From positions 43,974 to 107,973 of the forward strand of contig QCEG01000003.1 in NCBI GenBank assembly GCA_003278535.1: a stretch of DNA of 64,000 nucleotides. The letters run 5' to 3'. Below are positions 1-64,000 of this stretch, one piece after another; positions within the stretch are counted from its first letter, which is position 1; each line of letters begins with the position of its first letter. The notes beneath the pieces are model-generated. The model made no database searches. It was given only the letters and a program-made list of their open reading frames with translations, and was not told the DNA's origin. This DNA is from Prochlorococcus sp. AG-355-N18. Lineage in GTDB: Bacteria > Cyanobacteriota > Cyanobacteriia > PCC-6307 > Cyanobiaceae. A program made the position numbers and the translations under genes.

Positions 1-486
1 AATGAAAATTCGCAAACTGAAGAGATGGTTTCTGAGGTTAAACAACTCTTGGAATTAATAAATGATTCCCCTGAATTGGAGAAGGCACTATCCTCTCCCA
101 TTTTAGAGACAGATGCTAAGAAGAAAATCATTATTGAAATTTTTTCAAATAAGGTTAATTCTTCTTTACTTAATTTCTTGAAATTATTGGCCGATAGGCA
201 AAGAATTGGAATCCTTACTTCAATTCTTGATAGGTTTTTAGAGATTTACCGAGAAAATAGTAATATTGCATTGGCAACTGTTACTTCTGCTGTCGAGCTT
301 ACTGATGAACAGAAAGGTTTAATTACCAAAAAGATCATCAATATTGCTGGAACAGAAAAATTAGAACTTGTAACTAAAATCGACCCATCTCTTATTGGTG
401 GTTTCGTCGCCAGTGTAGGATCAAAAGTAATTGATGCTTCTCTTGCTTCACAAATAAGAAAACTTGGCTTATCTCTTTCCAAGTAA
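1..486 (+). CDS. atpH: ATP synthase F1 delta (OSCP) subunit, 5' end cut by window edge
   Basis: Frame 1 is open from nt 1 (no stop before the ATG at 25). OSCP-like C-terminus ...LIGGFVASVGSKVIDASL.... Lies directly upstream of atpA-atpG. Confidence 0.85.
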   Translation, partial: NENSQTEEMVSEVKQLLELINDSPELEKALSSPILETDAKKKIIIEIFSNKVNSSLLNFLKLLADRQRIGILTSILDRFLEIYRENSNIALATVTSAVELTDEQKGLITKKIINIAGTEKLELVTKIDPSLIGGFVASVGSKVIDASLASQIRKLGLSLSK

Positions 487-504
487 CTTTTCAATCAACC
501 TTAA

Positions 505-2034
<1,530 letters not shown>

Positions 2035-2052
2035 ATTTATTTAGGAGATACC

Positions 2053-3003
2053 ATGGCAAATCTTAAAGAGATTAGAGATCGAATCGTTTCCGTTAAAAAT
2101 ACAAGAAAAATAACGGAAGCCATGAGACTTGTTGCAGCTGCAAAAGTTAGGAGAGCTCAAGATCAAGTTCTTAAGAGTAGACCTTTTGCAGATAAACTTG
2201 CACGAGTCTTAGAAAATATTCAATCTAGAGTACAATTTGAGGCTGTCGACTCTCCTCTATTATCAAAGAGAGAAGTAAAGAGTATCACCTTGGTTTGTAT
2301 AACTGCGGATAGAGGTTTATGCGGTGGTTACAACACAAATATTATAAAAAAGGTAGAAGTAAGATACGCAGAATTAGTGAAACAAGGTTATCAGCCAAAT
2401 TTAATTTTGGTAGGGAAGAAAGCTATTGGATATTTTCAAAATAGAAAGGATAGATATGTTATTAAAAGTACTTTCAAAGAACTAGAACAGGTACCCACAG
2501 TCAAAGACTCTGAAGGAGTTACAAACGAGATTTTAGCTGAATTTATTTCAGAAAATTCTGATAGGGTGGAAATTATTTACACGAAATTCATCACTTTAGT
2601 TAGCTGCGCCCCTGTCGTTCAAACACTATTGCCACTTGACCCTCAAGGAATTGCTGAGGAAAATGATGAAATTTTTAGGTTAACTACAAAAGATAGTAAG
2701 TTACTTGTTGAAAAATCAAATATTGAAAAAAATGATTCAGATAAGTTAGCATCAGATATTGTTTTTGAACAAAGTCCTGATCAACTTTTAGATTCGTTAT
2801 TACCATTATATTTACAAAATCAGGTACTAAGAGCTCTTCAAGAGTCGGCAGCTTCAGAACTCGCTTGCAGGATGACTGCTATGAATAATGCAAGTGATAA
2901 TGCTAAAGAATTAGCAAGTACTTTGAATCTAACCTATAACAAAGCCAGACAAGCAGCTATTACACAAGAAATTTTAGAAGTTGTAGGGGGTTCAGCAGTT
3001 TAG
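2053..3003 (+). CDS. atpG: ATP synthase F1 gamma subunit (cyanobacterial atpC)
   Basis: 316 aa. N-terminus MANLKEIRDRI.SVKNT.KIT.AM and C-terminus ...ARQAAITQEILEVVGG are gamma-subunit hallmarks. Confidence 0.95.
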   Translation: MANLKEIRDRIVSVKNTRKITEAMRLVAAAKVRRAQDQVLKSRPFADKLARVLENIQSRVQFEAVDSPLLSKREVKSITLVCITADRGLCGGYNTNIIKKVEVRYAELVKQGYQPNLILVGKKAIGYFQNRKDRYVIKSTFKELEQVPTVKDSEGVTNEILAEFISENSDRVEIIYTKFITLVSCAPVVQTLLPLDPQGIAEENDEIFRLTTKDSKLLVEKSNIEKNDSDKLASDIVFEQSPDQLLDSLLPLYLQNQVLRALQESAASELACRMTAMNNASDNAKELASTLNLTYNKARQAAITQEILEVVGGSAV

Positions 3004-3019
3004 CAATAAGATTTAGGAT

Positions 3020-3346
3020 ATGCCTGAATACAATATCAAAGTTCAATTTGAGCAAAAAACTTTAAGTTTCTTATGTTCTGAAGATCAAGATATTATTTCA
3101 GCGGCAAAAATGAATGGAATAGATTTACCAAGTAGTTGTTGTTCAGGTGTTTGTACAGATTGTGCATCCATGATCTTGGAGGGTTCCGTGGATCAAGAAG
3201 ATGCTATGGGATTAAATGATGATTTGAGGGAAAAAGGATTTGCACTTTTGTGTGTAGCATACCCCAAGTCAGATTTGAATATTGTTATTGGTAAAGAAGT
3301 CGAAGATGATTTATATAATGATCAATTTGGTAAATATCAAAAATGA
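3020..3346 (+). CDS. Plant-type [2Fe-2S] ferredoxin-like protein
   Basis: 108 aa. Cys cluster SCCSGVCTDCAS ... LLCVAYP matches the C-x4-C-x2-C...C plant-type pattern. Confidence 0.8.
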   Translation: MPEYNIKVQFEQKTLSFLCSEDQDIISAAKMNGIDLPSSCCSGVCTDCASMILEGSVDQEDAMGLNDDLREKGFALLCVAYPKSDLNIVIGKEVEDDLYNDQFGKYQK

Positions 3347-3534
3347 AATTAAGTTCAGTTGATTATTATTTAGATTGGCCAGTTTCAATAAAATTAAAAA
3401 ATTTAAGGGAATTCATCATCGCAAATTTAGAAAAAAAAGGTGATTTGATTCGATGGTCAATTGTTGATATTCAAAATTCTATTGACTCTACTGGAACAAA
3501 AAAACTTAAAATTAAAGCTGTCTTCGCTAATTAA
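3343..3534 (+). CDS. Small hypothetical protein, ATGA-coupled to the ferredoxin gene
   Basis: 63-aa ORF whose ATG overlaps the ferredoxin stop by 4 nt. No recognisable domain. Confidence 0.45.
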   Translation: MKLSSVDYYLDWPVSIKLKNLREFIIANLEKKGDLIRWSIVDIQNSIDSTGTKKLKIKAVFAN

Positions 3535-3561
3535 AAAATATAAATTGAAATATTTTTAATA

Positions 3562-4620
3562 ATGGAAAATTCCCCAACAATATTTATCATTCCAACTGGA
3601 ATTGGTTGTGAAGTAGGAGGTTTTGCTGGGGATGCACTTCCTACCGCTAAATTATTAGCATCGGCAAGCGGATGTTTAATTACTCATCCAAATGTTATGA
3701 ATGGCGGTACTCTTTCTGAAAAAGATAAAAATATTTTTTATGTTGAAGGTTATAGTTTAGACCGACTTGCAAAAGGAGAAATCGCTTTAAAAAGGGTAAA
3801 GCAACAAAAAATTGGGATTATTTTTGATTCAGCTATTGAAAAAGAAATATTATTAAGACATTTACAAGTTGCTGATGCATGTGTTTCTACGTTAGGGATT
3901 AATGTTCATTCTTATGTGATTACAAAAAAGCCATTAAACATTGTTATTGATCCTGATTCTTCAAAAATTAGTGGTGGCATAATTGAAAATTCTGATACTC
4001 TAATTGATGCTGGAAAGTTTTTAATAGAAAAAGGAGTTACGGCAATAGCAATTGTGGCAAAATTTCCAGATGATTCAGATTCTTTAGAAACAAATATCTA
4101 TCGAGAGGGGAAAGGGGTTGATCCTATTTCTGGAGTCGAAGCAGTTATAAGTCATTTAATAAGCAAATTTTTAAAAGTTCCCTGTGCTCACGCACCTGCT
4201 TTAAGTCCAATTGAATTTAATGAAAATTTAGATCCTCGTGCAGCTGCAGAAGAAATAGGATATACATTTTTACCATCAGTACTGATTGGGTTAAGTAATG
4301 CACCTGACATTGTTGAATTGCCTGCTAAAAATGAATCAATTTCACTACACCCTGATCAGATTGAATCTATTGTTGTTCCTAATGGGGCACTAGGTGGAGA
4401 AGCAGTACTAGCAGGGATTGAAAAAGGTTTAAATATTATCTCTGTAAAAAATCAAAATACATTAAACGTGACAAATGAGTTTTATGATTATCCCAATCTT
4501 TTTGAAGTGGATAATTATTTAGAAGCTGCAGGCATAATTCTTGCTATCAAAAAAGGTATCAACTTTAAGTCAATTAAACGCCCTTTAAAAAAAATCCAAC
4601 AGTTTTTTTATAGTGATTAA
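3562..4620 (+). CDS. Conserved cyanobacterial/plastid-lineage hypothetical protein (DUF3326-like, from memory)
   Basis: 352-aa ORF with a coding-like composition. N-terminus IPTGIGCEVGGFAGDA. Confidence 0.6.
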   Translation: MENSPTIFIIPTGIGCEVGGFAGDALPTAKLLASASGCLITHPNVMNGGTLSEKDKNIFYVEGYSLDRLAKGEIALKRVKQQKIGIIFDSAIEKEILLRHLQVADACVSTLGINVHSYVITKKPLNIVIDPDSSKISGGIIENSDTLIDAGKFLIEKGVTAIAIVAKFPDDSDSLETNIYREGKGVDPISGVEAVISHLISKFLKVPCAHAPALSPIEFNENLDPRAAAEEIGYTFLPSVLIGLSNAPDIVELPAKNESISLHPDQIESIVVPNGALGGEAVLAGIEKGLNIISVKNQNTLNVTNEFYDYPNLFEVDNYLEAAGIILAIKKGINFKSIKRPLKKIQQFFYSD

Positions 4621-6314
4621 TAAGATATTGCTATGGGAACTCTCCAGTCACTTCCTAATGATTGACTGCTTAGTTTTAAGATTGGAGGAGCCTGCTTTCG
4701 TTTAAATTCCGCCTTTTTTATGAGTGAGATAATTTCTAAAATTAAATCTTTTTTATAACCATCTTCTTCTAGCTGTTGTAAATCTTTTTTCTCTTCGATA
4801 ATTCCTCTAAGAATATTATCTAAAATTGAATAAGGTGGGAGAGAATCAGTATCTAATTGATTGGGACCTAATTCGGCACTTGGAGCTTTTGTACGTATAT
4901 TATCTCCAATTATATCTACATTAGGATCCAACATATATGACTTTCTACGATTAATTGAATCTTCACTATCAAGCCATTTGCATAATTTAAAAACATTAGT
5001 TTTATATAAATCCCCAATTACCGATAATCCCCCATTCATATCACCATAAAGTGTGCAATATCCTACTGCCAGCTCTGATTTATTGCCTGTTGAAAGTAAC
5101 AAATGCTTTTCTTGATTCGCTAAGGCCATAAGAAGTGTGCCTCTTATCCTTGACTGAATATTTTGATTTGTTATTTCAGCCATTTCGAAATCTATGGTTT
5201 TTGTAAATGATTCTTCAAAAGATGACATCAAGTTTTCGATTGGAATGCTCTTGAAACTTATCTTTAATCTTTTTGCTAAATCTTTTGCATCGCTCTTTGA
5301 ACGAGATGAGCTCCATTTAGAGGGCATTGAAACGCAATAAACATTTTTACTTCCTAGAGCAGCTGTAGCAATTGCTGAGACGAGTGCTGAATCAATACCA
5401 CCACTTAATCCAACTAAAGCTGTTTTAAATCCACATTTTTTTGCATAATCTTTAACACCAAGGACTAAAGCATCAAAAATTGATGACATTTCGGAGTTCT
5501 CAAATTCATTTTTTTCAGGTTTTGTTTGCTGAATTTCCCAGCTGGAGAGATCTTCCGAAAAAGATTTTAATTGCTTAATTTTAGATCCATTCTTATCAAG
5601 AATAAAACTATTTCCATCAAAAATTAAATTATCATTTGCTCCAATCTGGTTGACATAGATCAGCGGCACTTGAAGATATTGTGCAGCAAAACTGGAAACC
5701 TTTGATCTTAGTTCTAACTTTTTTAGAGTATATGGGGAGGCTGATAAATTTACTAAAATATCAACTTTTTTTTTCTTTAAATCAATAATGGGATTTTTTC
5801 TATGAATTCCTCTACCTTCTATATCTTTGTTGACCCATAAATCCTCACATATAGTAAAGCCAAGTCTCCAAGTTTTATTTTTAATTTGTTTAATCAATAC
5901 GGAAACTTTTTTCTCTGATCTAAAGTATCTTTTCTCATCAAATACTTCATAAGTGGGAAGAATAATTTTACGAGCAATTATTTTCCATTTACCGCCCTCA
6001 ACCAACGCTATAGAATTATAAAGATTAGGAAAAAAAGAATCATTTATTATCTCAGCAATTCCGACTGAGATACTTAAGTTTCCGTATTTTTTATTAATAT
6101 CTAAAGCAAATTGATCAAGAATTTGGTATTGATTTTTGATTAAATTTTTTTTAAAAAGTAAGTCATTTGCGGGATACCCCCATAATGACAATTCTGGAGT
6201 AAGAACAAAATCAGCAGAAATTGAGCTAGCTTTTGAAGCAATATTAAGTATTTTTTTTGCATTGCCCTCCAAATCTCCAACAACTGGATTTATTTGGGCA
6301 AGTAAAAACTTCAT
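4617..6314 (-). CDS. nadE: Glutamine-dependent NAD+ synthetase (nitrilase domain + NAD synthase domain)
   Basis: 565 aa. PP-loop SGGIDSA in the C-terminal half and a CN-hydrolase-like N-terminal half. Overlaps nadD by 4 nt. Confidence 0.9.
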   Translation of the reverse strand: MKFLLAQINPVVGDLEGNAKKILNIASKASSISADFVLTPELSLWGYPANDLLFKKNLIKNQYQILDQFALDINKKYGNLSISVGIAEIINDSFFPNLYNSIALVEGGKWKIIARKIILPTYEVFDEKRYFRSEKKVSVLIKQIKNKTWRLGFTICEDLWVNKDIEGRGIHRKNPIIDLKKKKVDILVNLSASPYTLKKLELRSKVSSFAAQYLQVPLIYVNQIGANDNLIFDGNSFILDKNGSKIKQLKSFSEDLSSWEIQQTKPEKNEFENSEMSSIFDALVLGVKDYAKKCGFKTALVGLSGGIDSALVSAIATAALGSKNVYCVSMPSKWSSSRSKSDAKDLAKRLKISFKSIPIENLMSSFEESFTKTIDFEMAEITNQNIQSRIRGTLLMALANQEKHLLLSTGNKSELAVGYCTLYGDMNGGLSVIGDLYKTNVFKLCKWLDSEDSINRRKSYMLDPNVDIIGDNIRTKAPSAELGPNQLDTDSLPPYSILDNILRGIIEEKKDLQQLEEDGYKKDLILEIISLIKKAEFKRKQAPPILKLSSQSLGSDWRVPIAISY

Positions 6315-6889
6315 TCAACTAATTTGATGGATTCATATAGATTATTCTTCTTAACTATATCTATTAACGACGACGGTAAATTAGAACAATTAAAATTTAA
6401 TCTGAACTTAGAACTTGAAATGTTTGGGGTTTTAATGGTTGAAATCTTAAATTTAACTTTATAAGTTTCTAACATTTTAAGAGTATTTGATTCAACAGGA
6501 TATCCCTCTCTTAAAATTATAAAAAAACTTACCTCCAAAATAATTTGGTCAAAATTTTTCCAGTAGAAAATTTCTTTAATTAAATCACTCCCAATAACAA
6601 AATCTAAATTATTAAATTTATAAATTTTTTTACATTTTTTAATTGACTCTACTGCCCATTGGCTACTTATTTTTTGATTAAATAAAATTTTCGGATTATC
6701 TAAGTCATCAATAAGAGTTTTTAATAAATGGCTACGAATTGAGATATCCTCTATGTGCTTTTTTTTGGGGTTGTTGCTCACATAGCTAATGGTAAAAGCA
6801 TAAATTTTGGATAATTCTTCAAGAATTTTTTTGTGTCCAATTGTAGGTGGATCAGCACTCGTACCAAATAAAGCAATGCTTTTTCTCAT
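6311..6889 (-). CDS. nadD: Nicotinate-nucleotide adenylyltransferase
   Basis: 192 aa. GTSADPPTIGH (H/T-x-G-H nucleotidyltransferase motif). Coupled to nadE. Confidence 0.8.
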   Translation of the reverse strand: MRKSIALFGTSADPPTIGHKKILEELSKIYAFTISYVSNNPKKKHIEDISIRSHLLKTLIDDLDNPKILFNQKISSQWAVESIKKCKKIYKFNNLDFVIGSDLIKEIFYWKNFDQIILEVSFFIILREGYPVESNTLKMLETYKVKFKISTIKTPNISSSKFRLNFNCSNLPSSLIDIVKKNNLYESIKLVE

Positions 6890-6897
6890 TTTAAGTT

Positions 6898-8139
6898 TTA
6901 AGGTAGAAAACTAACAAAATTTTTATTTAAATTCCTTTTTGATAAATAGATATTTATGTGTTTAAAAATCTCTGGTTCATTAAAATTAATATTTTGAATC
7001 ATTACATAAGGTTCTATAAACGAAGCTTTGCTTCTTTTAAATATTTCTTTGGCTGCTAATTTCCCAAGGATTTTAGTAGATTGAATTGCTATTGCTGCTT
7101 GAATAATTGCTATAGGTCCATAGGGTAATAATGATAGCCCGTTAGTGAAGGGTGCGGTTAATAAAATAACTTTCCTAATAAGATTGAAAGATGTATGGAT
7201 TCCGACTTGAATGACACCTAAAGATAGATTATTAATAGATATGTTTTTGAATATTTTTCTTGTAGATTCACCCTTCAAATTTAATCCATAAATCTTACTT
7301 AATTCGCTTATTAATGCAGTATCCAGTGCAAAACTACTAGCAATATCAAAGATAATAAAAGGATTAACAGCTACCGTTGATGCCTTTATGGTAGAAAATT
7401 TACCAATAGTTGACTGAGCTAATTTCTGCCTTCTTTTCAATCTTTGCTCTTTTATCATTAGAAACAATTTGTCAGCTGATTGAAGAGAATTTAGTGTTAA
7501 ATATATCTCGCCGTGTTGATTTATTATTTTTGTCATGTAATTTTTCAGATTATTTTCATAATTAATAATTATGGGAATGTTTAAATCTTTTGGAAGTTTA
7601 AAATTTATATTTTCTATTATTTCTTTTAATTCAATATTATTAAAAAGATCGATTTTATTTAAAATTAAAATAATTTTTTTCCCATCTTGAATAAAAGAAC
7701 TGATTTCGCTTAATTCATTTCTATTTAGATCTCCCGAAATTATAAATAAAATAAGATCTGAGTGATTTATGGAGGAGTAAACTTTATCTGGGAATTTAAT
7801 GTTGCAGAAATCAAATCCTGGAGAATCTAATAACTCTACACTGTTGATTGTTTGATCTTTAAATTTCCATTCTTCAGCTTGTATTTCTCTTGTGGTCCCA
7901 TTGATAATATCTGTTTTAAATACATTTTTTTTTAACAAAGAATTTAAAACAGAGGATTTTCCTACTCCTGATTTACCGTATGCGCCAATTCTTATTTTTT
8001 TTTCTTTGAGCCTAAAAAGTTGTTGATTAAAAGAAATTATTTCTCTATTAAAATTACTTTTTTCATAGTTGGTAAGATCAATATGTTCCCACCAATTTTT
8101 TAAAAGTAAATAATTTTTATCAATTCTCAATTGTTTCAT
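6898..8139 (-). CDS. P-loop GTPase with hydrophobic C-terminal domain
   Basis: 413 aa. G1 motif GKSGVGKSS, DSPG (G3), NKID (G4). C-terminal half is membrane-like. Confidence 0.7.
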   Translation of the reverse strand: MKQLRIDKNYLLLKNWWEHIDLTNYEKSNFNREIISFNQQLFRLKEKKIRIGAYGKSGVGKSSVLNSLLKKNVFKTDIINGTTREIQAEEWKFKDQTINSVELLDSPGFDFCNIKFPDKVYSSINHSDLILFIISGDLNRNELSEISSFIQDGKKIILILNKIDLFNNIELKEIIENINFKLPKDLNIPIIINYENNLKNYMTKIINQHGEIYLTLNSLQSADKLFLMIKEQRLKRRQKLAQSTIGKFSTIKASTVAVNPFIIFDIASSFALDTALISELSKIYGLNLKGESTRKIFKNISINNLSLGVIQVGIHTSFNLIRKVILLTAPFTNGLSLLPYGPIAIIQAAIAIQSTKILGKLAAKEIFKRSKASFIEPYVMIQNINFNEPEIFKHINIYLSKRNLNKNFVSFLP

Positions 8140-9119
8140 GATTTATTTTTCCACCAGCCAGCTAAAACAGATAACACAGCTTCTGCACCAATAATGCCCA
8201 CGAATCCCCCAAATTCATCTACTACCACTTTCACTCCTTTATGATTCTTGTCAAATTTTGTTAATAATTGATCTGCCTTAATCATTTCGGGAATGTAGTC
8301 CACAGGTTCGCAAATTTCTGACAATAATTTTTTATTTTCTCCATTAATTAATTCCGATAGCATTCTCTCACGTGGAACTACCCCCTGTATTTTGTCAACT
8401 TTATCTCCCAAAATAACCCACCATGGAGAGTTATCAGCCATTATAAGTTTTGAAATTTCTTCAAGATTCGAAAACCCATGAAGACAAGGTGCTGATACTC
8501 TTGGGATCATTAAATCTTTAGCTTTTAGATCATTTAATTGAAAAACCTTAAATATCATTGCTGCCTCATCAGCTTCTATCAAACCTTTTTGGCTTCCAAT
8601 TTTTGCCATTTGTCTAATTTCTTCTTCATCAGTTGAAATTTCATTTTCTGCAGTAATAACTGGAAATATTTGTTCTATCAATATTAAGAATGGCCTCATT
8701 AAAGTATGTAATATTCTCAAGATAGGAACTGATAATAATGCTATTTGAACTGAGAATCTTGTACCAAGAGCCTTAGGTAGTACTTCTCCTATTAAGACAA
8801 CTAGTATATAAAAAGCAATTGAAAAAAGGGTTAAGCCATAACTACTATTAATTATCAATGTTCCATATACACCTAAAATAAGACTTCCAATTATGTTAAA
8901 TCCATTATTAGTAATAGTAATTACAGTTAATGTCCTTCCAAGATGTTTTCTAAGTTTAAGAAGTTGATTTGCTGAACTTTTTGGTTTTTGCTTAGAGGCT
9001 ATCTCTAGAATTCGAATTGAATTTACAGCTAAAAAAGCAGCTTCTACTCCCGAACAACATGCTGACCCAATTAAAATAATAATTATAAGAATAAATAAAC
9101 CGTAAACACTTGGTTCCAT
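8136..9119 (-). CDS. DUF21/CBS-domain (CNNM/CorC-type) membrane protein
   Basis: 327 aa. Four N-terminal TM helices then a CBS-pair-like region. 4-nt overlap with the downstream GTPase gene. Confidence 0.7.
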   Translation of the reverse strand: MEPSVYGLFILIIIILIGSACCSGVEAAFLAVNSIRILEIASKQKPKSSANQLLKLRKHLGRTLTVITITNNGFNIIGSLILGVYGTLIINSSYGLTLFSIAFYILVVLIGEVLPKALGTRFSVQIALLSVPILRILHTLMRPFLILIEQIFPVITAENEISTDEEEIRQMAKIGSQKGLIEADEAAMIFKVFQLNDLKAKDLMIPRVSAPCLHGFSNLEEISKLIMADNSPWWVILGDKVDKIQGVVPRERMLSELINGENKKLLSEICEPVDYIPEMIKADQLLTKFDKNHKGVKVVVDEFGGFVGIIGAEAVLSVLAGWWKNKS

Positions 9120-9193
9120 TAAAATAAATTAGATGTTAAATCTGTATTAATTCATTCTTCCATTTTTTTTTTAAACACGCCAATACACAATCT

Positions 9194-10519
9194 ATGTTTA
9201 AACCTGAAAATAAAGTTTTTGAAGAAAGAAGAGAAATCTTCCTCAATAAATTAAATGGAAAAGCTGCTATTATTCCAGGTGCTAATCTCGTAAAGCATCA
9301 TGCTGATTGTGAATATCCTTTTAGACAAGATAGTAATTTTTGGTATTTAACAGGTTTCGATGAGCCAGATGCAATCGCTCTTTTCTTGTCGCATAAGCCA
9401 AAAGGAGAGAGATTTATTATGTTTGTTTCGCCTAAAGATGTTATAAGCGAAGTTTGGCATGGCTTTAGATGGGGTTTAGAAGGCGCTGAAAAAGAGTTTA
9501 ATGCTGATAAGGCACACTCAATAAACGAATTAAGAGATTTACTCCCAGCTTATATAAATGGTTCTGATGAACTTGTTTTTTCTATTGGTAAGCATCCATC
9601 AGTTGAAAAAATAATACTGGAAATTTTTTCACAACAATTTGAAAATCGCTCAAGATTAGGAATTGGCGGAAATTCTATAAAATCTCCAGAAATTTATTTA
9701 AATGAGATGAGATTAATTAAAAGTGAATTTGAAATTAAGAGAATGAGAGAGGCTATACAAATCTCAGCCGAAGCTCATGAATTAGTTAGACAATCTATTT
9801 CATCAAAGAAAAATGAAAGACAAATTCAGGGTCTTCTAGAGGGATTCTTTCTGGAAAAGGGTGCTAGAGGGCCAGCTTATAACTCAATTGTTGCATCAGG
9901 AGATAATGCCTGTATTTTGCATTACACTTCAAATAATGCACCCTTGAAGAAGGAAGATTTATTGTTGGTGGATGCTGGCTGCTCACTAATTGATTATTAC
10001 AATGGAGACATAACAAGAACTATTCCAATAGGTGGTAAATTTTCTAATGAGCAAAAAGTCATCTATGAAATTGTATTGAGTGCGCAGAAAAATGCAATTA
10101 AAAGTGCTGTAAAGGGATCTAATTCTAGCGCTGTTCATAATGTTGCCTTAACAATTCTCATAGAGGGACTAAAAGAAATTGGTTTATTGTCAGGCAGTAC
10201 TGAGAAGATAATTGAGAACCAATCTTATAAACATCTTTACATGCATAGAACTGGACATTGGCTCGGCTTGGATGTTCATGATGTTGGAGCATACAGAATG
10301 GGGGACTATGAAGTGCCATTACAGAATGGAATGATTCTTACGGTAGAACCTGGAATCTACATAAGTGATAGGATCCCAGTCCCTGAGGGGCAACCCCCTA
10401 TTGATGAGAAATGGAAAGGCATAGGGATAAGAATAGAAGACGATGTCCTGGTCACAGATACCAACCCAGAAGTTTTAAGTATTGGTGCACTAAAAGAAAT
10501 TTCTGATTTAGAATTTTGA
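9194..10519 (+). CDS. pepP: Xaa-Pro aminopeptidase (M24B)
   Basis: 441 aa. Motifs VDAG..I..Y..DITRT, HGTGHWLGLDVHD-like (HRTGHWLGLDVHD) and VEPGIY. Confidence 0.9.
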   Translation: MFKPENKVFEERREIFLNKLNGKAAIIPGANLVKHHADCEYPFRQDSNFWYLTGFDEPDAIALFLSHKPKGERFIMFVSPKDVISEVWHGFRWGLEGAEKEFNADKAHSINELRDLLPAYINGSDELVFSIGKHPSVEKIILEIFSQQFENRSRLGIGGNSIKSPEIYLNEMRLIKSEFEIKRMREAIQISAEAHELVRQSISSKKNERQIQGLLEGFFLEKGARGPAYNSIVASGDNACILHYTSNNAPLKKEDLLLVDAGCSLIDYYNGDITRTIPIGGKFSNEQKVIYEIVLSAQKNAIKSAVKGSNSSAVHNVALTILIEGLKEIGLLSGSTEKIIENQSYKHLYMHRTGHWLGLDVHDVGAYRMGDYEVPLQNGMILTVEPGIYISDRIPVPEGQPPIDEKWKGIGIRIEDDVLVTDTNPEVLSIGALKEISDLEF

Positions 10520-10572
10520 AATTTGACTTATCAAGTTAATAGATTTATTTTTTATTAAGTTAAAGCTCAAAA

Positions 10573-10731
10573 ATGAATAAATACGATTCATATGATTTGA
10601 AACTCTCTCAAGCAAGAGGCTTAGCTAGTCAGCTTGGCATGTTCGCAGAAGAAAACGATATCCCCAAAGATCTTTGGGATTCACTGGAAGCCACTATTTA
10701 TGATTTTTATCAAGTACCTCATGATAGATAA
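10573..10731 (+). CDS. Small hypothetical ORF (52 aa), below track cutoff
   Basis: Hand-translated as MNKYDSYDLKLSQARGLASQLGMFAEENDIPKDLWDSLEATIYDFYQVPHDR*. No homolog recognised. Confidence 0.3.
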   Translation: MNKYDSYDLKLSQARGLASQLGMFAEENDIPKDLWDSLEATIYDFYQVPHDR

Positions 10732-10837
10732 AAATCCTGTTTAGAAATTATCAATAACTAAAATCAAGAAATTTTGAATAAATCAATCAAAATGTGTCCA
10801 TTAACTGATAAATTATTTATTGAACATAAATAAGTGA

Positions 10838-11323
10838 ATGACCTCATCAGATAAGTTAAATCAAAATTCAAAAGAAAAGAATGAAAAAAAGGAAAAAAAC
10901 ATTGATGCACCAAACTCAAAAAATTCTTCTCCTAATTCAGGGATGATGGGTGCCACAGCTGTATTGGCAGCTGCCACAATTGATGAAGATGGGGTACCTA
11001 CTGGTTATACCCCTAAACCTGATGAAGGAAGGTTCATAATTAAAGTATTGTGGTTACCTGATAATGTAGCTTTAGCGGTGGATCAAATAGTAGGAGGAGG
11101 CCCAAGCCCTCTTACTGCTTATTATTTTTGGCCAAGAGATGATGCCTGGGAAAAATTAAAAAGTGAACTTGAGAATAAAGGTTGGATTACAGATAACGAG
11201 AGAGTAGAAATATTAAATAAGGCTACTGAAGTGATAAATTATTGGCAGGAAGAAGGTAAAACAAAAAAATTAGAAGAAGCCAAATTAAAGTTTCCCGAAG
11301 TAACTTTTTGCGGAACCGCTTAA
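10838..11323 (+). CDS. ycf65: Plastid-specific 30S ribosomal protein 3 homolog (PSRP-3/Ycf65) with Lys-rich N-terminal extension
   Basis: Core ...[44 protein letters not shown]...[10 protein letters not shown] matches my memory of Ycf65. Confidence 0.7.
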
Positions 11324-11326
11324 ATA

Positions 11327-11731
11327 TCAGTTTTTTGCAGCTTGAATCCTAGCCTCAGCCTTTGAAACCTCTTTCAATGCTTTAAATTTCTCTGGATTTT
11401 TTTCATTTTCAGAAAACTTGCTAATCGCTAATTTTGCTTCTTTAAGATCTTGTTCAGCATTTTGAACATTAATTTCAGAACCAATTTCAGCATTATTTAC
11501 TAAAACTATAACTTCATCTGATTCAATTTCAGCGAAGCCTCCCATAAGAGCTATTGATTTCCACTGGGAATTCATTCTTAGCCTTAAAACACCAATATCT
11601 ATAGCAGTAACTAAAGAGATGTGTCCTGGTAGTATACCAAGTTGACCCGTAGTACTAGGAAGGATTACTTCTTCAGCTTCGCCTTGATAAACATTTTTAT
11701 TTGGAGCTAAAACTTTTAGAGAAATTGCCAT
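11327..11731 (-). CDS. atpC: ATP synthase F1 epsilon subunit (cyanobacterial atpE)
   Basis: 134 aa, directly downstream of the beta subunit. Has the typical epsilon N-terminal beta-sandwich sequence. Confidence 0.9.
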
Positions 11732-11773
11732 TAATTTAAGATTATTGAAGGTTAGATATATATATTTAAATAT

Positions 11774-13237
<1,464 letters not shown>

Positions 13238-13452
13238 TTATTGATTGGTGATGAATAGCTGATTTAAACAGCTCATAATCCGAAAATACTACCACCTCAT
13301 GGGTAGATTCGTTAAATGGGTTCGGCCACCCGCACAGTTTAAGTATGGATATATTGCCGCTTTGCAGATTATGTTGTTGATGATACGGATGGAGTACTTC
13401 TCTTTCCTTTTTTATGGCGCAAAGCGTCTCAATCATGATCCTCCATTAATCT

Positions 13453-13764
13453 ATGGCAGCTGTTTCACTTACAGTCTCTACAGTAAAACCACTGGGAGAT
13501 AGAATATTTATTAAAGTTTCCGCATCTGAGGAAAAAACTGCTGGGGGCATCCTTTTGCCTGATTCAGCTAAAGAAAAACCACAGGTTGGAGAAGTTGCTC
13601 AGGTGGGCCCTGGCAAACTTAATGACGATGGTTCTCGACAAACTCCAGAAGTGAGTATTGGCGATAAAGTTTTGTACAGCAAATATGCTGGCACAGACAT
13701 TAAATTGGGAGGAGATGAATACGTCTTGCTCTCAGAAAAGGATATTTTAGCTGTAGTAAGCTAA
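13453..13764 (+). CDS. groES: Co-chaperonin GroES
   Basis: 103 aa. ...[11 protein letters not shown]...[11 protein letters not shown].... Confidence 0.97.
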
Positions 13765-13788
13765 AATATTTGTTTCAAAAATTATTAA

Positions 13789-15453
<1,665 letters not shown>

Positions 15454-15481
15454 CTAAAAAAATAGTTTTTAATAAATTTTT

Positions 15482-15512
15482 AAAAGGGATCATTCAAAAT
15501 GGTCCCTTTTTT
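15482..15512. terminator. Bidirectional intrinsic terminator between groEL and secG
   Basis: AAAA-GGGATC-(9 nt loop)-GGTCCC-TTTTTT. Stem of 6 bp including one G.U. A-run and T-run flank it between convergent genes. Confidence 0.5.
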
Positions 15513-15521
15513 ATTCAACTT

Positions 15522-15749
15522 TTATGAAATCCAACCTGCGCTAAGAATAATTGCCAGAGACAAAAATATCACTAAAAAAGTCCAAGTTATTTTGTTTAGA
15601 GAGGCTTCTGCACTACTTGCGCTGTTAAACATAGAGCTTCCACTGGCGGCTATCCCTCCCATCCCATCACCTTTGGGGCTATGAAGTAAAACTAAGAGAA
15701 TAAGAAGAACTCCAGAAAATACCCAAATCCAACTAATAATTTGAATCAT
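15522..15749 (-). CDS. secG: Preprotein translocase subunit SecG
   Basis: 75 aa. Two TM helices flank a Gly/Ser-rich loop (HSPKGDGMGGI..SGSS). Confidence 0.8.
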   Translation of the reverse strand: MIQIISWIWVFSGVLLILLVLLHSPKGDGMGGIAASGSSMFNSASSAEASLNKITWTFLVIFLSLAIILSAGWIS

Positions 15750-15772
15750 GGTTTAAAAAACTTTTATTAACT

Positions 15773-17428
15773 TTAAACGTGTTGAACGACTTTATTATAA
15801 CCCTTTAATTCAATTTCTTGAATGAGCGATTTGCCTGTCATTTCTCTAGGTATTGGGAGATTTAATAATTGCAATAAAGTGGGAGCAATATCTGCTAGGC
15901 CCGCGTTTTCTCTTAAATTAATTTCATTTCCCATATTTGGTATTTTTGTTTTTTCACCTTCAATCAAAATTAATGGAACTTTATTTATTGTGTGTGCTGT
16001 CCATGGTTCCCCTTCAGATCCCTTCATTACCTCTGCGTTACCATGATCGGCTGTAATAACAATGCTTCCGCCCATTTCTCCAGTAGCATTAACTATTTGA
16101 CCTATACATTTATCTACTTTTTCTATAGCTTTAATTGTTGCATTCATGTTGCCTGTATGACCAACCATATCAGGATTAGCAAAATTGATTACAACAAAAG
16201 CATAATTCCCGCTTTTAATTGCTTTAGAGCAACTAATAGTTAATTCCTCCGCAGACATTTCTGGTTCCATATCATAAGTTGCGACTCTTGGAGATGGAAC
16301 TAAATGTCTCTCTTCTCCAGGTAAAGGTATTTCAACTCCTCCATTAAAAAAGTATGTTACATGAGGATATTTTTCGGTTTCCGCGGTTCTATATTGTTTA
16401 AGTCCGTTTTCTGAAACTATTTGGCCTATAAAGTTATTGAGTGATTCAGGAGGAAATGCAACTTTAACGGGAAAGTTAGGATCATATTGAGTAAAAGTAA
16501 CAAAATCTAGATTTGGATAATTTTTTCTTTCAAAGTCTGAGAATCCCTTGATCGAAAGGGATTTGACTATTTGTCTTGCCCTGTCTGGACGAAAGTTAAA
16601 GCAAATTAAACTATCCCCATCTTTTAGATAGTTTTCAGACATTCGTATAGGCTCTATAAATTCATCGGTTATGTTTTTGGTATAACTTTTTTCTATATAA
16701 TCCTTGGGAGAAATATTTGTTATTTGAATGTCTGGATCGGTCAAATTAGAGTATGCTTTTTCTGTTCTATCCCATAAAAGATTTCTATCCATTATCCAGT
16801 ATCTACCGCATATGGAAGCTATTTCACCTACGTTAAATTTTTTTATACATGACTCTATTTGATTTAAATATTTCGAGGCACTTTTTGCAGGAGTATCTCT
16901 TCCATCAGTAATAATATGGATTGCAACTTTTTTAAGTTTATTTTCAGATGCCCATTTTATTAAACCTAATAAATGATCGATATGACTATGAACTCCTCCA
17001 TCGGAACATAATCCTGTGATATGCAAAGTAGAATTATTTTTCTTTAATGAAGCAGCCATCTCTTTTAACTCATTGACCAAGCCTAATTGATTATTTTTTA
17101 CAATATTTGAAATCCTTACAAGTTCTTGTTGTATTATTCTTCCCGAACCAATGGTAAGATGCCCTACCTCTGAATTACCCATTTGACCATCTGGTAGTCC
17201 TACATCAGATCCACTAGCACTTATAAGGGTGTGGGGGTAAGCATGCCACAAGGAATCCATGATTGGCGTACTGGCACTTTTTATAGCATTATCTGATTTT
17301 TCTTTTCGATACCCCCATCCATCTAGTATTGCAAGAACTACTGGGCTCTGAGGAACACTTAATCTGTTTATATGTTTGCTGCTAATCTTTGACATATTTA
17401 GATCAAATTCATTGTTAACTGATCCCAC
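15773..17428 (-). CDS. gpmI: 2,3-bisphosphoglycerate-independent phosphoglycerate mutase
   Basis: 551-aa ORF (the true start may be an internal Met). Motifs ILDGWG, NSEVGH, ADHGNAE. Confidence 0.93.
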
Positions 17429-17532
17429 CTTAAATTTAGCTTCAAACGTTACTCTTTAACAATTTATATTAAACATAGTTAGCTTTTGCTAATTTATGAA
17501 AATGTTAGATTAATTTTATTTCTTGATAAATC

Positions 17533-18069
17533 ATGTCTAAGAAAACAAAAAAGATAGTAATTCTTACTGATGTTGAGCTTAGAAAAACTATTTCGCGTTT
17601 AACTTGCGAAATTATCGAAAAAGTAAAAAAACTGGATAATCTTCTATTGGTTGGCATCCCGACTAGAGGAATTGAGCTAACCGAAGTCCTAGAAAAGGAA
17701 TTATTTTCTAGAACAGGTTTTAGACTTAGAAAAGGAACTATTGATCCAACTTTTTATAGAGACGACCAAAATAGAGTTGGAACTCGCTTAATACAAGCTG
17801 CAGATATTCCAACTCCTATTGAGAAACAAGAAATTCTTTTAATAGATGATGTAATTTACACAGGTAGAACAATTAGAGCTGCAATGGATGCTTTATATTC
17901 ATGGGGTAGGCCTCAAAGAGTGATGTTATTGGTAATGGTAGATAGAGGTCATAGAGAATTACCTATTCAACCAGATTTTTGCGGCAAAAAAGTGCCAACT
18001 AGTAAAATTGAAAGTATTAGTTTACGTTTAAATAATGTTGATAATGAAGAAGGAGTTTTTCTTGAATAG
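17533..18069 (+). CDS. pyrR: Bifunctional pyrimidine operon regulator / uracil phosphoribosyltransferase
   Basis: 178 aa. PRPP-binding motif LLIDDVIYTGRTIRAA. Confidence 0.9.
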   Translation: MSKKTKKIVILTDVELRKTISRLTCEIIEKVKKLDNLLLVGIPTRGIELTEVLEKELFSRTGFRLRKGTIDPTFYRDDQNRVGTRLIQAADIPTPIEKQEILLIDDVIYTGRTIRAAMDALYSWGRPQRVMLLVMVDRGHRELPIQPDFCGKKVPTSKIESISLRLNNVDNEEGVFLE

Positions 18070-18076
18070 CTATCTT

Positions 18077-19645
18077 TCAGAAGATATTTCCTAAATTATA
18101 TTCTCCCAATAATTTATCTTTAATGTCAAAGCACTTCACTGATAAATCAGCGTTTTTTGTAATTTTAAAAAAAAGTTTTAAGGTGTCTTCTCCAATATTA
18201 GATTTATTTTTTAATGCTATTTGAAGTGGTTTTTTGTCCCATTTTATAATTTCCTCTTCATTTTGAATCTCTGATAACTTTGGTAATCCATTTTCAAAAA
18301 TAACATCATAAGCTCTTTCTTTGTGAGTCTCTCCAATTATTATTTCGAATATTTTTTGATTCTTTTTACTGGCTTGTAGGATCAGTTTAAAGGGTGTTTC
18401 AGTTGGCCATGTTTGACCTTTGCAAAAAATAGGATGCCAAAAGTGTTTTTGCTCTCTTTTATTAAATAATCTTATAGATAATCCTTTGTTTAATATGTCT
18501 TTAATTTTTACCCCTGGGGTCATTGCTAAAGCTCCCAAAGCTATTGATTCAATAGGTGGTGGCGACTTTATTTGAATTTTTGGAATTTTTTTTGTTATCC
18601 ATTCTTTAATCAATGGTATTTGAGTTCCTCCACCAACTAAAACAATTGCATTTAAGTCTTCAATTGTGCAAAATTTACCCCTTGCTTGATTTAATAAATC
18701 TTTTAGTAAAGAGCTAAGGTGTTTTAGAAGATTATTGGAAATGAGTATTTTCTCAAATATTTCTTTACTTAGATAAAATTCATTTTCCTTATTTTGTTCA
18801 GTAAATAATTTTATTGGATATTTATTTTCATATTTGATTACAGATGAGCTGAGTTTACATTTTATTTTTTCAGCCTTTGAAAGATTATTAATGCAATTAT
18901 TACCCGGAATAAAATATTCAACTATCCATTGATCAATATCTTTCCCACCAATTTTTGAGCCTGTTTTCCCAATTATCTCAGCACATCTTATTTTTTGTTT
19001 TGAAATCGAGCTTACATCATTACCTTTAAATTTTAATAGTTCAGCTATTGGACCAGATTTTCCTTCTCCTCCCTCTATTTTGACTATATTCATATCGACT
19101 GTACTTCCTCCAATATCTAATGTCATAATTTTTGAGCCAAATGGTACATTTATTCCTAAACTTGCAGCAGTAGGCTCATCAACAAGAGCTATTTCATCTA
19201 CAGAGATATCCTCACAAAGGTTAACTAACCATTTTCTGTAACCCTTGTAGGTATCAATAGGAGCAGTTAAAACAAGTCTTTTGATCTCATACTTGTGCGG
19301 AATGTTTGCCCACAAAATTTGAAAAAATTTTTCGCCACATTCATTAGGGTTTAAAATATTTTTTTTGTTATATTTTTCAATAGAATTTCCGATTAATCTT
19401 TTAAAGTTCGAATGAAAAAATAAATCAGAATTTGAGTTATCCCTCATCTCTAGCGCACTAATACCAATTTTAGTAATCTTTGAAGATTCCTCGAACCAAA
19501 CTGCTGAAGGAATAACTCCCGGAGTTGATGTAATATTCGGTATTTCAACTAAAACAGAATTGATATCTTTTTGATCTTGAAAAGCTACAACGGTATTGGT
19601 GTTCCCTAAATCAATAGCAAGTGTTCCAGATAAACTTTCTTCCAT
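18077..19645 (-). CDS. Hsp70/actin-fold ATPase (DnaK-like paralog lacking canonical substrate-binding domain)
   Basis: 522 aa. Phosphate-1 AIDLGNTNT, DIGGSTVD, adenosine motif LVGGGTQIP. Confidence 0.8.
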   Translation of the reverse strand: MEESLSGTLAIDLGNTNTVVAFQDQKDINSVLVEIPNITSTPGVIPSAVWFEESSKITKIGISALEMRDNSNSDLFFHSNFKRLIGNSIEKYNKKNILNPNECGEKFFQILWANIPHKYEIKRLVLTAPIDTYKGYRKWLVNLCEDISVDEIALVDEPTAASLGINVPFGSKIMTLDIGGSTVDMNIVKIEGGEGKSGPIAELLKFKGNDVSSISKQKIRCAEIIGKTGSKIGGKDIDQWIVEYFIPGNNCINNLSKAEKIKCKLSSSVIKYENKYPIKLFTEQNKENEFYLSKEIFEKILISNNLLKHLSSLLKDLLNQARGKFCTIEDLNAIVLVGGGTQIPLIKEWITKKIPKIQIKSPPPIESIALGALAMTPGVKIKDILNKGLSIRLFNKREQKHFWHPIFCKGQTWPTETPFKLILQASKKNQKIFEIIIGETHKERAYDVIFENGLPKLSEIQNEEEIIKWDKKPLQIALKNKSNIGEDTLKLFFKITKNADLSVKCFDIKDKLLGEYNLGNIF

Positions 19646-19742
19646 ATGAAATTATTTAAATCAATTAAGTTCTTTTTGTAATTTATGTTTTGAAACGGTC
19701 GAATAAACTGTAAAATACATTCTATAGTAAAAAACTTTTTTA

Positions 19743-19979
19743 ATGAACACATCTAATAATGCAGGCATTGATTCTACTGATCTTGCAAAGAGAGGTGAGA
19801 GCTTGATAAGAAAATCAACTAATAGATATTTAACTACGGTGAAAATTGCTTTCAGAGCTAAACAAAGACGTTTTGATGATTTTGATGGCTTATTAGAAGA
19901 GTCAACTATTAAACCCGTTCAAAGGTCAATTATTGAACTAAGCGATGAACAAGATCAACCAGATTTACTTCCAGGCTAA
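19743..19979 (+). CDS. rpoZ: DNA-directed RNA polymerase omega subunit (cyanobacterial type)
   Basis: 78 aa. ...[18 protein letters not shown]...KPV.R.I.E.SDE resembles cyanobacterial RpoZ/Ycf61 as I recall it. Confidence 0.7.
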
Positions 19980-19981
19980 TT

Positions 19982-20353
19982 TTGGTAAAAGCCCAAAAAG
20001 AATGGAGATTACTTAGAGATTTTAAAAAAGGCAAGTTTTGCTTTTTGATTGGTGTTGATAATTGGTCAATCGAGTTACAAAAAAGTGAATTCTATTCACT
20101 TTATCTTTTACTTTTAAGAATTAATGAACAATTTTTAGTTATCAAGGATGAACTAATGGATGAAGAATCTATTACGTTGGAATTAGAACAACTTCCTTGG
20201 TATATACAGCTAGAGGGAAACAAAAATGAATGGAGTTTAAGGTTTGTTTTTGAAAGCCAAGACCAAACTAGATCCTTCGAAATGTATTGGCCGATACCAA
20301 TAGCGCAAAATTTATTTTATGAAATAAAAAACATGTGGGAATCAATGAATTAA
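19982..20353 (+). CDS. Conserved cyanobacterial hypothetical protein (DUF1818-like)
   Basis: 123-aa ORF with a TTG start 3 nt after the rpoZ stop. Family assignment is from memory only. Confidence 0.5.
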   Translation: MVKAQKEWRLLRDFKKGKFCFLIGVDNWSIELQKSEFYSLYLLLLRINEQFLVIKDELMDEESITLELEQLPWYIQLEGNKNEWSLRFVFESQDQTRSFEMYWPIPIAQNLFYEIKNMWESMN

Positions 20354-20664
20354 AAGATAAATAAAATTGGAAATTTTAGAAAATATTTCCCCCTCTAAAA
20401 AAAAATTTTTCACAACTTTTCCACAGTATATTTTTAAAAAATATCTGATGATCTAAAGCATGTGGAAAACTTCTGATTTTATATAAATCTTTATATTTAA
20501 GTAAGATTAAATTTTACAAAATTAATTTCAATGATCCCTGGCTTTACGACTGGATTCTCATTATTCTATGACCTGAGACTGTTTTTTATTAATGCTTGTT
20601 GACTATTTAATAATTTTAGAGAAAACTACATTTTGTAGATTTAAATTTCAACAAGTTTTTTAAT

Positions 20665-20916
20665 ATGCAAGAGTTAAATTACAACGAAAATTCAAAAGTA
20701 ATAAATCATAAAGATGAAGTAATAAGTTTCAAATGTGAACTTCAAGAAAATCTTCAAAAGGCTATGAAAGAATTTGTTGAGGAGCATCCTAACTGGGATC
20801 AATACAGGATAATACAAGCAGCTATTGCAGGATTTTTGATGCAAAAAGGATTTCAAAATAGGGATTTAACGAGACTGTATATTGGAAATATGTTTTCAAT
20901 GAATTTTAAGGACTAA
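20665..20916 (+). CDS. Conserved cyanobacterial hypothetical protein (DUF2811-like)
   Basis: 83 aa. ...HPNWDQYRIIQAAIAGFLMQ... motif. Confidence 0.5.
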   Translation: MQELNYNENSKVINHKDEVISFKCELQENLQKAMKEFVEEHPNWDQYRIIQAAIAGFLMQKGFQNRDLTRLYIGNMFSMNFKD

Positions 20917-20923
20917 AAATTTT

Positions 20924-21391
20924 TTATATTTTTTCTAGTAGTATTTTTGCAATATCATTTCTGACAGGTAATATCGATAACCTATTTCCTTTTTTTACAA
21001 CTAATAACTCATCCTCATTAAATAAAATCTTTAATTCAGGTAAACTTAAAATCTTATCTGACTTAGATTTATATTTCACTTTTACACAATCCCATCTTGG
21101 ATTATCAGGTTTCGATTTTGGATCAAAATATTTTGAATATTTATCAAATTGAGTAGGATCAACAATATTTAGATCTATTACCTCCATAAGTCCCACAATG
21201 CCTGGGGGTTTACAGTTCGAATGATAGAAAAAAACTTTATCCCCTTTTTTCATTTGTCTCATAAAATTTCGTGCCTGATAATTTCTTATTCCATCCCATA
21301 AAGTTACAACATCATTTTTTAAAGTATCTATGCTGTATGCGTCAGGTTCACTTTTCATTAGCCAGTAGTTTATTTTAGTCATAGCAATCAA
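20924..21391 (-). CDS. EVE (PUA-like) domain protein; last core gene before the island
   Basis: 155 aa. YWLMKSEPD.YSID.L......WDGIRNYQARNFMR.M..GD.VFFYHSN is a typical EVE/DUF55 N-terminus. Confidence 0.75.
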   Translation of the reverse strand: MIAMTKINYWLMKSEPDAYSIDTLKNDVVTLWDGIRNYQARNFMRQMKKGDKVFFYHSNCKPPGIVGLMEVIDLNIVDPTQFDKYSKYFDPKSKPDNPRWDCVKVKYKSKSDKILSLPELKILFNEDELLVVKKGNRLSILPVRNDIAKILLEKI

Positions 21392-21406
21392 TTAGAAGAT
21401 TATTAC

Positions 21407-21429
21407 AAAGTGTGGACGGGGTGTGGACA
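21407..21429 (+). repeat. Left copy of 23-bp direct repeat (putative att)
   Basis: Identical to 31740-31762. Lies 16 nt beyond the start codon of the EVE gene. Confidence 0.85.
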
Positions 21430-21597
21430 GAACCCCCTTTTTTTGTAGGAATTTGAACCCTATTCCTTTGATCTAATTTACCGTAAATAAATTAAACCTA
21501 AAAGTATATAGTTACAGATCGCTTGAGATACTTTTTATCTGTTCTCATTAATCTGTAGCTATTGAGAAGCCTAGTTATAGCTTGATTCTTGTTGCTT

Positions 21598-21630
21598 CTG
21601 TCCACACCTTTTTGTTAATCTGTCCACACC
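21598..21630 (-). promoter_or_regulatory. Two exact GGTGTGGACAG boxes (minus orientation) spaced 22 bp apart
   Basis: CTGTCCACACC at 21598-21608 and 21620-21630. The same 11-mer is on the plus strand at 21420-21430 inside the left repeat. Confidence 0.6.
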
Positions 21631-21698
21631 ACTAGGAAAGAAGTCAGTATATAACTAGCTTCAATAACGTCCTATACAAACCACGTATCAGAAGCAAA

Positions 21699-21878
21699 CT
21701 AAACTCTCATGCACCTTTCGAGCTGGTTGAGGAGGAGCTGGAGCTGCTTGTCGCTTAACCAGACTTGAATAGATTCATTACCTATCTCTCCTTGTACTTC
21801 ATAGTGTGGGAAGTGGACGAGATGTACTCTTTCCTTCTTCCCATGTTTAGTGTTAATAGTCTTTTCTACTGAAGTCAT
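21699..21878 (-). CDS. Small element-encoded hypothetical protein (59 aa)
   Basis: Internal Met of track ORF 21699..21914 gives an ATGA overlap with the stop of 21875..22195. GC-richer than its surroundings. Confidence 0.5.
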   Translation of the reverse strand: MTSVEKTINTKHGKKERVHLVHFPHYEVQGEIGNESIQVWLSDKQLQLLLNQLERCMRV

Positions 21879-22195
21879 TTGCTCTTCAAGAGGATAGCTC
21901 TTGCTTTGTTCCATCTATGCTCGAAAGACTCCTCTCTACTTGATTCTTCTATCTGATTTCCATACTCATCTACACCGTTGTAGTACACGCCTAGAACGTA
22001 CTCTACAAAGGGTTCAACGGCTTTCCTACTCTTAGATTTAAGAAGCTTTGTGAACGCTTCCATAGACCTCTGAAGCTTGTCACTCTGTAGGTTGTGAATC
22101 CATGAAGAACCTTGGTGATGGTAGATAAGAACCTTCACTACTTCGTCATAAGAAAGCCACGGATGAGCGTCTTTTATTTGTTGTGTTCTGTCCAT
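21875..22195 (-). CDS. Element-encoded hypothetical protein (106 aa)
   Basis: Track ORF with coding-like composition, translationally coupled to the downstream 59-aa ORF. Confidence 0.55.
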   Translation of the reverse strand: MDRTQQIKDAHPWLSYDEVVKVLIYHHQGSSWIHNLQSDKLQRSMEAFTKLLKSKSRKAVEPFVEYVLGVYYNGVDEYGNQIEESSREESFEHRWNKARAILLKSK

Positions 22196-22255
22196 TTGTT
22201 TAAGTTTTTATTGTTTAGTTATTTCTGTGTGATTTCGAGGGGTGGCATGGGGTCA

Positions 22256-22286
22256 ATGTGACCGTGCTACATCGTTATATGTGACC
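22256..22286. promoter_or_regulatory. Direct repeat ATGTGACC x2 (23-bp period) upstream of the 22195 operon
   Basis: ATGTGACC at 22256-22263 and 22279-22286, 60-90 nt upstream of the minus-strand start at 22195. Confidence 0.4.
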
Positions 22287-22307
22287 TGACAAATTTCTGT
22301 TGAAAAT

Positions 22308-22457
22308 TTACGGATACAACCTTTCAATAGCTTCTTTCTGCTCTTGCTTTTTTATCTCTTCAGCGTCTAAAACAGGGCAAGAGTTTTGATTCAGTGATGA
22401 GAGGAAAGTGCCTTTGCTGAATAGCTTGAACAGTGGTGGGAGAAGTAAGCGTTTCAT
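22308..22457 (-). CDS. Possible small ORF (49 aa)
   Basis: Hand-translated as MKRLLLPPLFKLFSKGTFLSSLNQNSCPVLDAEEIKKQEQKEAIERLYP*. No other support. Confidence 0.25.
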   Translation of the reverse strand: MKRLLLPPLFKLFSKGTFLSSLNQNSCPVLDAEEIKKQEQKEAIERLYP

Positions 22458-22476
22458 TTATTTAAGTAAATCAACA

Positions 22477-23472
22477 TTAGCATTTCCTTAGATTTTCTTT
22501 AGCCTCCTTGTTCCCATATTTTTTTGAAATTTTCCAATCCTTACATGCTTTTCTTCCATTTTTTTGATTTGCATTTTGAGCTAACCAGCTATATGCATTT
22601 CCTCTATATAAATGAAGGTTACCAAGGTTTAAAAAAACATCAAAACCCCTTTCGATCTCAAGCTTATTAGTCTCCTCCTGTGATGGAGCTAATTCAATAG
22701 ATTTTGAATAATCAAGAATAGCACTATTTAAAGTTTCTTTAGCAAGTTTTCTTTGATTATTATCTTTATACCAGAAATATAATTCAAATTTTATCCCTCC
22801 TATTTTTGCATAGCTATCGTATTTAACTCCAAATGGGAACAATCTTTTGATCATAAGATCCTTTTCATTACCTTTATTTGAAATGGATTTCTTAAAAAAT
22901 TCAATAGCTTCATTAGCTGATTTTATTGCCAAATTTGTCTTACCTTTATCGATTAAGTCATTTGAAAAATTAAAAAGATATTCTGCATATGCATAGTTTA
23001 TGTGAGGATTATTTGGAGATATTGCTAATGCTTTTTCCAAATCTTTTTTTGCAGCAGGATTATTTGACAAAGCCCAATTCGAAATACTACCTCTTACTGC
23101 ATAAGCAAATGCATATTGATCGTCAATTTCAATTGCTTTATTAAGATCGTTGATAGCATCTTTATGATTTTCTAAATCCCAAGAATAAATTACTGCCCTC
23201 AAAACATAAGATTCCTTAGAGTTTGCATTTTTTTCTAAATACTTATTTATTGCATTTAATGCTCCAGATGAATCCCCAGATTCAAAGAGAACTAAGGCAT
23301 TATCATATCCAGATATGAGAGATAAATTATTTCCCCCCCCAGACATACCTTCAATGCAACCTTTAAAGTCAGGGGCTTTCATACAGATTTCAGCAACTTT
23401 GGGATCTATATTTGCTTTAACAGCAGTAGGTAAAGCGAGAGCAGCTAGTAGCGGGAGTAGGAAGCTTTTCAT
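22477..23472 (-). CDS. Secreted TPR-repeat protein
   Basis: 331 aa. Signal peptide MKSFLLPLLAALALPTAVKA. Repeated A..Y/NLG..Y-type TPR motifs. Confidence 0.7.
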   Translation of the reverse strand: MKSFLLPLLAALALPTAVKANIDPKVAEICMKAPDFKGCIEGMSGGGNNLSLISGYDNALVLFESGDSSGALNAINKYLEKNANSKESYVLRAVIYSWDLENHKDAINDLNKAIEIDDQYAFAYAVRGSISNWALSNNPAAKKDLEKALAISPNNPHINYAYAEYLFNFSNDLIDKGKTNLAIKSANEAIEFFKKSISNKGNEKDLMIKRLFPFGVKYDSYAKIGGIKFELYFWYKDNNQRKLAKETLNSAILDYSKSIELAPSQEETNKLEIERGFDVFLNLGNLHLYRGNAYSWLAQNANQKNGRKACKDWKISKKYGNKEAKENLRKC

Positions 23473-23856
23473 TTATTCCCAAGTTTTCATATCAGTAGTT
23501 CCTTGTGATCTTTGCATCCAAGAATATTTCCAAGTACCATTTACATTTTTAAAAATGCAAGTGTAAGTTGAAAGATCTTTATTTTGATTCCCTTTATAAC
23601 TGAAGATTTCATTTAAAGTAAAAACTGCATAGGCTATTTCACCGTAAATTTCAATCTTGTGGGTTTTGATTAGTTCTGATGATTCTGCGACTAAATCTTT
23701 ACTATCAAACATTCCCACTAATCCCTTTGCAGAGATTGGATTTCCACTTGGTCTTACAGCTAAAAAATCCTCGGTTACGTTTGGTATTAGAAAAGAAGAA
23801 TCTTCACTGGTTGCATAACCATTAATTAAATCTTCTATGGCTTTAGTATTTGACAT
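23473..23856 (-). CDS. SnoaL/NTF2-like (DUF4440-like) small protein
   Basis: 127 aa. Its stop abuts the TPR gene start. A decayed paralog lies at 47668-48052. Confidence 0.55.
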   Translation of the reverse strand: MSNTKAIEDLINGYATSEDSSFLIPNVTEDFLAVRPSGNPISAKGLVGMFDSKDLVAESSELIKTHKIEIYGEIAYAVFTLNEIFSYKGNQNKDLSTYTCIFKNVNGTWKYSWMQRSQGTTDMKTWE

Positions 23857-23973
23857 TAATAATGGAACTAATTAACAGGCATGATAGTTATTAATCCAAG
23901 TAAGAACAATGTTGAATTAATGAGTCTTCATTTTTAGATTATTAGGCATGTAACCAACTGTTACTACGTACGA

Positions 23974-24049
23974 ATGTGGACATAAAATTTATAGTTTACC
24001 TTCACTAAAGGTATCGATGCTGATAATAAATAGTACCTATGTGGACAGG
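23974..24049 (+). promoter_or_regulatory. Two ATGTGGACA boxes in divergent intergenic region
   Basis: aATGTGGACAtAAAATTt (23974-) and tATGTGGACAggtAAAATTa (24039-), same orientation, about 65 bp apart. Confidence 0.5.
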
Positions 24050-24127
24050 TAAAATTAAAAGAAAAAACATCCCTTAAAGCATGTTATTGCAAGCTATTAT
24101 CTATTTAATTGTTTCACTTTAAATGAC

Positions 24128-24466
24128 ATGGCTAAGCACTACTTGATTGCAGTAGAAGATAAAGATGAGAAGCTATTTAGATTGTTTTGTGAGAAGAATT
24201 CTAAATATGCGATGGTAATAGGAAAAGAGACTACAAATGATCGTTTGGGGTTAGATCATTTGGTTTACATACTCAACTCAATTAGTAATCAAGTTGGAAA
24301 ATCTATAGGAATTAAAGAATGGGATAATTTAAGAAAATACTTGAAGAAAAAAGAAAAGCAATATTGTCCAGAGTTAGAAAACTATAGAGAATTTAAGTAT
24401 CAAAGTGATAAACAGTTTGATGATGATTTAGCTTTTCCAATGAATAAGAAAGTTTATCGTAGATGA
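24128..24466 (+). CDS. Hypothetical protein (112 aa)
   Basis: Track ORF with no recognisable domain. Confidence 0.45.
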   Translation: MAKHYLIAVEDKDEKLFRLFCEKNSKYAMVIGKETTNDRLGLDHLVYILNSISNQVGKSIGIKEWDNLRKYLKKKEKQYCPELENYREFKYQSDKQFDDDLAFPMNKKVYRR

Positions 24467-24473
24467 ATGATTA

Positions 24474-24731
24474 CTAATTGGTGAGTAGTTTGGAGTAACT
24501 AACCGGACTATATTTACTACGCTTGTTGTCTGTAACCCTTGTCTCGTATAAATCAGCCATTCCACTTGCTATATCTTGGCACTTAGTTAAGACTGCTGAT
24601 CTTACAAACGTGGATACATCTTCGTATCCTGCCGCACCCATGAGTGAAAGCATCGAATCATAAGCTTTTTCGTCAATTCTTGTTCCGACAATATACGCTC
24701 CGTGGTCTGGTTTCTTGTTGGCTTTAAACAT
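24474..24731 (-). CDS. Ribbon-helix-helix (CopG/Arc-like) DNA-binding protein
   Basis: Using the internal Met (MFKANKK...): beta strand GAYIVGTRIDEKAYDSM followed by helices ...GYEDVSTFVRSAVL fits the RHH pattern. Confidence 0.55.
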   Translation of the reverse strand: MFKANKKPDHGAYIVGTRIDEKAYDSMLSLMGAAGYEDVSTFVRSAVLTKCQDIASGMADLYETRVTDNKRSKYSPVSYSKLLTN

Positions 24732-24793
24732 ATAAGTGAATGAATAGAAAATAAAAAACACTGGTCTTACTCTTCCTTGGAAAATGCCAGTTT

Positions 24794-25450
24794 TTAGATA
24801 CCTACATAACTACGTTTCTCTTGTTGTCTCTTAAGACTCTCCTTCTTCTCCTCTCTCAACCTAATCTCATGAAATATCAACTCTCTAAGCCGTAGTTCGA
24901 GAGGTGATGGTTCATTACTTCTGCCTTCCACTAACTGAAGCTTGACCATAATAAGTAACTCATCCATGGATGGGTCTGCTTTGGTATGTTTCTTCGTGTC
25001 TAACTTCTTGCCTAGTGGATGCACTTTGTTTTTGAGATCATCTAAAGTTTTCTGGGAAACTTGCTCACCAATACTCCACAGAACCACAACATCATTGAAG
25101 TTAGCCTTAGCTAGTTGATATTGTTTAAACGTCCCGTGACTGTCAAACCATTTAAAGAATGTATCAGGCTCAGTACTGTGTAACTCCCTAAAAGCGTTTA
25201 CAGTCCTTAGCTTGCTGATATAACCCTTTGAAATACCTAATTCATCTAGAAATGGTTGAACGTATGTCTTGGCTTCTTTACTAGCAGTCTTCAACCACTC
25301 ACTATAGATAAAAGATATAGCTCCCTTAGATTCGTCATACTGTTGAAGATGAGGTTTAAGTTTTTGATTTAACTGTTTAAGTTCTTGAGTTGTTGGTTGA
25401 GATAGATGGGTTGTTGTCTGGATAAGTTCAATGTTTGTCATAGGTATCAA
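24794..25450 (-). CDS. HTH-containing protein adjacent to iteron array (candidate replication initiator/regulator)
   Basis: 218 aa. HTH-like LGISKGYISKLRTV and a basic coiled C-terminus. The start faces the repeats at 25486-26509. Confidence 0.5.
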   Translation of the reverse strand: MIPMTNIELIQTTTHLSQPTTQELKQLNQKLKPHLQQYDESKGAISFIYSEWLKTASKEAKTYVQPFLDELGISKGYISKLRTVNAFRELHSTEPDTFFKWFDSHGTFKQYQLAKANFNDVVVLWSIGEQVSQKTLDDLKNKVHPLGKKLDTKKHTKADPSMDELLIMVKLQLVEGRSNEPSPLELRLRELIFHEIRLREEKKESLKRQQEKRSYVGI

Positions 25451-25503
25451 TAGTGTTATTAATGTATGTCCGCGTTATTAGTAACTACCTAACCATCCAT
25501 GAA

Positions 25504-25633
25504 AGAGACAGTTAGAGTATTTGTGGATTGGTAGGTTAGAGAAGTTAAAGTTAAGTTAAAGCTAAGTTAGAGACAGTTGGAGTATGTATGGATTGGTAGG
25601 TTAAAGAAGTTAAAGTTAAGTTAAAGCTAAGTG
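25504..25633. repeat. 65-bp tandem repeat x2
   Basis: AGAGACAGTT(A/G)GAGTAT.TGT.GGATTGGTAGGTTA.AGAAGTTAAAGTTAAGTTAAAGCTAAGT. repeated head-to-tail with a few mismatches. An imperfect inverted copy of GGATTGGTAGG lies at 25486-25500. Confidence 0.9.
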
Positions 25634-25837
25634 TTATAAAGATATCCAATCACCCGCTCACTTCGTTCGCTGAGGATATAGATATAACTTGTTGTCTTTA
25701 AGTTAACGAAGTTGGCTCCGCCCCTTACCTTATAAGAACTACCGCCCGCCCCAAACGGTAGTAATAGCAGTTAGTTAAGTCTGCGGGTCATTCAATTTTT
25801 AGTTAGGAGATATTTGTATTGTTTGTCTCCTTGTTTA

Positions 25838-26509
25838 AGGTGGCTACCGCTTCATCCTGTATACATTACGGTATCCCTCTGTTTACGTAACACTTCAGTC
25901 TTTTGGTGTATACGTAACTGAACCCCTTTGTCCTGTATAGGTAACGGTTTAGAGTTTCTCTCTTTTAAGCCCGCCATCGATCTCTGTATTAGTTGGTATC
26001 TGCTCTCCCACTAAAGGGAGGTGCTTGATTCTCTCACTAATAACCCATGCTTGCTCCCTGTATAAGGGTGTGATTGCTCACTCTCTAGTGATTGCAAGGG
26101 ATTAGAGATTCTCTCTGTATAAGTGTCGGGTCGCTCTTCTCCCTTATAACCCGTCATTGCTCACTCGCTAGTTATCGCAATGGGTTTGAGTTTCTCTCTG
26201 TTTAAGCCCGCCATTGCTTTTCTCCCTAATAGGGGGCTATCGGTCACTCGCTAGTGATACCAGTGGATTAGAGATTCTCCCTCTATAAGGGTCGGATCTT
26301 TCCTGTATAAGCCCGCCATGCCTTTTTCCCTATATATGCGCCATCGGTCACTTACTTGTGATTGCAAGGGTTTAGAAGTTCTCTCTGTATAAGTGTGGGA
26401 TCGCTCCTGTATAGGTGCGTGCTTGCTCTATGTATAAGCCCGTGATCGGTCCCCTCTGTATACGTGACTGTTCGGAGTTTCTCCTGTATACGTAACTGTA
26501 CCCCTTTCC
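25838..26509. repeat. GC-rich iteron array: ~22 units of 21-29 bp (core CTGTATAAG-N-CCGCCAT-GCTC) plus 4 copies of a 36-bp submodule
   Basis: Unit starts read by eye at 25857, 25879, 25906, 25933, 25962, 25984, 26008, 26034, 26058, 26115, 26142, 26198, 26225, 26281, 26303, 26329, 26385, 26406, 26430, 26455, 26484. Submodules are at 26078, 26161, 26244, 26348. Confidence 0.9.
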
Positions 26510-26811
26510 TTGAGTAAATTTTTTAGGTATAAGTGGTCTAAGGACTTGTCCCTTCCTGAGGACTTGAGCCTAGCGGTTTCAAGGTTAACCCCGCGCTCCT
26601 ACGCACGAGTACAAAAACCTTTTTTATTAATGAAACTCTCTTCTAGGACACTCAGCTTGCTGCTTAATGTGGCTCTTGTGCTGTGTGTCTTTGTTATTTA
26701 AAAACTTACTTTAATAAATTAAGCAAAGCCAAATAAAAAGTTAAATTTCTGGGGTTTGTTGTAAAAGCATTTTATAAATTAAATCAAAATTTAATATTCG
26801 GAAAAAGATTT

Positions 26812-26985
26812 ATGGAAAATAAAAAAGAGATAAAAGTAGAGCGATTAAATTTTTACTCAAATTATATGACCGTAGCTAAAGATCAGCTAGCGCAAAATCA
26901 CTTAAAGTTGACCTATCAAAGAAACTTAGTTTCTGATCTAGACCAAAAACATAAAACATGGGCTAAAGAAGATGCGGCAAGTTAA
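26812..26985 (+). CDS. Small protein (57 aa), DLDQKHKxW family
   Basis: MENKKEIKVERLNFYSNYMT...VSDLDQKHKTWAKEDAAS*. Paralog at 55993..56154 shares FYS...DLDQKHK.W.K. Confidence 0.5.
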   Translation: MENKKEIKVERLNFYSNYMTVAKDQLAQNHLKLTYQRNLVSDLDQKHKTWAKEDAAS

Positions 26986-27480
26986 TTACTTGTTAAAAGT
27001 GATTATATTTTTAAAAAATATGTTCCTCAGTTTATGAGGACACAAGAGATGAGATTGGTAACGAGGAGTAATTTATAAGTTAAAAGGGTGATTCGAGATC
27101 TAAAACATAAGCTCAACTTATTACCGTGCACTTGCAGATAAACCAACCTTATTAGGTCGTACTTGTGACCTAAAGCCATTCTTTATTAATTAGGGACCAC
27201 TATAGGAGAACAGAAATAACTTGTAGAGAAATCTGAGAAAAAGATCTTATTCCTGTGGATAAATTCTAATGTAACGAAATTAAAGAAAAGTGTAATAATC
27301 TTTAGAACAATTACCATGACTTAATTTATATAATGTAGTACTGTTAACAGTATTATCGGTAAATATGGGATCTATTGTTATGACTAGGTTTTCCACATGC
27401 ATTAATTAATATTTAAGTTAAATTATTTGTAGAGGTTGTTGATACTAACTAAATGAAACATTCTGGGCAGTTTTCATGAA

Positions 27481-28443
27481 GTGCAACCTCTAAATATTCA
27501 ATTATCTAATAAAACAATGGAGAAGGGAAAACAAAAATGCTTAATGTGTGAAGAGACTTTTGTGAAAAAGAATCCTAAACATGTTTGTTGTTCTCCGAGA
27601 TGTAATAGTAAAAAAAAGAATGAAAAGCTAAAACAAGAAAATAAAATAAAACTTCAATCAATCTCAAGAATATGCAAAAGCGAAACTTGTAATAATATTT
27701 TTTCTCCTACTCAAAGAATAGATCAATTATTTTGCTCTACCGAATGCTGTGAAAGACAAGGGAAAAGAGATTATAAAACTAGAAATCCTGAGAAAATAAA
27801 AAAATCAGAGAATAGAAGAAAGAAATTCAAATATCATAATGATCCTATAGATAGGGAGAAAAAGATTAATGCTTCAAATACCAGATACCACAAACTTACA
27901 CCCGAAGAGAAGAAGGAAAAAAGTAAAAATAATAGATTAACCAATCCTCAAAAAACAAGAGATTATGCACGTGAATATCACTCTCGGAGATCCAAAGAAG
28001 ATCCAAATTTTAAACTTGCAAATACTATTAGATCTAGGATTAACTCAGCGATTACAAAGGTTGGAGGTAAAAAGACAGCCAAAACTCTTGAATTACTTGG
28101 ATGCTCCATTGAGCTTTGCAGAAAATATATTGAAGCTCAATTTGAGAAAGGGATGTCTTGGAGCAACTATGGACTTTGGGAGATAGATCACATCAAACCT
28201 GTTTCAACATTTGATGATTTAACAACGAAGAAATCTCAACAACTAATATGCTTCAACTATAAAAATTTGCAACCTCTTTGGAAGCAAGAAAATAATTCAA
28301 AACTTGGTACTTTCCGACCTGAAGATAAAGTAATTTTCTTTGAAAGATTTTATCTTCCAGAAGAACTATATGAAGAAATTCAAGAAAGGAGAAAGCTTAA
28401 CTTAAGTAGAAAATCATTAGCCATCCCAATCAAAAATGTATAA
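27481..28443 (+). CDS. HNH endonuclease with N-terminal Cys-rich zinc-ribbon repeats and basic repeat region
   Basis: 320 aa (GTG start; alternative ATG at 27517). Two CxxC...CCSxxC / C..C...CSTECC units. HNH core EIDHIKP...NLQPLWKQENNSK. Confidence 0.75.
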   Translation: MQPLNIQLSNKTMEKGKQKCLMCEETFVKKNPKHVCCSPRCNSKKKNEKLKQENKIKLQSISRICKSETCNNIFSPTQRIDQLFCSTECCERQGKRDYKTRNPEKIKKSENRRKKFKYHNDPIDREKKINASNTRYHKLTPEEKKEKSKNNRLTNPQKTRDYAREYHSRRSKEDPNFKLANTIRSRINSAITKVGGKKTAKTLELLGCSIELCRKYIEAQFEKGMSWSNYGLWEIDHIKPVSTFDDLTTKKSQQLICFNYKNLQPLWKQENNSKLGTFRPEDKVIFFERFYLPEELYEEIQERRKLNLSRKSLAIPIKNV

Positions 28444-28615
28444 AGAAAAAGAATCAACAAAACTACTTCGAATGGTTCTTTCAATAAGAAATGATTTAGA
28501 TCAAATCGAGCATTCCGAAACATGCAAGTTTCTCGAAGTACGAAGATTAGAGCAATTAGACAAAGCGTTTACCGCAAGCTTATTCCAAACCCTTATAGAT
28601 GAAGTAATCGTATGA
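28436..28615 (+). CDS. Small helical protein (59 aa), overlaps HNH stop by 8 nt
   Basis: MYKEKESTKLLRMVLSIRNDLDQIEHSE...LFQTLIDEVIV*. Roughly one-third identical by eye to the next ORF. ATGA overlap with it. Confidence 0.5.
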   Translation: MYKEKESTKLLRMVLSIRNDLDQIEHSETCKFLEVRRLEQLDKAFTASLFQTLIDEVIV

Positions 28616-28827
28616 AAAGCTTACCAACAGAAAACAGACCATCAACCAAGATCCTTCAAGATTTAATCTCAGTAAGGCAAAAATTAATGGTAATAGAAAG
28701 TTCTAATGAACCATTTATCTCTAAGCTTGATCCGCTACTAGAACGTGATAAGCAATTATCAGAATGTCTGGTTCAATACCTTATATATGAACTAGATTTG
28801 AATTTAAAAGAGGAGGTAAAAGAATGA
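28612..28827 (+). CDS. Small helical protein (71 aa), tandem paralog of 28436..28615
   Basis: Shared pattern L..L.S.R..L..IE.S......L..L...DK....L.Q.LI.E. ATGA overlaps on both sides. Confidence 0.55.
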   Translation: MKSLPTENRPSTKILQDLISVRQKLMVIESSNEPFISKLDPLLERDKQLSECLVQYLIYELDLNLKEEVKE

Positions 28828-29300
28828 AGAAACTTGCTCTTCTTTTTCTCTTCTTATTCGAACCTCTTGCTTACTCAGCTACTGAGAATGAAACAACTAA
28901 ACCTAAATCTCAAATTCTAAATAATCCATTTGAAAGACTAGGAAAAGAAGCAAAATTTAACTGCAAAGAATTTGGAGAGGAAAGTTGTTTCTCAAGATTT
29001 ATTGCGATGTCCGCGTGTGTATTTGCTCAAAGCATCAATAGCGATAAGACAGTTAAAGAGTCTTTAGATATTGCAGATGATTTATTTTATCTACTTGCTT
29101 CAGGTCATGGATTAGATATTAAAAATATTTTTGATGACAAAGATTTGATCAAGCAAGATATCCGAGTTGAAACGATTGCAAGAGTTAATAGATGCAATGA
29201 ATGGGCAAAAGAAGCAATTCCAAAAATTGTTCTCGAGCGAACTGGCAAACCAGCAACACCAGAATTTATTGAAGGTGCAACTAGGACATTTGGTATGTGA
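28824..29300 (+). CDS. Secreted hypothetical protein (158 aa)
   Basis: Signal peptide MKKLALLFLFLFEPLAYSA. Last gene of the four-gene overlapping set. Confidence 0.55.
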   Translation: MKKLALLFLFLFEPLAYSATENETTKPKSQILNNPFERLGKEAKFNCKEFGEESCFSRFIAMSACVFAQSINSDKTVKESLDIADDLFYLLASGHGLDIKNIFDDKDLIKQDIRVETIARVNRCNEWAKEAIPKIVLERTGKPATPEFIEGATRTFGM

Positions 29301-29372
29301 TGGTTGAGCAGTCTTGAGGGTGTGAAACAAAGAGGGAAATGATTACATCATCTCGAAGTAAGCGTTTCAAAA

Positions 29373-29657
29373 TTATTCAGAAATCCAGCGGTTAATTATT
29401 GTCCCTTCATAAATATGACCGGATGCTTCAACTATTGGTTTGGTTTCTGGGTTAATAAAGATGTCATAACAAGTATTTACTGGTCCTTGAAACATAACGG
29501 TTGCTCTTTTGGGGTCTTCTAATGATTTGCCAATATAAAAAGTTTTTACTCCCATCTCTTTAAACATGGCTTGTTGTTCAGGAGCATTCATATGAGACTC
29601 ATATTCTTCAAAAGTATTGCTTAATTTGAAATCTAAAACAGTTGTTTCAATAGTCAT
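29373..29657 (-). CDS. Hypothetical protein (94 aa)
   Basis: Track ORF with coding-like composition. No domain recognised. Confidence 0.45.
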   Translation of the reverse strand: MTIETTVLDFKLSNTFEEYESHMNAPEQQAMFKEMGVKTFYIGKSLEDPKRATVMFQGPVNTCYDIFINPETKPIVEASGHIYEGTIINRWISE

Positions 29658-29711
29658 AAAAAAGAAGGGTGTAATCCCTTCAATATTAATGAACTTTTAA
29701 TTTATATAAGT

Positions 29712-30023
29712 CTAAACTTTATCAAGTTCTAATTTTTTAGCGGTCTCAAGAAATTCTTCATCAGTCATCATTGCTCTTATTTCAACTTTCACTCCAAATC
29801 CCTTAATCCATGGAGCGGTATGTTCCCAAATCTTTTGTGGACTTTCCGCTTCCACAATAAAATTTCCAGTTCCATTTTGTGGATCTAAGACTCTATATTT
29901 AATTTCAAATCCCTCAAACTTGTCACCCTGCTTACCCTCCGATAAATATTGAACAAAAGCTGGAGTACATTTAACGCTAGCTTCCTGATTAGGGAAAGCC
30001 CAAAATACTTGATAAGTAGTCAT
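29712..30023 (-). CDS. DUF3303-like small protein
   Basis: 103 aa. Pattern M..Y.V.W...F...G....G...R..P..GTG..IVEA.S......PW.....V.I...M.DEE matches my memory of DUF3303. Confidence 0.5.
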   Translation of the reverse strand: MTTYQVFWAFPNQEASVKCTPAFVQYLSEGKQGDKFEGFEIKYRVLDPQNGTGNFIVEAESPQKIWEHTAPWIKGFGVKVEIRAMMTDEEFLETAKKLELDKV

Positions 30024-30152
30024 AAATAATTATTACTGATGAAAACAAATTAATATAATTTTCACAAATTACTTTGTTATTTTTTGAAATTCATATCTTT
30101 AAAAAATAAAAATTTACTATTTTAATTTGGCTTGACTATCAATAACATGATT

Positions 30153-31265
30153 TTATTCGTCGAATAATTGAATAGTTTCTGGTCTTTGTCTCTTTTTACC
30201 AAATTCAATATCTGTTAACTCTTTGGTTCTCTTTCTAATGTCTATCCTTTCGTAAGTCTGCATAATCGTAGCTACAGAGTTACCGCAAATACGAGCGAGT
30301 AGATAAGCGTCAGTACCTCTCAAGATATGGTTTTCGATAAAGGTTGATCTCATTGAATAGAGAGTATAAGGACGGTCTGAGAACTTATGACCTTTGAGCT
30401 TTCCAGCAGACATTAAGTAATTACATATCCATCTCCAATGCTGACCGATCTTTCTTTGGTTAGGTTGGTTTAACTCGTTGAATATCTGAGCGAAAACATA
30501 TTCGTCGCCTTTAATAGTGTGGTTAAATTCTTTCTTTAGAATTTCCTTCCAACGCTTGAAAACACTACCTAAGTCACAAGGTATCTCTCTGTACTCCTGA
30601 GTCTTCGCTCTCATTGTTGTTATGTATGCGATAAGTCTTTCTTCTCGACCCCATTCAGTACCTTCTGGAGCCCATTCAGAGGGGTCTTTCAAGTCAGGTG
30701 CTTCTATCTCTAGCTCTACTCCGTCGGCTTGAGCTTCTCCCATTACTTGCTCCCATTCTTCTTGAGCTTTAGTGTTTGATACTCTTCCTACATCAACAAT
30801 TTCTACATTCTTCCATTTGAGTTTGCAGATTTCTTCAGGAGACATACCTGAGTTTTTAGCAACTAAAATCCAATGCCAGAACATATTTCTAAACCATTTA
30901 CTCTTGGCTGTAGTTTTTCTATCAACTATCTTTATATCTTTTCTGAATTGATTAGTTGAAGGTAGCTTAGAGGGTTCATAAGCTTCTTTCCTCCATTTGT
31001 TTCTAACGTGATTGATTATGATTTCCCAGTCTTCAGGATTGATTGCTGGGTTTGCATCTCTGTCGCTCTGTCTGACTTCTATCTTTGGTAAGAATTGACC
31101 ATCCATCCACAAGCGAGCTTCGACATACTTGAACTTAACTAGATAGCTTTTAATAAATTCTCCGAGGACTGAAAGCTCTCTTTGAATAAGGATTCTTTTA
31201 TCTGTATCCTTTAGACGAAAAATACAATAATCATCGAAAGTTGATTCATTGATTTGAGAAGACAT
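30153..31265 (-). CDS. Tyrosine-recombinase-like integrase, catalytic portion (atypical active-site residues)
   Basis: 370 aa. Box I-like WILVAKNSGMSPEEICKLKWKNVEI, box II-like YTLYSMRSTFIENHILRG and LARICGNSVATIMQTYERI (nucleophile Tyr context). Confidence 0.7.
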   Translation of the reverse strand: MSSQINESTFDDYCIFRLKDTDKRILIQRELSVLGEFIKSYLVKFKYVEARLWMDGQFLPKIEVRQSDRDANPAINPEDWEIIINHVRNKWRKEAYEPSKLPSTNQFRKDIKIVDRKTTAKSKWFRNMFWHWILVAKNSGMSPEEICKLKWKNVEIVDVGRVSNTKAQEEWEQVMGEAQADGVELEIEAPDLKDPSEWAPEGTEWGREERLIAYITTMRAKTQEYREIPCDLGSVFKRWKEILKKEFNHTIKGDEYVFAQIFNELNQPNQRKIGQHWRWICNYLMSAGKLKGHKFSDRPYTLYSMRSTFIENHILRGTDAYLLARICGNSVATIMQTYERIDIRKRTKELTDIEFGKKRQRPETIQLFDE

Positions 31266-31282
31266 TGAAACCTTTTTATGTT

Positions 31283-31738
31283 TTAAATAAAACTTGATAT
31301 GTCGGCAGCAATTAAACTTGTGATCGAATGATGTTTTGCAAGAGCTCCAGCATCTACTCTCTTTTGCTCTTGTGTGAACCAGTCTTTAAAAGCTTTTTCA
31401 AGATTGATTTTAGGGTTCTCTTCCTTCTTCTTAGCTTTAAATAATTTCTCTTTAGCTCTCTGAAGCTTCTCCTCTCTAGCCATTAAATCAAGAGGGTCTA
31501 TGTTGCTAGGCGTTGGAGGTTTAGCTGCTAGAGATTGAGCTAGTTCGATAGCTACTTGAGGAGCTAGTTCAATAGCTTCTTGTAAGTTTGTAGCTCCTTC
31601 TATCTTCTTTTCTCTATAACTCTTTTTACCTTTTACCTTCTCTTTGTAATACCAGTTACCAGCTCCATTCCCGTTCGCATATAGAAGAACTCTACCTAAA
31701 CCATTTAATACTGTTTCTTGCTGGGCTATTTGCGGCAT
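31283..31738 (-). CDS. Integrase N-terminal (arm-binding-like) domain encoded as a separate ORF
   Basis: Start taken at Met10 of the track ORF. GRVLLYANGNGAGNWYYKEKVKGKKSYREKKI..ATNLQEA resembles DUF4102-type integrase N-termini. Stops 17 nt before the catalytic ORF. Confidence 0.5.
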   Translation of the reverse strand: MPQIAQQETVLNGLGRVLLYANGNGAGNWYYKEKVKGKKSYREKKIEGATNLQEAIELAPQVAIELAQSLAAKPPTPSNIDPLDLMAREEKLQRAKEKLFKAKKKEENPKINLEKAFKDWFTQEQKRVDAGALAKHHSITSLIAADISSFI

Positions 31739-31739
31739 A

Positions 31740-31762
31740 AAAGTGTGGACGGGGTGTGGACA
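31740..31762 (+). repeat. Right copy of 23-bp direct repeat (putative att)
   Basis: Identical to 21407-21429. Sits immediately upstream of the recombinase locus. Confidence 0.85.
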
Positions 31763-32061
31763 CACTATAGCTCAATTATAAAAACTTAGTCATAGGCTAC
31801 TGGTACATGGTTCATTAACCAGTAGTTAGGTTCTGTCATCGTCTATGATTTGAGGAGAATAGTTCTGCTGGTGTTTGCTGGTATGGCAGTTTGTTAACTT
31901 TTTCGTAAGTCAGCCTAATTCAAACCATTTTATTCAGTTTATCGAAAAATATTAGTCGAAGAAAGTTAGGAAAAATATAGAAATAGATTACTTAATCCGG
32001 ACTTTTTGTTTTTGGAATAATTGACAGTCGATCTAAAATTGGAATGGTAGTTAAGTCTTAA

Positions 32062-32151
32062 ATGATTGGAAGTTTACCAAAATCAATTGCACTTCTTATG
32101 GTCTTGCTTCTTGTAGGAAGTACTTTTATTGGTGGAATTTTTACTTTCTAA
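32062..32151 (+). CDS. 29-aa single-TM micro-protein (LLMVLLLVGS family)
   Basis: MIGSLPKSIALLMVLLLVGSTFIGGIFTF*. Paralog at 47588..47677 (MGLAKLIALLMVLLLVGSSFIGLILYFIK*). Confidence 0.5.
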   Translation: MIGSLPKSIALLMVLLLVGSTFIGGIFTF

Positions 32152-32336
32152 AATGATGGCAAATCCAGATCAGAAAACAATATTGCTTGAGCAAGCTTAT
32201 GACGAAATTAAGGTCATTTGAACCAAGTTTCAAGATGAATCAGGAGCTACAGATATGGAGGTGAAAACTCTACTAAGAGAACTTGCTAGGGTTTGGAAAA
32301 AGATATTGATGAAGATTATGACATAGATTGAGAAGT

Positions 32337-32585
32337 TTAAAAAAAACTTCTAAAAATACTGGTCTTTTTCCAACCCTGCTCTAATAGTGCCTTATATTCT
32401 TTTCTCGCATTTTCTATAGTCTCAACCCTGCTACCTTTCATAACTGGTTTGCTACTTCTCTTGTAAACACATCCATAGGAGATCATCATTGAATCAATAC
32501 TAGGACTAAGCTTAGATACATCTTCAAATGGTTCAAAGATTTTTATACTGCTTCTTTCCTTATTTATGAGAGTAAATTTCATCAT
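32337..32585 (-). CDS. Hypothetical protein (82 aa)
   Basis: Track ORF. Its start overlaps the stop of 32585..32836 by 1 nt. Confidence 0.45.
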   Translation of the reverse strand: MMKFTLINKERSSIKIFEPFEDVSKLSPSIDSMMISYGCVYKRSSKPVMKGSRVETIENARKEYKALLEQGWKKTSIFRSFF

Positions 32586-32836
32586 TACTTACCTTTGGAT
32601 AAAAGATAATTTAAAAAGACACCTCCAGAAACTAATAAACCACCTATAGCTAAAAATCCAAGTAAATCTAATATTGATTTATCTGTATTTATTTTCAAAA
32701 AAGTTAAAGAAAAAGCTATTGGAGGGAACAATAATATTGATTTTGGAATAAGTGCCTGATTCCATTTCTTTGTCGCAGTATCTTCTTCATTTAGTTCTTG
32801 ATACAACTTTTCTAACTTTTTTCTTTCTTCTTCCAT
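32585..32836 (-). CDS. Hypothetical membrane protein (83 aa)
   Basis: Acidic N-terminus then two TM helices. Coupled to the downstream ORF. Confidence 0.45.
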   Translation of the reverse strand: MEEERKKLEKLYQELNEEDTATKKWNQALIPKSILLFPPIAFSLTFLKINTDKSILDLLGFLAIGGLLVSGGVFLNYLLSKGK

Positions 32837-32916
32837 TGAGTTAGCTCAGTTAATTTCAAAATACTTTATAAAAGTAGAGGAAGTTAAATCTTCCCTTAGT
32901 ATTTATTTAGCCAACT

Positions 32917-32946
32917 AAAAAAAAAGGAGCTAGTTGCTCCTTTTTT
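32917..32946. terminator. Bidirectional intrinsic terminator
   Basis: A9-GGAGC-TAGTT-GCTCC-T6 between the start of 32585..32836 (-) and the stop of the cupin gene 32967..33353 (-). Confidence 0.55.
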
Positions 32947-32966
32947 CGATAGTTAATCAAATTGAT

Positions 32967-33353
32967 TTATTCTTCAGGATTCAACGTAGGTATACCTTCT
33001 GCTGAAGCCACAGCAACCCACATAACTGCTGAAGTATTACCACTATTAGCCATTGTATGAGCAGGAGTATTTGCTGAGAGAACAAATGAATCCCCCTCCT
33101 TAAAAGTTTTACTAATACCTGTCTTTTCAGCAAGAGTTAATTCACCACTTTCAATATGACCCAGTAAAGGTACAGGATGAGAGTGCATTGGAATTGTTGC
33201 TCCATTTTCAACTTCTACTCTAATCAAACGCATTTCAGCTTTTCCTCTCGGATACTTAAAATTATCCCCATCAATGTTTTCTGAAGAGGTGAAGATTTCT
33301 TGTACATCAACAGGTGATTCTGCAGCCATAGAAATGCTTGGATTGATAAGCAT
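32967..33353 (-). CDS. Cupin-domain protein, probably secreted
   Basis: 128 aa. Cupin motif MHSHPVPLLGHIESGEL...GDSF. The in-frame upstream sequence encodes a signal-peptide-like stretch without a start codon. Confidence 0.6.
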   Translation of the reverse strand: MLINPSISMAAESPVDVQEIFTSSENIDGDNFKYPRGKAEMRLIRVEVENGATIPMHSHPVPLLGHIESGELTLAEKTGISKTFKEGDSFVLSANTPAHTMANSGNTSAVMWVAVASAEGIPTLNPEE

Positions 33354-33772
33354 TAATGCGAAAGCTAATGCGATGAATAAATTCTTAATTATGAATTTGA
33401 ATTTCTATAAAATTATTTAGACTCATAGTATTTATTTTTTAAATATCTGTCAGTACTTGATTTAACTTTTTATGTTTTTGTATAAATCTTTTATAAGGAG
33501 CTAACGCCAGTTATTTTAAATCTACTATTAATGTAAATTTTTTCTTTATCTTTTTATAAATTAAATCTTAAATTATGTAGAGAAACTTATGTAGAAGTTG
33601 TTTTTATATAAGTTATATAAATCAAAATAAGTAGTCTTTTTTACCAATTTAATAGACCTGTTCTTAAATAAATATATTTGTCTTTGAAAAGCTCCTAAAA
33701 AATTCTTTTTCTTGAAATAAACATTGACAAGACATTGATTAAAAAAACTTTTATAAAACATTAACTTCTTTT

Positions 33773-34087
33773 ATGTATATGTTTCTAACCAACAAGACCC
33801 GTTTAAAAATTAAAGATATCGTAAAGAGGATTTCACTAGATGAACCTGTCGCATTGGAAGAAAGAATTTATGTAGAAAAGTTTGCAAAACATAATTCGAC
33901 TATATGGACATGGCTTAAGAAAGCTAATAGCTTGAGGAGATATGGCAAGCAAAAATCAGATGGAATAAATGGACTTATCCAGAATCTTGGCCTTGATGGT
34001 TTAGAAACTGAAAATCATTTCGATCCCAAAAATGATGATCTTGCTGATTGGTTTAGTGGATCTCCTGATTGGGTTAGGAGGAGCTAA
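33773..34087 (+). CDS. Hypothetical protein (104 aa)
   Basis: Track ORF followed by an intrinsic terminator. Confidence 0.5.
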   Translation: MYMFLTNKTRLKIKDIVKRISLDEPVALEERIYVEKFAKHNSTIWTWLKKANSLRRYGKQKSDGINGLIQNLGLDGLETENHFDPKNDDLADWFSGSPDWVRRS

Positions 34088-34102
34088 TTGCCCTCCTTTT
34101 TT
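34077..34102 (+). terminator. Intrinsic terminator
   Basis: GGAGGAGC-TAATT-GCCCTCC (one bulge) followed by T6. Overlaps the stop of 33773..34087. Confidence 0.6.
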
Positions 34103-34115
34103 AATTAAATTTAAA

Positions 34116-34286
34116 TTAATAATGAAAAAAGGGAACCTCCTCCACTTTTCTTGGCGAATAATCACAAATACCAAACTGCATACATTCCATTTGATTATCA
34201 GTTAGTTTTCTCTCAATTGATAATTTATCAAAGAGACCTCCAAATGCATGTTGAATTTTATTTTTTATTAGATTTATGTAATTCAT
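34116..34286 (-). CDS. Small ORF (56 aa) with SD
   Basis: MNYINLIKNKIQHAFGGLFDKLSIERKLTDNQMECMQFGICDYSPRKVEEVPFFHY*. GAGG lies 8 nt upstream. Shares a promoter motif with 43773..43874. Confidence 0.4.
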   Translation of the reverse strand: MNYINLIKNKIQHAFGGLFDKLSIERKLTDNQMECMQFGICDYSPRKVEEVPFFHY

Positions 34287-34475
34287 AATTAACCTCTTTT
34301 TTTGGAAGTTATTTAGTATTCTTTCTATACAAAATCAAGAGTTGTAATACCTAAAATACAAACTATAAATTAATCGGTTTTAAAATATTTCACTATATCC
34401 ATAATCAGTATTTTTGCTCTAGGAAATTTGAATCATAACCTTTAAATTAGATCCACTGATTGGAGGTTTTACTTC

Positions 34476-34589
34476 ATGAGTACTTACAAAACGAAATACT
34501 TTAAAAACACAAAAAAGAGTAATAATACTCTTTGGTTGGATAAATTAATTAATCAACTTGAAAAAAAATCAAAAGGAGTTAGATCATGA
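34476..34589 (+). CDS. 37-aa protein, NNTxWLxxLINxxE family
   Basis: MSTYKTKYFKNTKKSNNTLWLDKLINQLEKKSKGVRS*. GGAGG about 10 nt upstream. Paralog at 35370..35486. Confidence 0.5.
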   Translation: MSTYKTKYFKNTKKSNNTLWLDKLINQLEKKSKGVRS

Positions 34590-34750
34590 ATACATTTAGA
34601 AATAAACAATTCAAAAATGAATTAGATCCCAAGTATGCCTTTTATGATTGTCTTCGTAGTTGCGAACTCAAGAGTAATTCTGAAAAGTCTTTAGAAGAAT
34701 GCGTCGATAATTGTGAACTTAGGCCATTAACGAAGAATCTCGATGGCTAA
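34586..34750 (+). CDS. 54-aa twin-CX3C protein
   Basis: ATGA-coupled to the previous ORF. ...YDCLRSCELKSNSEKSLEECVDNCEL.... The same CX3C...CX3C layout occurs in 58431..58640. Confidence 0.5.
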   Translation: MNTFRNKQFKNELDPKYAFYDCLRSCELKSNSEKSLEECVDNCELRPLTKNLDG

Positions 34751-34827
34751 AAATAGGAAATTAAACTCTATTCAATAACTATTTTGACGTTAAAGAGTTT
34801 TGATATAAATTTTTGGAGGGAAATCTT

Positions 34828-34986
34828 ATGACCAACCTCGCAATTGAGCTACTCCTGTTAATTCTAGTTTTAGTTAATTTTGGAGCGATCCTTACAGCTA
34901 ATATTTATTCAAAATCATTAAAAGATATTCAGCGAAAGAGACAATTTTGTAGAGAATCTATAAGTAACCCATATTGTATTTTTTGA
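34828..34986 (+). CDS. 52-aa single-TM protein
   Basis: GGAGGG lies 8 nt upstream. MTNLAIELLLLILVLVNFGAILTANIYSKSLKDIQRKRQFCRESISNPYCIF*. Confidence 0.45.
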   Translation: MTNLAIELLLLILVLVNFGAILTANIYSKSLKDIQRKRQFCRESISNPYCIF

Positions 34987-35369
34987 TTAATTAATTCCAA
35001 ACTAATAGATCTCAAACTAGAGATCTATTATTAAAAGTTAAAGTCCAACAAAACTAAAAATAAGGAGTATATGGGACTTCCGTTTTCATTGAATCGCCAT
35101 AGTAGCTTTCAGCTGACTTTACTAAGATCCAATAAATGAAATTTAGAAATGATTTTTCCATAGGAACATCTATACCCTTCCTAATTCAAATCAGAATTTC
35201 AAATAAAAACATCGTAGAAAATACTTAAAAATTTCCTTAGTTAATTTGTGATGGATAGGTTTGTATGAAATGCTACTAAAGCTTGTCTTATCAAACGATT
35301 TGGTAATAATGCTTATTGATTCCTTTAATTTCTTAAGATCTATTAAATAGATATAAAAGTAAGAAATTT

Positions 35370-35486
35370 ATGAGTACTCAAAAAAGTCAAAGCCATAAAA
35401 TACAAGAGCCAAATAATACAGAATGGTTAGAAGAATTAATCAATAAAATTGAAAATATGAAAAATAAAATACCTAATACTTTTTAA
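35370..35486 (+). CDS. 38-aa protein, NNTxWLxxLINxxE family
   Basis: MSTQKSQSHKIQEPNNTEWLEELINKIENMKNKIPNTF*. Paralog of 34476..34589. Confidence 0.5.
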   Translation: MSTQKSQSHKIQEPNNTEWLEELINKIENMKNKIPNTF

Positions 35487-35696
35487 CTAATTACGTCTTA
35501 TATCATTTATTGATTAATTAAATATTTTAAATACTTTTGTATTTAAGTCAGCTGGCTTTTTAAATGGAGTGATTTATTTTATTTTTGCGAATAGTTATTT
35601 AACAATGTTTAAATGAGAATCTTTTAAAGCAAGTTTATGGTTCATTTTTATTTTTATTGACAATATTGAAATAAGTGTAAAAAGAATTTTAAATTT

Positions 35697-36887
35697 GTGA
35701 CTACTGAATCATCTAAAAATCAAAACTTTATAAGGAAGCATCCCAGTGAAGGAATGGATGCTTTAGAAAAAGAATCAAAATTACCTTTGAAAGGATGGAA
35801 AACTGAGGTTGCCAGAGCGAAAGAATATGGTTTAGAAGGAGCAAAAAGTATTGTCGATAGAAATATATCTACATTTTCAAGAGGAGAATTACCCCATTTT
35901 GCAGGTATCAATACTTTCATGAAAGCTCCATATGTTGAAAATGTAAATGAAGTGGGAAATTATGATGTTGCGATCGTTGGTGTTCCACATGATTCTGGAA
36001 CTACTTATAGACCAGGGACAAGATTCGGACCTCAAGGAATAAGAAAAATTTCTGCTCTCTATACTCCTTATAATTACGAAATGGGAGTGGATCTGAGAGA
36101 GCAGATATCTATTTGTGATGTAGGAGATATTTTTACAATTCCAGCTAATAATGAAAAAAGTTTTGATCAAATTTCAAAGGGGGTTGCTCATATTTTTGCT
36201 AGTGGTGCATTCCCAATTATTTTAGGTGGAGATCATTCAATAGGTTTTCCCACAGTTAGAGGAGTTTGTCGCCACTTAGGAGATAAAAAAGTAGGGATCA
36301 TTCACTTTGATAGACATGTAGATACTCAAGAAACAGATTTAGATGAAAGAATGCATACCTGTCCATGGTTTCATGCAACTAATATGAAAAATGCACCTGC
36401 AAAAAATCTTGTTCAATTAGGAATTGGAGGTTGGCAAGTACCAAGAGAAGGAGTGAAAATTTGCAGGGAACGAAGTACAAATGTTTTAACAGTTACTGAT
36501 ATCTGTGAAATGGGATTAAAAGAGGCCGCTGATTTTGCGATTGAAAAAGCTACGGATGGAACTGACTGTGTATATATTTCTTTCGATATAGATTGTATTG
36601 ATGCTGGATTTGTCCCTGGAACTGGTTGGCCTGAACCTGGGGGTTTATTACCTCGAGAGGCATTAAAACTTTTGGAATATATTATCAGAAAAGTTAATGT
36701 ATGTGGAATTGAGCTTGTTGAGGTTTCGCCTCCATATGATGTAAGCGATATGACAGCTCTATTAGCTACTAGAGTTATTTGTGATTCAATTGCACATCTT
36801 GTAGTAAGTGGTCAGCTCCCAAGAAAATCTAAACCAGAATGGATTTCAGATAAATGCAATATGTCAGTTGATCAAAAATGGAGATAG
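35697..36887 (+). CDS. gdmH: Ureohydrolase-family enzyme, proposed Ni-dependent guanidine hydrolase (GdmH-like) rather than agmatinase
   Basis: 396 aa (GTG start). Motifs GGDHSIGFP, IHFDRHVDT, SFDIDCIDAGFVPGTGWPEPGG. Immediately followed by hypA/hypB-like genes and an ABC importer. Confidence 0.6.
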   Translation: MTTESSKNQNFIRKHPSEGMDALEKESKLPLKGWKTEVARAKEYGLEGAKSIVDRNISTFSRGELPHFAGINTFMKAPYVENVNEVGNYDVAIVGVPHDSGTTYRPGTRFGPQGIRKISALYTPYNYEMGVDLREQISICDVGDIFTIPANNEKSFDQISKGVAHIFASGAFPIILGGDHSIGFPTVRGVCRHLGDKKVGIIHFDRHVDTQETDLDERMHTCPWFHATNMKNAPAKNLVQLGIGGWQVPREGVKICRERSTNVLTVTDICEMGLKEAADFAIEKATDGTDCVYISFDIDCIDAGFVPGTGWPEPGGLLPREALKLLEYIIRKVNVCGIELVEVSPPYDVSDMTALLATRVICDSIAHLVVSGQLPRKSKPEWISDKCNMSVDQKWR

Positions 36888-36893
36888 ACTTTA

Positions 36894-37250
36894 GTGCATG
36901 AAGTAGATATGACAAAATGCCTTATTCTTTCTATCGAAGAGTGGGCAGAGAAAAAAAATAAAAAAAAAATAGTTGTTGAAAAGATTAATCTTAAGATTGG
37001 CGAATTTACTTGCGTAGAACCAATATCATTAATTAATACTTTTAATGCTGCAGTCTTGGGTTCTTGGTTAGATTCCTCTGAGATTAAAATTGAGACAATA
37101 CCTTTTGAAGGCAAATGCTCTAAATGCAATAGATTATATTTTCCAAAGAAAGAGAATGGATATAAATCTCCGTGTTGCAATTTTAATTTAGAGGAAATTA
37201 TTAGTGGGAGGGAATTAAAAATCGCATCTATTGATTTTAAAGAAAAGTAG
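36894..37250 (+). CDS. hypA: HypA-like nickel metallochaperone (GhaA-like)
   Basis: 118 aa. The GTG start yields the conserved N-terminal MHE Ni-binding motif. Zn site is CSKC...PCC (variant of CxxC...CxxC). Confidence 0.7.
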   Translation: MHEVDMTKCLILSIEEWAEKKNKKKIVVEKINLKIGEFTCVEPISLINTFNAAVLGSWLDSSEIKIETIPFEGKCSKCNRLYFPKKENGYKSPCCNFNLEEIISGRELKIASIDFKEK

Positions 37251-37290
37251 AAATTTAGTATCTAGAATAAAAAAGTATTTTCAAGTAAAA

Positions 37291-37974
37291 ATGCATTTAC
37301 CAATTTCAGACAAAATTGAATTAAATATTCTTCATCAAAATAGTCATCAAGCTGAGAAAAATAAAGTTAAGTTTAATAATTTTAATTTACTTTGCTTGAA
37401 CATAATGAGTAGTCCTGGTGCAGGAAAAACGAGATTACTTGAAATAACTTTAGAAGATCTTTCAAAAAAATTTCAAAGTGCTGTTTTAGAGGGTGATATG
37501 ACCACTAATCTTGATGCGGCAAGATTAGAAAAATTAAATATTCCAGTAGTACCAATTACTACTGGAAGAGCATGCCATCTCGATGCAAATATGGTTAGTG
37601 GAGGTTTGAAATTACTAGAAAAGAAAATAAATCCTGATTTACTAGATATTTTGTTAGTGGAAAATGTAGGAAATTTAGTTTGTCCTGCAGAATTTGAGAT
37701 TGGAGAACATTTTAAAATTGCACTTTTAAGTATTACCGAAGGTGAGGATAAACCTTTAAAATATCCAATAATGTTTAGAGAAGCAGATTTAATTTTGATA
37801 ACTAAGGTTGATTTGTTACCCCATTTGAATTTTGATATTAACGAATTAAAATCGAACATAGCTTCAACTAACCCTAAGGCAGATGTGATAGAAATTTCTT
37901 CGATAACCAAGTCTGGATTCGATTTATGGCAAGATTGGATTAGTAAAAAGATTCTGAAATTTAAAAATAATTAA
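37291..37974 (+). CDS. hypB: HypB-like nickel GTPase (GhaB-like)
   Basis: Start taken at ATG 37291 (the track TTG at 37231 overlaps hypA). P-loop SSPGAGKT, ENVGNLVCPA, TKVDL. Confidence 0.75.
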   Translation: MHLPISDKIELNILHQNSHQAEKNKVKFNNFNLLCLNIMSSPGAGKTRLLEITLEDLSKKFQSAVLEGDMTTNLDAARLEKLNIPVVPITTGRACHLDANMVSGGLKLLEKKINPDLLDILLVENVGNLVCPAEFEIGEHFKIALLSITEGEDKPLKYPIMFREADLILITKVDLLPHLNFDINELKSNIASTNPKADVIEISSITKSGFDLWQDWISKKILKFKNN

Positions 37975-38075
37975 TATTGATTAAGTAGGAATAATCTCTT
38001 AAAAGTATCAGTCATTACAACTTTAGATTTACTTTTTCTTGAGTATTGATAGTACGTAATATTTTTTTTTCAAAA

Positions 38076-39074
38076 ATGTTAAAAAAATTGAGAGTTTTTA
38101 TTGCCTCTTTGCTGGCTCTAATATTAGCGATTTCATTAAGTACACTATCAAGTCCTGCAGCTCCAAAAGGTGAACCAATCACTTTGGGATATAGTAACTG
38201 GGCAGGATGGTGGCCTTGGGCAATAGCTGTTGATCAAAAAATGTTTGAAAAAAATGGAGTAAATGTTCAGATGAAATGGTTTGATGGATATGTTCAATCC
38301 ATGGAAACTTTTGCTGCTGGTAAAATTGATGGAAATTCGCAGACTCTTAATGATACTATTTCGTTCTTGCCAGGAGAGAATGGAGGGGAAGTAGTTGTTT
38401 TAGTTAATGATAATTCTGCAGGGAATGACCAAATAATTGCAGATAAATCAATTAAAAGTGTTGCTGATTTAAAAGGTAAAACAGTAGCAGTAGAAGAAGG
38501 TGTTGTGGATGATTTTTTACTTGTTTTAGCTCTGAATGATGTTGGATTAACTCGAGATGATGTCATTATTAAAGGTCTTCCAACTGATCAGGCTGCAACT
38601 GCATTCGCAGCAGGAAAAGTTGATGCAGTTGGTGCATTCCCTCCATTTACAGGAACAGCAATGAAGAGGCCTGGAGCAAGAGTTATTGCAAGTTCAAAAG
38701 ATTATCCTGGTGCAATCCCTGATTTATTAGCAGTCAGCGGAGATTTGATTTCTGAAAGACCAGATGATGTTCAAAAAATTGTGAAAACATGGTGGGATGT
38801 AAGAGAATTCATGGAAAAAAATCCAAGAAAATCCGAAAAGATCATGGCAAAGCGAGCTGGGATTCCAACACGCGAATATAAACAATATAAAGGTGGAACT
38901 AGGTTCTTTTCTTTGGAAGAAAATTTAGAAGCTTTTAGTGATGGGTTCGGTATGAAACATATGCCTTATGCAGCGAAACAAATGGCAGACTTTATGGTCA
39001 AGGTAGGATTTATTCCTGAAAAACCAGATATGAGTAAATTATTTGACTCTTCGTTCGTTAAAAACATCAGTTAA
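38076..39074 (+). CDS. ABC transporter periplasmic substrate-binding protein (NMT1/TauA/NrtA-like)
   Basis: Start at ATG 38076 gives signal peptide MLKKLRVFIASLLALILAIS.... Has the nitrate/sulfonate/bicarbonate-family look (GYSNWAGWWPW). Confidence 0.75.
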   Translation: MLKKLRVFIASLLALILAISLSTLSSPAAPKGEPITLGYSNWAGWWPWAIAVDQKMFEKNGVNVQMKWFDGYVQSMETFAAGKIDGNSQTLNDTISFLPGENGGEVVVLVNDNSAGNDQIIADKSIKSVADLKGKTVAVEEGVVDDFLLVLALNDVGLTRDDVIIKGLPTDQAATAFAAGKVDAVGAFPPFTGTAMKRPGARVIASSKDYPGAIPDLLAVSGDLISERPDDVQKIVKTWWDVREFMEKNPRKSEKIMAKRAGIPTREYKQYKGGTRFFSLEENLEAFSDGFGMKHMPYAAKQMADFMVKVGFIPEKPDMSKLFDSSFVKNIS

Positions 39075-39090
39075 TTAATACAAAATTAAA

Positions 39091-39909
39091 ATGGTTAGTT
39101 CTAAATTCATCGAGAGGGATAAATATTTTTTATCCCTCTTTTCATTTGGTAGTGAACCGAAAAAATTAAATAAAATATTTCTTCAAATAGCCTCACTTCT
39201 GCTTCCCCTTTTAATTTGGACATTAGTTTGTCAATTAAAACTTGTAAGTGAAATGTTTTTACCATCACCGTTAGCGGTCTTTTATTCTCTTATGGATATG
39301 GCTGAAAGTGGAATATTATTTGAAGATATTTTTGCAAGTACTGGTAGGGTATTTGCTGGTTTTATAATTGCAACAATTTTTTCAATTCCTTTAGGAATTT
39401 TAATGGGTTCATTCCCTTCTTTTTGTGCGTTATGTGAACCATTAATTGCAATGCTTAGATATATGCCTGCCGCTGCTTTTTCTCCTTTGCTTATTATTTA
39501 TTTAGGAATTGAAGAAGCTCCAAAAATCGCTTTAATTTTCATTGGTACCGTTTACTTTAATGTTTTGATGGTTATGGATTCAGTAAAATTTGTACCTAAA
39601 GAACTCATCGAAACAACGCTTACTTTAGGAGGTAATACAAATGATTTGTTGATCAGAGTAATAGCCAGATATTCATTGCCAAGTATTATTGATACTTTAA
39701 GAATTAATATTGCAACTTCATGGAATTTAGTAATTGTCGCAGAGTTAATTGCAGCAGAAGTTGGTTTAGGTAAAAGGATTCAACTGGCTCAAAGATTTTT
39801 TCGTACAGATCAAATATTTGCAGAATTAATAGTTCTTGGATTAATAGGATTTGCTTTGGATATGAGTTTTAGATTACTACTTAGACGTACATGTAAATGG
39901 GCTGTTTAA
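39091..39909 (+). CDS. ABC transporter permease (TauC/SsuC-type)
   Basis: 272 aa, multi-TM. EAA-like loop region ...ETTLTLGGNTNDLLIRV.... Confidence 0.8.
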   Translation: MVSSKFIERDKYFLSLFSFGSEPKKLNKIFLQIASLLLPLLIWTLVCQLKLVSEMFLPSPLAVFYSLMDMAESGILFEDIFASTGRVFAGFIIATIFSIPLGILMGSFPSFCALCEPLIAMLRYMPAAAFSPLLIIYLGIEEAPKIALIFIGTVYFNVLMVMDSVKFVPKELIETTLTLGGNTNDLLIRVIARYSLPSIIDTLRINIATSWNLVIVAELIAAEVGLGKRIQLAQRFFRTDQIFAELIVLGLIGFALDMSFRLLLRRTCKWAV

Positions 39910-40671
39910 ATGAAATTAGATGTTAATAATATTTCAAAATATTTTGGGGAAGGTTCAAATAGAAAAAAGGCAATTGAGGGAATAAGCTTTTCAATAAGTT
40001 CTGGCGAATTTAAAACTCTTGTTGGGAGCTCTGGATCAGGTAAAAGTACTATATTGAGGATTATTGCTGGGCTTGAGAGTCCATCTAAAGGGAACGTAAA
40101 AGTAGATGGGAAAATAGTTAGTGGACCGGGATTGGATAGAGGGATGGTTTTTCAGAAATATAGTCTTTTCCCTTGGCTCACTGCATCTGAGAATATTGCA
40201 TTTGGAATGAATTTAAATTCTTACAAGTTGAAAGAAATAACATATAGGACATCTTATTTATTAGAAGTAGTAGGTCTTCAGGATTCTGGAAATAAGTATC
40301 CAAAAGAATTATCTGGAGGAATGCAACAAAGGATTGCAATTGCAAGAGCTCTAGCGACTAACCCTAAAATTTTGCTTTTAGATGAACCTTTTGGAGCATT
40401 GGACTTACAGATAAGAGAATCTATGCAGAAATTTCTTTACGAATTATGGAAAAAAACTTCATTGACAGTTTTACTTATAACCCATGATATTGAAGAGGCA
40501 TTAGCTCTCTCTCAGCAAATATGTATTTTGGCACCTAATCCTGGAAGAATCATAAAAGAAGTTAGGGTAGATCTACAAAAAGGAGATTTAGATAAATTGA
40601 AACTTGATTCAGATTTTGCAAAATTAAGATATGAGTTATCTGATTTTTTAAGAGGCCTTCAAAAAAAATAA
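39910..40671 (+). CDS. ABC transporter ATP-binding protein
   Basis: 253 aa. Walker A GSSGSGKST, signature LSGGMQQR, Walker B LLLDEP. Its start abuts the permease stop. Confidence 0.9.
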   Translation: MKLDVNNISKYFGEGSNRKKAIEGISFSISSGEFKTLVGSSGSGKSTILRIIAGLESPSKGNVKVDGKIVSGPGLDRGMVFQKYSLFPWLTASENIAFGMNLNSYKLKEITYRTSYLLEVVGLQDSGNKYPKELSGGMQQRIAIARALATNPKILLLDEPFGALDLQIRESMQKFLYELWKKTSLTVLLITHDIEEALALSQQICILAPNPGRIIKEVRVDLQKGDLDKLKLDSDFAKLRYELSDFLRGLQKK

Positions 40672-40674
40672 ATA

Positions 40675-41697
40675 ATGTCAAATAGCTTTTTGCCTACTTG
40701 GCTTTATAACGACCAAAAAATTTTTGAACTTGAATTAGATAAATATTCAAAAAATTATTGGCACCCATTGATTTTCATAGGAGAAATCAAACCTGGCGAA
40801 ATATTAGAAAAAAAATTCTTTAATCAATCATTATTAATCTCGCATACAGAAAATAATTTAATAACTGTTTTTAAAAATAGATGCCCTCATCGTGGGTCAA
40901 AATTGTGTTTACCAAAAACAAAATTAAATCCATCTAAAAATATTTTTTGTCCTTACCATGGTTGGACTTTTGATACTTTTGGCAAACTTAAAACCTTGCC
41001 ATTAAAGTACGATTTTGAGATAAAAATAGAAGCAGAGGATTATTTTTTAGAAAAAGTAAACTCTTTAATAAATGGACCTTTAATTTGGATTAATTTCAGT
41101 AAAAAACCAATATCTATAGATGATCAAATTGAGCTTGTTGGAAGAAAATGTAATGATGAATGGAATATAAATTACAGCATTTTTTCTGAATTTTCTGATA
41201 CTTTAAATTGCAATTGGAAAATTGCCCATGATAATACACTGGATGATTATCATGTTGCAATAGCTCATAAAGATACCCTACATAAAGAGCAAGGTCCAAT
41301 TAAAAACTACAGGTATTTCTTCAGTGAATTGTGTAATGTACTTGTTACCCCTCTTAGTAGTGAAGCAAATCTATATACCTTTGGATTACTCCCATGGACC
41401 CATCTAATAATCTGGCCTGGTAAAGGGATTGTTTTAATAAATTATCTTCCTAAAAATATTGATCAGTGTATTATTGAAATTAAATTAGCCTCTTCTTCTT
41501 TATGTGAAAGTGATTTGGAAAATTGGAAAAAAAGTATATTAGAATTTCTTGGAGAAGATAAAGTTATTGTTGAATCAGTTCATAAGTCTTATCTGGAAAA
41601 TTTTAAACTTGGTCCGCCTAATAGACTTGAACAAAGGATTATACACTGGCACAATATTTATAAAGATTTTCTAAATGCATCGGGCATTTCTTTCTAA
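40675..41697 (+). CDS. Rieske [2Fe-2S] non-heme-iron oxygenase, alpha-subunit-like
   Basis: 340 aa. Rieske CPHRGSKL...CPYHGW and mononuclear-iron motif DDYHVAIAH (D-x2-H-x4-H). Starts 3 nt after the ATPase stop. Confidence 0.8.
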   Translation: MSNSFLPTWLYNDQKIFELELDKYSKNYWHPLIFIGEIKPGEILEKKFFNQSLLISHTENNLITVFKNRCPHRGSKLCLPKTKLNPSKNIFCPYHGWTFDTFGKLKTLPLKYDFEIKIEAEDYFLEKVNSLINGPLIWINFSKKPISIDDQIELVGRKCNDEWNINYSIFSEFSDTLNCNWKIAHDNTLDDYHVAIAHKDTLHKEQGPIKNYRYFFSELCNVLVTPLSSEANLYTFGLLPWTHLIIWPGKGIVLINYLPKNIDQCIIEIKLASSSLCESDLENWKKSILEFLGEDKVIVESVHKSYLENFKLGPPNRLEQRIIHWHNIYKDFLNASGISF

Positions 41698-41805
41698 CAT
41701 AATTTCTATTTACTGCACTGATATTATTAATTAAATTTTTAATATGGTAGGGATTTAACTATATATTTAATAGGCATTATTGATAATATAGTTAAGTGCA
41801 AAAAG

Positions 41806-42129
41806 TTGATTATGAAAAATTTTATACTAATAATAGTCTCTTTATCTTTCCTATCTTCTTGCAGTAATGACAAAGATTTTTTTCTCACTGAGGCGAACGC
41901 TTTGTTAAGTTGCGGAGGTAAATCTCGTATCATTGAAAATGATAAAGAAGAGATAATAAATACTGAAGTCAAGGATTTAAGAGATGGAATTGGTAAATAC
42001 GTTGAATTTACAGTTGTTGAGACTGATAAAAAAGGAGGCAAATATAGAATTATTAATTGTTTCCCAAGTGAAGAACCACAAGATTCAATAATAAAAACTG
42101 TGAAAACAAATTATAAATTAAGTAATTAA
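41806..42129 (+). CDS. Small lipoprotein
   Basis: 107 aa. Signal plus lipobox ...LSFLSSC. Confidence 0.55.
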   Translation: MIMKNFILIIVSLSFLSSCSNDKDFFLTEANALLSCGGKSRIIENDKEEIINTEVKDLRDGIGKYVEFTVVETDKKGGKYRIINCFPSEEPQDSIIKTVKTNYKLSN

Positions 42130-42156
42130 AAGTTATTTAAAATAATTAGCTTACTT

Positions 42157-43011
42157 TTAATCTGAGATTTTTGATGATTTAATTATTTCCCATGCTTCTG
42201 ATGCGCTGTCTGCATATTCGAAAAGATTTAGGTGATCATCTTCAATTAATCCAAGATCAGCTAAATATTCAAAGTTAATTATCTTATTCCAATACTCTCT
42301 ACCAAAAAGTATAATTGGGATTTTAGTTTTCATTCCTGTTTGACACAGTGTCAATAGTTCAAATAATTCATCTAGTGTGCCAAAACCTCCAGGGAAAAAT
42401 ACAGCAGCTACTGATCGCATGACAAAATGGATCTTTCTTAATGCAAAATAATTAAACTTAAAGCAAAGACCTGGAGTTATAAAAGCATTTGGGATTTGTT
42501 CATTAGGGAGACTGATATTTAACCCTATAGATTTACAATTTGCTTCAAATGCACCTCTATTAGCAGCTTCCATAATTCCAGGCCCCCCACCTGTCACGAT
42601 CACGTGAGAATTACAGTTTTTATTTTGATTACTAATTGAAGCAAGTTTAGAAAACTCCCTTGCGGATTGATAGTAATGACTCATTAGAAGCAAATTTTCT
42701 AATCTATTTAAATTTCGTTTTAGAAGTATCGATTTAGGATTTTTTTTAATTAACTCTTCTATATTTTCAAGTCTCTTTTTTATATTTGATTCTTCTGTAA
42801 TGCTTGCGCCTCCAAAAATAATTATTGTTGAAAGAATTTTGTTTTCTTCAAGGATTAAATCTGGTTTAGTGATTTCAAGAAGCATTCTGACTCCACGCAT
42901 TTCATTTCGGCTAAGTAAACAAATATCTTCGTGAGCCAATTTATAAGTATCAGAATTAATAATTAAATTCAGGTTTTTTAAATTTTTATTAGGGGATATA
43001 TGTTTTTTCAT
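42157..43011 (-). CDS. LOG-family (TIGR00730 / lysine-decarboxylase-like) nucleotide-binding protein
   Basis: 284 aa. Motifs TGGGPGIMEAAN and PGGFGTLDELFE. Confidence 0.8.
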   Translation of the reverse strand: MKKHISPNKNLKNLNLIINSDTYKLAHEDICLLSRNEMRGVRMLLEITKPDLILEENKILSTIIIFGGASITEESNIKKRLENIEELIKKNPKSILLKRNLNRLENLLLMSHYYQSAREFSKLASISNQNKNCNSHVIVTGGGPGIMEAANRGAFEANCKSIGLNISLPNEQIPNAFITPGLCFKFNYFALRKIHFVMRSVAAVFFPGGFGTLDELFELLTLCQTGMKTKIPIILFGREYWNKIINFEYLADLGLIEDDHLNLFEYADSASEAWEIIKSSKISD

Positions 43012-43012
43012 T

Positions 43013-43531
43013 TCAAAAAAGAGTTTTAACTTTTCTTTCTAGAGGATTTAAATAGACTCTTTTGATTTTGTTATTTTCGTAAATCCAATAAACAGGCGGA
43101 CTTTTTCTTGCCCTAATTAAATTAATTTTGTCTAATTTTTGAGGGATAAATTCTTTAGCAGGATCAAAAAATTTATCTCTTTTGGGTTGGTTTAAAACAA
43201 TACTACCTTTTTTTCCTGAGATTGATCTGTGATAAGTTCCTATAGGAATTTCTAATGCTCCCATAGATCTATTTAAATAAATCACATGATGAGGTTCATC
43301 CCAGGAAGGATTTATTAAAACAAATTTCCTTTCCCCAGTGATTACTAAATTGTGGTCAATTTGATGGTTGTGAACGTAATATTGCTCATCTTTTAAATCA
43401 TCAGGAGGAGATATAGCTTCCCCAGAATGGATCACAACATCAGAACCATTAGAACTATGTATGCCTGCATCAAAGAATGTTACTTTTGGAGTCTCTCTAA
43501 AAATATTTATTGGGAAGAATTTTAATTCCAT
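43013..43531 (-). CDS. Hypothetical protein, possibly cupin-fold
   Basis: 172 aa. His-rich YYVHNHQIDH...IPIGTYH. Its stop lies 1 nt from the LOG gene start. Confidence 0.45.
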   Translation of the reverse strand: MELKFFPINIFRETPKVTFFDAGIHSSNGSDVVIHSGEAISPPDDLKDEQYYVHNHQIDHNLVITGERKFVLINPSWDEPHHVIYLNRSMGALEIPIGTYHRSISGKKGSIVLNQPKRDKFFDPAKEFIPQKLDKINLIRARKSPPVYWIYENNKIKRVYLNPLERKVKTLF

Positions 43532-43610
43532 AGTGCTAACTCCCTTTTAGAAAATTTATAAATACAAATAAAAATTTATTTACTTTTAAAAAACAGCTAT
43601 TTTTTGATTT

Positions 43611-43757
43611 CTAATTGCAACAAACCAGGCAATCTTCTTGATTTGGATAATCTATACATTCTATATCTAAAGTTTCTTCTAAGAAATCTACTTTCTTAAC
43701 ATAATTAAGATCTTTTAATTCTTTTTTTGGAACCGTGAACTGAGTTTGTAGTTTCAT
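43611..43757 (-). CDS. Small Cys-rich ORF (48 aa)
   Basis: AGGAG SD. MKLQTQFTVPKKELKDLNYVKKVDFLEETLDIECIDYPNQEDCLVCCN*. Confidence 0.4.
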   Translation of the reverse strand: MKLQTQFTVPKKELKDLNYVKKVDFLEETLDIECIDYPNQEDCLVCCN

Positions 43758-43772
43758 GTTGTATTCTCCTAA

Positions 43773-43874
43773 TTAATACTGTTTTTTGAATCTATTCCAA
43801 GTTTGAGAAAACCTTAATCCCAGATAAGAAATTAAAATTGTCCAAAATAAAATTTCTATACCTAAATTAGTCAT
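43773..43874 (-). CDS. 33-aa single-TM ORF
   Basis: GGAGG SD. MTNLGIEILFWTILISYLGLRFSQTWNRFKKQY*. Shared upstream promoter motif (see findings). Confidence 0.4.
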   Translation of the reverse strand: MTNLGIEILFWTILISYLGLRFSQTWNRFKKQY

Positions 43875-43959
43875 TTGCTTGGCCTCCCTTCTATCTGATT
43901 ACTATTTAGTACGGGTATTATGTAAAAATCAAGCGTAAGAATACCTAAAAGTTAAAGTT

Positions 43960-44112
43960 TTAATCACAAAAAATCTTACAATGGTTGTTACTCGGATTTT
44001 CTGCACATTCGTTATTCCAATAAGCTTCAATTTCTTTGAGCTTATTATCAAATAAAAGGTTTTTTTTATCCAAATTAATTTCTTGGATAGTAAATGTATC
44101 ATTGAGTGCCAT
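43960..44112 (-). CDS. Small ORF (50 aa from internal Met)
   Basis: MALNDTFTIQEINLDKKNLLFDNKLKEIEAYWNNECAENPSNNHCKIFCD*. The upstream part of the track ORF looks non-coding. Confidence 0.35.
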   Translation of the reverse strand: MALNDTFTIQEINLDKKNLLFDNKLKEIEAYWNNECAENPSNNHCKIFCD

Positions 44113-44336
44113 AAGACTTACTTCTTGACTACATCTATGTTCTAGTGCATTTGAATAGAAAATTTCAAGTTTTATGTGTGCGGTTAGAGGAACAAAATTG
44201 TACGGATTAAGGATCAAAAAAAATCTCAAATTATGAATAATTGCAAGGAAAATATCCTCAAAAAATTTATTCCACCTTTAAAAATTTTGTGTAAATTTTG
44301 CTAGAAATTATATTCTTTTAATGCCTTCTTAGTTCT

Positions 44337-44438
44337 GCCATTATCTATCATTCATCTAATCTATCTGCATATTCTCTTAAAATCTCAGCCATTATCTATC
44401 ATTCATCGAATCTATCTGCATATTCTCTTAAAATCTCA
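44337..44438. repeat. 51-bp tandem duplication (1 mismatch) plus partial third unit
   Basis: GCCATTATCTATCATTCATC(T/G)AATCTATCTGCATATTCTCTTAAAATCTCA x2. On the minus strand each unit is a 14-codon ORF, MAEILREYADR(F/L)DE*. Confidence 0.9.
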
Positions 44439-44529
44439 GCCATCTTCTGAGGTGGAATTTATTGTTGATATTCTCTACATAAATCAAAAAATTTATCTAA
44501 GAAATTTTTCATTGAAGAGGACATAAAAA

Positions 44530-44625
44530 TTAGCGTTTCATTTTAAAAGTAAAGTATGCAAACCCACCAAGCAATAAAAGACTCACAACTCCATAAGTAA
44601 TCGCTATGCCGTACATGTAGGTCAT
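44530..44625 (-). CDS. 31-aa TM micro-protein (third gene of coupled triplet)
   Basis: MTYMYGIAITYGVVSLLLLGGFAYFTFKMKR*. ATGA overlap with the upstream ORF. Confidence 0.45.
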   Translation of the reverse strand: MTYMYGIAITYGVVSLLLLGGFAYFTFKMKR

Positions 44626-44762
44626 TTATTTATAAAGACATAAGCAGAATATAAATAAACTAAGAACAATCCAATAGCAATGGAACTTCCATAAATAAGA
44701 AAGTTCCAAAATCTATATAATTTAGGTTTTTTAAACTCTTTTTCTTCTTCTTTAGTAATCAT
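44622..44762 (-). CDS. 46-aa TM protein (second of triplet)
   Basis: MITKEEEKEFKKPKLYRFWNFLIYGSSIAIGLFLVYLYSAYVFINK*. ATGA overlaps on both sides. Confidence 0.45.
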   Translation of the reverse strand: MITKEEEKEFKKPKLYRFWNFLIYGSSIAIGLFLVYLYSAYVFINK

Positions 44763-44875
44763 TTATTTTCTTTTTCTTCTCTTGCAGCATTACCTTTTGC
44801 TCTTAATACCAAAGTTATCGTAAGGGCAGCGCTTAATATAACAGCATCAATTAATAGGTGCGGGGAAATATTCAT
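44759..44875 (-). CDS. 38-aa TM protein (first of triplet)
   Basis: MNISPHLLIDAVILSAALTITLVLRAKGNAAREEKENK*. Confidence 0.45.
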   Translation of the reverse strand: MNISPHLLIDAVILSAALTITLVLRAKGNAAREEKENK

Positions 44876-45029
44876 CAGCAGAAAAGAGAAATAAGAAGAG
44901 TCATTATCTTTTCATCAATAAATCTATTAAACATTAAAAAAGAGGGGTTTTTCCCTCTAAGTGTAGATCGACTATCAATCACTGTCTATTTTAGCTTTTT
45001 ATCTTCTCTTAAAAAAATTAGTATTTTAT

Positions 45030-45185
45030 TTAGCCAGAGCAAGAGAAGGCACCTGCAAGAATATTTTTAAAAATTGGGGCTTGACCCAAGGCATAAAAAA
45101 AGAAAGTTGATGATGCGAGAGTGATAGCTATTTTTGAAGCCCTGTTGACCTTCAAATTTGAGACTTTTGCAAATTCAGAATTCAT
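45030..45185 (-). CDS. 51-aa small membrane ORF
   Basis: MNSEFAKVSNLKVNRASKIAITLASSTFFFYALGQAPIFKNILAGAFSCSG*. Confidence 0.35.
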   Translation of the reverse strand: MNSEFAKVSNLKVNRASKIAITLASSTFFFYALGQAPIFKNILAGAFSCSG

Positions 45186-45261
45186 CTGTTCCTTAATTTA
45201 ATAATTTTATAATAGCTGCAAAAATTAAATATTCAGCATCAATATTTACCAAATAATAATT

Positions 45262-45465
45262 TTATTGCTCCTTTTTCTCAGCTTGCATTTTTACTAGTTC
45301 AAATTCTTTATTAGAAACTATTCTAATTTTGTATGCGGGATATCTTGTCTCCCACCATTTATTGATCGAAATAGCTAATCCTTCTAAATCTTGGGCACAA
45401 ATATTCACCCATAAAATCTTTCTTTCAACTTCTTTGTAGAATTCCCAACTTGTAGGTGAAGCCAT
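45262..45465 (-). CDS. Hypothetical protein (67 aa)
   Basis: Track ORF, Trp-rich, with coding-like composition. Confidence 0.45.
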   Translation of the reverse strand: MASPTSWEFYKEVERKILWVNICAQDLEGLAISINKWWETRYPAYKIRIVSNKEFELVKMQAEKKEQ

Positions 45466-45840
45466 TAAAAATAGTAAATGTAAAAATTTATAATTGTTGA
45501 AAATTCTATAAATTTAGATATATGGTCCATGAGCTAAAACTTTTGTTTTTCTAATAAGATGAATTATTTGAAGATATAGGGTTTTCATTAAGTGGTAATA
45601 AAAAACTCTAAACAAAAGAATTGCTTCACTTTCGCATTCTAGGAAAGTATTACTTTTATTTTAGAAAGAGTTTCAATTAAAAAATATCTCCGCAAAGAAG
45701 GGGCCAAAAATTGGCCCCTCTTGGTGAAACTCTTCCAAAGAAACACCATTAAAATCTTACTCTGAAAGTTGCAAAATTAAACAAAATAATAAAATCAAGA
45801 TTAACAATTTATGCTGCCTTTTTAAAAGGGTTCATATTCC

Positions 45841-46017
45841 TTAAAAAGCTATTATTTTTGGGGCACTCATTTTTCTATATCTTTGATTTTTATCCAGGAT
45901 ATACTTCCTAGCTTTCTTATCACTTTCAATTTTCTTTTTTTGAAGACGTAAAGCTCTTAAATCTTCAATTGACATGAGGCCATCATCTTCGTCGAAATTT
46001 AAATGATCAAATTGCAT
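45841..46017 (-). CDS. Small ORF (58 aa)
   Basis: MQFDHLNFDEDDGLMSIEDLRALRLQKKKIESDKKARKYILDKNQRYRKMSAPKIIAF*. Confidence 0.35.
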   Translation of the reverse strand: MQFDHLNFDEDDGLMSIEDLRALRLQKKKIESDKKARKYILDKNQRYRKMSAPKIIAF

Positions 46018-46275
46018 CAGTTTAAGAAATTAAGTTTCTTCTTTAAGTGCAAGATTAACAACCTTATCTTTATTTGCAATAGAGATAATTAACCAACCTA
46101 ACTCAAATTAGTTGTTGAATGTTCAGAAAGCTATGAATTTAAGTATTAAAACTTTCTAAAATCAAGAAAAACTTTTGATTGAATTAGATGGAACTTCTAC
46201 AGATACAAATGATTCTCCATAATGAGATTCGGCTGATCTTATTAGTAACAAGTAAAAGAAATTTACTAAAGCTTT

Positions 46276-46477
46276 CTCCACGAGGATTTAGTAACTAATT
46301 TAAATAACCTCATAATTTTTGTAATAGCAATATACAAAATAAATTTATCAAGTAATCAATATATTTATCTTATTAAGCATAGTTGCAAATTATTAATTGA
46401 GAAATTTGCACTCTCAGGCTTTCGGCAGCGGACTAAATCCTCGTGGAGTATTGGACTTTAGCCCGCTCTATTTTTTT
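46276..46477 (+). promoter_or_regulatory. Leader-like element: 15-nt long-range inverted repeat competing with an intrinsic terminator (candidate attenuator or sRNA)
   Basis: CTCCACGAGGATTTA (46276-90) is the exact complement of TAAATCCTCGTGGAG (46434-48). Terminator stem 46427-37/46457-67 (10 bp, 1 mismatch) followed by T7 at 46471-77. Confidence 0.45.
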
Positions 46478-46627
46478 AACAAAAGAAAAATAGCACTGCA
46501 AGGTAACTAGGTCACCAATTATTCTATTTATTCTGAATAAGCTTTACGGGTTAATTGATAAAGAGTATCTGAGCAAAGGTTGATATTGTTTACCGTATAA
46601 TAGTGTTACAAAAGTTTTGGCATATCA

Positions 46628-46801
46628 ATGGATTCAGTATTTTTGCTCATTGATATATTAATTCTTGGAATAATATTATTACTGATGCCTAAAGAAGATT
46701 TAATTTTGAAAAAAATAACTAAATTTTTTAAACTTCTGAAGAGAAGAATTGAAATTCTCAATGCAGAGGCTGAATTAAAGTTTATATTAGAAAATAAATA
46801 A
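46628..46801 (+). CDS. 57-aa TM protein
   Basis: MDSVFLLIDILILGIILLLMPKEDL...AELKFILENK*. TAATG overlap with the next ORF. The opposite-strand track ORF looks spurious. Confidence 0.45.
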   Translation: MDSVFLLIDILILGIILLLMPKEDLILKKITKFFKLLKRRIEILNAEAELKFILENK

Positions 46802-46953
46802 TGGGATTTCCACATTGCCCTATTTGTATAGTTCTAGCATTTGTTTCAGTTTTTATAGGAGTTACTCGTAGTTATATGTTCTATATTCTTTTTAGAGAAT
46901 TTGTGAGAGCAGAATCTAATTTTAAATTGAAGTTTAGGTTCAATTACTGTTGA
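46801..46953 (+). CDS. 50-aa TM/Cys protein
   Basis: MGFPHCPICIVLAFVSVFIGVTRSYMFYILFREFVRAESNFKLKFRFNYC*. Confidence 0.4.
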   Translation: MGFPHCPICIVLAFVSVFIGVTRSYMFYILFREFVRAESNFKLKFRFNYC

Positions 46954-46978
46954 CATCTAAGTATAAATACTTTATAAA
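46950..46978 (+). promoter_or_regulatory. Sigma-70-type promoter
   Basis: TTGACA (46950-55), 17-nt spacer, TATAAA (46973-78), directly upstream of the GC-rich leader. Confidence 0.5.
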
Positions 46979-46999
46979 TAGATTGTAGTGAATACTACA

Positions 47000-47082
47000 A
47001 AATCGTCCGATCTACCATCTGATAGACCGCAGTACGACTCAAGCCATAGGACGGGGACTTGGGCAAATTCAGGAGCTGCATC
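47000..47082 (+). promoter_or_regulatory. Candidate glutamine riboswitch (glnA RNA / Downstream-peptide class)
   Basis: GC-rich leader aaTCGTCCgatc...ataGGACGGGGAC. CGTCC (47004-08) pairs with GGACG (47049-53). AGGAG SD at 47071-75. The downstream micro-ORF carries an L.YRG..Y motif. Confidence 0.45.
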
Positions 47083-47184
47083 ATGGTAAACATGTATTTC
47101 AATGGAAAGTCATTCGTATATTGTAGAAAACAAGAAGAAAAGATTATAAAGCTTACTTATAGAGGATCTATTTACTTGAAATGA
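47083..47184 (+). CDS. 33-aa peptide with YRG motif (DUF4278-like)
   Basis: MVNMYFNGKSFVYCRKQEEKIIKLTYRGSIYLK*. KLTYRGSIY matches the motif I recall for peptides downstream of glutamine riboswitches. Confidence 0.45.
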   Translation: MVNMYFNGKSFVYCRKQEEKIIKLTYRGSIYLK

Positions 47185-47587
47185 GATTTCTAATTTCTTT
47201 TTTTTTTTTAAACTTTTGACATTTATTCACGTTTTTGGATTAAGTATTAATTAGTACTTTATAAGAAGAACTTATAGTGAATATATTTTTTGCCTATTTA
47301 AAAATTCATAAATTCGTATATTTAGTAACGAGAAATTAATTTTAGAATAATTAATTTGTAATTAGATTTTTAAAAGGTTATGCAACCTATTTCTGAGGAA
47401 CTTTACAAAAAAATAGTTGAGAGTTCTAAAAAATGAGTAAGTTACTAATTGCTTTATTGGCTTTAGATATAGGCGTTAGTCTGTCTAAATTTTTTATTTT
47501 TACCTGAAAATCAAATTACTCAGCATAAAAGGAGCAAAAATTTTTTAAAAAAAGAAATAGTTACTGGGTATTATTTATTTGATTTAT

Positions 47588-47677
47588 TTATTTTATAAAA
47601 TACAAAATTAAACCAATAAAAGAACTACCTACAAGTAGTAGCACCATTAAAAGAGCTATTAACTTTGCTAATCCCAT
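47588..47677 (-). CDS. 29-aa single-TM micro-protein (LLMVLLLVGS family)
   Basis: MGLAKLIALLMVLLLVGSSFIGLILYFIK*. 14 of 16 core residues are identical to 32062..32151. Confidence 0.5.
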   Translation of the reverse strand: MGLAKLIALLMVLLLVGSSFIGLILYFIK

Positions 47678-48052
47678 AAAGATAAATCCGAATTTCCTGT
47701 AGATCTTTGCATCCAGTGAATTTTCCAAACATTATTTACTTTTTTAAAAATTGACGTAACTGTTGGTAAGTCATCATTAGCTGTTCCTTTATAAGTAAAT
47801 TTTGAACCTAGTGTAAAAATGCACATTACTATATTTTTGTTTAAAAATTCGAATCGGTGAATTTTTGGTTATTTCTGCCTTTTCTTGAACTATATCACCA
47901 GTAATCATTTGTTCGAACCCTTTTGAATCTATAGGATTAACACTGGGTCTTATGAATAAGAAATCTGGAGTCGCATTATTAACAAAAATGAGGCCATTTT
48001 TTGGATTAGCAAACTCATTTAATAATTAAATGATTGTTTCTCTATCATTCAT
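47668..48052 (-). pseudogene. Decayed SnoaL/NTF2-like gene (paralog of 23473..23856)
   Basis: Reads MNDRETII*LLNEFANPKNGLIF...AEITK then needs a 1-nt frame change in the run ACCAAAAATTC (near 47865) to continue IHRFEFLNKNIVMCIFTLGSKFTYKG...HWMQRSTGNSDLSLWD*. Total length is 385 nt, not a multiple of 3. Confidence 0.7.
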
Positions 48053-48339
48053 AAAAAAAATGGACGTAATCCTTCTAGTTTAGATCTACTGTTTAAAATG
48101 TACAAATCGAAATAGGATAATTCTAAAAAAAATTCGTTAGGATGTTTGAAATAATTAGATTTTTAATGTAATCATGATTAATTCATTAAACAAATTATTG
48201 CCTGTTGGCAAAAAAGTAAAAAGATATTTGCCTTTCTTTATTGGATTTAAATTACTTACATTTACTGGCTTTCTTACTTATCTAATGAATCGCTAATTGA
48301 TATAACCTTAATAATAAAGTTTAACTAAATTAAGATCTA

Positions 48340-48534
48340 GTGAATAAAGAAGAACGAACTAAAAGATTTAAGTCTATGTCAAGTATGCAAAGTCAAGAAC
48401 TGATATTAAAGAAGATGAAAGAGAAAGGCATAGAGCTGGGAAGTGGAATTCCGAATAAAAAATACGATAGCAAAGAGGTTTATGAATTAATTCATATTGA
48501 AAATTGCTTCCCAGAATTAAGAGAGAAAAATTAA
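48340..48534 (+). CDS. Hypothetical protein (64 aa, GTG start)
   Basis: Track ORF, Lys/Glu-rich. Confidence 0.35.
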   Translation: MNKEERTKRFKSMSSMQSQELILKKMKEKGIELGSGIPNKKYDSKEVYELIHIENCFPELREKN

Positions 48535-48564
48535 AAAATATTTAGGTTTCTTTTATGAAGTAAT

Positions 48565-48945
48565 TTATTTTGGTTTCCTTATTGCAGAAATAATTAATCC
48601 ACCTATCAATGCGAGATTCATAAATACTGCTCTTTGATGAAAAGGGAATAAATGAAAAATTATTGTTGTTGGAATTATAAATAGTAATAAAAAGACTGAA
48701 CCGATTTTTTGATTTTCTCCAAATATAAAAAATCCAGAACCCAAGATAAGACATATAATCGCTCCCACTAGAAGAATAGATGAAATTGCTTCAGGAATAC
48801 CTTTTGAAGAAATATATTCAACAGTTTTTTCAAAATCATTTATTTTGCCTGGAATGGCTGAGATGAATATTGCTGAGATCGATAATCTAGAAAAAAAATC
48901 TAAAAAAGATTTGATCCTTTTATTTTTCAAAAAAGAATTTTTCAT
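48565..48945 (-). CDS. DoxX-like membrane protein
   Basis: 126 aa with four hydrophobic segments. The overlapping track ORF 48542..48754 is in another frame and looks spurious. Confidence 0.55.
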   Translation of the reverse strand: MKNSFLKNKRIKSFLDFFSRLSISAIFISAIPGKINDFEKTVEYISSKGIPEAISSILLVGAIICLILGSGFFIFGENQKIGSVFLLLFIIPTTIIFHLFPFHQRAVFMNLALIGGLIISAIRKPK

Positions 48946-49141
48946 AATATCATCATAAGAAAAAAATTTTATGGGTTTGATAAATACTTAACTAGTCTGA
49001 AATAATTTTAAATTATTCTCTAAGAGTTTTAGCTAAATTAATAGAAAGCTTTTTAATTAATGTGAATCTTATTAAGGTAATTAATAGTAATTTATGAAAT
49101 GTCTTTTTATATTTATGAAATAATAAATCGAATTAAAATAA

Positions 49142-49618
49142 ATGTTTAAAAAATTTCTTTTCACTTCTTTTTTAATTTTAAGTTCCCTAATAACTGTATA
49201 TCCCTCAAAAAAAGAAAATACTAATTTTTTGGATTATTGTTATTCTTTAGAAAAAATAATTTCTAGAAATACAGTAGAAAAAAATAAGAATCTATCTAAG
49301 AATTTTAGGCTTTTAGCAAAAGATATTGCTCTATTTGGGACTAAAAAAACTAAAGGCACTTTAGCTAATAAGATAATTGATCAATATAAAGATTCCAAAA
49401 AATTATTTATTATTACTTTTATTCCAAACAAAATTTATTGTTTAGCAGGATATTGGATAGAGAAGGTAAGTCCAGGAAAATTTGAATCAATTTTCTATGA
49501 GAAAAACAAACAAAAAATAAATGAATATAAGAATACTAAAAAAGAAGTAGATGAATTTATAAAAGGAATTGATTTAGAATATAAATCTATAAAAAAAGAA
49601 ATTAATGATTTTTTTTAG
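49142..49618 (+). CDS. Secreted hypothetical protein (158 aa)
   Basis: Signal-like N-terminus MFKKFLFTSFLILSSLITVYPS. Confidence 0.5.
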   Translation: MFKKFLFTSFLILSSLITVYPSKKENTNFLDYCYSLEKIISRNTVEKNKNLSKNFRLLAKDIALFGTKKTKGTLANKIIDQYKDSKKLFIITFIPNKIYCLAGYWIEKVSPGKFESIFYEKNKQKINEYKNTKKEVDEFIKGIDLEYKSIKKEINDFF

Positions 49619-49622
49619 AAAA

Positions 49623-50093
49623 TTAAAATCTTTTTTCTAACAAAATCAATTTATTTGTTGAGGTTGATTCATCTTTTTTAGATTGCGAAATAAAAAATAG
49701 TAGTCCCAAAATAATTACAATTCCAAAAATTGATAAAGAATAAATTATTTTCTTTTTGATAGAAAATTTAAATTTATTTTTGGTAATTTTTTCAAAGAAG
49801 AGAAATTTTTTATTTGATAATGAATCATATGTTTCAGAATTGTTTTCAAAATAATAATTATTAAATAGTTCTTCCCTATTTTCATCAATGTCTATTTGTA
49901 AGTTATTTTCAGAGGCCCCAACTTTGTAATTCGATTGCTCATAAAAAAATTCATGTATTTTTGAAATATTTGTTATTTTTTTATTTTTAACATTAAGCTT
50001 AGTTTTTTTTAAATCATTATCAAACCATTCGTCATAAACTATAAAGTTTGGTTTAGCAAAATAAGACAAGACACTATTACAAAATAAGTACAT
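49623..50093 (-). CDS. Hypothetical protein with C-terminal TM anchor (156 aa)
   Basis: Track ORF. TM segment IIYSLSIFGIVIILGLLFFI near the C-terminus. Confidence 0.45.
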   Translation of the reverse strand: MYLFCNSVLSYFAKPNFIVYDEWFDNDLKKTKLNVKNKKITNISKIHEFFYEQSNYKVGASENNLQIDIDENREELFNNYYFENNSETYDSLSNKKFLFFEKITKNKFKFSIKKKIIYSLSIFGIVIILGLLFFISQSKKDESTSTNKLILLEKRF

Positions 50094-50270
50094 TAAAAAG
50101 ATAAAGCAAGGAAAAAAAGAAGGTTATTTTTGTTAGTAAATTTCATAAATCATGTTTATTAATCATCATTAATTGTCAAGTTCTTGTTTAATCTAATTTG
50201 ATAGATTTCAATAACTTTCATTATTTGTTTATTTTTTTTTGCATATTGTATTAGTTTTTAGGAAAATTTA

Positions 50271-50426
50271 TTATTTTAACTTTCTTGTTCCGCCGTAAGA
50301 ATAATCATTATGTTTAGAAACTACATTCCAACATTCTTTACAACAAAAAATCCAGTCTTTATGAATTATCGATTTAACTCTGTAATGAATTTTATCTGGC
50401 TTATGACATAAATCACATTTTTTCAA
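50271..50426 (-). CDS. 51-aa zinc-ribbon-like ORF (TTG start)
   Basis: (M)KKCDLCHKPDKIHYRVKSIIHKDWIFCCKECWNVVSKHNDYSYGGTRKLK*. CxxC...CCxxC. There is no in-frame ATG. Confidence 0.35.
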   Translation of the reverse strand: MKKCDLCHKPDKIHYRVKSIIHKDWIFCCKECWNVVSKHNDYSYGGTRKLK

Positions 50427-50771
50427 TCATCTTTAAAATTGCTAAATTAATTTTAAAGAAAAATTAGTCTGATTAAAAATATTCACGAAAAAATTTTTAT
50501 CGTGTCATTATAAAAATGCCCTCTACACATCCTGAAGCAAAGCAGTGGTTTTGTTGAGTGCAATTATTTTAATTGTCTGATAAATTATCTATTTTTTACT
50601 TTTAAAAAATTTTTAAGGCACCCTGCACTATTTATATAAAATTTATTAAACCGTTTATTTATACTTGATTAAAAATTAATCTCTGATTATACATACAAAT
50701 TAGTACTTTAAAAAGAAACTCACGAATGATATTTAATTAATTTTATTATATTCTTATTAAATTTTAATGCT

Positions 50772-50915
50772 ATGAACATTTACCTTTTTTGGATATTATT
50801 TTTGGCTCTATGGGCAATAGTTCCCTTAATGATTATTAAAGGTAGAGTTGACGAAGAGCCTAAGATTCAGACTTCACCAAAAGTTAAAGCAAAGAAAAAA
50901 GGTTGGTTCAATTAA
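50772..50915 (+). CDS. 47-aa TM ORF
   Basis: MNIYLFWILFLALWAIVPLMIIKGRVDEEPKIQTSPKVKAKKKGWFN*. Confidence 0.35.
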   Translation: MNIYLFWILFLALWAIVPLMIIKGRVDEEPKIQTSPKVKAKKKGWFN

Positions 50916-51002
50916 TTCAATCCATTACTAAGTAAAAATAATCTGCAGGATAAATTTTGAGAATTTAAATTATTTCTCACTAATAAAATTCATTAAATAA
51001 AA

Positions 51003-51587
51003 GTGAAAAAATTAGAAAATATTTTTCTTTTTTTGGTAGTCCTTGGGGGAAGAGCTAAAAAAGCTAATATTGAACTACATGATGTTCGATGGGTTGTTGG
51101 ATCTAAAATTGAGGATACATACGATTCTTTAAGAAATGATTGGTTTGGATCTCCAAAAGGTTTGCATATTGATAGCTATAAAAAAATAAAACATATAGAT
51201 GGCTATAAGATTAATTTGATAAATTTTGAAAGGGACAAAAAAGATGCAAAGCAATTATTAAAAAAAAATAAGTCTAAAAAACATTTATGGTTTGTCAATA
51301 TTGGAGGGTATCATCCAACTTCTATGCAAGAACAACATGAATTTGGATTGGTTGCAGCTTCAACTAAATTAGAGGCAAAAAATATAGCTAAATCTAAATG
51401 GCTTATTGGCTGTAAAAAGAAGCATAAAGATGATATTGCTTCTCTGGAAATTTTATTACGCTGTGATGATTGTGAATTAATAAAAAAGATAGGTAACTGG
51501 CAAATAGAATTAACTCCAAATAATAATTTTATTGAAGAAAACAATTATCCTGATTGGTATGGTTATCAAAAAATAGATGGGAAATAG
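51003..51587 (+). CDS. DUF1543-like protein
   Basis: 194 aa (GTG start). GGRAKKANIELHDVRWVVG and a second half with GGYHP...HEFG resemble tandem DUF1543 repeats as I recall them. Confidence 0.55.
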   Translation: MKKLENIFLFLVVLGGRAKKANIELHDVRWVVGSKIEDTYDSLRNDWFGSPKGLHIDSYKKIKHIDGYKINLINFERDKKDAKQLLKKNKSKKHLWFVNIGGYHPTSMQEQHEFGLVAASTKLEAKNIAKSKWLIGCKKKHKDDIASLEILLRCDDCELIKKIGNWQIELTPNNNFIEENNYPDWYGYQKIDGK

Positions 51588-51655
51588 AGATCCAAGAATT
51601 TATACTTGAAAAAAATATACACGCATATTAATTGCATATTAATGTTCTTAGAGTC

Positions 51656-52861
51656 TTAAAAAGAACTTGATTTTCTTAATAAATAAATTCCACCTGCTAA
51701 AGAAATTAAGACAGGTAACCATGCAGCCAAAATAGGAGTTAAAATACCTTTCACTCCAAATGAACTAAATATAAATGACATTACATAATAAATTAATATA
51801 AGAATTATGCTTAATCCAAATCCCTGACTTTTTGAAGATCTTAAATTAGATTGAGATCCCAAACTGCTTCCTATTAAACCAAATACCAAGCATGCAAAAG
51901 GTAGAGTAAATTTTTCTTGAATGCGGACTTGAATTCTTCTTATCTCTTTTAGGTTACCAGTTTTTTTATATATTTTTTCTGCTTCTAAAGCCTGCTTCAG
52001 AGTCATCTCAGTAGCATCTTTAGGCACTTTTGCTAATTCCAATGGGCCCTCCACGAAGGGATATATGTATTCTTTAAATTTAATATTCGTTGTTTGTCCC
52101 CTTGGATCAATAGATACAATACTTCCTTCAGAAAATATCCAAGAGGAGTTTTTCTTATCAAATTTTGCAGAGTCTGCTTTTAGGATTTGTTGAATATCTT
52201 CTCTGGAATAATCTAATACAGTAACCCCCTTCATAATGTTGTTTTCAAATAATGAAGAATAGAATATATGAGTGAGGTGCGTATTTGATTTAGTTGGCTT
52301 CTTAGAAGATGCATTTATCCTCGATCCATATCTCGCGAACATAATATTATATTTCTGTGTTTCGCCGCTAAAAGAACTTCCCATGCCTGCTCTTAAAGTT
52401 GTTTCAGCCAACTTATTACTTCTAGGAACTAAATTATCATTAAAATAGAAAGTTAAACCCGTCATAAATATTGAAAGAGCAATGGCTGGAGAAATAATTC
52501 TTGAGGTTTTTATCCCTAAAGATTTCAAAGCTAACAATTCTGAATTGCTTGATAATTTTCCATAGGCTAATAATGTTGAAAGCAAAACTGCCATTGGGAA
52601 TGACAAAACTAAAAAGCTTGGCAGACTAAAAAAAAGAACTTTTAAAGCTAAAAATAGAGGTAAACCAAATTCAACAATTTTTCTTATGAGATCAAACATT
52701 ACCCCAACAGATAATGAAATAACAGTAAATGCAGAAATTGCAAATATCATAGGAGGGATTATTTGACCTAATAACCACCTATCTATTAAAGGTATGGAAT
52801 ACCAAGGAGCAATGATTTTATTTAAAGCTTTTTTAATTACTAGTTGATTTGAAAGTTTCAA
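51656..52861 (-). CDS. LptF/LptG-family (YjgP/YjgQ) permease
   Basis: 401 aa. Three N-terminal TM helices, a large periplasmic loop, then three C-terminal TM helices. DRWLLGQIIPP start motif. Confidence 0.75.
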   Translation of the reverse strand: MKLSNQLVIKKALNKIIAPWYSIPLIDRWLLGQIIPPMIFAISAFTVISLSVGVMFDLIRKIVEFGLPLFLALKVLFFSLPSFLVLSFPMAVLLSTLLAYGKLSSNSELLALKSLGIKTSRIISPAIALSIFMTGLTFYFNDNLVPRSNKLAETTLRAGMGSSFSGETQKYNIMFARYGSRINASSKKPTKSNTHLTHIFYSSLFENNIMKGVTVLDYSREDIQQILKADSAKFDKKNSSWIFSEGSIVSIDPRGQTTNIKFKEYIYPFVEGPLELAKVPKDATEMTLKQALEAEKIYKKTGNLKEIRRIQVRIQEKFTLPFACLVFGLIGSSLGSQSNLRSSKSQGFGLSIILILIYYVMSFIFSSFGVKGILTPILAAWLPVLISLAGGIYLLRKSSSF

Positions 52862-53852
52862 AAGAAATTTATTTAATTTGTACTGTCTTTTCCCGCATTA
52901 TAAAATATGAATGTTGTATAGACCAAAATAAAATTTCTACAAAAAGAAAATTTTAATTTACCAATGTTCAAAAAAAAAGTTTTTTACTTGCAGTAAAACA
53001 AAAAATTTGGTTTCTTAAAAAAAAAGGGGTTTGGAATGAAAAATAAAACTTTCATATACGAATGCAATTGCATACACTGCCAACAAAAACTAAATCAAAT
53101 TAATAATGCAAAACTATATTGGGACAAATTAATTTCAAGAAAAAAGTTCGTATAGTTTTTCTACTAAATTCTCTAAGGTTTTGAAACTTTGTTACATTAA
53201 AGTAGTTTTAAAAAATTTATTCTTTTTAAGAAAAAAGATGTTGTACGATCTCAAGATCTTAATTAAGTATTAAACTTTTTTAGAATAACGATATTATTTA
53301 ACCTTTTGATTTTTTTTGTAGATTATATTTTCTCGATTTAATAGAAAAAGAATAATCAAAATACATGATGGTATTAAAATAAAATCTAAAGACATACATT
53401 TTTTTCAGTCTATTATCTATTTAGCAAATAAATAAATCCTTGACATTTTTTACTTATGCTCAAGATTTAATTCGATGGGTCTAATAAATATCTATATCTT
53501 TAGTATATTTACTTGCTTTTAAATTGAAAGAGCCTGCAAGTATCCCACCGGCAAGCTCATGACGATCTAGTTAATTCAGATATTTTCTGCCTTAACCAGC
53601 TGAGCACTTCCTAAATGCTAAATATATCTTAGTAAGTAAAATTACTTACTGTGAGTATAAATGCTTATTTTTACGAATGATTGCGAATTTGATAATAAAA
53701 AGTGATTTTTTTAAATGTGGCTTGTTGAATTTTTTTTACATAAATGTCACAAATTGACTCATAATATGGATGCTAGGATGTAGTTCATTGGAGATTTTGG
53801 TTTACATAAGTTAATATTTGTGTTACTTTAGTTAACAATTATCATATCTTTA

Positions 53853-54059
53853 ATGACAAAATCAGGAGTTACTACAGAATCAGGTGGAAGACAGAATATG
53901 TTTCCCTCAGAAACTAGGCCTTATATTGATGAAACTGTGTCTTACGATGGATATCCTCAAAATGCAGAAAAAGTAAATGGGAGATGGGCTATGGTTGGTT
54001 TCGTTGCACTCTTAGGTGCTTATGTAACAACAGGACAGATCATTCCTGGAATTTTTTAG
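53853..54059 (+). CDS. hli: High-light-inducible protein (CAB-like one-helix protein)
   Basis: 68 aa. AEKVNGRWAMVGFVALLGAYVTTGQIIPGIF. Confidence 0.9.
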   Translation: MTKSGVTTESGGRQNMFPSETRPYIDETVSYDGYPQNAEKVNGRWAMVGFVALLGAYVTTGQIIPGIF

Positions 54060-54496
54060 TACCCAACTAACCGTTTTTATAAACTCTTTTTTTAAGCTAA
54101 TTTATTTTGCTTTTAAAAAAAAATTTAGATTTTTATTTTAAATTTGAAAATAAGAAAAACCAAATAAAAGTTATGGCATTTAGGCTAAATATTATTCCCA
54201 GAAATATATAAGCAAACTTTTTGCCAATGAATGCTGTCTCCGGTTCAAGCTTTACTCTCATTAAATTCTTGATTTATCTCGATAAAGATAGCATTATTTA
54301 ACAAGTAAATTTAAGTTTTAAAGAAGAAGAATAATCAAATTAATATTTTATTCTAAAAAGTTAGTAAATATTATCATTTTCGTCTTTTAGATAAATAGGA
54401 TTTCTCCAATATAGATTATTAAATTAGAAAAGAACCAAAAAAAAGGCCTAATTTAGCTTTAAATTAGGCTTTTTTATGAAAATAAAAAAAATTAAA

Positions 54497-54637
54497 TTAG
54501 ATAAAGCCAGGAATGATTTGACCTGTAGTTAAATATGCTCCTACAAGAGCAACAAAACCTAACATCGCGAATCTACCGTTGAGCTTTTCAGCAACGATTT
54601 TTTCCTTTTCAACTAGTTTGGGTTCGTTATTTTTCAT
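54497..54637 (-). CDS. hli: High-light-inducible protein (46 aa)
   Basis: Start at the internal Met (MKNNEPKLVEKEKIVAEKLNGRFAMLGFVALVGAYLTTGQIIPGFI*). The upstream part of the track ORF is the other hli in a different frame. Confidence 0.85.
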   Translation of the reverse strand: MKNNEPKLVEKEKIVAEKLNGRFAMLGFVALVGAYLTTGQIIPGFI

Positions 54638-54744
54638 TAGAACCAACCTGGAATGATCTGGCCTGTTGTGACATATGCGCCAACCGCTGCAACGAAACCT
54701 AACATCGCTGCCCAACCATTAAAACGTTCTGCTTCTGGAGTCAT
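54637..54744 (-). CDS. hli: High-light-inducible protein (35 aa), below track cutoff
   Basis: MTPEAERFNGWAAMLGFVAAVGAYVTTGQIIPGWF*. Its TAA shares one nt with the ATG of the next hli (TAATG). Confidence 0.8.
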   Translation of the reverse strand: MTPEAERFNGWAAMLGFVAAVGAYVTTGQIIPGWF

Positions 54745-54983
54745 TGTGTTTATGTAATTGTTAATAAATATAACATAATTATTTAATAATGTAAAGAAAA
54801 TGAGGAATATTTCCTTTTTTTTCAGAAAAAGCTGAAAACTGCTACATATATGTGTCGAAATATACTTTATCGGTGTTTTTATTTTTGTTCTTATTTTTAA
54901 ATTTGGAAAAAAAATATAAGCTTTTCACCTTGATATTTTAGATGTATATCCTCATTTAGAGGTAATTTAAATTAATATATTCT

Positions 54984-55021
54984 AAGAGTCAGCTAGTAGG
55001 GATACAGGCTGACTCTTTTTT
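54984..55021 (+). terminator. Strong orphan intrinsic terminator
   Basis: AAGAGTCAGC-(14 nt)-GCTGACTCTT followed by a T-run. No plus-strand ORF upstream within about 230 nt. Confidence 0.6.
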
Positions 55022-55103
55022 GAGAATTTTTAGATTTTGGATTAAAAGTAGTTTTTAGAATTCAAATAATTGCTATTAATTAATTAGATATATATATAAA
55101 TTC

Positions 55104-55268
55104 ATGTCATTTGCGACCTATTACATGCATTTAATTTTTGGTAGGATTCCTTCTCTAATCAGTTCTAATTTAATACTTTATATCTTGCCTGCTCTTGCAA
55201 TTTCAATATTATTCTTTAGCCTCAAAATAATGTTTTTCAAGACTCCTAAATTGAGAAAGGTTAAATAA
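55104..55268 (+). CDS. 54-aa TM ORF
   Basis: MSFATYYMHLIFGRIPSLISSNLILYILPALAISILFFSLKIMFFKTPKLRKVK*. Confidence 0.35.
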   Translation: MSFATYYMHLIFGRIPSLISSNLILYILPALAISILFFSLKIMFFKTPKLRKVK

Positions 55269-55320
55269 TAAAGGATTTTAGAATTATTTTTTTTACTGAA
55301 GCCCCCAATTTTTTTTAATT

Positions 55321-55941
55321 TTGAATTATAGACTTTTTTTTTCGGCAACTCAAAGAAATAGAGACTGCATTGGGGATGTACTATCCAGAATTATAAAAAA
55401 AAAAGGTTCAGTATTGGAAATCGGGAGTGGCAGTGGTGAACATGGAGTGTTTTTTCAAAAACGATTTCCTGGAATAATTTGGCAAACAAGTGACCCAGAG
55501 TTAGTGCATAGAAAAAGTATAAGTTCTTGGATTGAGTATGAAGGCCTAACTAAGAAAATGCCCCCGCCTCTTGAGATTGATGTAGTAAAAATTCCTTGGA
55601 AAATTCCATTGATATTAGCTCAATCTTTGCAAGGAATAGTCTCTATAAATATGATTCATGTAGCAGATTGGTCATGTACTGTAGCACTCTTTAGAGAGTC
55701 AGGGAAATTACTCAGTAAGGGACAATTTTTGATTTTGTATGGGCCATTTAAAATTTGTAATAAGCATACAAGTGAAAGTAATTATTTTTTCGATAATTCA
55801 CTAAAAATGCAAAATGATCTTTGGGGTATTAAAAATCTTGAGGAAGTTTCTGATGAGAGTAAGAAAAATGGTTTTTCTCAAGAGGATATTATTGGGATGC
55901 CTGCAAATAATTTTTCAATAATTTACAGAAAAGTTTCTTGA
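55321..55941 (+). CDS. DUF938-like SAM-dependent methyltransferase
   Basis: 206 aa (TTG start). ATQRNRDCIGDVL...VLEIGSGSGEHGVFF...WQTSD fits DUF938 as I recall it. Confidence 0.6.
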   Translation: MNYRLFFSATQRNRDCIGDVLSRIIKKKGSVLEIGSGSGEHGVFFQKRFPGIIWQTSDPELVHRKSISSWIEYEGLTKKMPPPLEIDVVKIPWKIPLILAQSLQGIVSINMIHVADWSCTVALFRESGKLLSKGQFLILYGPFKICNKHTSESNYFFDNSLKMQNDLWGIKNLEEVSDESKKNGFSQEDIIGMPANNFSIIYRKVS

Positions 55942-55992
55942 TAAGGCTAATAGAAATATCAAAAATTAATTAAAGTTCATCATATTAGATGA

Positions 55993-56154
55993 TCAACCTG
56001 ATAGCTTTTTGCTCCATTCTTTATGCTTTTGATCTAAATCTGAAATTTTTTCTCCTAAACTTAAATGTCTTTCTAATAATTGAACTTTTGTAAGCGTTAT
56101 TTTTTCCGAATAAAATTTGATAGGCTGCTTACCATGTAAATTGTCACCACTCAT
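55993..56154 (-). CDS. 53-aa protein, DLDQKHKxW family
   Basis: MSGDNLHGKQPIKFYSEKITLTKVQLLERHLSLGEKISDLDQKHKEWSKKLSG*. Paralog of 26812..26985. Confidence 0.5.
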   Translation of the reverse strand: MSGDNLHGKQPIKFYSEKITLTKVQLLERHLSLGEKISDLDQKHKEWSKKLSG

Positions 56155-56270
56155 AGAAATATTAAATTTAAATACTTTTCTAAGATAAAAAATTTGCTAT
56201 TGCTAATTCTTTTATATTTTTTTCAGATTTGCGTAAATTAAAGTGATAAAGAATTGATGCTTATTGTTTT

Positions 56271-57437
56271 TTAATCGACCATCTTATATGAAGATTGCCA
56301 TATATATCTTCCTCTCTTGATGTCTGACTCAACAGCAACGCAATTGCAGGCAATATTCCATAAAGCTTTGTGTATTGGATCAGGATTAAAAAGATACGCT
56401 TTTTTAAAGGCTTTTTTAATTAAGACAGTTGCCTTTTTTGCATGATAATGAGGGATCGTTGGACATACATGATGAACGACATGGCTAGAACCTATATTAT
56501 GGTGGAGAAAATTAAGGACTCTACCGTAAGGCCTGTCAATAGATAGAAATGCTCCTCTCATAAAGGAAAATTCCGTATTTGAAAGATGAGGTACATCTGA
56601 ATCTGTATGATGAAGCCATGTATAAACTACCAGCCAACAATTAATCACTAATAAAGGGCCAAAATACAGAGTAATTACTGGAAATAATCCATACTTGAAA
56701 ACTAAATAAACAATGCCCACTAATGTCAAACCTACACCAACATCTGATATCCAAACTTTCTTGGCCCATACTGATGGCCATAATGCTTTAGAAAATGGTT
56801 TAATTGGCCAAAAATGATTTGATGTGCCATATTTAACACCTCCTGTACTTCCCGTAAGTAAATAAGCAGGCCAGCCAAATATTAGATGTAAAACAAGTTG
56901 AAGAATTCCATAATTTTTCTTACCTAATGAATTTGAAAAATGTAATTCTTTTTCTCCGCCAACTTTTTCTGTAACTCCGTTCCCTTTAATGACTAAAGGG
57001 ACGTGAGTTTCTCCATTAGTTATGTTATTTGTGAATCGATGATGAACTGCATGAGAACGCTGCCAAGAAAAATAAGGCACCAGAAGTAATGAATGTAGTA
57101 AATAACCAGTTACAGATTCCAATGTTTTGTTTTTAGAGAATGCTCCATGCCCACATTCATGGGCAATTACCCAGAATCCCATTGCAGTGGTACCTGATAT
57201 TAATGCGTAAATTATCCAAATTGGGATCATTTTTGGAGTAAATGGAATAGATAACCCTATCGCAACTACTATTGATTGAATGAAAGCTGATTGTAAAAGA
57301 TACCTCAAAGAAGTTTTGGTATTGCACCTAAAGTAGTGATCTGGGATAATATCCTGAAATTCTTTTATGCTTGGAATATCTTTATCCTCTATTACAAGCG
57401 CTTGGCCTTTAAGACCAGAAAATTTTATATTACTCAA
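56271..57437 (-). CDS. Membrane fatty-acid desaturase (FAD2/DesA-like)
   Basis: 388 aa. His boxes HECGH, HAVHH, HVVHH. Confidence 0.85.
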   Translation of the reverse strand: MSNIKFSGLKGQALVIEDKDIPSIKEFQDIIPDHYFRCNTKTSLRYLLQSAFIQSIVVAIGLSIPFTPKMIPIWIIYALISGTTAMGFWVIAHECGHGAFSKNKTLESVTGYLLHSLLLVPYFSWQRSHAVHHRFTNNITNGETHVPLVIKGNGVTEKVGGEKELHFSNSLGKKNYGILQLVLHLIFGWPAYLLTGSTGGVKYGTSNHFWPIKPFSKALWPSVWAKKVWISDVGVGLTLVGIVYLVFKYGLFPVITLYFGPLLVINCWLVVYTWLHHTDSDVPHLSNTEFSFMRGAFLSIDRPYGRVLNFLHHNIGSSHVVHHVCPTIPHYHAKKATVLIKKAFKKAYLFNPDPIHKALWNIACNCVAVESDIKRGRYIWQSSYKMVD

Positions 57438-57691
57438 ATTTTTGTTGGTTAAGAATTTTGTTAAATAAAAGTGAATTTATATGCTCTATTATCCATCACA
57501 GGATCTCATAATGAAAAGAATTTATAAATTTTTTTTCAATAAAGTTTTTAAGATTTTAATTTCATCTTCAAATACAACTATCTTTGCCAAACATTTTTAT
57601 TTTATTCTTTTATCGCAATCTTATTTATTTTTTATTTATTTATTTCTTTTTTATGCTGATTGTTTTTGCTCTTCTTTAAAGCTTAATTAAT

Positions 57692-57823
57692 TTAAAGACC
57701 GCGTATATATCTCTTAGGTAAACCAGATTGTTTACGTGGCTTTACTAGGATAGGTAAAACAATAACGCCTACTGTAAAAAGACAGATTGGAGCAACTACC
57801 ATCAATATAGATTCTAAAGACAT
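57692..57823 (-). CDS. 43-aa TM ORF
   Basis: MSLESILMVVAPICLFTVGVIVLPILVKPRKQSGLPKRYIRGL*. Confidence 0.35.
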   Translation of the reverse strand: MSLESILMVVAPICLFTVGVIVLPILVKPRKQSGLPKRYIRGL

Positions 57824-58285
57824 GAATAATTTTGAATTTATTAATAAATAGCAGGATTTTTTTTTAAAGTCATGCGTATTTATATCTATTTTGTGAGAAT
57901 AGATTCAAAATTTTTATAAATTATTAAGTAAAAAAGAAAAAAAGCTTAAAAATAAGCAATTTTTTAAAAATTCATCCTATTTAAATATTGATTATTTAAA
58001 TAGTGATTAGTTATGGATCAAGAAAAAAATTGGATGCTTATGACTTATTATTGTCCAACTCATGGTGATTCAGGATTAGTAAAATCGATTCAACTAACAA
58101 AAAAAGAAATTAATAAAACATTCTTAAAAAAAGGTAGGAGTTCTAAAAATTAATTTTTTGAGTAAAACTATAGTTTTATGAAAATGACCTAAATCTTGAT
58201 TGAAATCTGATTAATTTAAAACCTACAAAAAGCCCTAAGCTGCTTTTTTTATCAGCAGTATTAGAAATATATTGAAAAACATATC

Positions 58286-58438
58286 TTAATTTGTATCAGA
58301 ATCACATGTTAATTCACATTGGCTAAGGTCATGAGATGATATCTTTTCTAAAATTCTTAACATATCAATTTCCGAAAGCTCTCCATTAGAGTTCCATTTT
58401 AAAGTTGTTTTCCTTTGAGGTGAATTTTTTTTATTCAT
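58286..58438 (-). CDS. 50-aa ORF overlapping the upstream gene by 8 nt
   Basis: MNKKNSPQRKTTLKWNSNGELSEIDMLRILEKISSHDLSQCELTCDSDTN*. Confidence 0.35.
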   Translation of the reverse strand: MNKKNSPQRKTTLKWNSNGELSEIDMLRILEKISSHDLSQCELTCDSDTN

Positions 58439-58640
58439 TTTGCTCACCCCCTTTTAAATGCACTTCTAAACAACGAGTAATACATTCTTGATGACCATCC
58501 ACAATACTGCATTCAGTAATACACTCAAAATATGAATTAATAGAATCTATTTCTGTGTTTTGGTTGGTAGAAACAAATGAATCATTCATAATATTGTCTA
58601 ATTTATTTGGAATAGAGATATAGCACGAATTTGTGTTCAA
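58431..58640 (-). CDS. Twin-CX3C small protein (true start may be Met18 at 58589)
   Basis: ...YFECITECSIVDGHQECITRCLEVHL.... Same CX3C-N-CX3C layout as 34586..34750. Confidence 0.5.
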   Translation of the reverse strand: MNTNSCYISIPNKLDNIMNDSFVSTNQNTEIDSINSYFECITECSIVDGHQECITRCLEVHLKGGEQNE

Positions 58641-59033
58641 TAATTTAATTTATTAAGTGAATTAGAAAAAATAAGTATTATTTACTAAAGCTATATTTCA
58701 CCTAGTTTGTCTTTTAAAAGGTAGTATTTTTATTCTTTTAAAAGATAAAAGAAAAAAACACTTTTGATTATTTAATATTAATTTATAAGGTAATATTCTA
58801 AAAAAATCAGCATAAAGACTGATTTACTTTTCAGTAATTTAGTAAGAAGATAAAAAAGTACACTTTTAAATTTTCATATGAAATCAGTAATTAATTGGCT
58901 TTCGAAAATGTTAGAGAGTATGGCAAATGCTTTTATGCATCCATTAAAGAATGACTTACCACCATCTATTGGTACCCATGCATATAGCAGTATTCCTCTA
59001 AAAAGAAAATTGAGAAGAAGGTTGAATTAACTA

Positions 59034-60140
59034 TTACCTTATTGGAATTAATTTTTCATTTTTATTATCCCAAATAATATATTTGAAGCAGTTTGAAAAG
59101 TCGCTTAGTTTTAAGAACTTGGATTTTTGAAGCAAATGAATGTTTGCTTTATGACAAGCTCTTAAGTTGTAATTTGGGATTCTCTCAGAGAGATGATGAA
59201 TGCTGTGGAATGATATGTCTGCTAAAAACCAATTTAGCCAATTAGGGACATCTAAATTGCTACTGCCTAAAATTGCTCCATCGATGAGATCCCAATTTTT
59301 TGTATTTTTAGCATATGCATTCTCATAGTTATGTTGTACGAAAAAAACACATATTAAAATTGCTGCTGATAAGGTTAATATCACGGAATAAAATGATAAG
59401 AAAAAAACTAATCCCAACCATTTGCACATAAAAATCCAACCTATTATTACTAATATGTTATTGATTATTAATTCAAATAGTTCACTAAAATTATCTCCAT
59501 AATCAGAAAAAGGTGGTTTGACTCTTGAATTAATAACTAGAAGTTGAGAAATATCTCTGTTTTTTATTTTGATAAATGTCTCTCCCAATATATCTTTAAT
59601 GAAATTAAAAATAATAATAACCAGTCCTAATCTAGGTTTTAAAACTAAGTAAAAAAAACCGCCAGGGAAAAGCATAATCCAGTTTCGACTTACTTTATAA
59701 AAAATTTGCTCTCTTTTTGTGAGGGAATTATAGTCTTCAAGACTTAAAACATCTATAGGCCCCTTGTAAATTTCCCAATTTCCATTATTTCTATGATGAA
59801 ATGCATGATCAATTGACCATGACTTCTGGGGAATACCATTAACTAAGCCAAGTAAAAATCCAAAAAAGCGGTTTAATTTCCGTTTTGTAAAAAGAGAATT
59901 ATGTCCGCAATCGTGCATTAATGAGAATGTTCGAGAAGAGAACAGAGTTAGAAGAACTATAAAAGGCACAAATAGGAATGCTTTAATCAATAATGGAAAA
60001 GGTTGAATTATTATTTGGTGGACAATTAACCAAATAGAAATTATTGGGAAGATTGTAGAAATAATTTGATAACAAGCTCTAATATTATTTCTTTTTAAAA
60101 ATGGCTTTATTAAAAAATCGCTTCTATTTACTTTAAGCAT
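59034..60140 (-). CDS. Membrane fatty-acid desaturase family protein
   Basis: 368 aa. His boxes HDCGH, HAFHH, HSIHH. Multiple TM helices. Confidence 0.8.
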   Translation of the reverse strand: MLKVNRSDFLIKPFLKRNNIRACYQIISTIFPIISIWLIVHQIIIQPFPLLIKAFLFVPFIVLLTLFSSRTFSLMHDCGHNSLFTKRKLNRFFGFLLGLVNGIPQKSWSIDHAFHHRNNGNWEIYKGPIDVLSLEDYNSLTKREQIFYKVSRNWIMLFPGGFFYLVLKPRLGLVIIIFNFIKDILGETFIKIKNRDISQLLVINSRVKPPFSDYGDNFSELFELIINNILVIIGWIFMCKWLGLVFFLSFYSVILTLSAAILICVFFVQHNYENAYAKNTKNWDLIDGAILGSSNLDVPNWLNWFLADISFHSIHHLSERIPNYNLRACHKANIHLLQKSKFLKLSDFSNCFKYIIWDNKNEKLIPIR

Positions 60141-60463
60141 ATTTCACTTATTATTTTTGATACTAACAATTTTTAAAAAGTATTGATTATTGAATAAACA
60201 ATAAAACTTTTAAAAATCATACTAAAGAATAAATTCTTTAGACATAGTTCTCAATTGATCTAGATTTAATCTTTCTAAGTAATTTTTAAAGTCACTAAGA
60301 TTCTTAGTAGAGTCAGAATTTTTGCTCTCGTAAAGAAGACTATTAGAAATTAACTCAACAAGATGATCTTTATCCATAACTCCTTATAGACCAAAATTCC
60401 TGTTTAAAAAAATTAAGGTCTTGAATTCGAGATCATTCACTCATCTCTATTTAAGAGTTATTT

Positions 60464-60682
60464 TTATAAATTTTTCAATTCTTGTTCTATTTTTTCTAAT
60501 CTTTCATTTAATTCTTTTTGTTCCTTAATTAAGGATTTTTTCTTTTCTGCACGCTCTTTGTTCAAAGGAGAATTGAAATATTTTTGGTAAGAGACAAAAA
60601 AAACTGCTATCGCTACTGCAATGCCAAGAGCTCCAATTATTAAAATTGGAGATGAAGGAAAGTCGTAAAATGGAATAGACAA
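60464..60682 (-). CDS. TM + coiled-coil small protein (72 aa)
   Basis: Track ORF. One TM helix then a Lys/Glu-rich helix. Confidence 0.45.
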   Translation of the reverse strand: MSIPFYDFPSSPILIIGALGIAVAIAVFFVSYQKYFNSPLNKERAEKKKSLIKEQKELNERLEKIEQELKNL

Positions 60683-60865
60683 TGTACTTTACTAAAAATA
60701 AATTCTAGCTATCTCATAAACAAAAAAATGAGTAATAAATACTTATTATTTAAAAAGCTTTATGGTAATTATGCTAGTTAATTTGTAAAAAATAAATAAG
60801 GTTAATCTTTAATTGGTTTTTTAAAATAAGTATTTGTACAGCTGTCAAAGAATGAATAACTAATA

Positions 60866-61210
60866 ATGATTAAATTAGTAAAAATTTTTTTCATGAAGAA
60901 AATCATAAATAAAAAACGTAATAAAAATGAACCATGGTTTAAATGGTTAACAAGAGAACTTAATTCTTATGAAGCTTTTCAGGATTTCGAATCAGGCAAG
61001 AATCCACGAGATGTAGCAGAGGATTTTATTTCTAGAAATAGTAATGCTATTTCAGAGGTTTTCGAGAATTTTGATGAAGAAGATAAAGATACACTCGATC
61101 AGTTTCTAAAATTAACCGAATGCGAGATGCATGTGTTTAGAATTCTTGAAAAACAAATAGAGACAATAAACAAGGTAAGATTTGTAGATTTTAAAAAAAG
61201 AAAAAAATGA
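60866..61210 (+). CDS. Hypothetical protein (114 aa)
   Basis: Track ORF. No domain recognised. Confidence 0.45.
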   Translation: MIKLVKIFFMKKIINKKRNKNEPWFKWLTRELNSYEAFQDFESGKNPRDVAEDFISRNSNAISEVFENFDEEDKDTLDQFLKLTECEMHVFRILEKQIETINKVRFVDFKKRKK

Positions 61211-61221
61211 GGAATTAATTT

Positions 61222-61602
61222 CTATATAAGTTTATTTTTCCCATTACCAGTCTTACCAAAGCCTAGCCAGATGAACCACAAGATCCATCCGAAGATAGGT
61301 ATTAAATTAATAAAGATCCATTTCCAATCTTTACCAAAGTCTCTGATTCTTCTTATATCAATAGCTATTTGAGGAATGACACAAACTAATCCATAAGCAT
61401 TGAATCCAAACGTTTTTAAAAATATGGGGATAGTTAGTAAAGAAATTATAAGATTCGCTAATTGAACTAACCACCAGTCTGATCGAGATGTGAATCCTTT
61501 GAATTCTGTAGCTTTAACCCAAAACTCCTTATATGCATTAAAAAAGTTATTAAGTATATATTCAAAATTCAAGGAATTAAATACTATCAGTTTAATCTTC
61601 AA
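61222..61602 (-). CDS. DUF805-family membrane protein
   Basis: 126 aa. ...GFTSRSDWW... and RRIRDFGKDWKWIFINLIPIFGWILWFIW are typical of DUF805. Confidence 0.65.
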   Translation of the reverse strand: MKIKLIVFNSLNFEYILNNFFNAYKEFWVKATEFKGFTSRSDWWLVQLANLIISLLTIPIFLKTFGFNAYGLVCVIPQIAIDIRRIRDFGKDWKWIFINLIPIFGWILWFIWLGFGKTGNGKNKLI

Positions 61603-62392
61603 TTTCTCAAAATGTTTTTTATTTACTAAATAGGATCAAATAAATTCATATCATTTGAATCTTGTTTTTGGAGCTCATCTCGATTTGGTAATGAACAGAA
61701 TCCGTCTTTGCAAATCATCTTTTCTTTTTCAATACTTGTAGTTTCTGAGAATATATTTTTGTTATTGTTATTTGAAGATTCTTTCAGCATTTATATAAAA
61801 AAATAAAATCCAATATTAAATTAATAACTCAATTTATTTTGATAAGCAATAAATTTAATATTAATTATTTATTTACTTTTTTTGATTTGGCAAGTCTCTC
61901 CAAAAAAGCGCCATTATATAAATGAATAAAGATATAGAACAAATATAAAGTAAAGAATTTAGATGCATTTTTATTTATTAAAGTAATAACAAAGAGAGCC
62001 TTTCATAAAAATGGGATTTCAACAGATTGGTAATTTTTGACTTAGCAATCAAACAAATTCTAGTATTTATTCGAGTTTTTTATGCTTTTTCCAAACTTTG
62101 AGAAGGAAAATTTTTTAAATTTTTGGAATATATCTATTCAGTTAGTAAAACTTATAAATCTAAGGGTTTTATAAATCTAATCAAATTCTACATTTTTAAA
62201 TGTTTTTGTATTTCATGATCTATCCTTATTTATTTCTTTTAAGGCTTTTCTACCTTCCTTAAGGGTTATCAAGATAAGCCAAGACAGAGATGAAATAAGA
62301 AAAATTGTAAGTGTTATCAGGGAAATGTGAGTTGTATCAATATGGTTAGTCAATCTAATGAAATTCTTCAGAGATTTTAAATTCAAAAAATT

Positions 62393-62572
62393 TCAAACTT
62401 CAGATCTAGAGTAAGCAGGTATAAGCATTCCGCCATCTTGGTCATCGTTATCATCATCGAAACCACCCCCTAGAAGTAACTCAATAATTACTAGTACAGC
62501 TATAGGATAAAGACACCACAATATTGCTGTAAAAGGACTTACTGCGGAAGAGGCTGAGTAGAATTCTGTCAT
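62393..62572 (-). CDS. 59-aa TM protein with acidic DDxxDDQDGG tail motif
   Basis: MTEFYSASSAVSPFTAILWCLYPIAVLVIIELLLGGGFDDDNDDQDGGMLIPAYSRSEV*. Paralog at 63704..63838. Confidence 0.45.
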   Translation of the reverse strand: MTEFYSASSAVSPFTAILWCLYPIAVLVIIELLLGGGFDDDNDDQDGGMLIPAYSRSEV

Positions 62573-63308
62573 GGGTAAATATTAATCTAAAGAAACAACA
62601 ATTGTGGATCCTCCGTTAAGTGTATTTCTATATTTTTCTAAATATTTTTTAAACTTTTATGCCGCACGATAAATCTTTGGCATTTATTTATATTTTTATT
62701 CTTCAATATGAATTTGAATAATAATTATGTTGAACCTACTGAGAAACTAATAAAGACATAATGAATCACGTAATTGTTATTTTTTATACTTAACAATAAT
62801 TGTACAATTTTGATTCAAAAACTATTATTTATCTTGATTTTATAAATGCTATGTTTTCTTTCACTTTTGATCCTTTGGCTGCGATATTTGGTATATCAGG
62901 AATTGTAGGCTTCTTTTTCTTCGTTTCTGCTGCTAAGGGAACTTCCAGTATCAATACAAAACCAAAAAAGGAATTAAATTAGAACTTATTCTGTCAGAAA
63001 ACTAAATTGAAATTTTAAATTTAGTATTTAAAAGGCTTGTTAATTATTACTTATTCCATTGTTTAGAAATAAATTCAAGAAAATCTTTTAGATCCTCCTC
63101 AGGACAACTTGTTTGTTTTTGTAAATCAATGCAAATTTGCTTAATATTTTCAAAGGCCTTTTTTACTATTTCGTTTTTTTCAATAACTTCAAAATATTCT
63201 TGATCAGTAAAAGGCATAATATTAGTTTCCTTCTTGAAAATTATTTATTAACTATATTTTATCTACATTGACTTAACAGTAAAGAAGAAAAAATCTTTTT
63301 TCTTAAAT

Positions 63309-63584
63309 TTAGCTACCCAATCGATAATGTTTTTTAATACTTTTGGTTACTTCCCATTCGCAGTTAAGTCCAGCAGGAAACTCAACCAGATCTCCAGCTT
63401 TAATCACGTAAATGTCACCGTTTTGGGTACTTATTTTCGCTTGACCTTCAACAATTAAGCAAATTTCCTTATCATCGTAATTCCATTGAAATTTGCTTGG
63501 CTCACATTCCCAAATAGGCCAACTTTTTATTCCATACTGAATTATTACGCTTGCACTACAGGGGGAAGATATTAGAACTTTCAC
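63309..63584 (-). CDS. Small cupin (DUF861/cupin_3-like)
   Basis: 91 aa. ...IKSWPIWECEPSKFQWNYDDKEICLIVEG......GDLVEFPAGLNCEWEV...KKHY. Confidence 0.65.
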   Translation of the reverse strand: MKVLISSPCSASVIIQYGIKSWPIWECEPSKFQWNYDDKEICLIVEGQAKISTQNGDIYVIKAGDLVEFPAGLNCEWEVTKSIKKHYRLGS

Positions 63585-63703
63585 GAAATAATTCTGTGTT
63601 TTTTTTTATTTTACAAATAAAAGAAATATTTATTTTAGAGAATGTGTATTTCTTTACTGTCCTTTATTTTTTTTCGTTTATTATAAATAAAAATTTCCAA
63701 TTT

Positions 63704-63838
63704 ATGGATGAGCTTTCTGTATTGTCAATTTCGCTATCTATAGCTTCTCTAGGAATATTTTTTTTATTTTTCGCTTCAAATGATGATGATGACCAAGATG
63801 GAGGTAAGTTGATTAAATCATTAGAAAGAATTAATTAA
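63704..63838 (+). CDS. 44-aa TM protein with acidic DDDDQDGG tail motif
   Basis: Internal Met of the track ORF: MDELSVLSISLSIASLGIFFLFFASNDDDDQDGGKLIKSLERIN*. Confidence 0.45.
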   Translation: MDELSVLSISLSIASLGIFFLFFASNDDDDQDGGKLIKSLERIN

Positions 63839-64000
63839 TTCCAAGTAAATAAAACATTTAATAGAGATTTATAACATATAAAGCCTGCATAAATGCAACT
63901 TAAAAAAATAACATAAACTTCCAATGTCCCGAGTCTTTTTTTCTTTAATGTTTTCATTGTTTTGATTGTATATAGGGTAATTTTATTTAATTTGATTTTT

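Follow-up and report, generated by a model that had tools for sequence, protein, structure and literature searches.

A probable integrative element at the 5′ end of an EVE-domain gene in Prochlorococcus, with putative arm-type integrase sites

The window, a 64-kb (64,000 nucleotides) stretch of Prochlorococcus DNA, appears to contain a 10,457-bp site-specific integrative element at the 5′ end of a gene for an EVE-domain protein, with two copies of a 23-bp repeat near its ends as putative paired arm-type integrase sites in a lambda-like arrangement, a reading to which we assign a probability of roughly 0.78. The element is a member of a large, barely described family which builds a genomic island without a tRNA gene. 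The initial annotation had proposed an integrative element bounded by the 23-mer and similar to the recombinase-driven cargo elements of Prochlorococcus islands; such an element is upheld, while its limits have had to be moved to the following core copies.

20924..21382, minus strand: EVE-domain core gene, the integration target (Pfam EVE, E-value 1.9e-52)
21354..21370, minus strand: EVE-proximal core copy, reading AACTACTGGCTAATGAA (strict core 21354-21364)
21407..21429, plus strand: left 23-mer, two GTCCACAC sites in tandem (period 11 bp), -64/-53 relative to the core
21599-21607 and 21621-21629, minus strand: inverted motif pair GTGTGGACA, spaced 22 bp apart and about -265/-243 relative to the core
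30153..31738, minus strand: inward-facing tyrosine integrase, a single ORF of ~528 aa in relatives
31740..31762, plus strand: right 23-mer, a tandem GTCCACAC pair at about +60/+71 from the core, at the integrase leader
31811..31827, minus strand: distal core copy, reading AACTACTGGTTAATGAA and marking the right end of the element
31786..31886, minus strand: displaced older EVE 5′ end, with a short ORF MTEPNYWLMNHVPVAYD and stop at 31786-31839

Insertion site and limits of the element

The comparison set consisted of EVE loci from Prochlorococcus and integrase loci from metagenomes, 80 of each. From TACTGGCTAATGAAAAG on, the EVE loci are near-identical, and upstream of that point they divide into discrete types; homology to the left flank begins within EVE codons 7-10 in all of them, and on the right the match to intact type-D EVE loci (e.g. 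L028, L021) ends exactly at 31811. This places the crossover in an 11-bp core, TGGCTAATGAA, corresponding to EVE codons W-L-M-K and present at 21354-21364 and 31811-31821, 10,457 bp apart. The distal copy differs from the EVE-proximal one by one synonymous C>T change. A C/T polymorphism among the compared loci suggests that the crossover region is the 7-bp TAATGAA (21354-21360), within which strand exchange would most likely occur, and the element would extend core to core from about 21361 to 31817. Element-free relatives have another EVE 5′ region fused to EVE at the core, and two loci with the same integrase (L115 and L116) differ solely to the left of it.

As aligned here, the loci establish both the breakpoint positions and a displaced EVE stub. 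Codons 1-6 and the 5′ UTR of the present EVE gene come from the element and codon 7 onwards is host-derived, while a second EVE 5′ copy (31793-31839) reaches outside the right end of the element, 31811-31839 being resident pre-insertion sequence with its own upstream region retained. A decayed CATACCAGCA arm pair (31865-31886) lies upstream of this displaced 5′ end and may have been left by an earlier element. In the proposed mechanism the ~528-aa integrase would recombine the core within its Trp-Leu-Met-Lys codons and, since the element would bring its own EVE codons 1-6 and upstream region, integration would rebuild an intact EVE gene. The previous EVE 5′ end would be pushed outwards, persisting as the stub at 31786-31839, and the island would grow by repeated rounds of integration, like the partial tRNAs in tycheposon islands. 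ARAGORN identified no tRNA or tmRNA in the whole 64 kb, in agreement with the earlier statement that no tRNA lies at the junctions.

The 23-mer repeat and the putative arm-type sites

The 23-mer AAAGTGTGGACGGGGTGTGGACA was correctly reported to occur twice in the same orientation. It has exactly two copies in the 64-kb window, both on the plus strand, with a chance expectation of 0 (100 shuffles); no further copy was found in the window with up to three mismatches allowed, and it is not a dispersed repeat. The identity covers exactly 23 nt, the neighbouring bases differing on both sides of each copy. The left copy lies 16 nt beyond the EVE start, as annotated, if the TTG start is taken, and 24 nt from the ATG start; the right copy is indeed immediately upstream of the recombinase, with 1 nt between its end and the ATG of the integrase reading frame. 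The distances to the core copies are 42 and 48 nt. As the flank homology ends at the core copies, both 23-mers lie inside the element.

Each 23-mer is probably not a product of recombination but a tandem pair of putative arm-type sites of 8 bp each. By analogy with lambda, we read the left 23-mer as the proximal P-arm pair of such putative sites, the inverted pair at 21599-21629 as putative distal P-arm sites and the right 23-mer as a putative P′-arm pair. In the excised attP the predicted order would be approximately -265/-243, -64/-53, core, +60/+71 and the ATG of the integrase. The left 23-mer overlaps a promoter-like -35 element of EVE (TCCACA-17-AATAAT), and a promoter-like ATGACT-18-TATAGT ending at 31764 lies by the right one; neither scores above chance. 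As the putative arm sites overlap promoter-like hexamers, they may also act as operators: they probably double in this role for the integrase gene and EVE, the right 23-mer being a possible auto-operator in the integrase leader.

The integrase

The tyrosine recombinase named in the initial annotation is present, though weak by sequence and split in the window: Pfam Phage_integrase is matched below the cut-off (E-value 4e-4), PHROG_1 integrase with an E-value of 2.6e-8, and a 1-nt deletion between 31337 and 31336 leaves two ORFs of 151 aa (31283-31738) and 370 aa (30153-31265). Given this frameshift, the window copy may be immobile and the element fixed in place. An AlphaFold2 (AF2) model has the fold of a tyrosine recombinase, its best Foldseek matches being Cre, Tn1549 Int, XerA and IntI (E-values down to 3e-7). 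The integrase has 243 homologues, which are ~500-540 aa where full-length, and catalytic motifs are conserved. Of the marine loci that show at least 44% identity and include enough upstream sequence, all but L114 have the core 70-200 nt ahead of the start of the integrase. Intact integrases of this family were found in only two of 80 HLII islands.

A small N-terminal β-sheet/helix domain is predicted to precede the core-binding and catalytic domains. This domain, of ~60 residues, would bind the putative arm sites as that of lambda Int does. It has no significant sequence or fold match among solved arm-binding domains, and hhalign aligns it to the lambda Int N-domain weakly (E-value 0.018, probability 2.5%). 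Site binding by the N-domain, the precise extent of the overlap region and activity are inferences.

Motif classes and attP-type junctions

Eight different motifs share a conserved six-site layout: seven in as many elements or contigs, and ATCCACAC in the cultured strain MIT 9211. Inverted pairs lie at similar offsets in L076, L082/84, L095, L098/99, L116 and L167, with one copy only in L028; in MIT 9211 the inverted ATCCACAC pair is ~3 kb out, unlike the usual offset. In the seven elements or contigs the motif is found nowhere else, save for one extra copy each in L082 and L098/99. In each of the three genomic copies that carry an integrase (those of the window, L028 and L076), one motif recurs at both ends within the element, and this motif varies from element to element.

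The motif covaries with the N-domain of the integrase. Motif similarity follows identity over the ~60 aa at the N-terminus (Mantel r=0.50, p=0.0002), whereas it shows no correlation with the C-terminal 300 aa, the catalytic part (r=-0.07, p=0.72). L082 and the window, for example, have catalytic parts that are 94% identical and the same spacer backbone, but differ in N-domain and motif. Cognate ends were found in 15 of 28 segments, compared to 4.6 ± 1.9 in shuffles (none of 5000 reaching 15), and the 13 other relic segments have non-cognate ends. Arm motif and N-domain would form a swappable specificity cassette, with more than ten classes on one core and one catalytic scaffold.

A contiguous attP-type junction is present in a sister element. 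Metagenome contig L167 unites homologues of both window ends across a single core, as either a circular or a tandem junction would; the predicted window attP (418 nt) aligns to it in one HSP (80.6% identical), and it has the exact 23-mer beside the integrase ATG and a one-mismatch copy across the core. The exact 23-mer was absent from the first 165 loci compared, L167 having been added later. L167 and the other attP-like contigs could represent tandem elements of the same type instead of circles; none of 22 contigs checked is self-closing, and the family is absent from IMG/VR. In MIT 9211 (CP000878), where the integrase is intact and 503 aa long, two EVE 5′ copies enclose a segment of 11,052 bp that carries a ATCCACAC pair at either end.

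Gene content

21699..22195, minus strand: small conserved ORFs of 106 aa and 71 aa, at the end of the element nearest EVE
22477-23472, minus strand: TPR protein, cargo (Pfam; N-terminus signal-peptide-like by eye)
23473-23856, minus strand: DUF3804/DUF4440 protein, cargo (Pfam)
24128..25450, mixed strands: candidate regulatory/maintenance module with ORFs of 112 aa (plus), 95 aa (minus) and 218 aa (minus)
25504..26462, minus strand: repeat array upstream of the 218-aa gene
26511..26706, minus strand: conserved ~197-nt non-coding module common to ~18 loci
26812..29300, plus strand: opposite-strand cargo with a 57-aa ORF, a 320-aa Cys-rich protein and coupled ORFs of 59, 71 and 158 aa
29373-29657, minus strand: DUF3764 protein, cargo adjoining the integrase (Pfam)
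29712-30023, minus strand: DUF3303 protein, cargo adjoining the integrase (Pfam)

Pfam bears out the TPR and DUF3303-like proteins of the initial annotation, the latter with DUF3764 as its neighbour, while the SnoaL-like protein matches DUF3804/DUF4440. This DUF3804 protein is 97-100% identical in seven other EVE islands without the window-type integrase, and L090 encodes DUF3764 and DUF3303 proteins 99-100% identical to those of the window behind an integrase of another arm class (71% identical to query P0002). Homologues of the 106-aa ORF lie beside EVE in 13 loci and beside the attP-like junction in L116; neither it nor the 71-aa ORF has a family match.

No family matches were obtained for the 112-aa, 95-aa and 218-aa ORFs. 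The 95-aa ORF resembles a ribbon-helix-helix (RHH) protein by eye only, and the RHH and HTH genes annotated earlier find no database support. The 218-aa all-helical protein has 29 homologues, is paired with an 85-87-aa ORF in L161-L165 and, as an AF2 model (pLDDT 67), has no fold match in the PDB. The array annotated as iterons is a real degenerate repeat array (~25500-26500), with a 65-bp unit present twice (25504-25632) and about a dozen degenerate TATACAGRGAG units with periodicities of 22-104 bp (25827-26462); it is a possible iteron origin or regulatory array.

In L091 and L039 the ~197-nt module directly follows the stop codon of the integrase; in relics that lack the integrase, it is found at +162 relative to the core. 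Its predicted fold is cloverleaf-like with almost no covariation, and it has no Rfam match. The 320-aa Cys-rich protein has a weak HNH-like or NinG-like match, and the earlier HNH operon comes down to this weak PHROG match; the cargo at 26812..29300 has no PADLOC or Pfam matches, and homologous DNA is absent from every compared locus.

Alternative explanations

That the 23-mer is an att site duplicated by integration, with the element spanning exactly 21407-31762 in the intergenic region upstream of EVE, would agree with a perfect direct repeat bracketing the integrase and cargo and with one copy abutting the integrase, as att sites often do. It is extremely improbable, however, being already contradicted by the locus comparison, in which the flanks cease to be homologous ~50 bp beyond each copy, at the core in EVE (at 31811 rather than 31762 on the right). 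The initial annotation had predicted an empty site in which a single 23-mer separates EVE from the sequence beyond 31762; no relative has this, element-free loci showing a different EVE 5′ region at the core, in effect the same flanks with other insertion boundaries. The equivalent repeats also vary among elements at the same insertion point, changing with the N-domain, and L167 has both copies contiguous on either side of a single core.

It is unlikely that the repeats are instead operators or promoter elements for a non-integrase regulator, such as the small RHH-like protein, with no role in recombination. Winged-helix regulators typically use direct repeats with a period of 11 bp, which counts in favour of this, as do the -35-like hexamer overlapped by the left pair upstream of EVE and the position of the right pair in the integrase leader just past TATAGT. 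Against such a regulator, the motif covaries with the integrase N-domain, and its distances from the core stay constant even where elements have no other gene in common with the window; L028 and L076 lack the 95-aa and 218-aa proteins, yet have equally regular sites. The two roles are in any case compatible, as arm sites can double as operators. Homologous recombination and duplication at the EVE start, with the site-specific system inactive, the integrase a decayed passenger and the repeated EVE 5′ pieces as duplication scars, is very improbable as a full explanation. The frameshifted window integrase, the few islands with an intact one, the many segments with mismatched ends and the cargo shuffled between elements (L090) would all suit it, but dozens of independent junctions break inside the same 11 bp, over 200 homologues of the integrase remain full-length with their catalytic residues in place, the core stays at its distance upstream of the integrase in marine loci (L114 excepted), and attP-type junctions exist. 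Homologous recombination probably reshuffles relics, but leaves the architecture unexplained. An integrase-bound arm-type arrangement is the preferred reading.

Comparison to known systems

Heterobivalent integrases of lambda type bind arm-type sites in attP, namely P1/P2 and P′1-3 for lambda Int, with L5, HP1 and Tn916 Int as further examples. The EVE element likewise has a core flanked on both arms by clusters of short repeats, tandem and inverted, with the P′ cluster adjoining the integrase gene, and a small β-sheet/helix domain before the core-binding and catalytic domains. Its integrase exceeds theirs in length by ~170 aa and has insertions and a long helical linker, and unlike the lambda-type enzymes its N-domain is matched to solved arm-binding domains by the weak hhalign result only. 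Lambda and HK022 share arms and differ in core specificity; in the EVE elements the opposite is seen, arm specificity diversifying while the core is constant. In SXT, too, a tyrosine integrase targets a conserved protein-coding gene at its 5′ end, but the EVE element has no conjugation genes, is ~10 kb instead of ~100 kb and has an integrase of a different family. To our knowledge, SXT neither accumulates displaced 5′ ends in tandem nor has multiple arm classes.

The EVE element is probably related to tycheposons, or to the published "cryptic" elements, and is independent of tRNA genes. With both it shares the host genus (bioRxiv 10.1101/2020.12.28.424599), an inward-facing site-specific tyrosine integrase at one end, niche-type cargo, and serial integration at one anchor gene which leaves partial targets and decayed elements to form an island. 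The anchor differs, being the protein-coding 5′ end of EVE instead of the ~40-bp 3′ part of one of seven tRNA/tmRNA genes. Among the integrase groups listed in the same preprint are non-tRNA and 'cryptic_B' ones, of which one is credited with a 'highly conserved integration site' (bioRxiv 10.1101/2020.12.28.424599); in those parts of its text and supplements that were available there is no mention of an EVE target, a six-site arm architecture or specificity classes. Unlike tycheposons, the window copy has no recognisable replication hallmark, with no primase or helicase recognised in the element, as noted in the initial annotation. Helicases are counted among the replication genes of tycheposons and 'cryptic' elements (bioRxiv 10.1101/2020.12.28.424599), and the DnaB_C/AAA_25 gene carried by the MIT 9211 relative parallels these.

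Ends and target of the element

The 23-bp direct repeat named in the initial annotation (AAAGTGTGGACGGGGTGTGGACA) occurs exactly twice in the window, with no copy expected by chance and no further copy even when up to three mismatches are allowed. Its left copy is a short way upstream of the EVE gene, and a single base separates the right copy from the ATG of a minus-strand frame running on into a tyrosine recombinase. ARAGORN finds no tRNA or tmRNA gene in the whole 64 kb. The repeat is real and part of a real integrative element, whose ends, target and mechanism are unlike that first reading: the ends are formed by two copies of a short core sequence from the EVE reading frame.

Principal features of the element (window positions)
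20924-21382, minus strand: EVE gene (Pfam EVE, E-value 1.9e-52)
21354-21370: left core copy
21407-21429, plus strand: left 23-mer
31740-31762, plus strand: right 23-mer
31811-31827: right (distal) core copy

The 23-mer is itself tandem, being GTGTGGAC-GGG-GTGTGGAC with an 11-bp period, and GTGTGGACA has two more copies, inverted, at 21599-21607 and 21621-21629. A repeat search pairs 21336-21382, the first 16 codons of the EVE gene, with 31793-31839 at 70% identity. This right copy, which reads MTEPNYWLMNHVPVAYD*, is a stranded EVE 5′ end outside the right 23-mer, and the two EVE 5′ copies are spaced 10,457 bp apart compared with 10,333 bp between the 23-mers.

With the EVE protein as query, 80 Prochlorococcus loci were obtained, mostly from HLII single-cell genomes and with identities of 86-96%. 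Aligned on the EVE start, these are near-identical from TACTGGCTAATGAAAAGTGAGCC onwards, whereas upstream of it, over the first ~6 codons and the 5′ region, at least 10 discrete types can be distinguished. Most types possess their own tandem 8-10-bp repeat of 11-bp period at the place of the window's left 23-mer, examples being GTTCACAC, ATTCTAGCA, TTCACGAT, CATACCAGCA, TGACTAGCAA, ATTCGAAC, ATCCACAC, and TTATTCACAC. The right junction of the window corresponds to the CATACCAGCA-type EVE 5′ region as far as ...ACTGGTTAATGAA and is divergent thereafter. In blastn, homology of the right flank to intact loci of the same type stops exactly at window position 31811 (locus position 10029), with the final base of TGGCTAATGAA, and the element boundaries are therefore placed at the core copies. 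Codons 7-10 of EVE are the target, and an EVE 5′ end is what has been duplicated. The two cores differ by one synonymous change, CTA on the left and TTA on the right, the T variant being present also in some loci with the type-D 5′ region (L042, L079). Given this difference and the divergence directly after TGAA, the crossover is probably confined to TAATGAA.

A third core-like match near 28413-28423 lies inside a Cys-rich ORF with no EVE context and was set aside as a chance occurrence, about one such match being expected by estimate. An inverted repeat, CTACTGG/CCAGTAG (31797-31803 and 31819-31825), brackets the distal core and the element start and is also present in the metagenome integrase locus L082. 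It is a possible core-type binding site, left unassigned because it is off-centre to the 11 bp of identity shared by attP and attB. In many P arms, the arms at the EVE-proximal end of an element (L001, L005, L013, L076, and others, the window not among them), the box ACTTTCCTAAATAG..ACTTTGATGGATAATRA is conserved some 95-100 nt ahead of the EVE core, and the end of this box (TGGATAATGAA) is a core copy with one mismatch. It could be a secondary integrase site or a site for an accessory factor. The GATGGATAATRA seen in many P arms is this pseudo-core box and not a true core, of which there are at most five per locus.

The integrase

The 370-aa ORF of the window yielded 243 homologues, almost all of them unnamed proteins from marine metagenomes or Prochlorococcus, those of full length having ~500-540 aa. 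Relative to these, the window gene has a 1-nt deletion between 31337 and 31336 that divides it into ORFs of 151 and 370 aa. In L028 and L076, two other genomic elements, the integrase is in frame, and an N-terminal relative with 90% identity also reads through; the window copy may have been inactivated by the frameshift. Its start is separated from the distal core by 72 nt, and the gene is read inwards.

In an alignment of 28 sequences, the motifs TxRAKTxxxREIP, YSMRSTFIE, and G(H/N)SV...TYER are kept. The R, K, R, and Y of the catalytic series R-K-H-R-H/W-Y are invariant within TxRAKTxxxREIP, YSMRSTFIE, and TYER, and the subgroup to which the window belongs has Asn in place of the penultimate His. 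An AF2 model (pLDDT 76) has an N-terminal four-strand sheet with a helix (residues 4-72), followed by a helical linker and a body which matches Cre, Tn1549 Int, XerA, and IntI in Foldseek (E-values down to 3e-7). Sequence libraries barely detect the protein (Pfam below threshold, PHROG_1 with an E-value of 2.6e-8), and it has no match in NCBIfam or among PDB sequences. Neither relatives of the integrase nor copies of the 23-mer were found in IMG/VR, which thus lends no support to packaging in viral contigs.

Proposed arm sites and the integrase N-terminal domain

In L028 and L076 the motif on the integrase side is the same as that on the EVE side, and both motifs are unlike that of the window.

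L028, both ends: arm motif ATACCAGCA
L076, both ends: arm motif TTATCCAAAC

A metagenome scan added 80 integrase loci. All marine loci with at least 44% identity and enough upstream sequence, except L114, have an EVE core at a distance of 70-200 nt before the integrase ATG, and nearly all of these have a tandem repeat between core and ATG. Seven motifs share a common geometry, namely an inverted pair near -265/-243 (extremes -224 and -495), followed by direct pairs on either side of the core, near -64/-53 and at +60/+71. The motif is absent elsewhere in those elements or contigs, save for a single additional copy each in L082 and L098/99. An eighth motif, ATCCACAC of strain MIT 9211, has direct pairs at similar offsets, with its inverted pair ~3 kb from the core. 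Arm clusters distinct from the core sequence flank it on both sides, a layout of attP for which the lambda-type integrases provide the precedent, and the arm pairs are contiguous in L167, L116, L082/84, L095, and L098/99.

Motif similarity follows how alike the integrases are over residues 2-62 in percentage identity (Mantel r = 0.50, p = 0.0002) and is uncorrelated with that of the C-terminal 300 residues (Mantel r = -0.07, p = 0.72), the N and C parts being uncorrelated with each other. L082 and the window illustrate this: their catalytic parts are 94% identical and the stretch from core to integrase hardly differs, but the repeat has been exchanged (ATTCACGAT versus GTCCACAC) along with the N-terminal domain (57% identical). 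Such a pattern is as expected for arm-type sites and the arm-binding domain of a lambda-like integrase. Direct similarity to the lambda Int N-domain is weak (hhalign, E-value 0.018), and binding of the sites by the N-terminal domain is putative.

The left pair overlaps a -35-like hexamer of the EVE gene and the right pair is part of the integrase leader, neither promoter-like match being above chance; an operator role for the arm pairs is possible. No Xis-like family was matched among the element's small ORFs, of which those of 95, 106, and 71 aa are candidate directionality or bending factors (Xis, IHF-like).

Junctions of attP type

The 1151-nt metagenome contig L167, found via the N-terminal domain of the window integrase, has in one stretch the inverted GTGTGGACA pair, CGTCCACACCCCGTCCACACTTT, an EVE start that includes TGGCTAATGAA, the window's 23-mer without mismatch, and an integrase ATG. 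Its positions 139-478 match window 21698-21348 and its positions 444-976 match window 31839-31308. When the two ends of the element in the window are joined into a predicted attP, this aligns with L167 in a single HSP of 413 columns at 80.6% identity. For another class, the same contrast is seen between two contigs. The contigs L115 and L116 encode an identical integrase; upstream of the core, L116 has the cognate arm and a homolog of the window's 106-aa end gene, and L115 a foreign EVE stub.

A search for a circular junction had been proposed with the initial annotation. It succeeded in so far as L167 joins homologs of both window ends over one core. Terminal overlap was seen in none of 22 metagenome contigs checked, and junctions such as those of L167 and L116 may come either from an excised circle or from tandem elements of the same type. 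It is worth adding that in L166 (1-100) a type-A P-arm backbone (GTTCACAC...) is seemingly fused straight to the integrase start with the core missing, either by deletion between two arm pairs or by chimeric assembly.

The EVE island and wider distribution

An EVE 5′ copy was strictly defined as Y/F-W-L-M-K/N after an in-frame ATG. By this definition, 2-5 copies that share one orientation are found inside 10 kb in 33 of 81 sequences, which are the 80 loci and the window. Between these lie 57 segments, the largest being the window's element. Arm pairs were detectable at both ends of 28, and the ends are cognate in 15 of those versus 4.6±1.9 when shuffled (0 of 5000 shuffles reached 15). An intact integrase is present only in L028 and L076, with remnants in L039 and L003, and most of the segments are relics. 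In the window, the island extends from EVE to speB, beside rpoZ and pyrR.

Segments of nearly the same size that lack an integrase were observed in several species-level genomes (L005 3864-7398, L017 1180-5047, L040 1742-5590, L061 4140-7674), as was a 2,621-bp integrase-less module in L002, L005, L009, L023, L053, L072, and others. In some integrase-less segments, of the ATTCTAGCA class, each end has a perfect cognate arm pair. These recurring segments may be old relics or non-autonomous elements mobilized in trans.

The attB is conserved in all 80 EVE loci (HLII, with at least one labelled HLVI), and core-bearing EVE 5′ copies are found in the cultured LL strain MIT 9211 (CP000878). The latter encodes an intact integrase of 503 aa. 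Two of its EVE 5′ copies, with cores at record positions 1366049 and 1377101, enclose a segment of 11,052 bp that has a ATCCACAC pair at each end, and there are several more stubs; the element carries a DnaB_C/AAA_25 gene. On contigs of 39-43% GC, the core has synonymous Leu codons (TGGCTGATGAA, TGGCTCATGAA) and is still behind an EVE-like start, with CATTGTAA and others as arm classes. Distant integrases (33-36% identity; L124-L144; contigs of 50-59% GC where checked) have no EVE core upstream, and about two thirds of those checked possess tandem repeats of 11-bp period, such as ATACCCAC and AATACCAAC, immediately ahead of the start codon. As these repeats are kept in the absence of the EVE core, the arm-site architecture may be older than the EVE target.

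Proposed family and relation to known systems

A bolder reading of these data, with a probability we put at about 0.55, is that of a large family of elements in Prochlorococcus and probably marine Synechococcus-like hosts, which use a single attB (EVE W-L-M-K) and at least a dozen mutually orthogonal classes of arm and N-terminal domain, exchanged as a cassette of ~450 bp. In the excised circle, the P arm, core, P′ arm, and integrase N-terminal domain would form one contiguous stretch of this length, which would then be swapped between integrases otherwise 85-95% identical. Speculatively, private arm codes would allow each element of a tandem array to excise itself alone, and may be the basis on which autonomous elements compete with hitchhikers that have no integrase but retain cognate arms.

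Tycheposons integrate at seven tRNA or tmRNA genes with partial tRNA duplications of ~40 bp, and mostly have a tycheposon-specific lineage of tyrosine recombinase and an optional replication module (Hackl et al., bioRxiv 10.1101/2020.12.28.424599). The likeness to tycheposons suggested in the initial annotation holds for the organization and the cargo, the window element having a tyrosine integrase (here frameshifted) that is read inwards from one end. It fails for the tRNA target, which is replaced by EVE codons, and for the replication hallmarks. For integration at the 5′ end of a conserved gene, SXT/R391 with prfC is a precedent. STab 5 of the preprint refers to 'cryptic_B' integrase groups left out of the analysis, one with a 'highly conserved integration site' (Hackl et al., bioRxiv 10.1101/2020.12.28.424599). 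The EVE-targeting integrase family may be one of these cryptic groups, and its existence has therefore probably been seen before. The available text and supplements of the same preprint make no mention of EVE, a protein-coding target, or arm sites (Hackl et al., bioRxiv 10.1101/2020.12.28.424599). A core held constant alongside many arm classes seems, as a combination, to be undescribed, and this family-level pattern is the part of interest.

If the proposal is true, islands would form independently of tRNA genes, and a natural set of orthogonal integrases would exist for a host without genetic tools. The Prochlorococcus island described here has the opening codons of a protein-coding gene as its anchor, and follows the same logic of serial integration and decay as the tRNA islands. 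With an 8-bp arm motif and an N-terminal domain of ~60 aa per class on a common core and catalytic scaffold, the family would represent a natural experiment in the evolution of heterobivalent arm specificity. As attB is conserved and intact integrases occur in a cultured strain, it could supply orthogonal tools for site-specific integration in an organism notoriously hard to engineer. For annotation, it matters that the EVE start codon, first residues, and promoter are element-derived and hypervariable.

Cargo, repeat array and non-coding module

The cargo comprises TPR, DUF3804, DUF3303, and DUF3764 proteins and an HNH-like operon. No hallmarks of replication or mobility (primase, helicase, polymerase, xis, regulator) were found in the window element with Pfam, PHROGs, NCBIfam, or PADLOC, and PADLOC identified no defence system in the cargo. 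The DUF3303 and DUF3764 proteins of L090 (1902-2549), a locus whose adjacent integrase belongs to another arm class and is 71% identical to the query P0002, are 99-100% identical to those of the window (29373-30023), which suggests recent cargo exchange between elements of different arm classes. DUF3804 and the 106-aa ORF are also present in islands without the integrase.

25504-26462: GC-richer repeat array, upstream of a 218-aa gene
26511-26706, minus strand: non-coding module of ~197 nt
L091 1765-1945, L039 6000-6180, L072 3371-3567, and ~14 more: other copies of the module

The array consists of two copies of a 65-bp unit and about a dozen degenerate TATACAG(A/G)GAG units, with super-repeats of 83 and 104 bp and a sub-period of 22 bp, and parts of it recur in L028, L086, L118, L084, and L093. 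It is possibly an origin, a regulatory array, or a set of RNA genes. From its position, the 218-aa protein was considered as a replication initiator acting on the array; no family, defence, or fold match was obtained, and the idea was set aside. The protein is all-helical, and its homologs in L161-L165 have no comparably long upstream region. No known Rep family beside iterons, as in an iteron replicon, was found in the window element.

Across ~18 loci the ~197-nt module is 86-89% identical to the window copy. ARAGORN and Rfam return nothing for it, nor is there any Rfam family in 20500-33000. RNAalifold predicts a cloverleaf-like four-way junction with almost no covariation, in which a GGYTCAAGTCC motif looks T-loop-like by eye. 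The module directly follows the integrase stop codon in L091 and L039, and in relics without an integrase its distance from the core is constant at +162.

Beyond speB on the right, window 36000-64000 is a long stretch of very low GC content, down to 0.20 at 49-50 kb, and may be a further large genomic island.

Follow-up and report, generated by a model that had tools for sequence, protein, structure and literature searches.

A repeat array, two hairpins and the genes of two orphan proteins make up a conserved module of ~2 kb within an integrated element of Prochlorococcus sp. AG-355-N18. The array lies at positions 25486-26509 of the window, i.e., the whole stretch of 64,000 nucleotides (64 kb) that was analysed. 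We tentatively read the region as a cis-acting replication-control site (an oriV-like, iteron-type origin or a copy-control site) of an excisable element of ~10.4 kb, possibly one that depends on a helper phage. The array, the hairpins, the gene of a 215-aa helix-turn-helix (HTH) protein and the gene of an 85-aa protein co-occurred in 10 of the 10 related loci with sufficient upstream DNA, and this module is the sole part conserved across the element family.

Organization and conservation of the repeat array

The array is non-coding and consists almost entirely of direct repeats on one strand. As the preliminary description had proposed, no credible ORF covers it; the overlapping ORFs in the ORF list encode just 41 and 48 aa. 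A coding repeat was rejected, since the array lacks a covering ORF and the unit lengths are not multiples of three. The GC content is 0.42-0.48 over 25700-26600 and 0.28-0.33 on either side (background ~30%), in agreement with the earlier account of a GC-rich and nearly wholly repetitive region. Gene directions diverge at the array: genes left of it are on the minus strand and those right of it on the plus strand. The features of the module are as follows:

24474-24731, minus strand: gene of the 85-aa orphan protein, always following the HTH gene
24794-25441, minus strand: gene of the 215-aa orphan HTH protein, a candidate iteron-binding protein or initiator (motif ELGISKGYISKLR and structure model)
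25442-25503, minus strand: promoter-proximal conserved segment with an imperfect inverted repeat, TTAATAACACTATTGATA, directly upstream of the ATG
25504-25632, plus strand: 65-bp tandem pair (TRF, 2.0 copies, 93% match)
25642-25679, minus strand: hairpin B, ATATCC...GGATAT with a CGAAG (GAA-loop) apex (RNAalifold, pair counts)
25688-25704, minus strand: conserved box AACTTAAAGACAACAAG (gene orientation) adjoining hairpin B, kept in all close relatives
25738-25762, unstranded: hairpin A, ACTACCG, an 11-nt G/C-rich loop and CGGTAGT (DNA fold z = -2.8)
25857-25960, plus strand: four gene-proximal canonical iterons, GTTACGTATACAGG... in gene orientation, of the type present in all relatives
25961-26455, plus strand: variant iteron block, an 83/104-bp higher-order repeat (TRF, motif and repeat searches)
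26456-26509, plus strand: two distal canonical iterons (motif and repeat searches)
26515-26700, unstranded: conserved non-coding block of ~175-185 bp adjoining the distal end of the array (comparison with locus L015)

The 65-bp tandem pair had been noticed before and was recovered by TRF. Each of its units holds two boxes of the GTTAGAG/GTTGGAG/GTTAAAG type (CTCTAAC consensus in gene orientation), AAGTTAAAG 11-mers and a AATCCACA-like box, and the unit is duplicated in the window and in L007 and single in the remaining relatives. TRF also reported an 83-bp unit (2.7 copies, 26073-26298) and a 104-bp unit (2.1 copies, 26198-26413). Four in-register copies of a 36-bp submodule were found by the repeat search at 26073, 26156, 26239 and 26343, with spacings of 83, 83 and 104 bp; they match the four copies previously placed at 26078, 26161, 26244 and 26348. 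Each higher-order unit of the variant block combines CTGTATAAG-type units with this submodule and its TCACTnnCTAGTGA palindrome, and the expansion of the block is limited to the window, L010 and L017. The CTGTATAAG core had 17 matches on the plus strand within 25857-26525 and none on the minus strand (up to 2 mismatches), and counting unit by unit gave ~21 units of the CTnTAnA type plus the four submodules. Exact CTGTATA occurs at 13 sites in the 64-kb window, nine of them within 25857-26490 and all of these on the plus strand; shuffled sequences gave an expectation of 6.2 over the whole window and both strands, and 13 was reached in 0 of 100 shuffles. The CTGTATACGTAAC variant was indeed confined to the flanks of the array (25857-25945 and 26456-26500). 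The units are not spaced by roughly two helical turns, as had been suggested, since 26-27 bp corresponds to ~2.5 turns.

The repeat organization is conserved in homologous elements, a check that the preliminary description had called for. The shared order is iteron array, hairpin A, hairpin B, short proximal boxes, 215-aa gene and 85-aa gene. The arrays of the relatives contain ~2-12 units of 26-27 bp, always in a single orientation, and the window reaches ~21 because the 83/104-bp higher-order block interrupts its canonical array. Across the family, the iterons follow the consensus GTTAC-N-TATACAGGGGA and most often recur every 26-27 bp, and the TATACAGG core is retained even where the HTH proteins are only 34-37% identical. 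The unit number, on the other hand, varies from ~2 to ~21 among elements with ~90% identical HTH proteins, and the palindromic 36-bp submodule is missing from most relatives. Many metagenome contigs terminate in or near the array, as expected of a variable tandem array. The columns of segment 25442-25503 are near-invariant in the alignment of the relatives, the distant L001 and L011 included. In the block at 26515-26700, the central ~170 nt are near-identical to L015 and the flanks differ; a 63-aa ORF across it is disrupted in L015, and its fold z values are just -0.8 and -1.2. In L002 the module lies near the integrase with one 271-aa ORF between them; this ORF was rejected as coding for the array, as it sits upstream of the L002 array.

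The host element and its putative DNA-binding proteins

The array lies inside an integrated element of 10.36 kb, bounded at both ends by perfect 23-bp direct repeats that begin at 21407 and 31740 (2 matches in the window versus 0.00 expected). Its boundaries and integrase region comprise:

21407-21429, unstranded: left attachment-site repeat (attL core), AAAGTGTGGACGGGGTGTGGACA, a perfect copy of 31740-31762 with non-homologous flanks
30153-31265, minus strand: tyrosine-recombinase (integrase) catalytic ORF of 370 aa, pointing into the element (PHROG phrog_1 integrase, E=2.6e-8)
31283-31738, minus strand: ORF directly upstream of the integrase ORF (ORF list)
31740-31762, unstranded: right attachment-site repeat (attR core), a perfect copy of 21407-21429

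The predicted attP junction would read ...TATTTGCGGCATA-AAAGTGTGGACGGGGTGTGGACA-GAACCCCCTTTTTTTG... The att core is an intergenic sequence adjoining an EVE-domain gene; no tRNA or tmRNA was detected in the 64-kb window, and the att sequence had no match in IMG/VR. For the 370-aa ORF, the Pfam Phage_integrase match (E=4e-4) fails the curated cut-off; its C-terminus matches an ORF fragment at the start of L002. Family searches with the ORF at 31283-31738 gave no match; judged by its position, an 18-nt gap on the shared strand, the integrase gene may be split here, with this ORF as its N-terminal portion. The cargo includes DUF3804, TPR, DUF3764 and DUF3303 proteins. No Rep-family protein, primase, helicase or polymerase is encoded in the element according to Pfam, PHROGs and NCBIfam, and terS, capsid and interference genes were not detected in the element in the window or in L001, L002, L006, L007 and L011. 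A role of the array as integrase arm sites was rejected, with 4-5 kb separating it from either att repeat.

The preliminary description had labelled the two genes beside the array as HTH and ribbon-helix-helix (RHH) genes. The first label is plausible, on the grounds of the ELGISKGYISKLR motif and the structure model; no tool supported the second. The 215-aa protein had no family match in Pfam, PHROGs or NCBIfam, and no significant one in the PDB sequence search except apolipoprotein A-I, which was set aside as compositional because it covers the N-terminal amphipathic helices. Membership in the Rep, ParB or terS families thus found no support by sequence in these four databases. The AF2 model, built on 24 sequences, is all-helical (pLDDT 78.8). 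Its best meaningful Foldseek matches, neither of them significant, were DNA-binding domains of KorB (1r71_B, TMt 0.57, E=2) and ParB (6s6h_B, TMt 0.42, E of 2 or more). One of the 24 family members, a distant one, had a Pfam SoPB_HTH match that fell short of the cut-off (E=0.0047). As modelled, the protein bears a weak resemblance to KorB/ParB DNA-binding domains and not to winged-helix Rep proteins. Residues I70, S71, Y74, S76 and K77 of the HTH are invariant or near-invariant family-wide, in step with the invariant iteron core.

The 85-aa gene directly follows the HTH gene in at least 20 loci, and between the window and L001 its product is 91.6% identical, versus 49% for the HTH protein. The earlier suggestion of an RHH copy-control repressor was not upheld: Pfam, with E values of up to 1 allowed, gave no match for the 85-aa protein, nor did NCBIfam or the PDB profile search, and hhalign against Arc/CopG/Mnt/omega, a weak test with four RHH sequences, gave a probability of 0.5%. 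The 215-aa protein had no relative in IMG/VR, protein searches of PLSDB and INPHARED gave no match, and neither did DNA searches of plasmids.

Conserved hairpins and a cyanophage counterpart

Two conserved hairpins, which the preliminary description did not mention, lie between the array and the HTH gene. Hairpin A carries two compensatory changes in L011 (ACTAGCA/TGCTAGT) and is missing in L001. Hairpin B shows two compensatory pairs and one paired G/C insertion (RNAalifold, pair counts), and its core is bordered by different stems in L018, L020 and L021. Calculated with nearest-neighbour parameters for DNA, its stability is unremarkable (z = -0.7 to -2.4). The apex falls in the GAA mini-hairpin class CGAAG/GCGAAGC, which has been reported at the G4 complementary-strand origin and in ssiA of the RSF1010 oriV (PMC13037366).

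Phage S-SRP01 and 24 IMG/VR contigs contain an identical copy of the 28-nt core of hairpin B, with a compensatory change in the outer stem, and the adjoining box is partly common to the phage region (TTGTGTCTTTAGTTG). The S-SRP01-like phages carrying the core are T7-type (MPP-B) cyanopodoviruses, and this common possession raises the reading of the element as a satellite of a helper phage. In the phages the hairpin lies in a non-coding gap, with the gene of the terminase large subunit on one side and the first early genes on the other. At least 5 of the 24 viral contigs have the motif no more than ~530 bp from one of their ends. T7-like phage genomes generally have their termini in the gap between terminase and early genes. 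P-SSP7 has 206-bp terminal repeats (PMC8557907). The position of the hairpin in the phages is as compatible with packaging or transcription signals as with an origin. The phages with the exact core belong to a group isolated from fresh water, and the L002-type variant of the core had no IMG/VR match. The TATACAG iterons are absent from the phages carrying the core, and iteron arrays were not found in IMG/VR, where matches to a three-core pattern proved to be collagen-like GYTG coding repeats of unrelated viruses.

Possible replication control and competing explanations

The preliminary description saw in this region the classical layout of an iteron-type origin. That layout could not be recognized: the adjacent protein belongs to no Rep family, the DnaA box is unconserved and no clearly AT-rich unwinding element was identified. 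What does stand, judged from sequence, is a probable protein-binding type of conserved non-coding repeat array coupled to the gene of an adjacent putative DNA-binding protein. It had also been pointed out that an origin would be expected within a chromosome only if the element replicates after excision. The setting would permit this: the element is excisable, as its att repeats and integrase indicate, and an origin would not be misplaced in it. For SGI1 and PICIs, iteron origins within integrative elements have been demonstrated (PMC7433901, PMC6092414). Iteron origins have at least three direct repeats in the same orientation, and these are present here, with units of 26-27 bp versus the typical ~17-22 bp; a recognized Rep-family initiator of the winged-helix type (Rep_3/RepA/TrfA/pi) was not found beside them. 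The AAGTTAAAG 11-mers at 25542-25632 have a GC content of 0.34, not below the background of 0.28-0.31, and the very AT-rich stretch 26700-27480 is not conserved in relatives. Exact DnaA boxes (TTWTCCACA) occur at four sites in the 64 kb, two of them right of the array:

27254-27262, minus strand: DnaA-box match TTATCCACA, exact and window-specific, in AT-rich non-coding DNA
27389-27397, plus strand: DnaA-box match TTTTCCACA, exact and window-specific

None of the DnaA boxes near the array is conserved in the related loci; being window-specific, they were rejected as a conserved origin feature.

From these features we infer the following scheme for protein-site pairings, replication, the hairpins and the array expansion. 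The integrase would excise the element at the 23-bp att repeats, and the 215-aa HTH protein would bind the same-orientation 26-27-bp iterons cooperatively, with the 85-aa protein assisting it or taking its place. The resulting nucleoprotein complex would form beside the two hairpins, and these, above all hairpin B with its GAA mini-hairpin apex, could extrude or turn single-stranded to provide a priming or entry site. Since the element has no helicase, primase or polymerase, DNA synthesis would have to be carried out by enzymes of the host or of a helper phage. No Walker-A NTPase motif was found in the six frames of 21407-31762, which fits an initiator-only replicon that recruits such enzymes. 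The additional variant iterons of the window may act as a titration or handcuffing cluster in copy control, and the CTCTAAC boxes with the inverted repeat at the ATG may form an autoregulatory operator. However, several points speak against an origin. The KorB/ParB DNA-binding domains, which the model weakly resembles at a fold E of about 2, bind centromeres or operators and are not initiators; the 26-27-bp spacing is atypical of plasmid iterons and the unit number varies widely; no DnaA box is conserved, the 11-mer segment is not AT-rich and hairpin B is not unusually stable.

In one alternative, the element would be a satellite of T7-like (MPP-B) cyanopodoviruses and the site would serve packaging or hijacking. 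Hairpin B and its box would mimic a phage terminal signal for terminase or concatemer processing, and the element proteins on the iterons would redirect or mark the DNA. The identical core with its outer-stem change, its position in the gap where T7-like termini lie by analogy, and the nearby contig ends are consistent with this, as is the helper cos site carried by P4 and cos-PICIs. Moreover, tycheposons have been reported from DNA of the viral fraction and of vesicles (Hackl et al., bioRxiv 10.1101/2020.12.28.424599). On the other hand, neither the element nor its relatives carry terS, capsid or interference genes, IMG/VR holds no relative of the HTH protein, no att sequence and no arrays, the phages lack the iterons, the termini of S-SRP01 are themselves placed by analogy with T7-like phages, and the exact-core phages are freshwater isolates while the L002-type core is unmatched in IMG/VR. 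We consider packaging unlikely. A similarly low probability is given to an operator array, on which the HTH and 85-aa proteins would act as a KorB-/omega-like repressor pair that silences divergent promoters until induction, with no part in replication or segregation. The location between divergent gene sets and upstream of the genes of the candidate binders suits such a function, as do the short CTCTAAC boxes, the promoter's inverted repeat and the modelled resemblance to KorB, a multi-operator global repressor. However, the iterons lie 300-1060 bp from the ATG, past 190 bp of conserved hairpin DNA, their five to twenty-one copies go far beyond the need of repression, and the compensatory hairpins and the core common to phages are left unexplained.

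The possible KorB and ParB fold matches, together with the SoPB_HTH match of one distant family member, could also point to a centromere-like or stability site, i.e., a sopC- or parC-like cluster by which a ParB/KorB-like HTH protein segregates or tethers the excised circle. The tandem array and the palindrome of the 36-bp submodule recall the sopC repeats of F, which are 43 bp long. This explanation is distinctly improbable: the fold evidence is insignificant (E about 2), the canonical iterons are non-palindromic, most relatives do without the palindromic submodule, and a partner NTPase (ParA/SopA/IncC, ParM or TubZ) was found neither in the element, by the Walker-A search, nor in the neighbouring genes of relatives. 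The lowest probability goes to a function as RNA, either a non-coding RNA with structure or a long, structured leader of an mRNA; such a transcript might, for instance, control the HTH gene in antisense or as a leader. The GC-rich island within AT-rich surroundings of the genome, the compensatory changes in both hairpins and array fold z values of -2.4 and -2.8 would suit an RNA. Yet Rfam, even with E values of up to 1 allowed, gave only a snoRNA match put down to chance, so that a known RNA family was rejected; the array is made of direct and not inverted repeats, its unit number is highly variable among close relatives, and fold z is about equal on both strands, which indicates symmetry at the DNA level. 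An RNA restricted to the hairpins could hold.

Under the replication-control reading, the closest parallels are elements excised by a tyrosine integrase that carry iterons beside the gene of a DNA-binding protein, i.e., SGI1, PICIs and SaPIs. The SGI1 oriV combines four iterons of 17 bp with a DnaA box and AT-rich regions, beside a recognizable Rep with a RepA_C domain, and the PICI ori has two iteron sets around an AT-rich region 3' of pri-rep (PMC7433901, PMC6092414). By this parallel, replication would be expected only after excision or helper induction (PMC7433901, PMC6092414). Unlike these systems, the element has 2 to 21 units of 26-27 bp located 5' of the gene of an orphan all-helical HTH protein, no Rep/primase homologue and no conserved DnaA box, and two conserved hairpins lie in the site. 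With PICIs it shares an integrase and a specific att site; in place of pri-rep and a two-set ori there is a single array 5' of the gene, and the packaging and interference genes of PICIs were not found. The oriV of RSF1010 (IncQ) is likewise composed of direct iterons, a G+C-rich segment and single-strand-initiation hairpins, with a CCGAAGG GAA mini-hairpin in ssiA (PMC13037366). This likeness is one of architecture only, with no homology found in sequence; RSF1010 has a RepC initiator, a RepA helicase and a RepB' primase of its own, all of them missing here. The F sopC and RK2 OB sites resemble the region in having a tandem array, here with a palindrome in the expanded block, and in the best, insignificant folds of the HTH protein, which are DNA-bound KorB/ParB domains; unlike them, the element has no ParA/SopA/IncC-type NTPase and no ParB N-terminal CTPase domain, and its canonical units are asymmetric. 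As in P4 cos and cos-type PICIs, a short non-coding motif is identical in the element and a phage lineage while the surroundings differ, but genes for capsid-size redirection and terS are lacking and the helper is putative.

Tycheposons occur in the same host genus as the element; both have a tyrosine integrase that faces inward from one end, and both carry cargo of unknown or niche function. The small module, close to the integrase in L002, lies in the slot of the "small replication module" of Hackl et al. However, the element uses a 23-bp non-tRNA site by an EVE-domain gene instead of one of the seven tRNA/tmRNA sites, and the hallmark genes for primase, helicase and polymerase are missing from it. 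It fits the "cryptic" class of these authors, who reported that about half of the integrase elements have no recognizable hallmark genes and did not mention iterons (Hackl et al., bioRxiv 10.1101/2020.12.28.424599). The module is a concrete candidate for the maintenance or replication of such cryptic elements. It is conceivable, though rather doubtful, that the elements of this family are phage satellites or conditional replicons of a new kind, in which an orphan HTH initiator and its 85-aa partner act on the iterons and a cyanopodovirus-derived hairpin lets the machinery of an infecting phage fire the origin or package the element.

Prochlorococcus is very hard to manipulate genetically, and to our knowledge it has no known plasmids. 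The ~2-kb module of array, hairpins and two genes might serve as a native replicon and as the basis of a vector. Should the reading as a new kind of phage satellite or conditional replicon be true, neither a native replicon module nor a defined satellite-helper cis signal would have been described in Prochlorococcus before. The 215-aa and 85-aa putative DNA-binding proteins represent two new orphan families with clear candidate target sites. Finally, the hairpin core common to phages is a specific link between island elements and lytic cyanophages, and it bears on the transfer of flexible genes among cells without conjugation, natural transformation or prophages.

The repeat array and its conservation

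The nested tandem repeats reported at about 25486-26509 in the preliminary description are real, as TRF, a repeat search and motif counts agreed. TRF delimited a 65-bp unit in 2.0 copies (25504-25632, 93% match), an 83-bp unit in 2.7 copies (26073-26298) and a 104-bp unit in 2.1 copies (26198-26413). The repeat search aligned four higher-order copies at 26073, 26156, 26239 and 26343, in register and with the spacings of 83, 83 and 104 bp noted earlier, and detected no pairs of inverted repeats between 25400 and 26700. Counted singly, the repeats of the array amount to about 21 CTnTAnA-type units of 19-29 bp and four 36-bp submodules, each with a TCACTnnCTAGTGA palindrome. With at most two mismatches, CTGTATAAG was matched 17 times on the + strand (25857-26525) and 0 times on the - strand. 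The 64-kb window has 13 exact CTGTATA sites, nine of them in 25857-26490; shuffles gave an expectation of 6.2 per whole window and 0/100 reached 13. As had also been claimed, the array is more GC-rich than its surroundings (0.42-0.48 vs. 0.28-0.33 on either side), its CTGTATACGTAAC variant is restricted to both flanks and no credible ORF covers it, the overlapping ORFs being of 41 and 48 aa only. About 2 kb (25442-27480) are without a convincing gene.

Loci of related elements were recovered for members of the HTH protein family from 93% down to 18% identity, and the repeat organization was found to be conserved, the array being kept wherever a locus had sufficient DNA upstream of the gene. 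It lies at about -300 to -600 from the HTH gene in L001, L002, L007, L009, L010 and L011/L013, and likewise in L015, L017, L018, L020 and L021. These arrays comprise about 2-12 units in single orientation with the core TATACAGG(G/A)GA; the family consensus is GTTAC-N-TATACAGGGGA, with a modal period of 26-27 bp, and the core is kept where the HTH protein is only 34-37% identical (L018, L020). No TATACAG units occur in L019 and L022, the two most distant members examined, which carry T-arm-like fragments upstream of the HTH gene instead. T-arm-like hairpins (GGTTCGATTCC-type) were seen in L019 (690-880), L020 (380-430) and L022 (400-440), with no complete tRNA; they may be partial-tRNA att sites of tRNA-targeting elements or tRNA-like structures.

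The flanking CTGTATACGTAAC units of the window are the canonical family iteron (four proximal and two distal), and the central ~500 bp form a variant block of CTGTATAAG-type units in 83/104-bp higher-order repeats, common only to the window, L010 and, partly, L017. Since this block interrupts and splits the canonical array, the window array is an expanded one. Iteron number varies several-fold among elements with about 90% identical HTH proteins, and many metagenome contigs terminate in or near the array. IMG/VR matches to three phased TATACAGR cores (for example L103, L189 and L197) were rejected as collagen-like Gly-Tyr-Thr-Gly coding repeats; such false matches came from giant-virus and phage contigs and call for caution in iteron searches.

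The integrated element and its two orphan proteins

The window is part of a high-light-type Prochlorococcus chromosome, with Yfr20, a glutamine-II riboswitch, a GC content of about 31% and no tRNA genes in its 64 kb. A perfect 23-bp direct repeat, AAAGTGTGGACGGGGTGTGGACA, at 21407-21429 and 31740-31762, with non-homologous flanks and 0.00 chance matches expected, encloses an element of 10.36 kb and 35% GC. An EVE-domain gene adjoins its left end, and an inward-facing tyrosine-recombinase ORF (30153-31265, -) stands at its right end. The remainder of the element is cargo-like, as follows.

DUF3804 gene, cargo-like
Secreted TPR protein gene, cargo-like
DUF3764 gene, cargo-like
DUF3303 gene, cargo-like
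Several small unknown ORFs, cargo-like
27481-28443, + strand, HNH-like ORF, 320 aa, Cys-rich, C-terminal WEIDHIKP...NLQPLW, weak PHROG match phrog_28061

Judged from its sequence, the 320-aa ORF likely encodes a passenger endonuclease of the homing type; a GIY-YIG endonuclease occupies the equivalent position in L007. The integrase region reads as two - strand ORFs, 30153-31265 (370 aa) and 31283-31765 (160 aa), about 18 nt apart, and the GTG start listed for the upstream 160-aa ORF falls within the att repeat; a split or a frameshift in the integrase is possible and would leave the window copy of the element immobile. A 31-nt direct repeat (84% identity; 22432-22462 and 23447-23477) lies over the 5' ends of two adjacent - strand ORFs, one of them the secreted TPR protein, and is probably due to similarity of their start or signal-peptide regions. 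L007 (1117-1425, -) and L001 (5282-5566, +) encode a small Cys-rich protein (CxxC...CP.H...QGDHLIKGC) with 51% identity; it had no family match, and its place within the element differs between the two.

Two exact DnaA boxes, 135 bp apart and in opposite orientation (27254-27262, -; 27389-27397, +), sit in the AT-rich, gene-poor part of the element (26700-27480) and were not found in related elements. The other two exact boxes of the window, an inverted pair (TTTTCCACA) 44 bp apart (20417-20425, +; 20461-20469, -), are chromosomal, outside the element and intergenic between the DUF1818 and DUF2811 genes. This pair also occurs in a second Prochlorococcus genome (L001 6820-6828, +; 6864-6872, -) and may be a DnaA-regulated promoter or titration site.

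A Walker-A motif is absent from every frame of the element, and no primase, helicase, polymerase, ParA, terS or capsid genes were found in it or its relatives. The element follows the general plan of the Prochlorococcus integrase elements of Hackl et al., but occupies a non-tRNA site and lacks hallmark replication genes. It corresponds to the "cryptic" or "non-tRNA-associated" class of these authors, whose preprint does not mention iterons (bioRxiv 10.1101/2020.12.28.424599).

The HTH protein (24794-25441, -; 215 aa counted from ATG) belongs to a very small family, with 19 proteins among 5.8 billion searched and 28 representatives among 1.84 billion in a profile search, and no relatives in IMG/VR, PLSDB or INPHARED. 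It had no match in Pfam, PHROGs, NCBIfam or a PDB sequence search. A 24-sequence alignment gave a usable all-helical AlphaFold model (pLDDT 78.8), for which Foldseek returned no significant match; its only meaningful leads, neither of them significant, were two DNA-binding domains, that of KorB on operator DNA (1r71_B, TMt 0.57, E=2) and that of ParB on parS (6s6h_B, TMt 0.42). One distant family member matched Pfam SoPB_HTH at a sub-threshold E=0.0047. The most conserved part of the family is the HTH segment ELGISKGYISKLR, whose conservation runs parallel to the invariant iteron core. One family member, P0019 (189 aa), combines the N-terminal half of this protein with a fragment matching Pfam AAA_28 and has probably arisen by recombination or decay.

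The 85-aa protein gene (24474-24731, -) is always immediately downstream of the HTH gene. Between the window and L001 its product is 91.6% identical, against 49% for the HTH protein, and it forms an orphan family of 36 members, all from marine data. Its earlier identification as an RHH protein found no support: Pfam gave nothing up to E=1, a PDB profile search was empty, and hhalign gave a probability of 0.5% against four classical RHH sequences. The window lacks other genes (226-232 aa, 124 aa, 271 aa) that some relatives carry. Since these other genes are not shared, the universal module consists of array, hairpins and both genes.

Hairpins and the link to cyanopodoviruses

In A3, the alignment of the array-gene segment, about 190 bp of conserved DNA separate the array from the HTH gene. 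Two hairpins lie between them.

25738-25762, hairpin A, ACTACCG / CGGTAGT, DNA fold z-score -2.8
25642-25679, hairpin B, ATATCC...GGATAT, with an inner imperfect stem and GAA apex

Hairpin A shows two compensatory changes in L011 (ACTAGCA / TGCTAGT) and is absent from L001. Hairpin B shows two compensatory pairs in L010 and L017 and a paired G...C insertion in 4/9 sequences, and its purine-rich core GAGCGAAGCGA(AC) recurs in more distant elements between different complementary arms (GATGGTC/GACCATC in L020, ATAC/GTAT in L018, ATAG/CTAT in L021). Hairpin pairing holds in 91.9% of the cells of A3 and in 18-47% after displacement of the 3' partner by 1-3 columns; at four pairs both sides are altered, and none of the shuffles scored as high in covariation as the observed alignment. 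The covariation evidence is moderate because the changes stem from just two or three lineages. By standard nearest-neighbour energies hairpin B is unexceptional (z = -0.7 to -2.4). Its apex falls in the d(C-GAA-G)/GCGAAGC "mini-hairpin" class, which a 2026 review places at the G4 complementary-strand origin, RSF1010 ssiA within oriV and N4 early promoters (PMC13037366).

Nearer the HTH gene, CTCTAAC boxes and AACTTAACTTT 11-mers make up the 65-bp unit, of which the window and L007 have two copies and the other elements one. The imperfect inverted repeat TTAATAACACTATTGATA abuts the ATG and is retained in L001 and L011 too. A block of about 175-185 bp (26515-26700) borders the array distally; its central ~170 nt are nearly identical to L015 (~392-565), and the flanks differ. 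A conserved ORF was ruled out here, as the 63-aa ORF of the window is interrupted in L015, and folding gave no notable structure; the block may serve as a small RNA, a terminator or a further binding region.

When 25442-26700 was compared with 50,697 phage genomes by blastn, a single match was obtained, in Synechococcus phage S-SRP01, a T7-like member of Autographiviridae assigned by its authors to the marine MPP-B4 cyanopodovirus cluster. The match spans hairpin B and the neighbouring box (window 25642-25700; MW015080.1 2621-2675). The 28-nt core ATTCACCCGCTCACTTCGTTCGCTGAGG is identical in both, and the outer stem bears a compensatory change (ATATCC/GGATAT in the window, ATGTCC/GGACAT in the phage), with a second ATGTCC...GGACAT hairpin also beside the core in the phage. 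The exact 25-nt pattern occurs in 24 viral contigs of IMG/VR, all S-SRP01-like and with identical flanking context, where a rough estimate puts the expected chance matches far below one. In the phage, the hairpin occupies an unannotated gap with the terminase large-subunit gene on one side and thymidylate synthase with small early genes on the other. In T7-like genomes generally, termini with terminal repeats, early promoters and a secondary origin are located in this region. The motif is at most about 530 bp from the contig end in at least five viral contigs, and the CGAAG strand is directed toward the downstream genes in phage and element alike. The phage gap holds short repeats of its own, TGAATGG and AATTGTGTC, and no TATACAG iterons occur in phages carrying the core. 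Since genomes that are otherwise unrelated have kept the core identical, a conserved machine, of phage or host, probably recognizes the shared hairpin. On the same sequence comparison, a satellite-helper relationship between the element and the phage is a serious possibility.

Possible function of the array region

An iteron-type origin or copy-control region, as in the preliminary description, joins the facts best and is tentatively preferred here. Element-coded DNA-binding proteins would occupy the conserved, oriented, multi-copy array, next to which stand conserved hairpins of a class known from priming sites; an element without any replication enzyme needs a recruiting site. The divergence of the genes from the array in an excisable element, and the coupling of a conserved oriented array to its own DNA-binding protein genes, argue for an origin. 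Against it, the 215-aa protein is in no initiator family and faintly resembles proteins that bind centromeres or operators, related elements share no conserved DnaA box and the unwinding element is doubtful.

Because of hairpin B, the main rival is a packaging or hijack site for a T7-like helper phage, which appears unlikely as the element has no packaging gene and IMG/VR no trace of the elements. It is also doubtful that the array is purely an operator, which would leave the hairpins, the distance from the promoter and the copy number unexplained. A centromere is quite improbable, as no ParA or other Walker-A NTPase was found in the element, and a structured RNA, which accords badly with direct repeats and a variable number of units, is very improbable indeed. 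The readings are compatible; origin and packaging would be combined if a helper both activated the origin and packaged it.

Iteron origins have been proven in SGI1 and PICIs (PMC7433901, PMC6092414), and those in integrative elements are an already known kind. The present case differs in its unit size, its composite hairpin architecture, two orphan proteins instead of a known Rep, an array expanded via a higher-order repeat and a hairpin core common to lytic cyanopodoviruses. No plasmids are known from Prochlorococcus. The module, although of unproven function, is a concrete, clonable candidate replicon for Prochlorococcus, and the hairpin B core is a specific cis link between island elements and phages.

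What the first reader, a model, noticed from the sequence alone, without database searches (positions are those of the whole stretch)
35697..40671. An 'agmatinase' with HypA/HypB and an ABC importer: probable Ni-dependent guanidine hydrolase system in an organism without hydrogenase
A ureohydrolase-fold gene is followed, in tight co-orientation, by:
- a HypA-like gene (N-terminal MHE);
- a HypB-like GTPase;
- a TauA/NrtA-type binding protein, permease and ATPase.

Prochlorococcus-type genomes have no hydrogenase to mature, so Ni chaperones here need another client. The same arrangement was shown in Synechocystis (Sll1077 GdmH with GhaA/GhaB, Funck et al. 2022, from memory) to be a Ni2+-dependent guanidine hydrolase with a guanidine importer.

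This would give an island-encoded route to use guanidine as a nitrogen source. Automated annotation would most likely label it speB/hypA/hypB plus a nitrate/sulfonate transporter.
Basis: partly seen in the sequence, partly recalled or inferred. Interest (0 to 1): 0.8.

Follow-up and report, generated by a model that had tools for sequence, protein, structure and literature searches.

The report
Prochlorococcus guanidine uptake and hydrolysis cluster

Summary

**What is there.** Window 35697-40671 holds six co-oriented genes: gdmH, ghaA, ghaB and gimA, gimB, gimC.
- GdmH is 82.5% identical over its full length to Synechocystis Sll1077 (PDB 7ESR/7OI1). It keeps the specificity residues Thr97 and Trp305 (T103 and W311 here) and all metal-binding motifs.
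- GimA keeps all five published guanidinium-binding residues.

**Prior description.** The window is from a high-light-type Prochlorococcus. Doré et al. 2023 list this cluster as Pro-eCAG_004 ("guanidinase"). Itzenhauser et al. 2025 showed that GimABC is a high-affinity guanidine importer.

**What I add.**
- The guanidine-I riboswitch lies upstream of gdmH in 55 of 57 other cyanobacterial loci. It is absent from every Prochlorococcus locus examined.
- All Prochlorococcus copies instead carry a perfect NtcA palindrome (38005-38018) in front of gimA.
- A seventh gene (40675-41697) starts 3 nt after gimC and encodes an intact Rieske non-heme-iron oxygenase. It follows gimC in 60 of 60 informative loci. 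Its fold is closest to CntA and Stc2, but it lacks their hallmark residues, and its substrate is unknown.

Guanidine use by Prochlorococcus has not been shown experimentally.

The parts
35634..35696 (+). Conserved leader/promoter-like block upstream of gdmH (TTTATGG ... TTGACA at 35657-35662 ... A-rich stretch ... GTG start). It contains no guanidine-I riboswitch.
   Evidence: The block is invariant or nearly so across Prochlorococcus loci. This includes L017, L019 and L098, whose sequence further upstream is unrelated. Rfam at E<=10 and my own covariance model with filters off find no riboswitch here. Its function as a promoter is inferred, not shown.
35697..36887 (+). gdmH: Ni-dependent guanidine hydrolase (ureohydrolase fold), 396 aa, GTG start.
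   Evidence: 7ESR/7OI1: E 6e-226 and 82.5% identity over residues 15-396. T103 and W311 correspond to Sll1077 T97 and W305. H220 and E342 are conserved. The metal motifs are GGDHS at 177, FDRHVD at 204 and DIDCID at 297.
36894..37250 (+). ghaA: HypA-like Ni metallochaperone, 118 aa, GTG start.
   Evidence: Pfam HypA 80 bits. It falls below NCBIfam's hydrogenase HypA equivalog cutoff (74 bits against 88). It has an MHE N-terminus, C75-x2-C78 and C94-C95. It follows gdmH directly in more than 70 loci.
37291..37974 (+). ghaB: HypB-like GTPase. The mechanical ORF starts at TTG 37231; the probable start is ATG 37291.
   Evidence: TIGR00073 275 bits. It has the SSPGAGKT P-loop, C115-H116, ENVGNLVCP (C151) and TKVD, numbered on the 247-aa ORF.
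38005..38018 (.). Perfect NtcA-type palindrome GTATCAGTCATTAC in the ghaB-gimA spacer, 58 nt before ATG 38076.
   Evidence: It is present in every Prochlorococcus-type locus that spans the spacer. The GTA/TAC arms are kept where the core has mutated: L017 GTATCAGTTATTAC, L019/L096/L097 GTATCCATCATTAC, L098 GTAGCAGTTATTAC. It is absent at this position in Synechococcus/Cyanobium loci. NtcA binding is not tested.
38076..39074 (+). gimA: periplasmic guanidine-binding protein (NitT/TauT family), 332 aa. The mechanical ORF starts at TTG 38046.
   Evidence: TIGR01728 270 bits. W42, W45, D118, F188 and D216 are invariant in homologs. They map at a constant +17 onto Sll1080 W59, W62, D135, F205 and D233.
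39091..39909 (+). gimB: ABC permease.
   Evidence: Pfam BPD_transp_1. The closest NCBIfam models are TauC/SsuC/SaoP, all below cutoff. It is syntenic in all loci.
39910..40671 (+). gimC: ABC ATPase.
   Evidence: Pfam ABC_tran, E 2e-33. It is syntenic in all loci.
40675..41697 (+). Rieske non-heme-iron oxygenase alpha subunit (Cyanorak CK_00002251), 340 aa, substrate unknown.
   Evidence: Pfam Rieske plus Ring_hydroxyl_A. Invariant residues are C70, H72, C92, H95, H193, H198 and D295. The AF2 model has pLDDT 87.7, and its top PDB matches are CntA and Stc2. gimC lies immediately upstream in 60 of 60 informative loci retrieved through this gene alone.

Best explanation
This is a nitrogen-scavenging module for free guanidine.

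1. GimA binds guanidinium in the periplasm, and GimB and GimC pump it in using ATP.
2. GdmH, a di-nickel ureohydrolase loaded with Ni by the HypA-like GhaA and the HypB-like GTPase GhaB, hydrolyses guanidine to urea and ammonium.
3. The cell's urease then releases the remaining two nitrogens.

In Prochlorococcus the ligand-sensing guanidine-I riboswitch found in other cyanobacteria is missing. The transporter genes instead sit behind a consensus NtcA site, so uptake is probably switched on by nitrogen limitation rather than by guanidine itself.

The appended Rieske oxygenase belongs to the same module. It most plausibly oxidises a cationic, guanidine-related substrate.

What is shown and what is inferred:
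- Shown here: orthology, residue conservation, synteny, absence of the riboswitch and conservation of the NtcA motif.
- Shown elsewhere, in Synechocystis: enzyme activity, Ni dependence, GimA affinity and the NtcA promoter.
- Inferred: that all of this operates in Prochlorococcus, and what the Rieske enzyme does.
For: **GdmH.**
- E 6e-226 and 82.5% identity to Sll1077 (7ESR/7OI1). The next non-guanidinase hit is 1e-50.
- Specificity residues T97/W305 and the metal motifs are conserved.
- Sll1077 degrades guanidine, not agmatine, to urea and ammonium (PMC8390497).
- It is Ni-dependent and needs GhaA and GhaB (PMC12704784).

**GimA and the cluster.**
- All five proposed ligand residues are invariant.
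- Synechocystis GimA binds guanidine with a Kd of about 97 nM, and gimA/gimB mutants fail to grow at 0.1 mM guanidine.
- The gdmH-ghaA-ghaB-gimABC order is conserved in 22 Prochlorococcus genomes and dozens of Synechococcus/Cyanobium genomes.

**Regulation.**
- The NtcA palindrome before gimA is conserved through core mutations in all Prochlorococcus-type loci.
- Synechocystis has an NtcA-dependent promoter at the same place.
- In ocean metatranscriptomes, Prochlorococcus tauA (= gimA) clusters with amt1, urtA and urtB in the N-stress response (PMC11970481).

**Downstream step.** Urease genes are quasi-core in Prochlorococcus.

**Prior reading.** Doré et al. gave the same interpretation.
Against: - No enzymology, binding data or growth data exist for any Prochlorococcus protein or strain. 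All function is transferred from Synechocystis at 82% (GdmH) and about 60% (GimA) identity.
- GhaA has an unusual C94-C95 pair where canonical HypA has CxxC, so its Zn site may differ.
- Prochlorococcus GimA lacks the lipobox cysteine that all other homologs have.
- No NtcA site or riboswitch lies within 400 nt upstream of gdmH, so control of the enzyme genes is unexplained.
- Urease is not in the window, and I could not check the source genome.
- Marine guanidine concentrations are unknown to me.
Confidence: 0.88

Rival explanations
1. The physiological substrate is a substituted guanidine such as methylguanidine or another N-alkyl guanidino compound, not only free guanidine. The Rieske oxygenase hydroxylates the carbon next to the guanidino nitrogen. 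The product decays to guanidine plus an aldehyde, and GdmH then hydrolyses the guanidine. This extends the main explanation rather than excluding it.
For: - The Rieske gene sits 3 nt after gimC and follows it in 60 of 60 informative loci.
- Its catalytic apparatus is intact and invariant.
- Its closest folds are CntA and Stc2, which oxidise a carbon attached to a cationic nitrogen.
- The position of CntA C206, which faces the substrate's ammonium group at about 4.4 Å (PMC10952381), is an invariant Asp (D191) here.
- There is a precedent for an oxygenase feeding a guanidine pathway: MgdH with a lyase demethylates methylguanidine in a guanidine-riboswitch operon (PMC12508155).
Against: - The case rests on context and fold alone.
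- The group V hallmarks are absent: the Y203 cation-pi residue, the C206/C209 pair and the bridging Glu.
- No reductase or ferredoxin partner and no lyase are encoded nearby.
- GimA's pocket is described as fitting guanidinium, and import of larger substrates is untested.
- Rieske identity between Prochlorococcus and Synechococcus is only 33-40%.
Confidence: 0.28
2. The cluster mainly detoxifies guanidine, whether made endogenously or present in the environment, rather than acquiring nitrogen.
For: - Guanidine is toxic to cyanobacteria that lack GdmH at 0.1 mM or more (PMC12704784).
- Sll1077 was first noticed because it relieved guanidine toxicity (PMC8390497).
Against: - Detoxification would not need a high-affinity ATP-driven importer.
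- The importer carries an NtcA site.
- It is co-expressed with amt1 and urtA under N stress in situ.
- The cluster is enriched in low-N ocean regions.
Confidence: 0.08
3. The literal automated annotation is right: an agmatinase (SpeB) for polyamine synthesis, next to leftover hydrogenase maturation genes and a sulfonate, taurine or nitrate transporter.
For: - The enzyme passes the TIGR01230 agmatinase equivalog cutoff (182 bits against 174.3).
- GimA passes the SsuA-family model.
Against: - Identity to true agmatinases is low (PDB agmatinases score E 1e-33 to 1e-39, against 6e-226 for GdmH).
- Sll1077 does not use agmatine.
- The Thr/Trp residues that narrow the pocket are present.
- There is no hydrogenase in this lineage to mature.
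- The GimA ligand residues match guanidinium binding.
Confidence: 0.02

Closest known systems
Synechocystis sp. PCC 6803 gdmH-ghaA-ghaB / gimABC (sll1077-sll1082). Sources: Wang et al. 2021 (PMC8390497); Funck et al. 2022 Nature 603:515, cited in PMC12186494 but not readable here; Itzenhauser et al. 2025 (PMC12704784).
   Same: - Same six genes in the same order.
- GdmH is 82.5% identical, with the same specificity and metal residues.
- The GimA ligand residues are conserved.
- An NtcA-type site sits in front of gimA.
   Different: - There is no guanidine-I riboswitch in front of gdmH.
- There is no NtcA site near gdmH.
- An extra Rieske oxygenase gene follows gimC.
- GhaA has CC instead of a second CxxC.
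- GimA lacks the lipobox Cys.
Pro-eCAG_004 / Syn-eCAG_001 of marine picocyanobacteria (Doré et al. 2023, ISME J, PMC10119275; Cyanorak CK_00002247-2251).
   Same: This is the same cluster. It lists speB2 'guanidinase', hypA, hypB, tauA, tauB, tauC and the Rieske protein. It is reported in HLI SAG AG-679-M23 (my locus L019) and in HLII CUG1434 and CUG1437.
   Different: Nothing differs structurally. That paper notes the ykkC riboswitch only for Synechococcus, and it treats the Rieske protein simply as an Fe-S cofactor protein.
Nitrospira inopinata guanidinase (PDB 9FEK; Palatinszky et al. 2024, PMC11410670).
   Same: It is in the same enzyme clade (E 1e-170), and the Thr/His/Trp/Glu residues are conserved.
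   Different: The Nitrospira enzyme pairs with an APC permease behind a riboswitch. It has no Ni chaperones nearby and lacks the C-terminal extension that the window protein shares with Sll1077.
Group V Rieske monooxygenases CntA (6Y8J/6Y9D/6ZGP) and Stc2 (3VCA/4QUP).
   Same: - They are the best structural matches to the window's Rieske protein (Foldseek E about 1e-18, TM 0.72-0.82).
- They share the alpha-only architecture, the Rieske CxH...CxxH motif and the His-His-Asp iron site.
   Different: - Identity is only 17-22%.
- CntA Y203 corresponds to T188, the bridging E205 to D190, C206 to D191 and C209 to V194.
- No reductase gene lies next to it.
MgdH/lyase methylguanidine demethylation in Vreelandella boliviensis (Sinn et al. 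2025, PMC12508155).
   Same: An oxygenase embedded in a guanidine-assimilation operon converts a substituted guanidine into guanidine. This is a functional analogy for the Rieske gene.
   Different: - The enzyme class is unrelated (2-OG/Fe(II) dioxygenase plus a lyase).
- It belongs to the guanidine carboxylase pathway, not the GdmH pathway.
- The analogy is a hypothesis only.

Membership tests
GdmH (Ni-dependent guanidine hydrolase, ureohydrolase superfamily) | Full-length close homology to characterised Sll1077, clearly above other ureohydrolases | tested here: met
   E 6e-226, 753 bits and 82.5% identity over residues 15-396. The best non-guanidinase hit scores 173 bits.
GdmH (Ni-dependent guanidine hydrolase, ureohydrolase superfamily) | Specificity residues Thr97 and Trp305 (Synechocystis numbering), plus the His222 and Glu344 equivalents of N. 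inopinata | tested here: met
   T103, W311, H220 and E342 sit in identical local motifs: SGTTYR, GTGWPEP, HTCPWFH and EVSPPYD.
GdmH (Ni-dependent guanidine hydrolase, ureohydrolase superfamily) | Binuclear metal site ligands (GGDHS, DxHxD, DxD motifs) | tested here: met
   GGDHS at 177, FDRHVD at 204 and DIDCID at 297, all identical to Sll1077.
GdmH (Ni-dependent guanidine hydrolase, ureohydrolase superfamily) | [quoted passage not shown] | not testable with these tools
   This needs enzymology. It is known only for Sll1077 and the Nitrospira enzyme.
GhaA/GhaB (HypA/HypB-type Ni delivery proteins dedicated to GdmH) | HypA-like and HypB-like genes directly downstream of gdmH | tested here: met
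   The arrangement is conserved in more than 70 loci.
GhaA/GhaB (HypA/HypB-type Ni delivery proteins dedicated to GdmH) | HypA N-terminal MHE Ni site and four-Cys Zn site | tested here: inconclusive
   MHE is present. C75-x2-C78 is present. The second pair is C94-C95 ('SPCC') in all picocyanobacterial copies, where distant cyanobacteria have CPTC.
GhaA/GhaB (HypA/HypB-type Ni delivery proteins dedicated to GdmH) | HypB GTPase motifs and the Cys-His-Cys metal site | tested here: met
   SSPGAGKT, C115-H116, ENVGNLVCP and TKVD are present. TIGR00073 scores 275 bits.
GimABC guanidine ABC importer | NitT/TauT-type binding protein, permease and ATPase adjacent to gdmH-ghaAB | tested here: met
GimABC guanidine ABC importer | GimA guanidinium-binding residues W59, W62, D135, F205 and D233 (Sll1080 numbering) | tested here: met
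   W42, W45, D118, F188 and D216 of the 332-aa protein lie at a constant +17 offset. They are invariant in an 8-sequence alignment that includes a Synechocystis sp. homolog. The Sll1080 sequence itself was not available, so the numbering match is inferred from the constant offset.
GimABC guanidine ABC importer | NtcA-dependent promoter in front of gimA | tested here: inconclusive
   A perfect GTA-N8-TAC lies at 38005-38018 and is conserved in all Prochlorococcus-type loci. The position of the -10 box is ambiguous, and binding and activity are not testable here.
Guanidine-I (ykkC, RF00442) riboswitch-controlled gdmH operon | RF00442 aptamer in the gdmH 5' leader | tested here: not met
   - Rfam gathering and E<=10 scans found none.
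- Covariance model R1 with filters off scored at best 5.5 bits, and not upstream of gdmH.
- None was found at 23 Prochlorococcus genome loci (22 with upstream sequence), against 55 of 57 other loci.
- None was found in 12 Prochlorococcus-type metagenome loci (about 10 with upstream sequence), against 21 Synechococcus-type loci.
Rieske non-heme-iron oxygenase alpha subunit | CxH...CxxH [2Fe-2S] motif plus a 2-His-1-carboxylate iron site | tested here: met
   C70, H72, C92, H95, H193, H198 and D295 are invariant in 22 sequences. Pfam Rieske plus Ring_hydroxyl_A.
Group V (quaternary-ammonium) Rieske monooxygenases (CntA/Stc2/GbcA) | Aromatic cation-pi residue (CntA Y203), Cys206/Cys209 pair and bridging Glu205 | tested here: not met
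   The aligned positions are T188, D191/V194 and D190. The fold is nevertheless closest to this group. The NCBIfam GbcA model scores 82 bits against a cutoff of 670.

The most novel reading that the evidence does not exclude
The Rieske oxygenase fused onto the picocyanobacterial guanidine cluster may be a new kind of guanidino-compound oxygenase. It could, for example, be a methylguanidine or alkyl-guanidine N-dealkylase that uses an invariant Asp in place of the group V cation-pi Tyr and Cys pair. Such an enzyme would widen the module from free guanidine to substituted guanidines. Prochlorococcus would in addition have replaced ligand sensing by the guanidine-I riboswitch with pure nitrogen-status control through NtcA.
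Probability: 0.28. Interest if true: 0.6.

Novelty: already known. Interest (0 to 1): 0.25.

Why it matters
Prochlorococcus is the most abundant phototroph in nitrogen-poor oceans, so each additional nitrogen source it can use bears on marine nitrogen budgets and on niche partitioning between its ecotypes.

That point was already made by Doré et al. 2023, and the parts were characterised in Synechocystis. What remains open and testable:
- whether any Prochlorococcus strain actually grows on or takes up guanidine;
- why this lineage dropped the guanidine riboswitch that nearly all other carriers keep;
- what the strictly linked Rieske oxygenase does.

The case also documents a persistent annotation error. 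NCBIfam's agmatinase equivalog model accepts this guanidinase.

Tried and rejected
- **Riboswitch searches.** Rfam at gathering threshold over the whole window, and at E<=10 over 33700-38200, found only chance snoRNA-like hits in the region. My covariance model with filters off on the window and on L019 found nothing. I therefore rejected the idea of a hidden or degenerate riboswitch.
- **NtcA near gdmH.** There is no perfect NtcA site within 400 nt upstream of gdmH. The nearest, at 35263, is 434 nt away and lies beyond a small ORF.
- **Promoter and terminator scan.** It is uninformative in this AT-rich DNA: 28 promoter-like sites against 35.8 expected.
- **uORF.** A possible 7-codon uORF in the conserved leader (ATGGTTCATTTTTATTTTTATTGA) is not conserved in L019 or L097, so I dropped it.
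- **Funck et al. 2022.** The paper is not held in the library. I took its key residues from papers that cite it.
- **Island test.** The downstream LOG-family flank protein is not on record by exact sequence, so I could not compare genomes with and without the cluster. There are no tRNA genes in the window, and only a weak integrase-like match at 30153-31265 (E 4e-4, below Pfam's cutoff).
- **Phylogeny.** I built no formal ureohydrolase tree. The 580-bit gap between guanidinases and every other solved ureohydrolase made one unnecessary.

Full report
**1. Observation**

The interval 35697-40671 holds six + strand ORFs exactly as described.
- The first is a 396-aa arginase-fold protein (Pfam PF00491, E 2e-79).
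- The second is a 118-aa HypA homolog whose N-terminus reads MHE.
- The third is a HypB GTPase (TIGR00073, 275 bits against a cutoff of 121).
- The last three are a NitT/TauT-type binding protein, a permease and an ATPase.

Likely true starts are ATG 37291 for the HypB-like gene and ATG 38076 for the binding protein.

A 340-aa Rieske oxygenase gene (40675-41697) begins 3 nt after the ATPase stop codon.

**2. Organism and spread**

A scan of species-representative genomes with the enzyme returned 22 Prochlorococcus single-cell or draft genomes at 96-99% identity. Marine Synechococcus followed at 84-87%, then Cyanobium and other cyanobacteria at 80-86%.

The window also carries Yfr20 and a glutamine-II riboswitch, both typical of marine picocyanobacteria.

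The first 20 kb of the window are core genes: atpA, atpG, nadE, atpB, groEL and iPGM. The cluster lies in a following stretch of hypothetical and very small ORFs with 27-33% G+C.

**3. The enzyme is a GdmH ortholog**

Comparison with solved structures:

| PDB entry | Protein | E-value |
|---|---|---|
| 7ESR/7OI1 | Synechocystis Sll1077 | 6e-226 |
| 9FEK | Nitrospira inopinata guanidinase | 1e-170 |
| 1GQ6 | proclavaminate amidinohydrolase (next best) | 8e-50 |

The Sll1077 alignment is ungapped over residues 15-396, and identity is 82.5%.

The literature gives Thr97 and Trp305 as the residues that confer guanidine specificity in Sll1077. It gives Thr105, His222, Trp313 and Glu344 as the matching set in the Nitrospira enzyme (PMC11410670). 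The window protein has T103, H220, W311 and E342 in identical local motifs. It also has unchanged GGDHS, FDRHVD and DIDCID metal motifs.

Sll1077 breaks down guanidine rather than agmatine (PMC8390497). It is Ni-dependent and needs its two chaperones (PMC12704784 and PMC12186494).

NCBIfam's agmatinase equivalog accepts this protein (182 bits against 174.3).

**4. Chaperones**

GhaA has the MHE nickel-binding N-terminus and C75-x2-C78. Its second cysteine pair is the adjacent C94-C95. This 'SPCC' is shared by all Prochlorococcus, Synechococcus and Cyanobium copies, while two more distant cyanobacteria have CPTC. GhaA falls below NCBIfam's hydrogenase HypA cutoff (74 bits against 88).

GhaB has the HypB P-loop SSPGAGKT, the Cys-His pair, ENVGNLVCP and TKVD.

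Open-ocean Prochlorococcus and Synechococcus genomes lack bidirectional hydrogenase genes (PMC5186783). That fits a non-hydrogenase client for these chaperones.

**5. Transporter**

Itzenhauser et al. showed three things for Synechocystis:
- Sll1080 (GimA) binds guanidine with a Kd of about 97 nM.
- W59, W62, F205, D135 and D233 were proposed as the binding residues.
- gimA and gimB mutants cannot use 0.1 mM guanidine.

In the window protein the corresponding residues are W42, W45, D118, F188 and D216 in 332-aa numbering, at a constant +17 offset. They are invariant in an alignment with marine Synechococcus, sponge-symbiont, Phormidesmis, Lyngbya and Synechocystis sp. homologs.

**6. Synteny**

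The order gdmH-ghaA-ghaB-gimA-gimB-gimC-Rieske is identical in all Prochlorococcus loci long enough to show it, and in marine Synechococcus. Many freshwater Cyanobium/Synechococcus loci insert a glutamine-synthetase-like gene between ghaB and gimA.

**7. Regulation differs from all other carriers**

*Riboswitch.*
- Rfam finds no guanidine-I riboswitch in the window, even at E<=10.
- Three of four marine Synechococcus loci have one ending about 26 nt before gdmH.
- A covariance model built from those three hits finds the element directly upstream of gdmH in 55 of 57 non-Prochlorococcus genome loci. It finds none at 23 Prochlorococcus loci or in the window.
- It also finds the element in 21 Synechococcus-type metagenome loci. 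It finds none in 12 Prochlorococcus-type loci, including the divergent low-GC locus L098.
- With all filters off, the best score near gdmH is noise.

*What Prochlorococcus has instead.*
- Immediately upstream of the GTG start is a conserved block of about 63 nt with a consensus TTGACA.
- In the ghaB-gimA spacer is a perfect NtcA palindrome, GTATCAGTCATTAC (38005-38018).
- Its GTA and TAC arms survive where the core has changed (L017, L019, L096, L097, L098). It is absent at that position in Synechococcus and Cyanobium.

*How this fits published data.*
- Synechocystis has an experimentally verified NtcA-dependent promoter in front of gimA.
- In ocean metatranscriptomes, the Prochlorococcus nitrogen-stress cluster consisted of just amt1, tauA (= gimA), urtA and urtB (PMC11970481).
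- That matches an NtcA site placed before gimA but not before gdmH.

NtcA binding and promoter activity are inferred, not shown.

**8. The Rieske gene**

Its relatives in a 5.8-billion-protein database number only 192. Every named one is from Synechococcus, Cyanobium, Aphanothece or Prochlorococcaceae.

The Rieske ligands (C70, H72, C92, H95), the iron ligands (H193, H198, D295) and the stretch CNWKIAHDNTLDDYHVAIAH are invariant. This holds although overall identity between Prochlorococcus and Synechococcus is only 33-40%.

I fetched eighty metagenome loci using this gene alone. Sixty had enough upstream sequence to judge, and all sixty had gimC immediately upstream.

An AlphaFold model (pLDDT 87.7) matches best to two enzymes:
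- CntA, the carnitine monooxygenase (E about 1e-18, TM 0.72-0.77);
- Stc2, the stachydrine demethylase (TM 0.80-0.82).

Both are 'group V' enzymes that oxidise a carbon bound to a cationic nitrogen. The group V hallmarks are nevertheless missing:

| CntA residue | Role | Window family |
|---|---|---|
| Y203 | cation-pi contact with substrate | T188 |
| E205 | bridging residue for electron transfer | D190 |
| C206 | Cys pair; faces the substrate's ammonium group | D191 |
| C209 | Cys pair | V194 |

C206 faces the substrate's ammonium group at about 4.4 Å in CntA (PMC10952381). An invariant Asp at that position would suit a guanidinium substrate, but this is inference.

A precedent exists for an oxygenase that feeds substituted guanidines into a guanidine pathway: MgdH with its lyase (PMC12508155).

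Doré et al. noted the Rieske gene only as an Fe-S protein that might explain the cluster's absence from low-iron waters. I found no paper that assigns it a reaction.

**9. Prior knowledge**

Doré et al. 2023 (PMC10119275) describe Pro-eCAG_004 / Syn-eCAG_001. They interpret it as follows:
- speB2 is an ortholog of sll1077, re-annotated as guanidinase.
- hypA and hypB are proposed to insert Ni.
- A TauABC-like transporter is proposed to import guanidine in low-N areas.
- A downstream Rieske gene is noted.

Their Dataset 6 lists all seven genes as ProCAG 4. Among the genomes visible in the stored part of the table, carriers are HLI SAG AG-679-M23 (my L019) and HLII CUG1434 and CUG1437. No Prochlorococcus genomic-island assignment is given, and urease genes are nearly universal.

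Itzenhauser et al. 2025 state that gdmH is absent from many Prochlorococcus but frequent in marine Synechococcus.

**10. Verdict**

- Novelty: already known.
- No experiment yet shows guanidine use by Prochlorococcus.

Noticed in passing
window 46985-47184: A glutamine-II riboswitch (47001-47063, 56.8 bits) is preceded 3 nt upstream by a perfect NtcA palindrome (GTAGTGAATACTAC, 46985-46998). A small ORF follows at 47059-47184. The spacing suggests that NtcA overlaps the promoter or start site, which would be repressor-like, as is known for gif genes.
   Followed up: partly
window 53531-53649: The sRNA Yfr20 (53531-53620, minus strand, 74.9 bits) has two overlapping GTA-N8-TAC matches (53632-53645 and 53636-53649) just upstream of its 5' end.
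   Followed up: no
window 34476-34589 and 35370-35486: Two paralogous ORFs of 37-38 aa (MST..K...NNT.WL..LIN..E) lie in the 1.6-kb gap upstream of gdmH. The gap length varies between Prochlorococcus genomes (about 1.0 kb against 1.9 kb between orf104 and gdmH).
   Followed up: partly
window 36894-37250 (GhaA residues 94-95): All picocyanobacterial GhaA copies have adjacent cysteines ('SPCC') in place of the second CxxC of the canonical HypA zinc site. Two distant cyanobacteria (L078, L080) keep CPTC.
   Followed up: partly
window 38076-38170 (GimA N-terminus): Prochlorococcus GimA lacks the lipobox cysteine that every other aligned homolog has (LAISLSTL here, against LAVAC / VVSC / VASC elsewhere). 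It may therefore be a soluble periplasmic protein rather than a lipoprotein.
   Followed up: no
window 39112-39140: A 12-bp terminator-like hairpin followed by a T-rich tail lies 38 nt after the gimA stop, inside the first codons of gimB. It could be an attenuator or stabiliser that gives an excess of binding-protein mRNA.
   Followed up: no
window 30153-31265 (minus strand): A 370-aa ORF has a weak, sub-threshold match to phage integrase (E 4e-4). It is the only mobility-like gene near the cluster, and there are no tRNA genes anywhere in the window.
   Followed up: partly
L036 10469-11881 and about 30 other freshwater Cyanobium/Synechococcus loci: A 470-aa glutamine-synthetase-like gene is inserted between ghaB and gimA in many freshwater picocyanobacterial versions of the cluster. 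Their GimA is only 43-49% identical to the marine form.
   Followed up: partly
L033 7865-7986, L112 3905-4026, L125 3899-4020: Some marine Synechococcus-type loci (for example MIT S9452) have a weak-scoring guanidine-I element (36-49 bits, against 120-137 bits for the closest marine Synechococcus loci). In L033 it falls below Rfam's gathering score. These may be degenerating riboswitches, intermediate to the Prochlorococcus loss.
   Followed up: no
L159 3399-7688: In one metagenome locus gdmH, with its riboswitch, lies downstream of the Rieske gene instead of upstream of ghaA. This is a rearranged order of the cluster.
   Followed up: no

Follow-up and report, generated by a model that had tools for sequence, protein, structure and literature searches.

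A gene for a Rieske-type oxygenase was found directly behind the guanidine uptake genes of Prochlorococcus sp. AG-355-N18, and its product is very probably a functional, alpha-only Rieske non-heme-iron oxygenase dedicated to the guanidine cassette. No phototrophs in the ocean are more abundant than Prochlorococcus and Synechococcus, and nitrogen often limits them. Within the cassette, the Rieske oxygenase gene alone lacks an assigned role; it shows strict linkage to the other genes, is expressed and has been maintained by selection. Its substrate would define which guanidine compounds can truly be used by Prochlorococcus and Synechococcus, could explain the iron dependence of the cassette and would add a new reaction type among Rieske oxygenases. 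The analysis covers a stretch of 64,000 nucleotides, here called the window.

The genes upstream of the Rieske gene were identified from their sequences as a GdmH-type guanidine assimilation cluster with the order gdmH-ghaA-ghaB-gimABC, as in sll1077-sll1082 of Synechocystis (Table 1). An arginase-family hydrolase, HypA- and HypB-like nickel chaperones and an ABC importer of the NitT/TauT type are found together in this one cluster. A first interpretation of the window, made from the letters alone (the sequence-only reading), had named a hydrolase and importer gene set at this place, and Pfam and NCBIfam profiles bore this out for the arginase-family protein, the HypA/HypB-like proteins, the binding protein, the permease and the ATPase. 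The encoded GdmH is 84-87% identical to Synechococcus orthologues that are sited behind a Guanidine-I riboswitch. The true start codon of gimA is probably the ATG at position 38076. Inside the Prochlorococcus cassette lies an additional small open reading frame, orf107, which is missing from the Synechococcus clusters, is conserved at 54-98% (mostly 92-98%) across nearly all Prochlorococcus loci and gave no match in a Pfam search. Neither a reductase nor a ferredoxin gene was detected among the open reading frames and Pfam matches of the guanidine cluster, and no gene for a beta subunit is present near the Rieske gene.

Table 1. Coordinates of the guanidine cassette and its elements within the window.
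Feature	Position	Strand	Basis
Presence/absence cassette, gdmH through Rieske gene to orf107	35487..42167		Metatranscriptome contigs joining 35486 to 42168
gdmH, Ni-dependent guanidine hydrolase (arginase family)	35697..36887	+	Pfam Arginase, E 2e-79
ghaA, HypA-like Ni chaperone	36894..37250	+	Pfam HypA, 80 bits
ghaB, HypB-like GTPase	37231..37974	+	NCBIfam TIGR00073 hypB, 275 bits
Putative NtcA box GTATCAGTCATTAC ahead of gimA	38005..38018	+	Exact GTA-N8-TAC match
gimA, periplasmic guanidine-binding protein	38046..39074	+	Pfam NMT1_2, SsuA family
gimB, permease	39091..39909	+	Pfam BPD_transp_1
gimC, ATPase	39910..40671	+	Pfam ABC_tran
Alpha-only Rieske non-heme-iron oxygenase	40675..41697	+	ORF call, Pfam, ligand alignment, AF2 model, fold matches
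orf107, small lipoprotein-like ORF	41806..42129	+	LSSC lipobox, by eye

The Rieske open reading frame is intact, starts with ATG, encodes 340 amino acids and is separated from the end of the gimC-like ATPase gene by only 3 nt. It is a real gene, far above chance expectation, and a word index returned 193 homologues of its product. The protein matched the Pfam profiles Rieske (55.2 bits, cutoff 20.3) and Ring_hydroxyl_A (PF00848, the START-like catalytic domain; 34 bits, cutoff 24.9). Three motifs were located, namely C70-P-H72-R-G, C92-P-Y-H95-G-W and D190-D-Y-H193-V-A-I-A-H198. The first two make up the C-X-H and C-X-X-H halves of the Rieske [2Fe-2S] motif with the ligands C70, H72, C92 and H95. 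Alignment with the carnitine monooxygenase CntA placed H193, H198 and D295 opposite H208, H213 and D323 as the 2-His-1-carboxylate triad of the mononuclear iron, and D190, the bridging carboxylate, opposite the bridging residue E205. Neither the seven metal ligands nor the bridging aspartate vary in alignments of 20 and of 78 family members. An AF2 model built on the 78-sequence alignment reached a mean pLDDT of 90.1 and a pTM of 0.88, and the loop of residues 198-202 alone was disordered. The enzyme probably forms an alpha3 oligomer. The open reading frame was unbroken in all complete loci examined, the sole apparent frameshift being located on a fragmentary single-cell contig. The sequence-only reading had described a Rieske oxygenase with these motifs 3 nt behind a transporter ATPase, and the reading frame, the motifs and the gap were all confirmed.

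The strictness of the linkage between this gene and the guanidine cluster was apparent from a genome scan with one genome per species, in which two clade-specific peptides identified 202 stretches with a relative. The best 80 of these 202 loci were taken and comprise 66 loci from Prochlorococcus and 14 from Synechococcus, Cyanobium-like organisms and Aphanocapsa. In every one of these 80 best loci, as far as the contigs extend, the gdmH cluster was complete and the Rieske gene came immediately after gimC, and the same position was seen in three further loci. The most divergent clade members, from Synechococcus sp. RSCCF101 and from KRAE22 (a brackish or freshwater metagenome lineage), both belong to clusters that run from gdmH to gimC and the Rieske gene. 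The proposal that this Rieske family co-occurs with gdmH-like clusters is upheld by these loci, and the contrary expectation, that the gene would mostly be found independently of guanidine clusters, was seen in none of them; no clade member away from a guanidine cluster was encountered in the best 80 genome loci, the three further loci or the metagenome contigs. The converse search, using metagenome contigs found with the gimC ATPase, showed the Rieske gene to be adjacent in 54 of 74 informative contigs. The other 20 contigs carry divergent high-G+C clusters without a Rieske gene, and their ATPases are at most 60% identical to that of the window. The Rieske clade was thus always seen together with the guanidine cluster, but the guanidine cluster can also do without a Rieske gene, and that of Synechocystis is an example. 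A profile searched against 1.8 billion representative proteins showed the clade to be narrow, its members scoring at least 390 bits and the next matches at most 238 bits; members were found in picocyanobacteria only. The distance between the gimC stop and the Rieske start is 3 nt in most Prochlorococcus loci; in others there are overlaps of 1, 4 or 11 nt, and one locus has a gap of 9 nt. In the Synechococcus-type loci the two genes overlap or lie close together, the first-ATG distances there being upper bounds. The closest relatives of the window locus are found in Prochlorococcus single-cell genomes; the window is low in G+C, and related loci are at approximately 31%.

Contigs from four marine metatranscriptomes span the junction of gimC and the Rieske gene at 40671/40675 (40402-41141, 40405-952, 40408-41177 and 40451-841), these contigs being unstranded and open to possible DNA carry-over. 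The depth of coverage over the Rieske gene was similar to that of the rest of the guanidine cluster, and one RNA contig (41257-41957) connects the Rieske gene with orf107. Together with the 3-nt or overlapping junctions, the RNA contigs agree with the earlier suggestion of co-transcription with the importer genes, and the Rieske gene is the last cistron of an importer unit gimA-gimB-gimC-Rieske and a genuine operon member. In two runs (X2 and X3), contigs fuse position 35486 to position 42168, with 6681 nt missing. This joint marks an allele without the whole 6.7-kb block from gdmH to the Rieske gene and orf107, and because the cassette-less allele drops all of these genes together, the Rieske gene belongs to the presence/absence cassette.

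The control of this unit differs between the two groups of organisms. No guanidine riboswitch was detected in the window at the gathering threshold, nor at E<=1 in the region 33300-35800, and riboswitch control was rejected for the Prochlorococcus window on these grounds. In contrast, six of seven Synechococcus/Cyanobium loci scanned carry a guanidine-I riboswitch ahead of gdmH. An NtcA-type box, GTATCAGTCATTAC, is located 58 nt ahead of the probable gimA ATG, and its GTA and TAC halves are retained in all 54 Prochlorococcus loci compared, with variation in the N8 spacer alone; the box is not present in 14 loci of the Synechococcus/Cyanobium type. Synechocystis gimABC is known to be transcribed from its own NtcA promoter, and the Prochlorococcus binding-protein gene was reported to cluster with nitrogen-stress genes in field metatranscriptomes. 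Because the box is kept and these two observations point in the same direction, gimA-gimB-gimC-Rieske is likely an NtcA unit, with the putative box as its promoter element in Prochlorococcus. A separate promoter of the Rieske gene was considered and dismissed: the 3' end of gimC does contain sigma-70-like matches, yet the whole region has fewer of them (41) than its shuffled versions (55.3 +/- 7.5), and the matches are no evidence for such a promoter. A terminator-like site between gimC and the Rieske gene was not found. The window also holds Yfr20 and a glutamine-II riboswitch.

The linkage of a Rieske gene to the guanidine cluster has already been published for Synechococcus and Cyanobium. 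Doré et al. 2023 (ISME J, PMC10119275) described a cluster (Pro-eCAG_004 / Syn-eCAG_001) that has the same genes in the same order as the window, with the Rieske Fe-S gene CK_00002251 downstream of a TauABC-like transporter in 'most Synechococcus/Cyanobium genomes'. The cassette was reported by these authors to be widespread in low-nitrogen waters and absent from low-iron waters, and iron was proposed as a cofactor without an enzymatic role being given (PMC10119275). They also noted that the Rieske gene is missing from the Synechocystis cluster (PMC10119275), in agreement with the sequence-only reading. The cluster of Synechocystis sp. PCC 6803 (sll1077-sll1082) otherwise shares the same six genes in the same order, an NtcA-type box ahead of gimA and a conserved predicted GimA site; it differs from the window in having no Rieske gene. 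No published function or reaction of the picocyanobacterial Rieske gene was found in the literature searched. New here are the extension to Prochlorococcus (66 genome loci), the demonstration that the linkage is strict, the RNA contigs across the gimC junction and the selection data, together with the family placement, in which membership of group V failed, and the replacement of the riboswitch by an NtcA box (the window has no guanidine-I riboswitch, unlike the Synechococcus/Cyanobium loci that have one).

The best sequence match in the PDB was CntA (E 1e-16, full-length alignment), followed by other alpha subunits, and the best NCBIfam profile was that of the glycine betaine monooxygenase GbcA (NF058607), with 82.3 bits against a cutoff of 670. 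Foldseek matched the AF2 model to CntA with a probability of 1.00 and a TM-score of 0.76-0.80, and to the stachydrine demethylase Stc2 with a TM-score of 0.81-0.83. These enzymes (CntA, GbcA/BmoA, Stc2) belong to group V, whose members hydroxylate the carbon beside a cationic nitrogen and thereby carry out oxidative N-dealkylation. The window protein resembles them in its alpha-only architecture without an adjacent beta-subunit gene and has them as its best sequence and fold neighbours. Nevertheless, the hallmarks of the group are absent. The bridging glutamate of group V (E205 in CntA) is replaced by Asp190, and the Cys-X-X-Cys motif (C206/C209) that some members possess by D191 and V194. CntA position 203, occupied by Tyr or Phe (Va, cation-pi) or by Asn (Vb), is an invariant threonine (Thr188). 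Clade members share the motif DNTLDDYHVAIAH without variation, and many more distant matches have ECYHC instead. Owing to the bridging aspartate, the lack of Cys-X-X-Cys, Thr188 and the GbcA score below the cutoff, membership of group V (CntA/GbcA/Stc2/CMO) was rejected, and the clade is best placed by its sequence features as a neighbour of group V. The previously suggested kinship with the betaine, carnitine and stachydrine systems holds insofar as the nearest characterised relatives are monooxygenases that N-dealkylate small cationic nitrogen compounds, and fails insofar as the group V hallmarks are missing. [quoted passage not shown] The substrate pocket was approached by mapping the sequence onto CntA, and this mapping is unreliable in the beta-sheet part.

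The nearest outgroup Rieske genes lie outside guanidine clusters. Two of them (P0125 and P0280) adjoin genes for SAM-dependent methyltransferases, one of which belongs to the NNMT/PNMT/TEMT small-molecule family, another (P0135) adjoins a TetR-type gene, and a fourth (P0140) belongs to a catabolic cluster that includes hydrolase and NicX-family genes and an AraC-type regulator. None of these contexts was decisive as a clue to the substrate, and the methyltransferase neighbours of the closest outgroups only weakly favour N-dealkylation.

The most plausible, if tentative, role for the Rieske oxygenase is the one put forward in the sequence-only reading, the conversion of a substituted guanidine, here by hydroxylation, which would release free guanidine for GdmH. 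Such a role fits because the oxygenase is fixed to an operon for guanidine uptake and hydrolysis and because its nearest relatives are oxidative N-dealkylases. In the proposed reaction, the general (photosynthetic) ferredoxin of the cell would reduce the Rieske cluster, and electrons would pass via D190 to the mononuclear iron of the neighbouring subunit. Activation of O2 would then lead to hydroxylation of a carbon bound to one of the guanidino nitrogens in a small substituted guanidine, the simplest candidate being methylguanidine. Breakdown of the hemiaminal would yield free guanidine and an aldehyde (formaldehyde in the case of methylguanidine), and GdmH would convert the guanidine to urea and ammonium. 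The Rieske enzyme, presumably expressed from the NtcA-type promoter ahead of gimA in Prochlorococcus and behind the guanidine-I riboswitch in Synechococcus and Cyanobium, would in this way let nitrogen-stressed cells obtain nitrogen from a wider set of guanidine compounds.

A two-step route from a substituted guanidine to guanidine had been thought undescribed in the sequence-only reading, but it has been reported for Vreelandella boliviensis, where MgdH and MgdL, encoded in a guanidine-I riboswitch operon, convert methylguanidine to guanidine and formaldehyde (Sinn et al. 2025, PMC12508155). MgdH is a 2-oxoglutarate/Fe(II) dioxygenase and MgdL a lyase (PMC12508155). In both systems an oxygenase gene shares an operon with genes for guanidine degradation and for an ABC importer, and we hypothesise that they follow the same logic. 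They differ in the oxygenase itself, since the dioxygenase fold of MgdH has no homology to the Rieske protein, and in the pathway, which in V. boliviensis uses a dedicated lyase and a guanidine carboxylase and not GdmH. The proposition that the Rieske clade represents a new guanidine-releasing oxidative N-dealkylase and a non-homologous analogue of MgdH, giving access to methylated or other substituted guanidines as a nitrogen source, is possible but doubtful. If the N-dealkylase reading is true, Prochlorococcus, marine Synechococcus and Cyanobium would draw on a part of the marine dissolved organic nitrogen, the substituted guanidines, that they are not now credited with using, and the iron need of the enzyme would tie the use of this pool to the supply of iron. 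The one guanidine-I riboswitch of V. boliviensis that was tested rejects methylguanidine (PMC12508155); should this also hold for the Synechococcus riboswitches, which are of the same class, the operon there would be induced by the product and not by the substrate.

Besides this riboswitch specificity, several observations count against a substituted guanidine as the substrate. N-(hydroxymethyl)guanidine was reported to be unusually stable (PMC12508155), and given such a stable hemiaminal the fact that no MgdL-like lyase was evident weighs against this role. The importer provides no sign of a larger ligand, because the predicted guanidinium pocket of GimA does not differ between clusters that have a Rieske gene and those that lack one. 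Residues W52, W55, D128, F198 and D226 of the window protein, mapped by hand to the published residue numbers without aligning the Synechocystis sequence, match the guanidinium-binding residues W59, W62, D135, F205 and D233 of Synechocystis GimA with a constant offset of 7. Among 127 binding proteins W52, W55, D128 and D226 are invariant and position 198 is F or Y, and no adaptation of the pocket was found in the Rieske-containing clusters. Along with this unchanged predicted pocket, the fast evolution of the Rieske protein and the missing group V hallmarks speak against the role, and twenty related high-G+C clusters as well as Synechocystis work without a Rieske gene.

Instead of a substituted guanidine, the oxygenase might attack guanidine itself, or a toxic analogue or side product that enters via GimABC (such as hydroxyguanidine, aminoguanidine or methylurea), its purpose then being detoxification or an alternative oxidative route. 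High guanidine is toxic in Synechocystis, the importer has in all clusters the pocket of a protein that binds free guanidine, and the Synechococcus operon is located behind a guanidine-I riboswitch, a class that was guanidine-specific in the one tested example. However, a single hydrolytic step by GdmH already removes guanidine, no precedent for N-oxygenation of guanidine by a Rieske enzyme was found in the literature consulted, and the nearest relatives hydroxylate the carbon beside the nitrogen; this explanation is considered unlikely. A similarly low probability is assigned to an attack on some unrelated organic nitrogen compound, for which the nitrogen-stress transcript (NtcA or riboswitch) would merely be a convenient expression context. 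The 3' end of an operon is an easy site for the addition of a gene, the closest outgroups are found in unrelated contexts, and the Rieske protein is under much weaker constraint than the guanidine proteins, with a Prochlorococcus-versus-Synechococcus identity of 39% as opposed to 54-87% for the other six cluster genes. Yet despite this low identity the synteny is absolute in Prochlorococcus, marine Synechococcus, Cyanobium and Aphanocapsa, guanidine clusters were the sole setting in which copies of the clade were found, and the Rieske gene comes and goes with the cassette.

A non-catalytic Fe-S accessory protein, for instance a redox partner or maturation factor for GdmH, would be in line with the connection that Doré et al. 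2023 (PMC10119275) made between the Fe-S protein and the absence of the cluster from low-iron waters. It is nonetheless very unlikely, as the invariant 2-His-1-carboxylate iron site and bridging aspartate would not be expected in a mere electron carrier and Synechocystis GdmH works without a Rieske protein. The remaining explanation, a decaying or functionless passenger, might be suggested by the very low Prochlorococcus-versus-Synechococcus identity and by the highest dN/dS within the cluster. Pairwise dN/dS was approximately 0.20 for the Prochlorococcus copies of the Rieske gene, compared with 0.05-0.08 for gdmH, ghaA, gimB and gimC and medians of 0.055 for gimA and 0.136 for ghaB. Decay is nevertheless extremely improbable and is largely refuted by the open reading frame being intact in all complete loci, by purifying selection and by the invariant ligands; the gene is also transcribed. 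The purifying selection on the Rieske gene is 3-4 times more relaxed than that on gdmH, ghaA, gimB and gimC, and its dN/dS is similar to that of the flanking housekeeping-type genes (0.18-0.24).

In contigs from two metatranscriptome runs, window position 35486 is joined directly to 42168, skipping 6681 nt, and the joint represents an allele without the entire guanidine assimilation cassette from gdmH to orf107. The left boundary coincides exactly with the end of a 38-aa small ORF, and the right end lies 9-11 nt within the 3' end of a minus-strand LOG-family gene. A middle motif, N-T-L/E-W-L-D/E-K/E-L-I-N, occurs in similar form in this ORF and in a 37-aa ORF further upstream. An ORF with a sub-threshold Phage_integrase match, located approximately 4.4 kb upstream of the cassette, may be the remnant of a genomic island; no tRNA genes were found between window positions 25000 and 50000. 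At the other end of the cassette, orf107 follows the Rieske gene and is conserved only within Prochlorococcus, with a median dN/dS of about 0.15 and no match in Pfam.

Coordinates of features in the window and at other loci
Feature	Location	Coordinates	Strand	Remark
370-aa ORF	window	30153-31265	-	Phage_integrase, 20.6 bits (cutoff 27.1)
37-aa small ORF	window	34476-34589	+	
NtcA-type box	window	35263-35276		5' of 38-aa ORF
38-aa small ORF	window	35370-35486	+	
NtcA-type box	window	38005-38018		5' of gimA
orf107	window	41806-42129		small lipoprotein-like ORF, within cassette
Glutamine-II riboswitch aptamer	window	47001-47063	+	56.8 bits
sRNA Yfr20	window	53531-53620	-	74.9 bits
Methyltransferase-Rieske site	L081	3-734		outgroup
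Methyltransferase-Rieske site	L082	7559-8332		outgroup
Methyltransferase-Rieske site	L083	402-1175		outgroup
2OG-FeII_Oxy_5 gene	L087	3033-3758		241 aa; Synechococcus sp. RSCCF101
Glutamine-synthetase-like gene	L088	5011-6390		TIGR03105
Glutamine-synthetase-like gene	L089	5011-6390		TIGR03105

The NtcA-type box preceding gimA, in the hypB-SBP spacer, is kept across the Prochlorococcus loci (L001-L066); a guanidine riboswitch is absent from Prochlorococcus. In contrast, six of the seven Synechococcus/Cyanobium loci scanned carry a guanidine-I riboswitch ahead of gdmH, and the loci of this group (L067-L080) lack a box of this kind. Ligand sensing appears to have been exchanged for global nitrogen control.

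Some guanidine clusters elsewhere contain additional genes. In some freshwater or brackish clusters, the operon includes a type III glutamine-synthetase-like gene (TIGR03105, 563 bits); in L078 and L079, hypB and the SBP gene are 1.6 kb apart. Gamma-glutamylmethylamide synthetases belong to this family, and pairs of glutamine-synthetase-like and Rieske genes occur in aniline dioxygenase systems; the gene possibly hints at an amine intermediate. In RSCCF101, whose genome also encodes the Rieske protein, gdmH comes immediately after a gene for a 2OG-FeII_Oxy_5 oxygenase. This oxygenase is far shorter than the 41-kDa MgdH, the methylguanidine-demethylating 2-oxoglutarate dioxygenase of Vreelandella boliviensis (Sinn et al. 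2025, PMC12508155).

In the closest outgroups (P0125 and the P0129/P0280 cluster), the Rieske gene is preceded by a SAM-dependent methyltransferase gene, in one case of the NNMT/PNMT/TEMT small-molecule family. An amino-acid-permease/PAS/histidine-kinase fusion is also found upstream in L082.

The glutamine-II riboswitch and Yfr20 detected in the window are both typical of marine picocyanobacteria.
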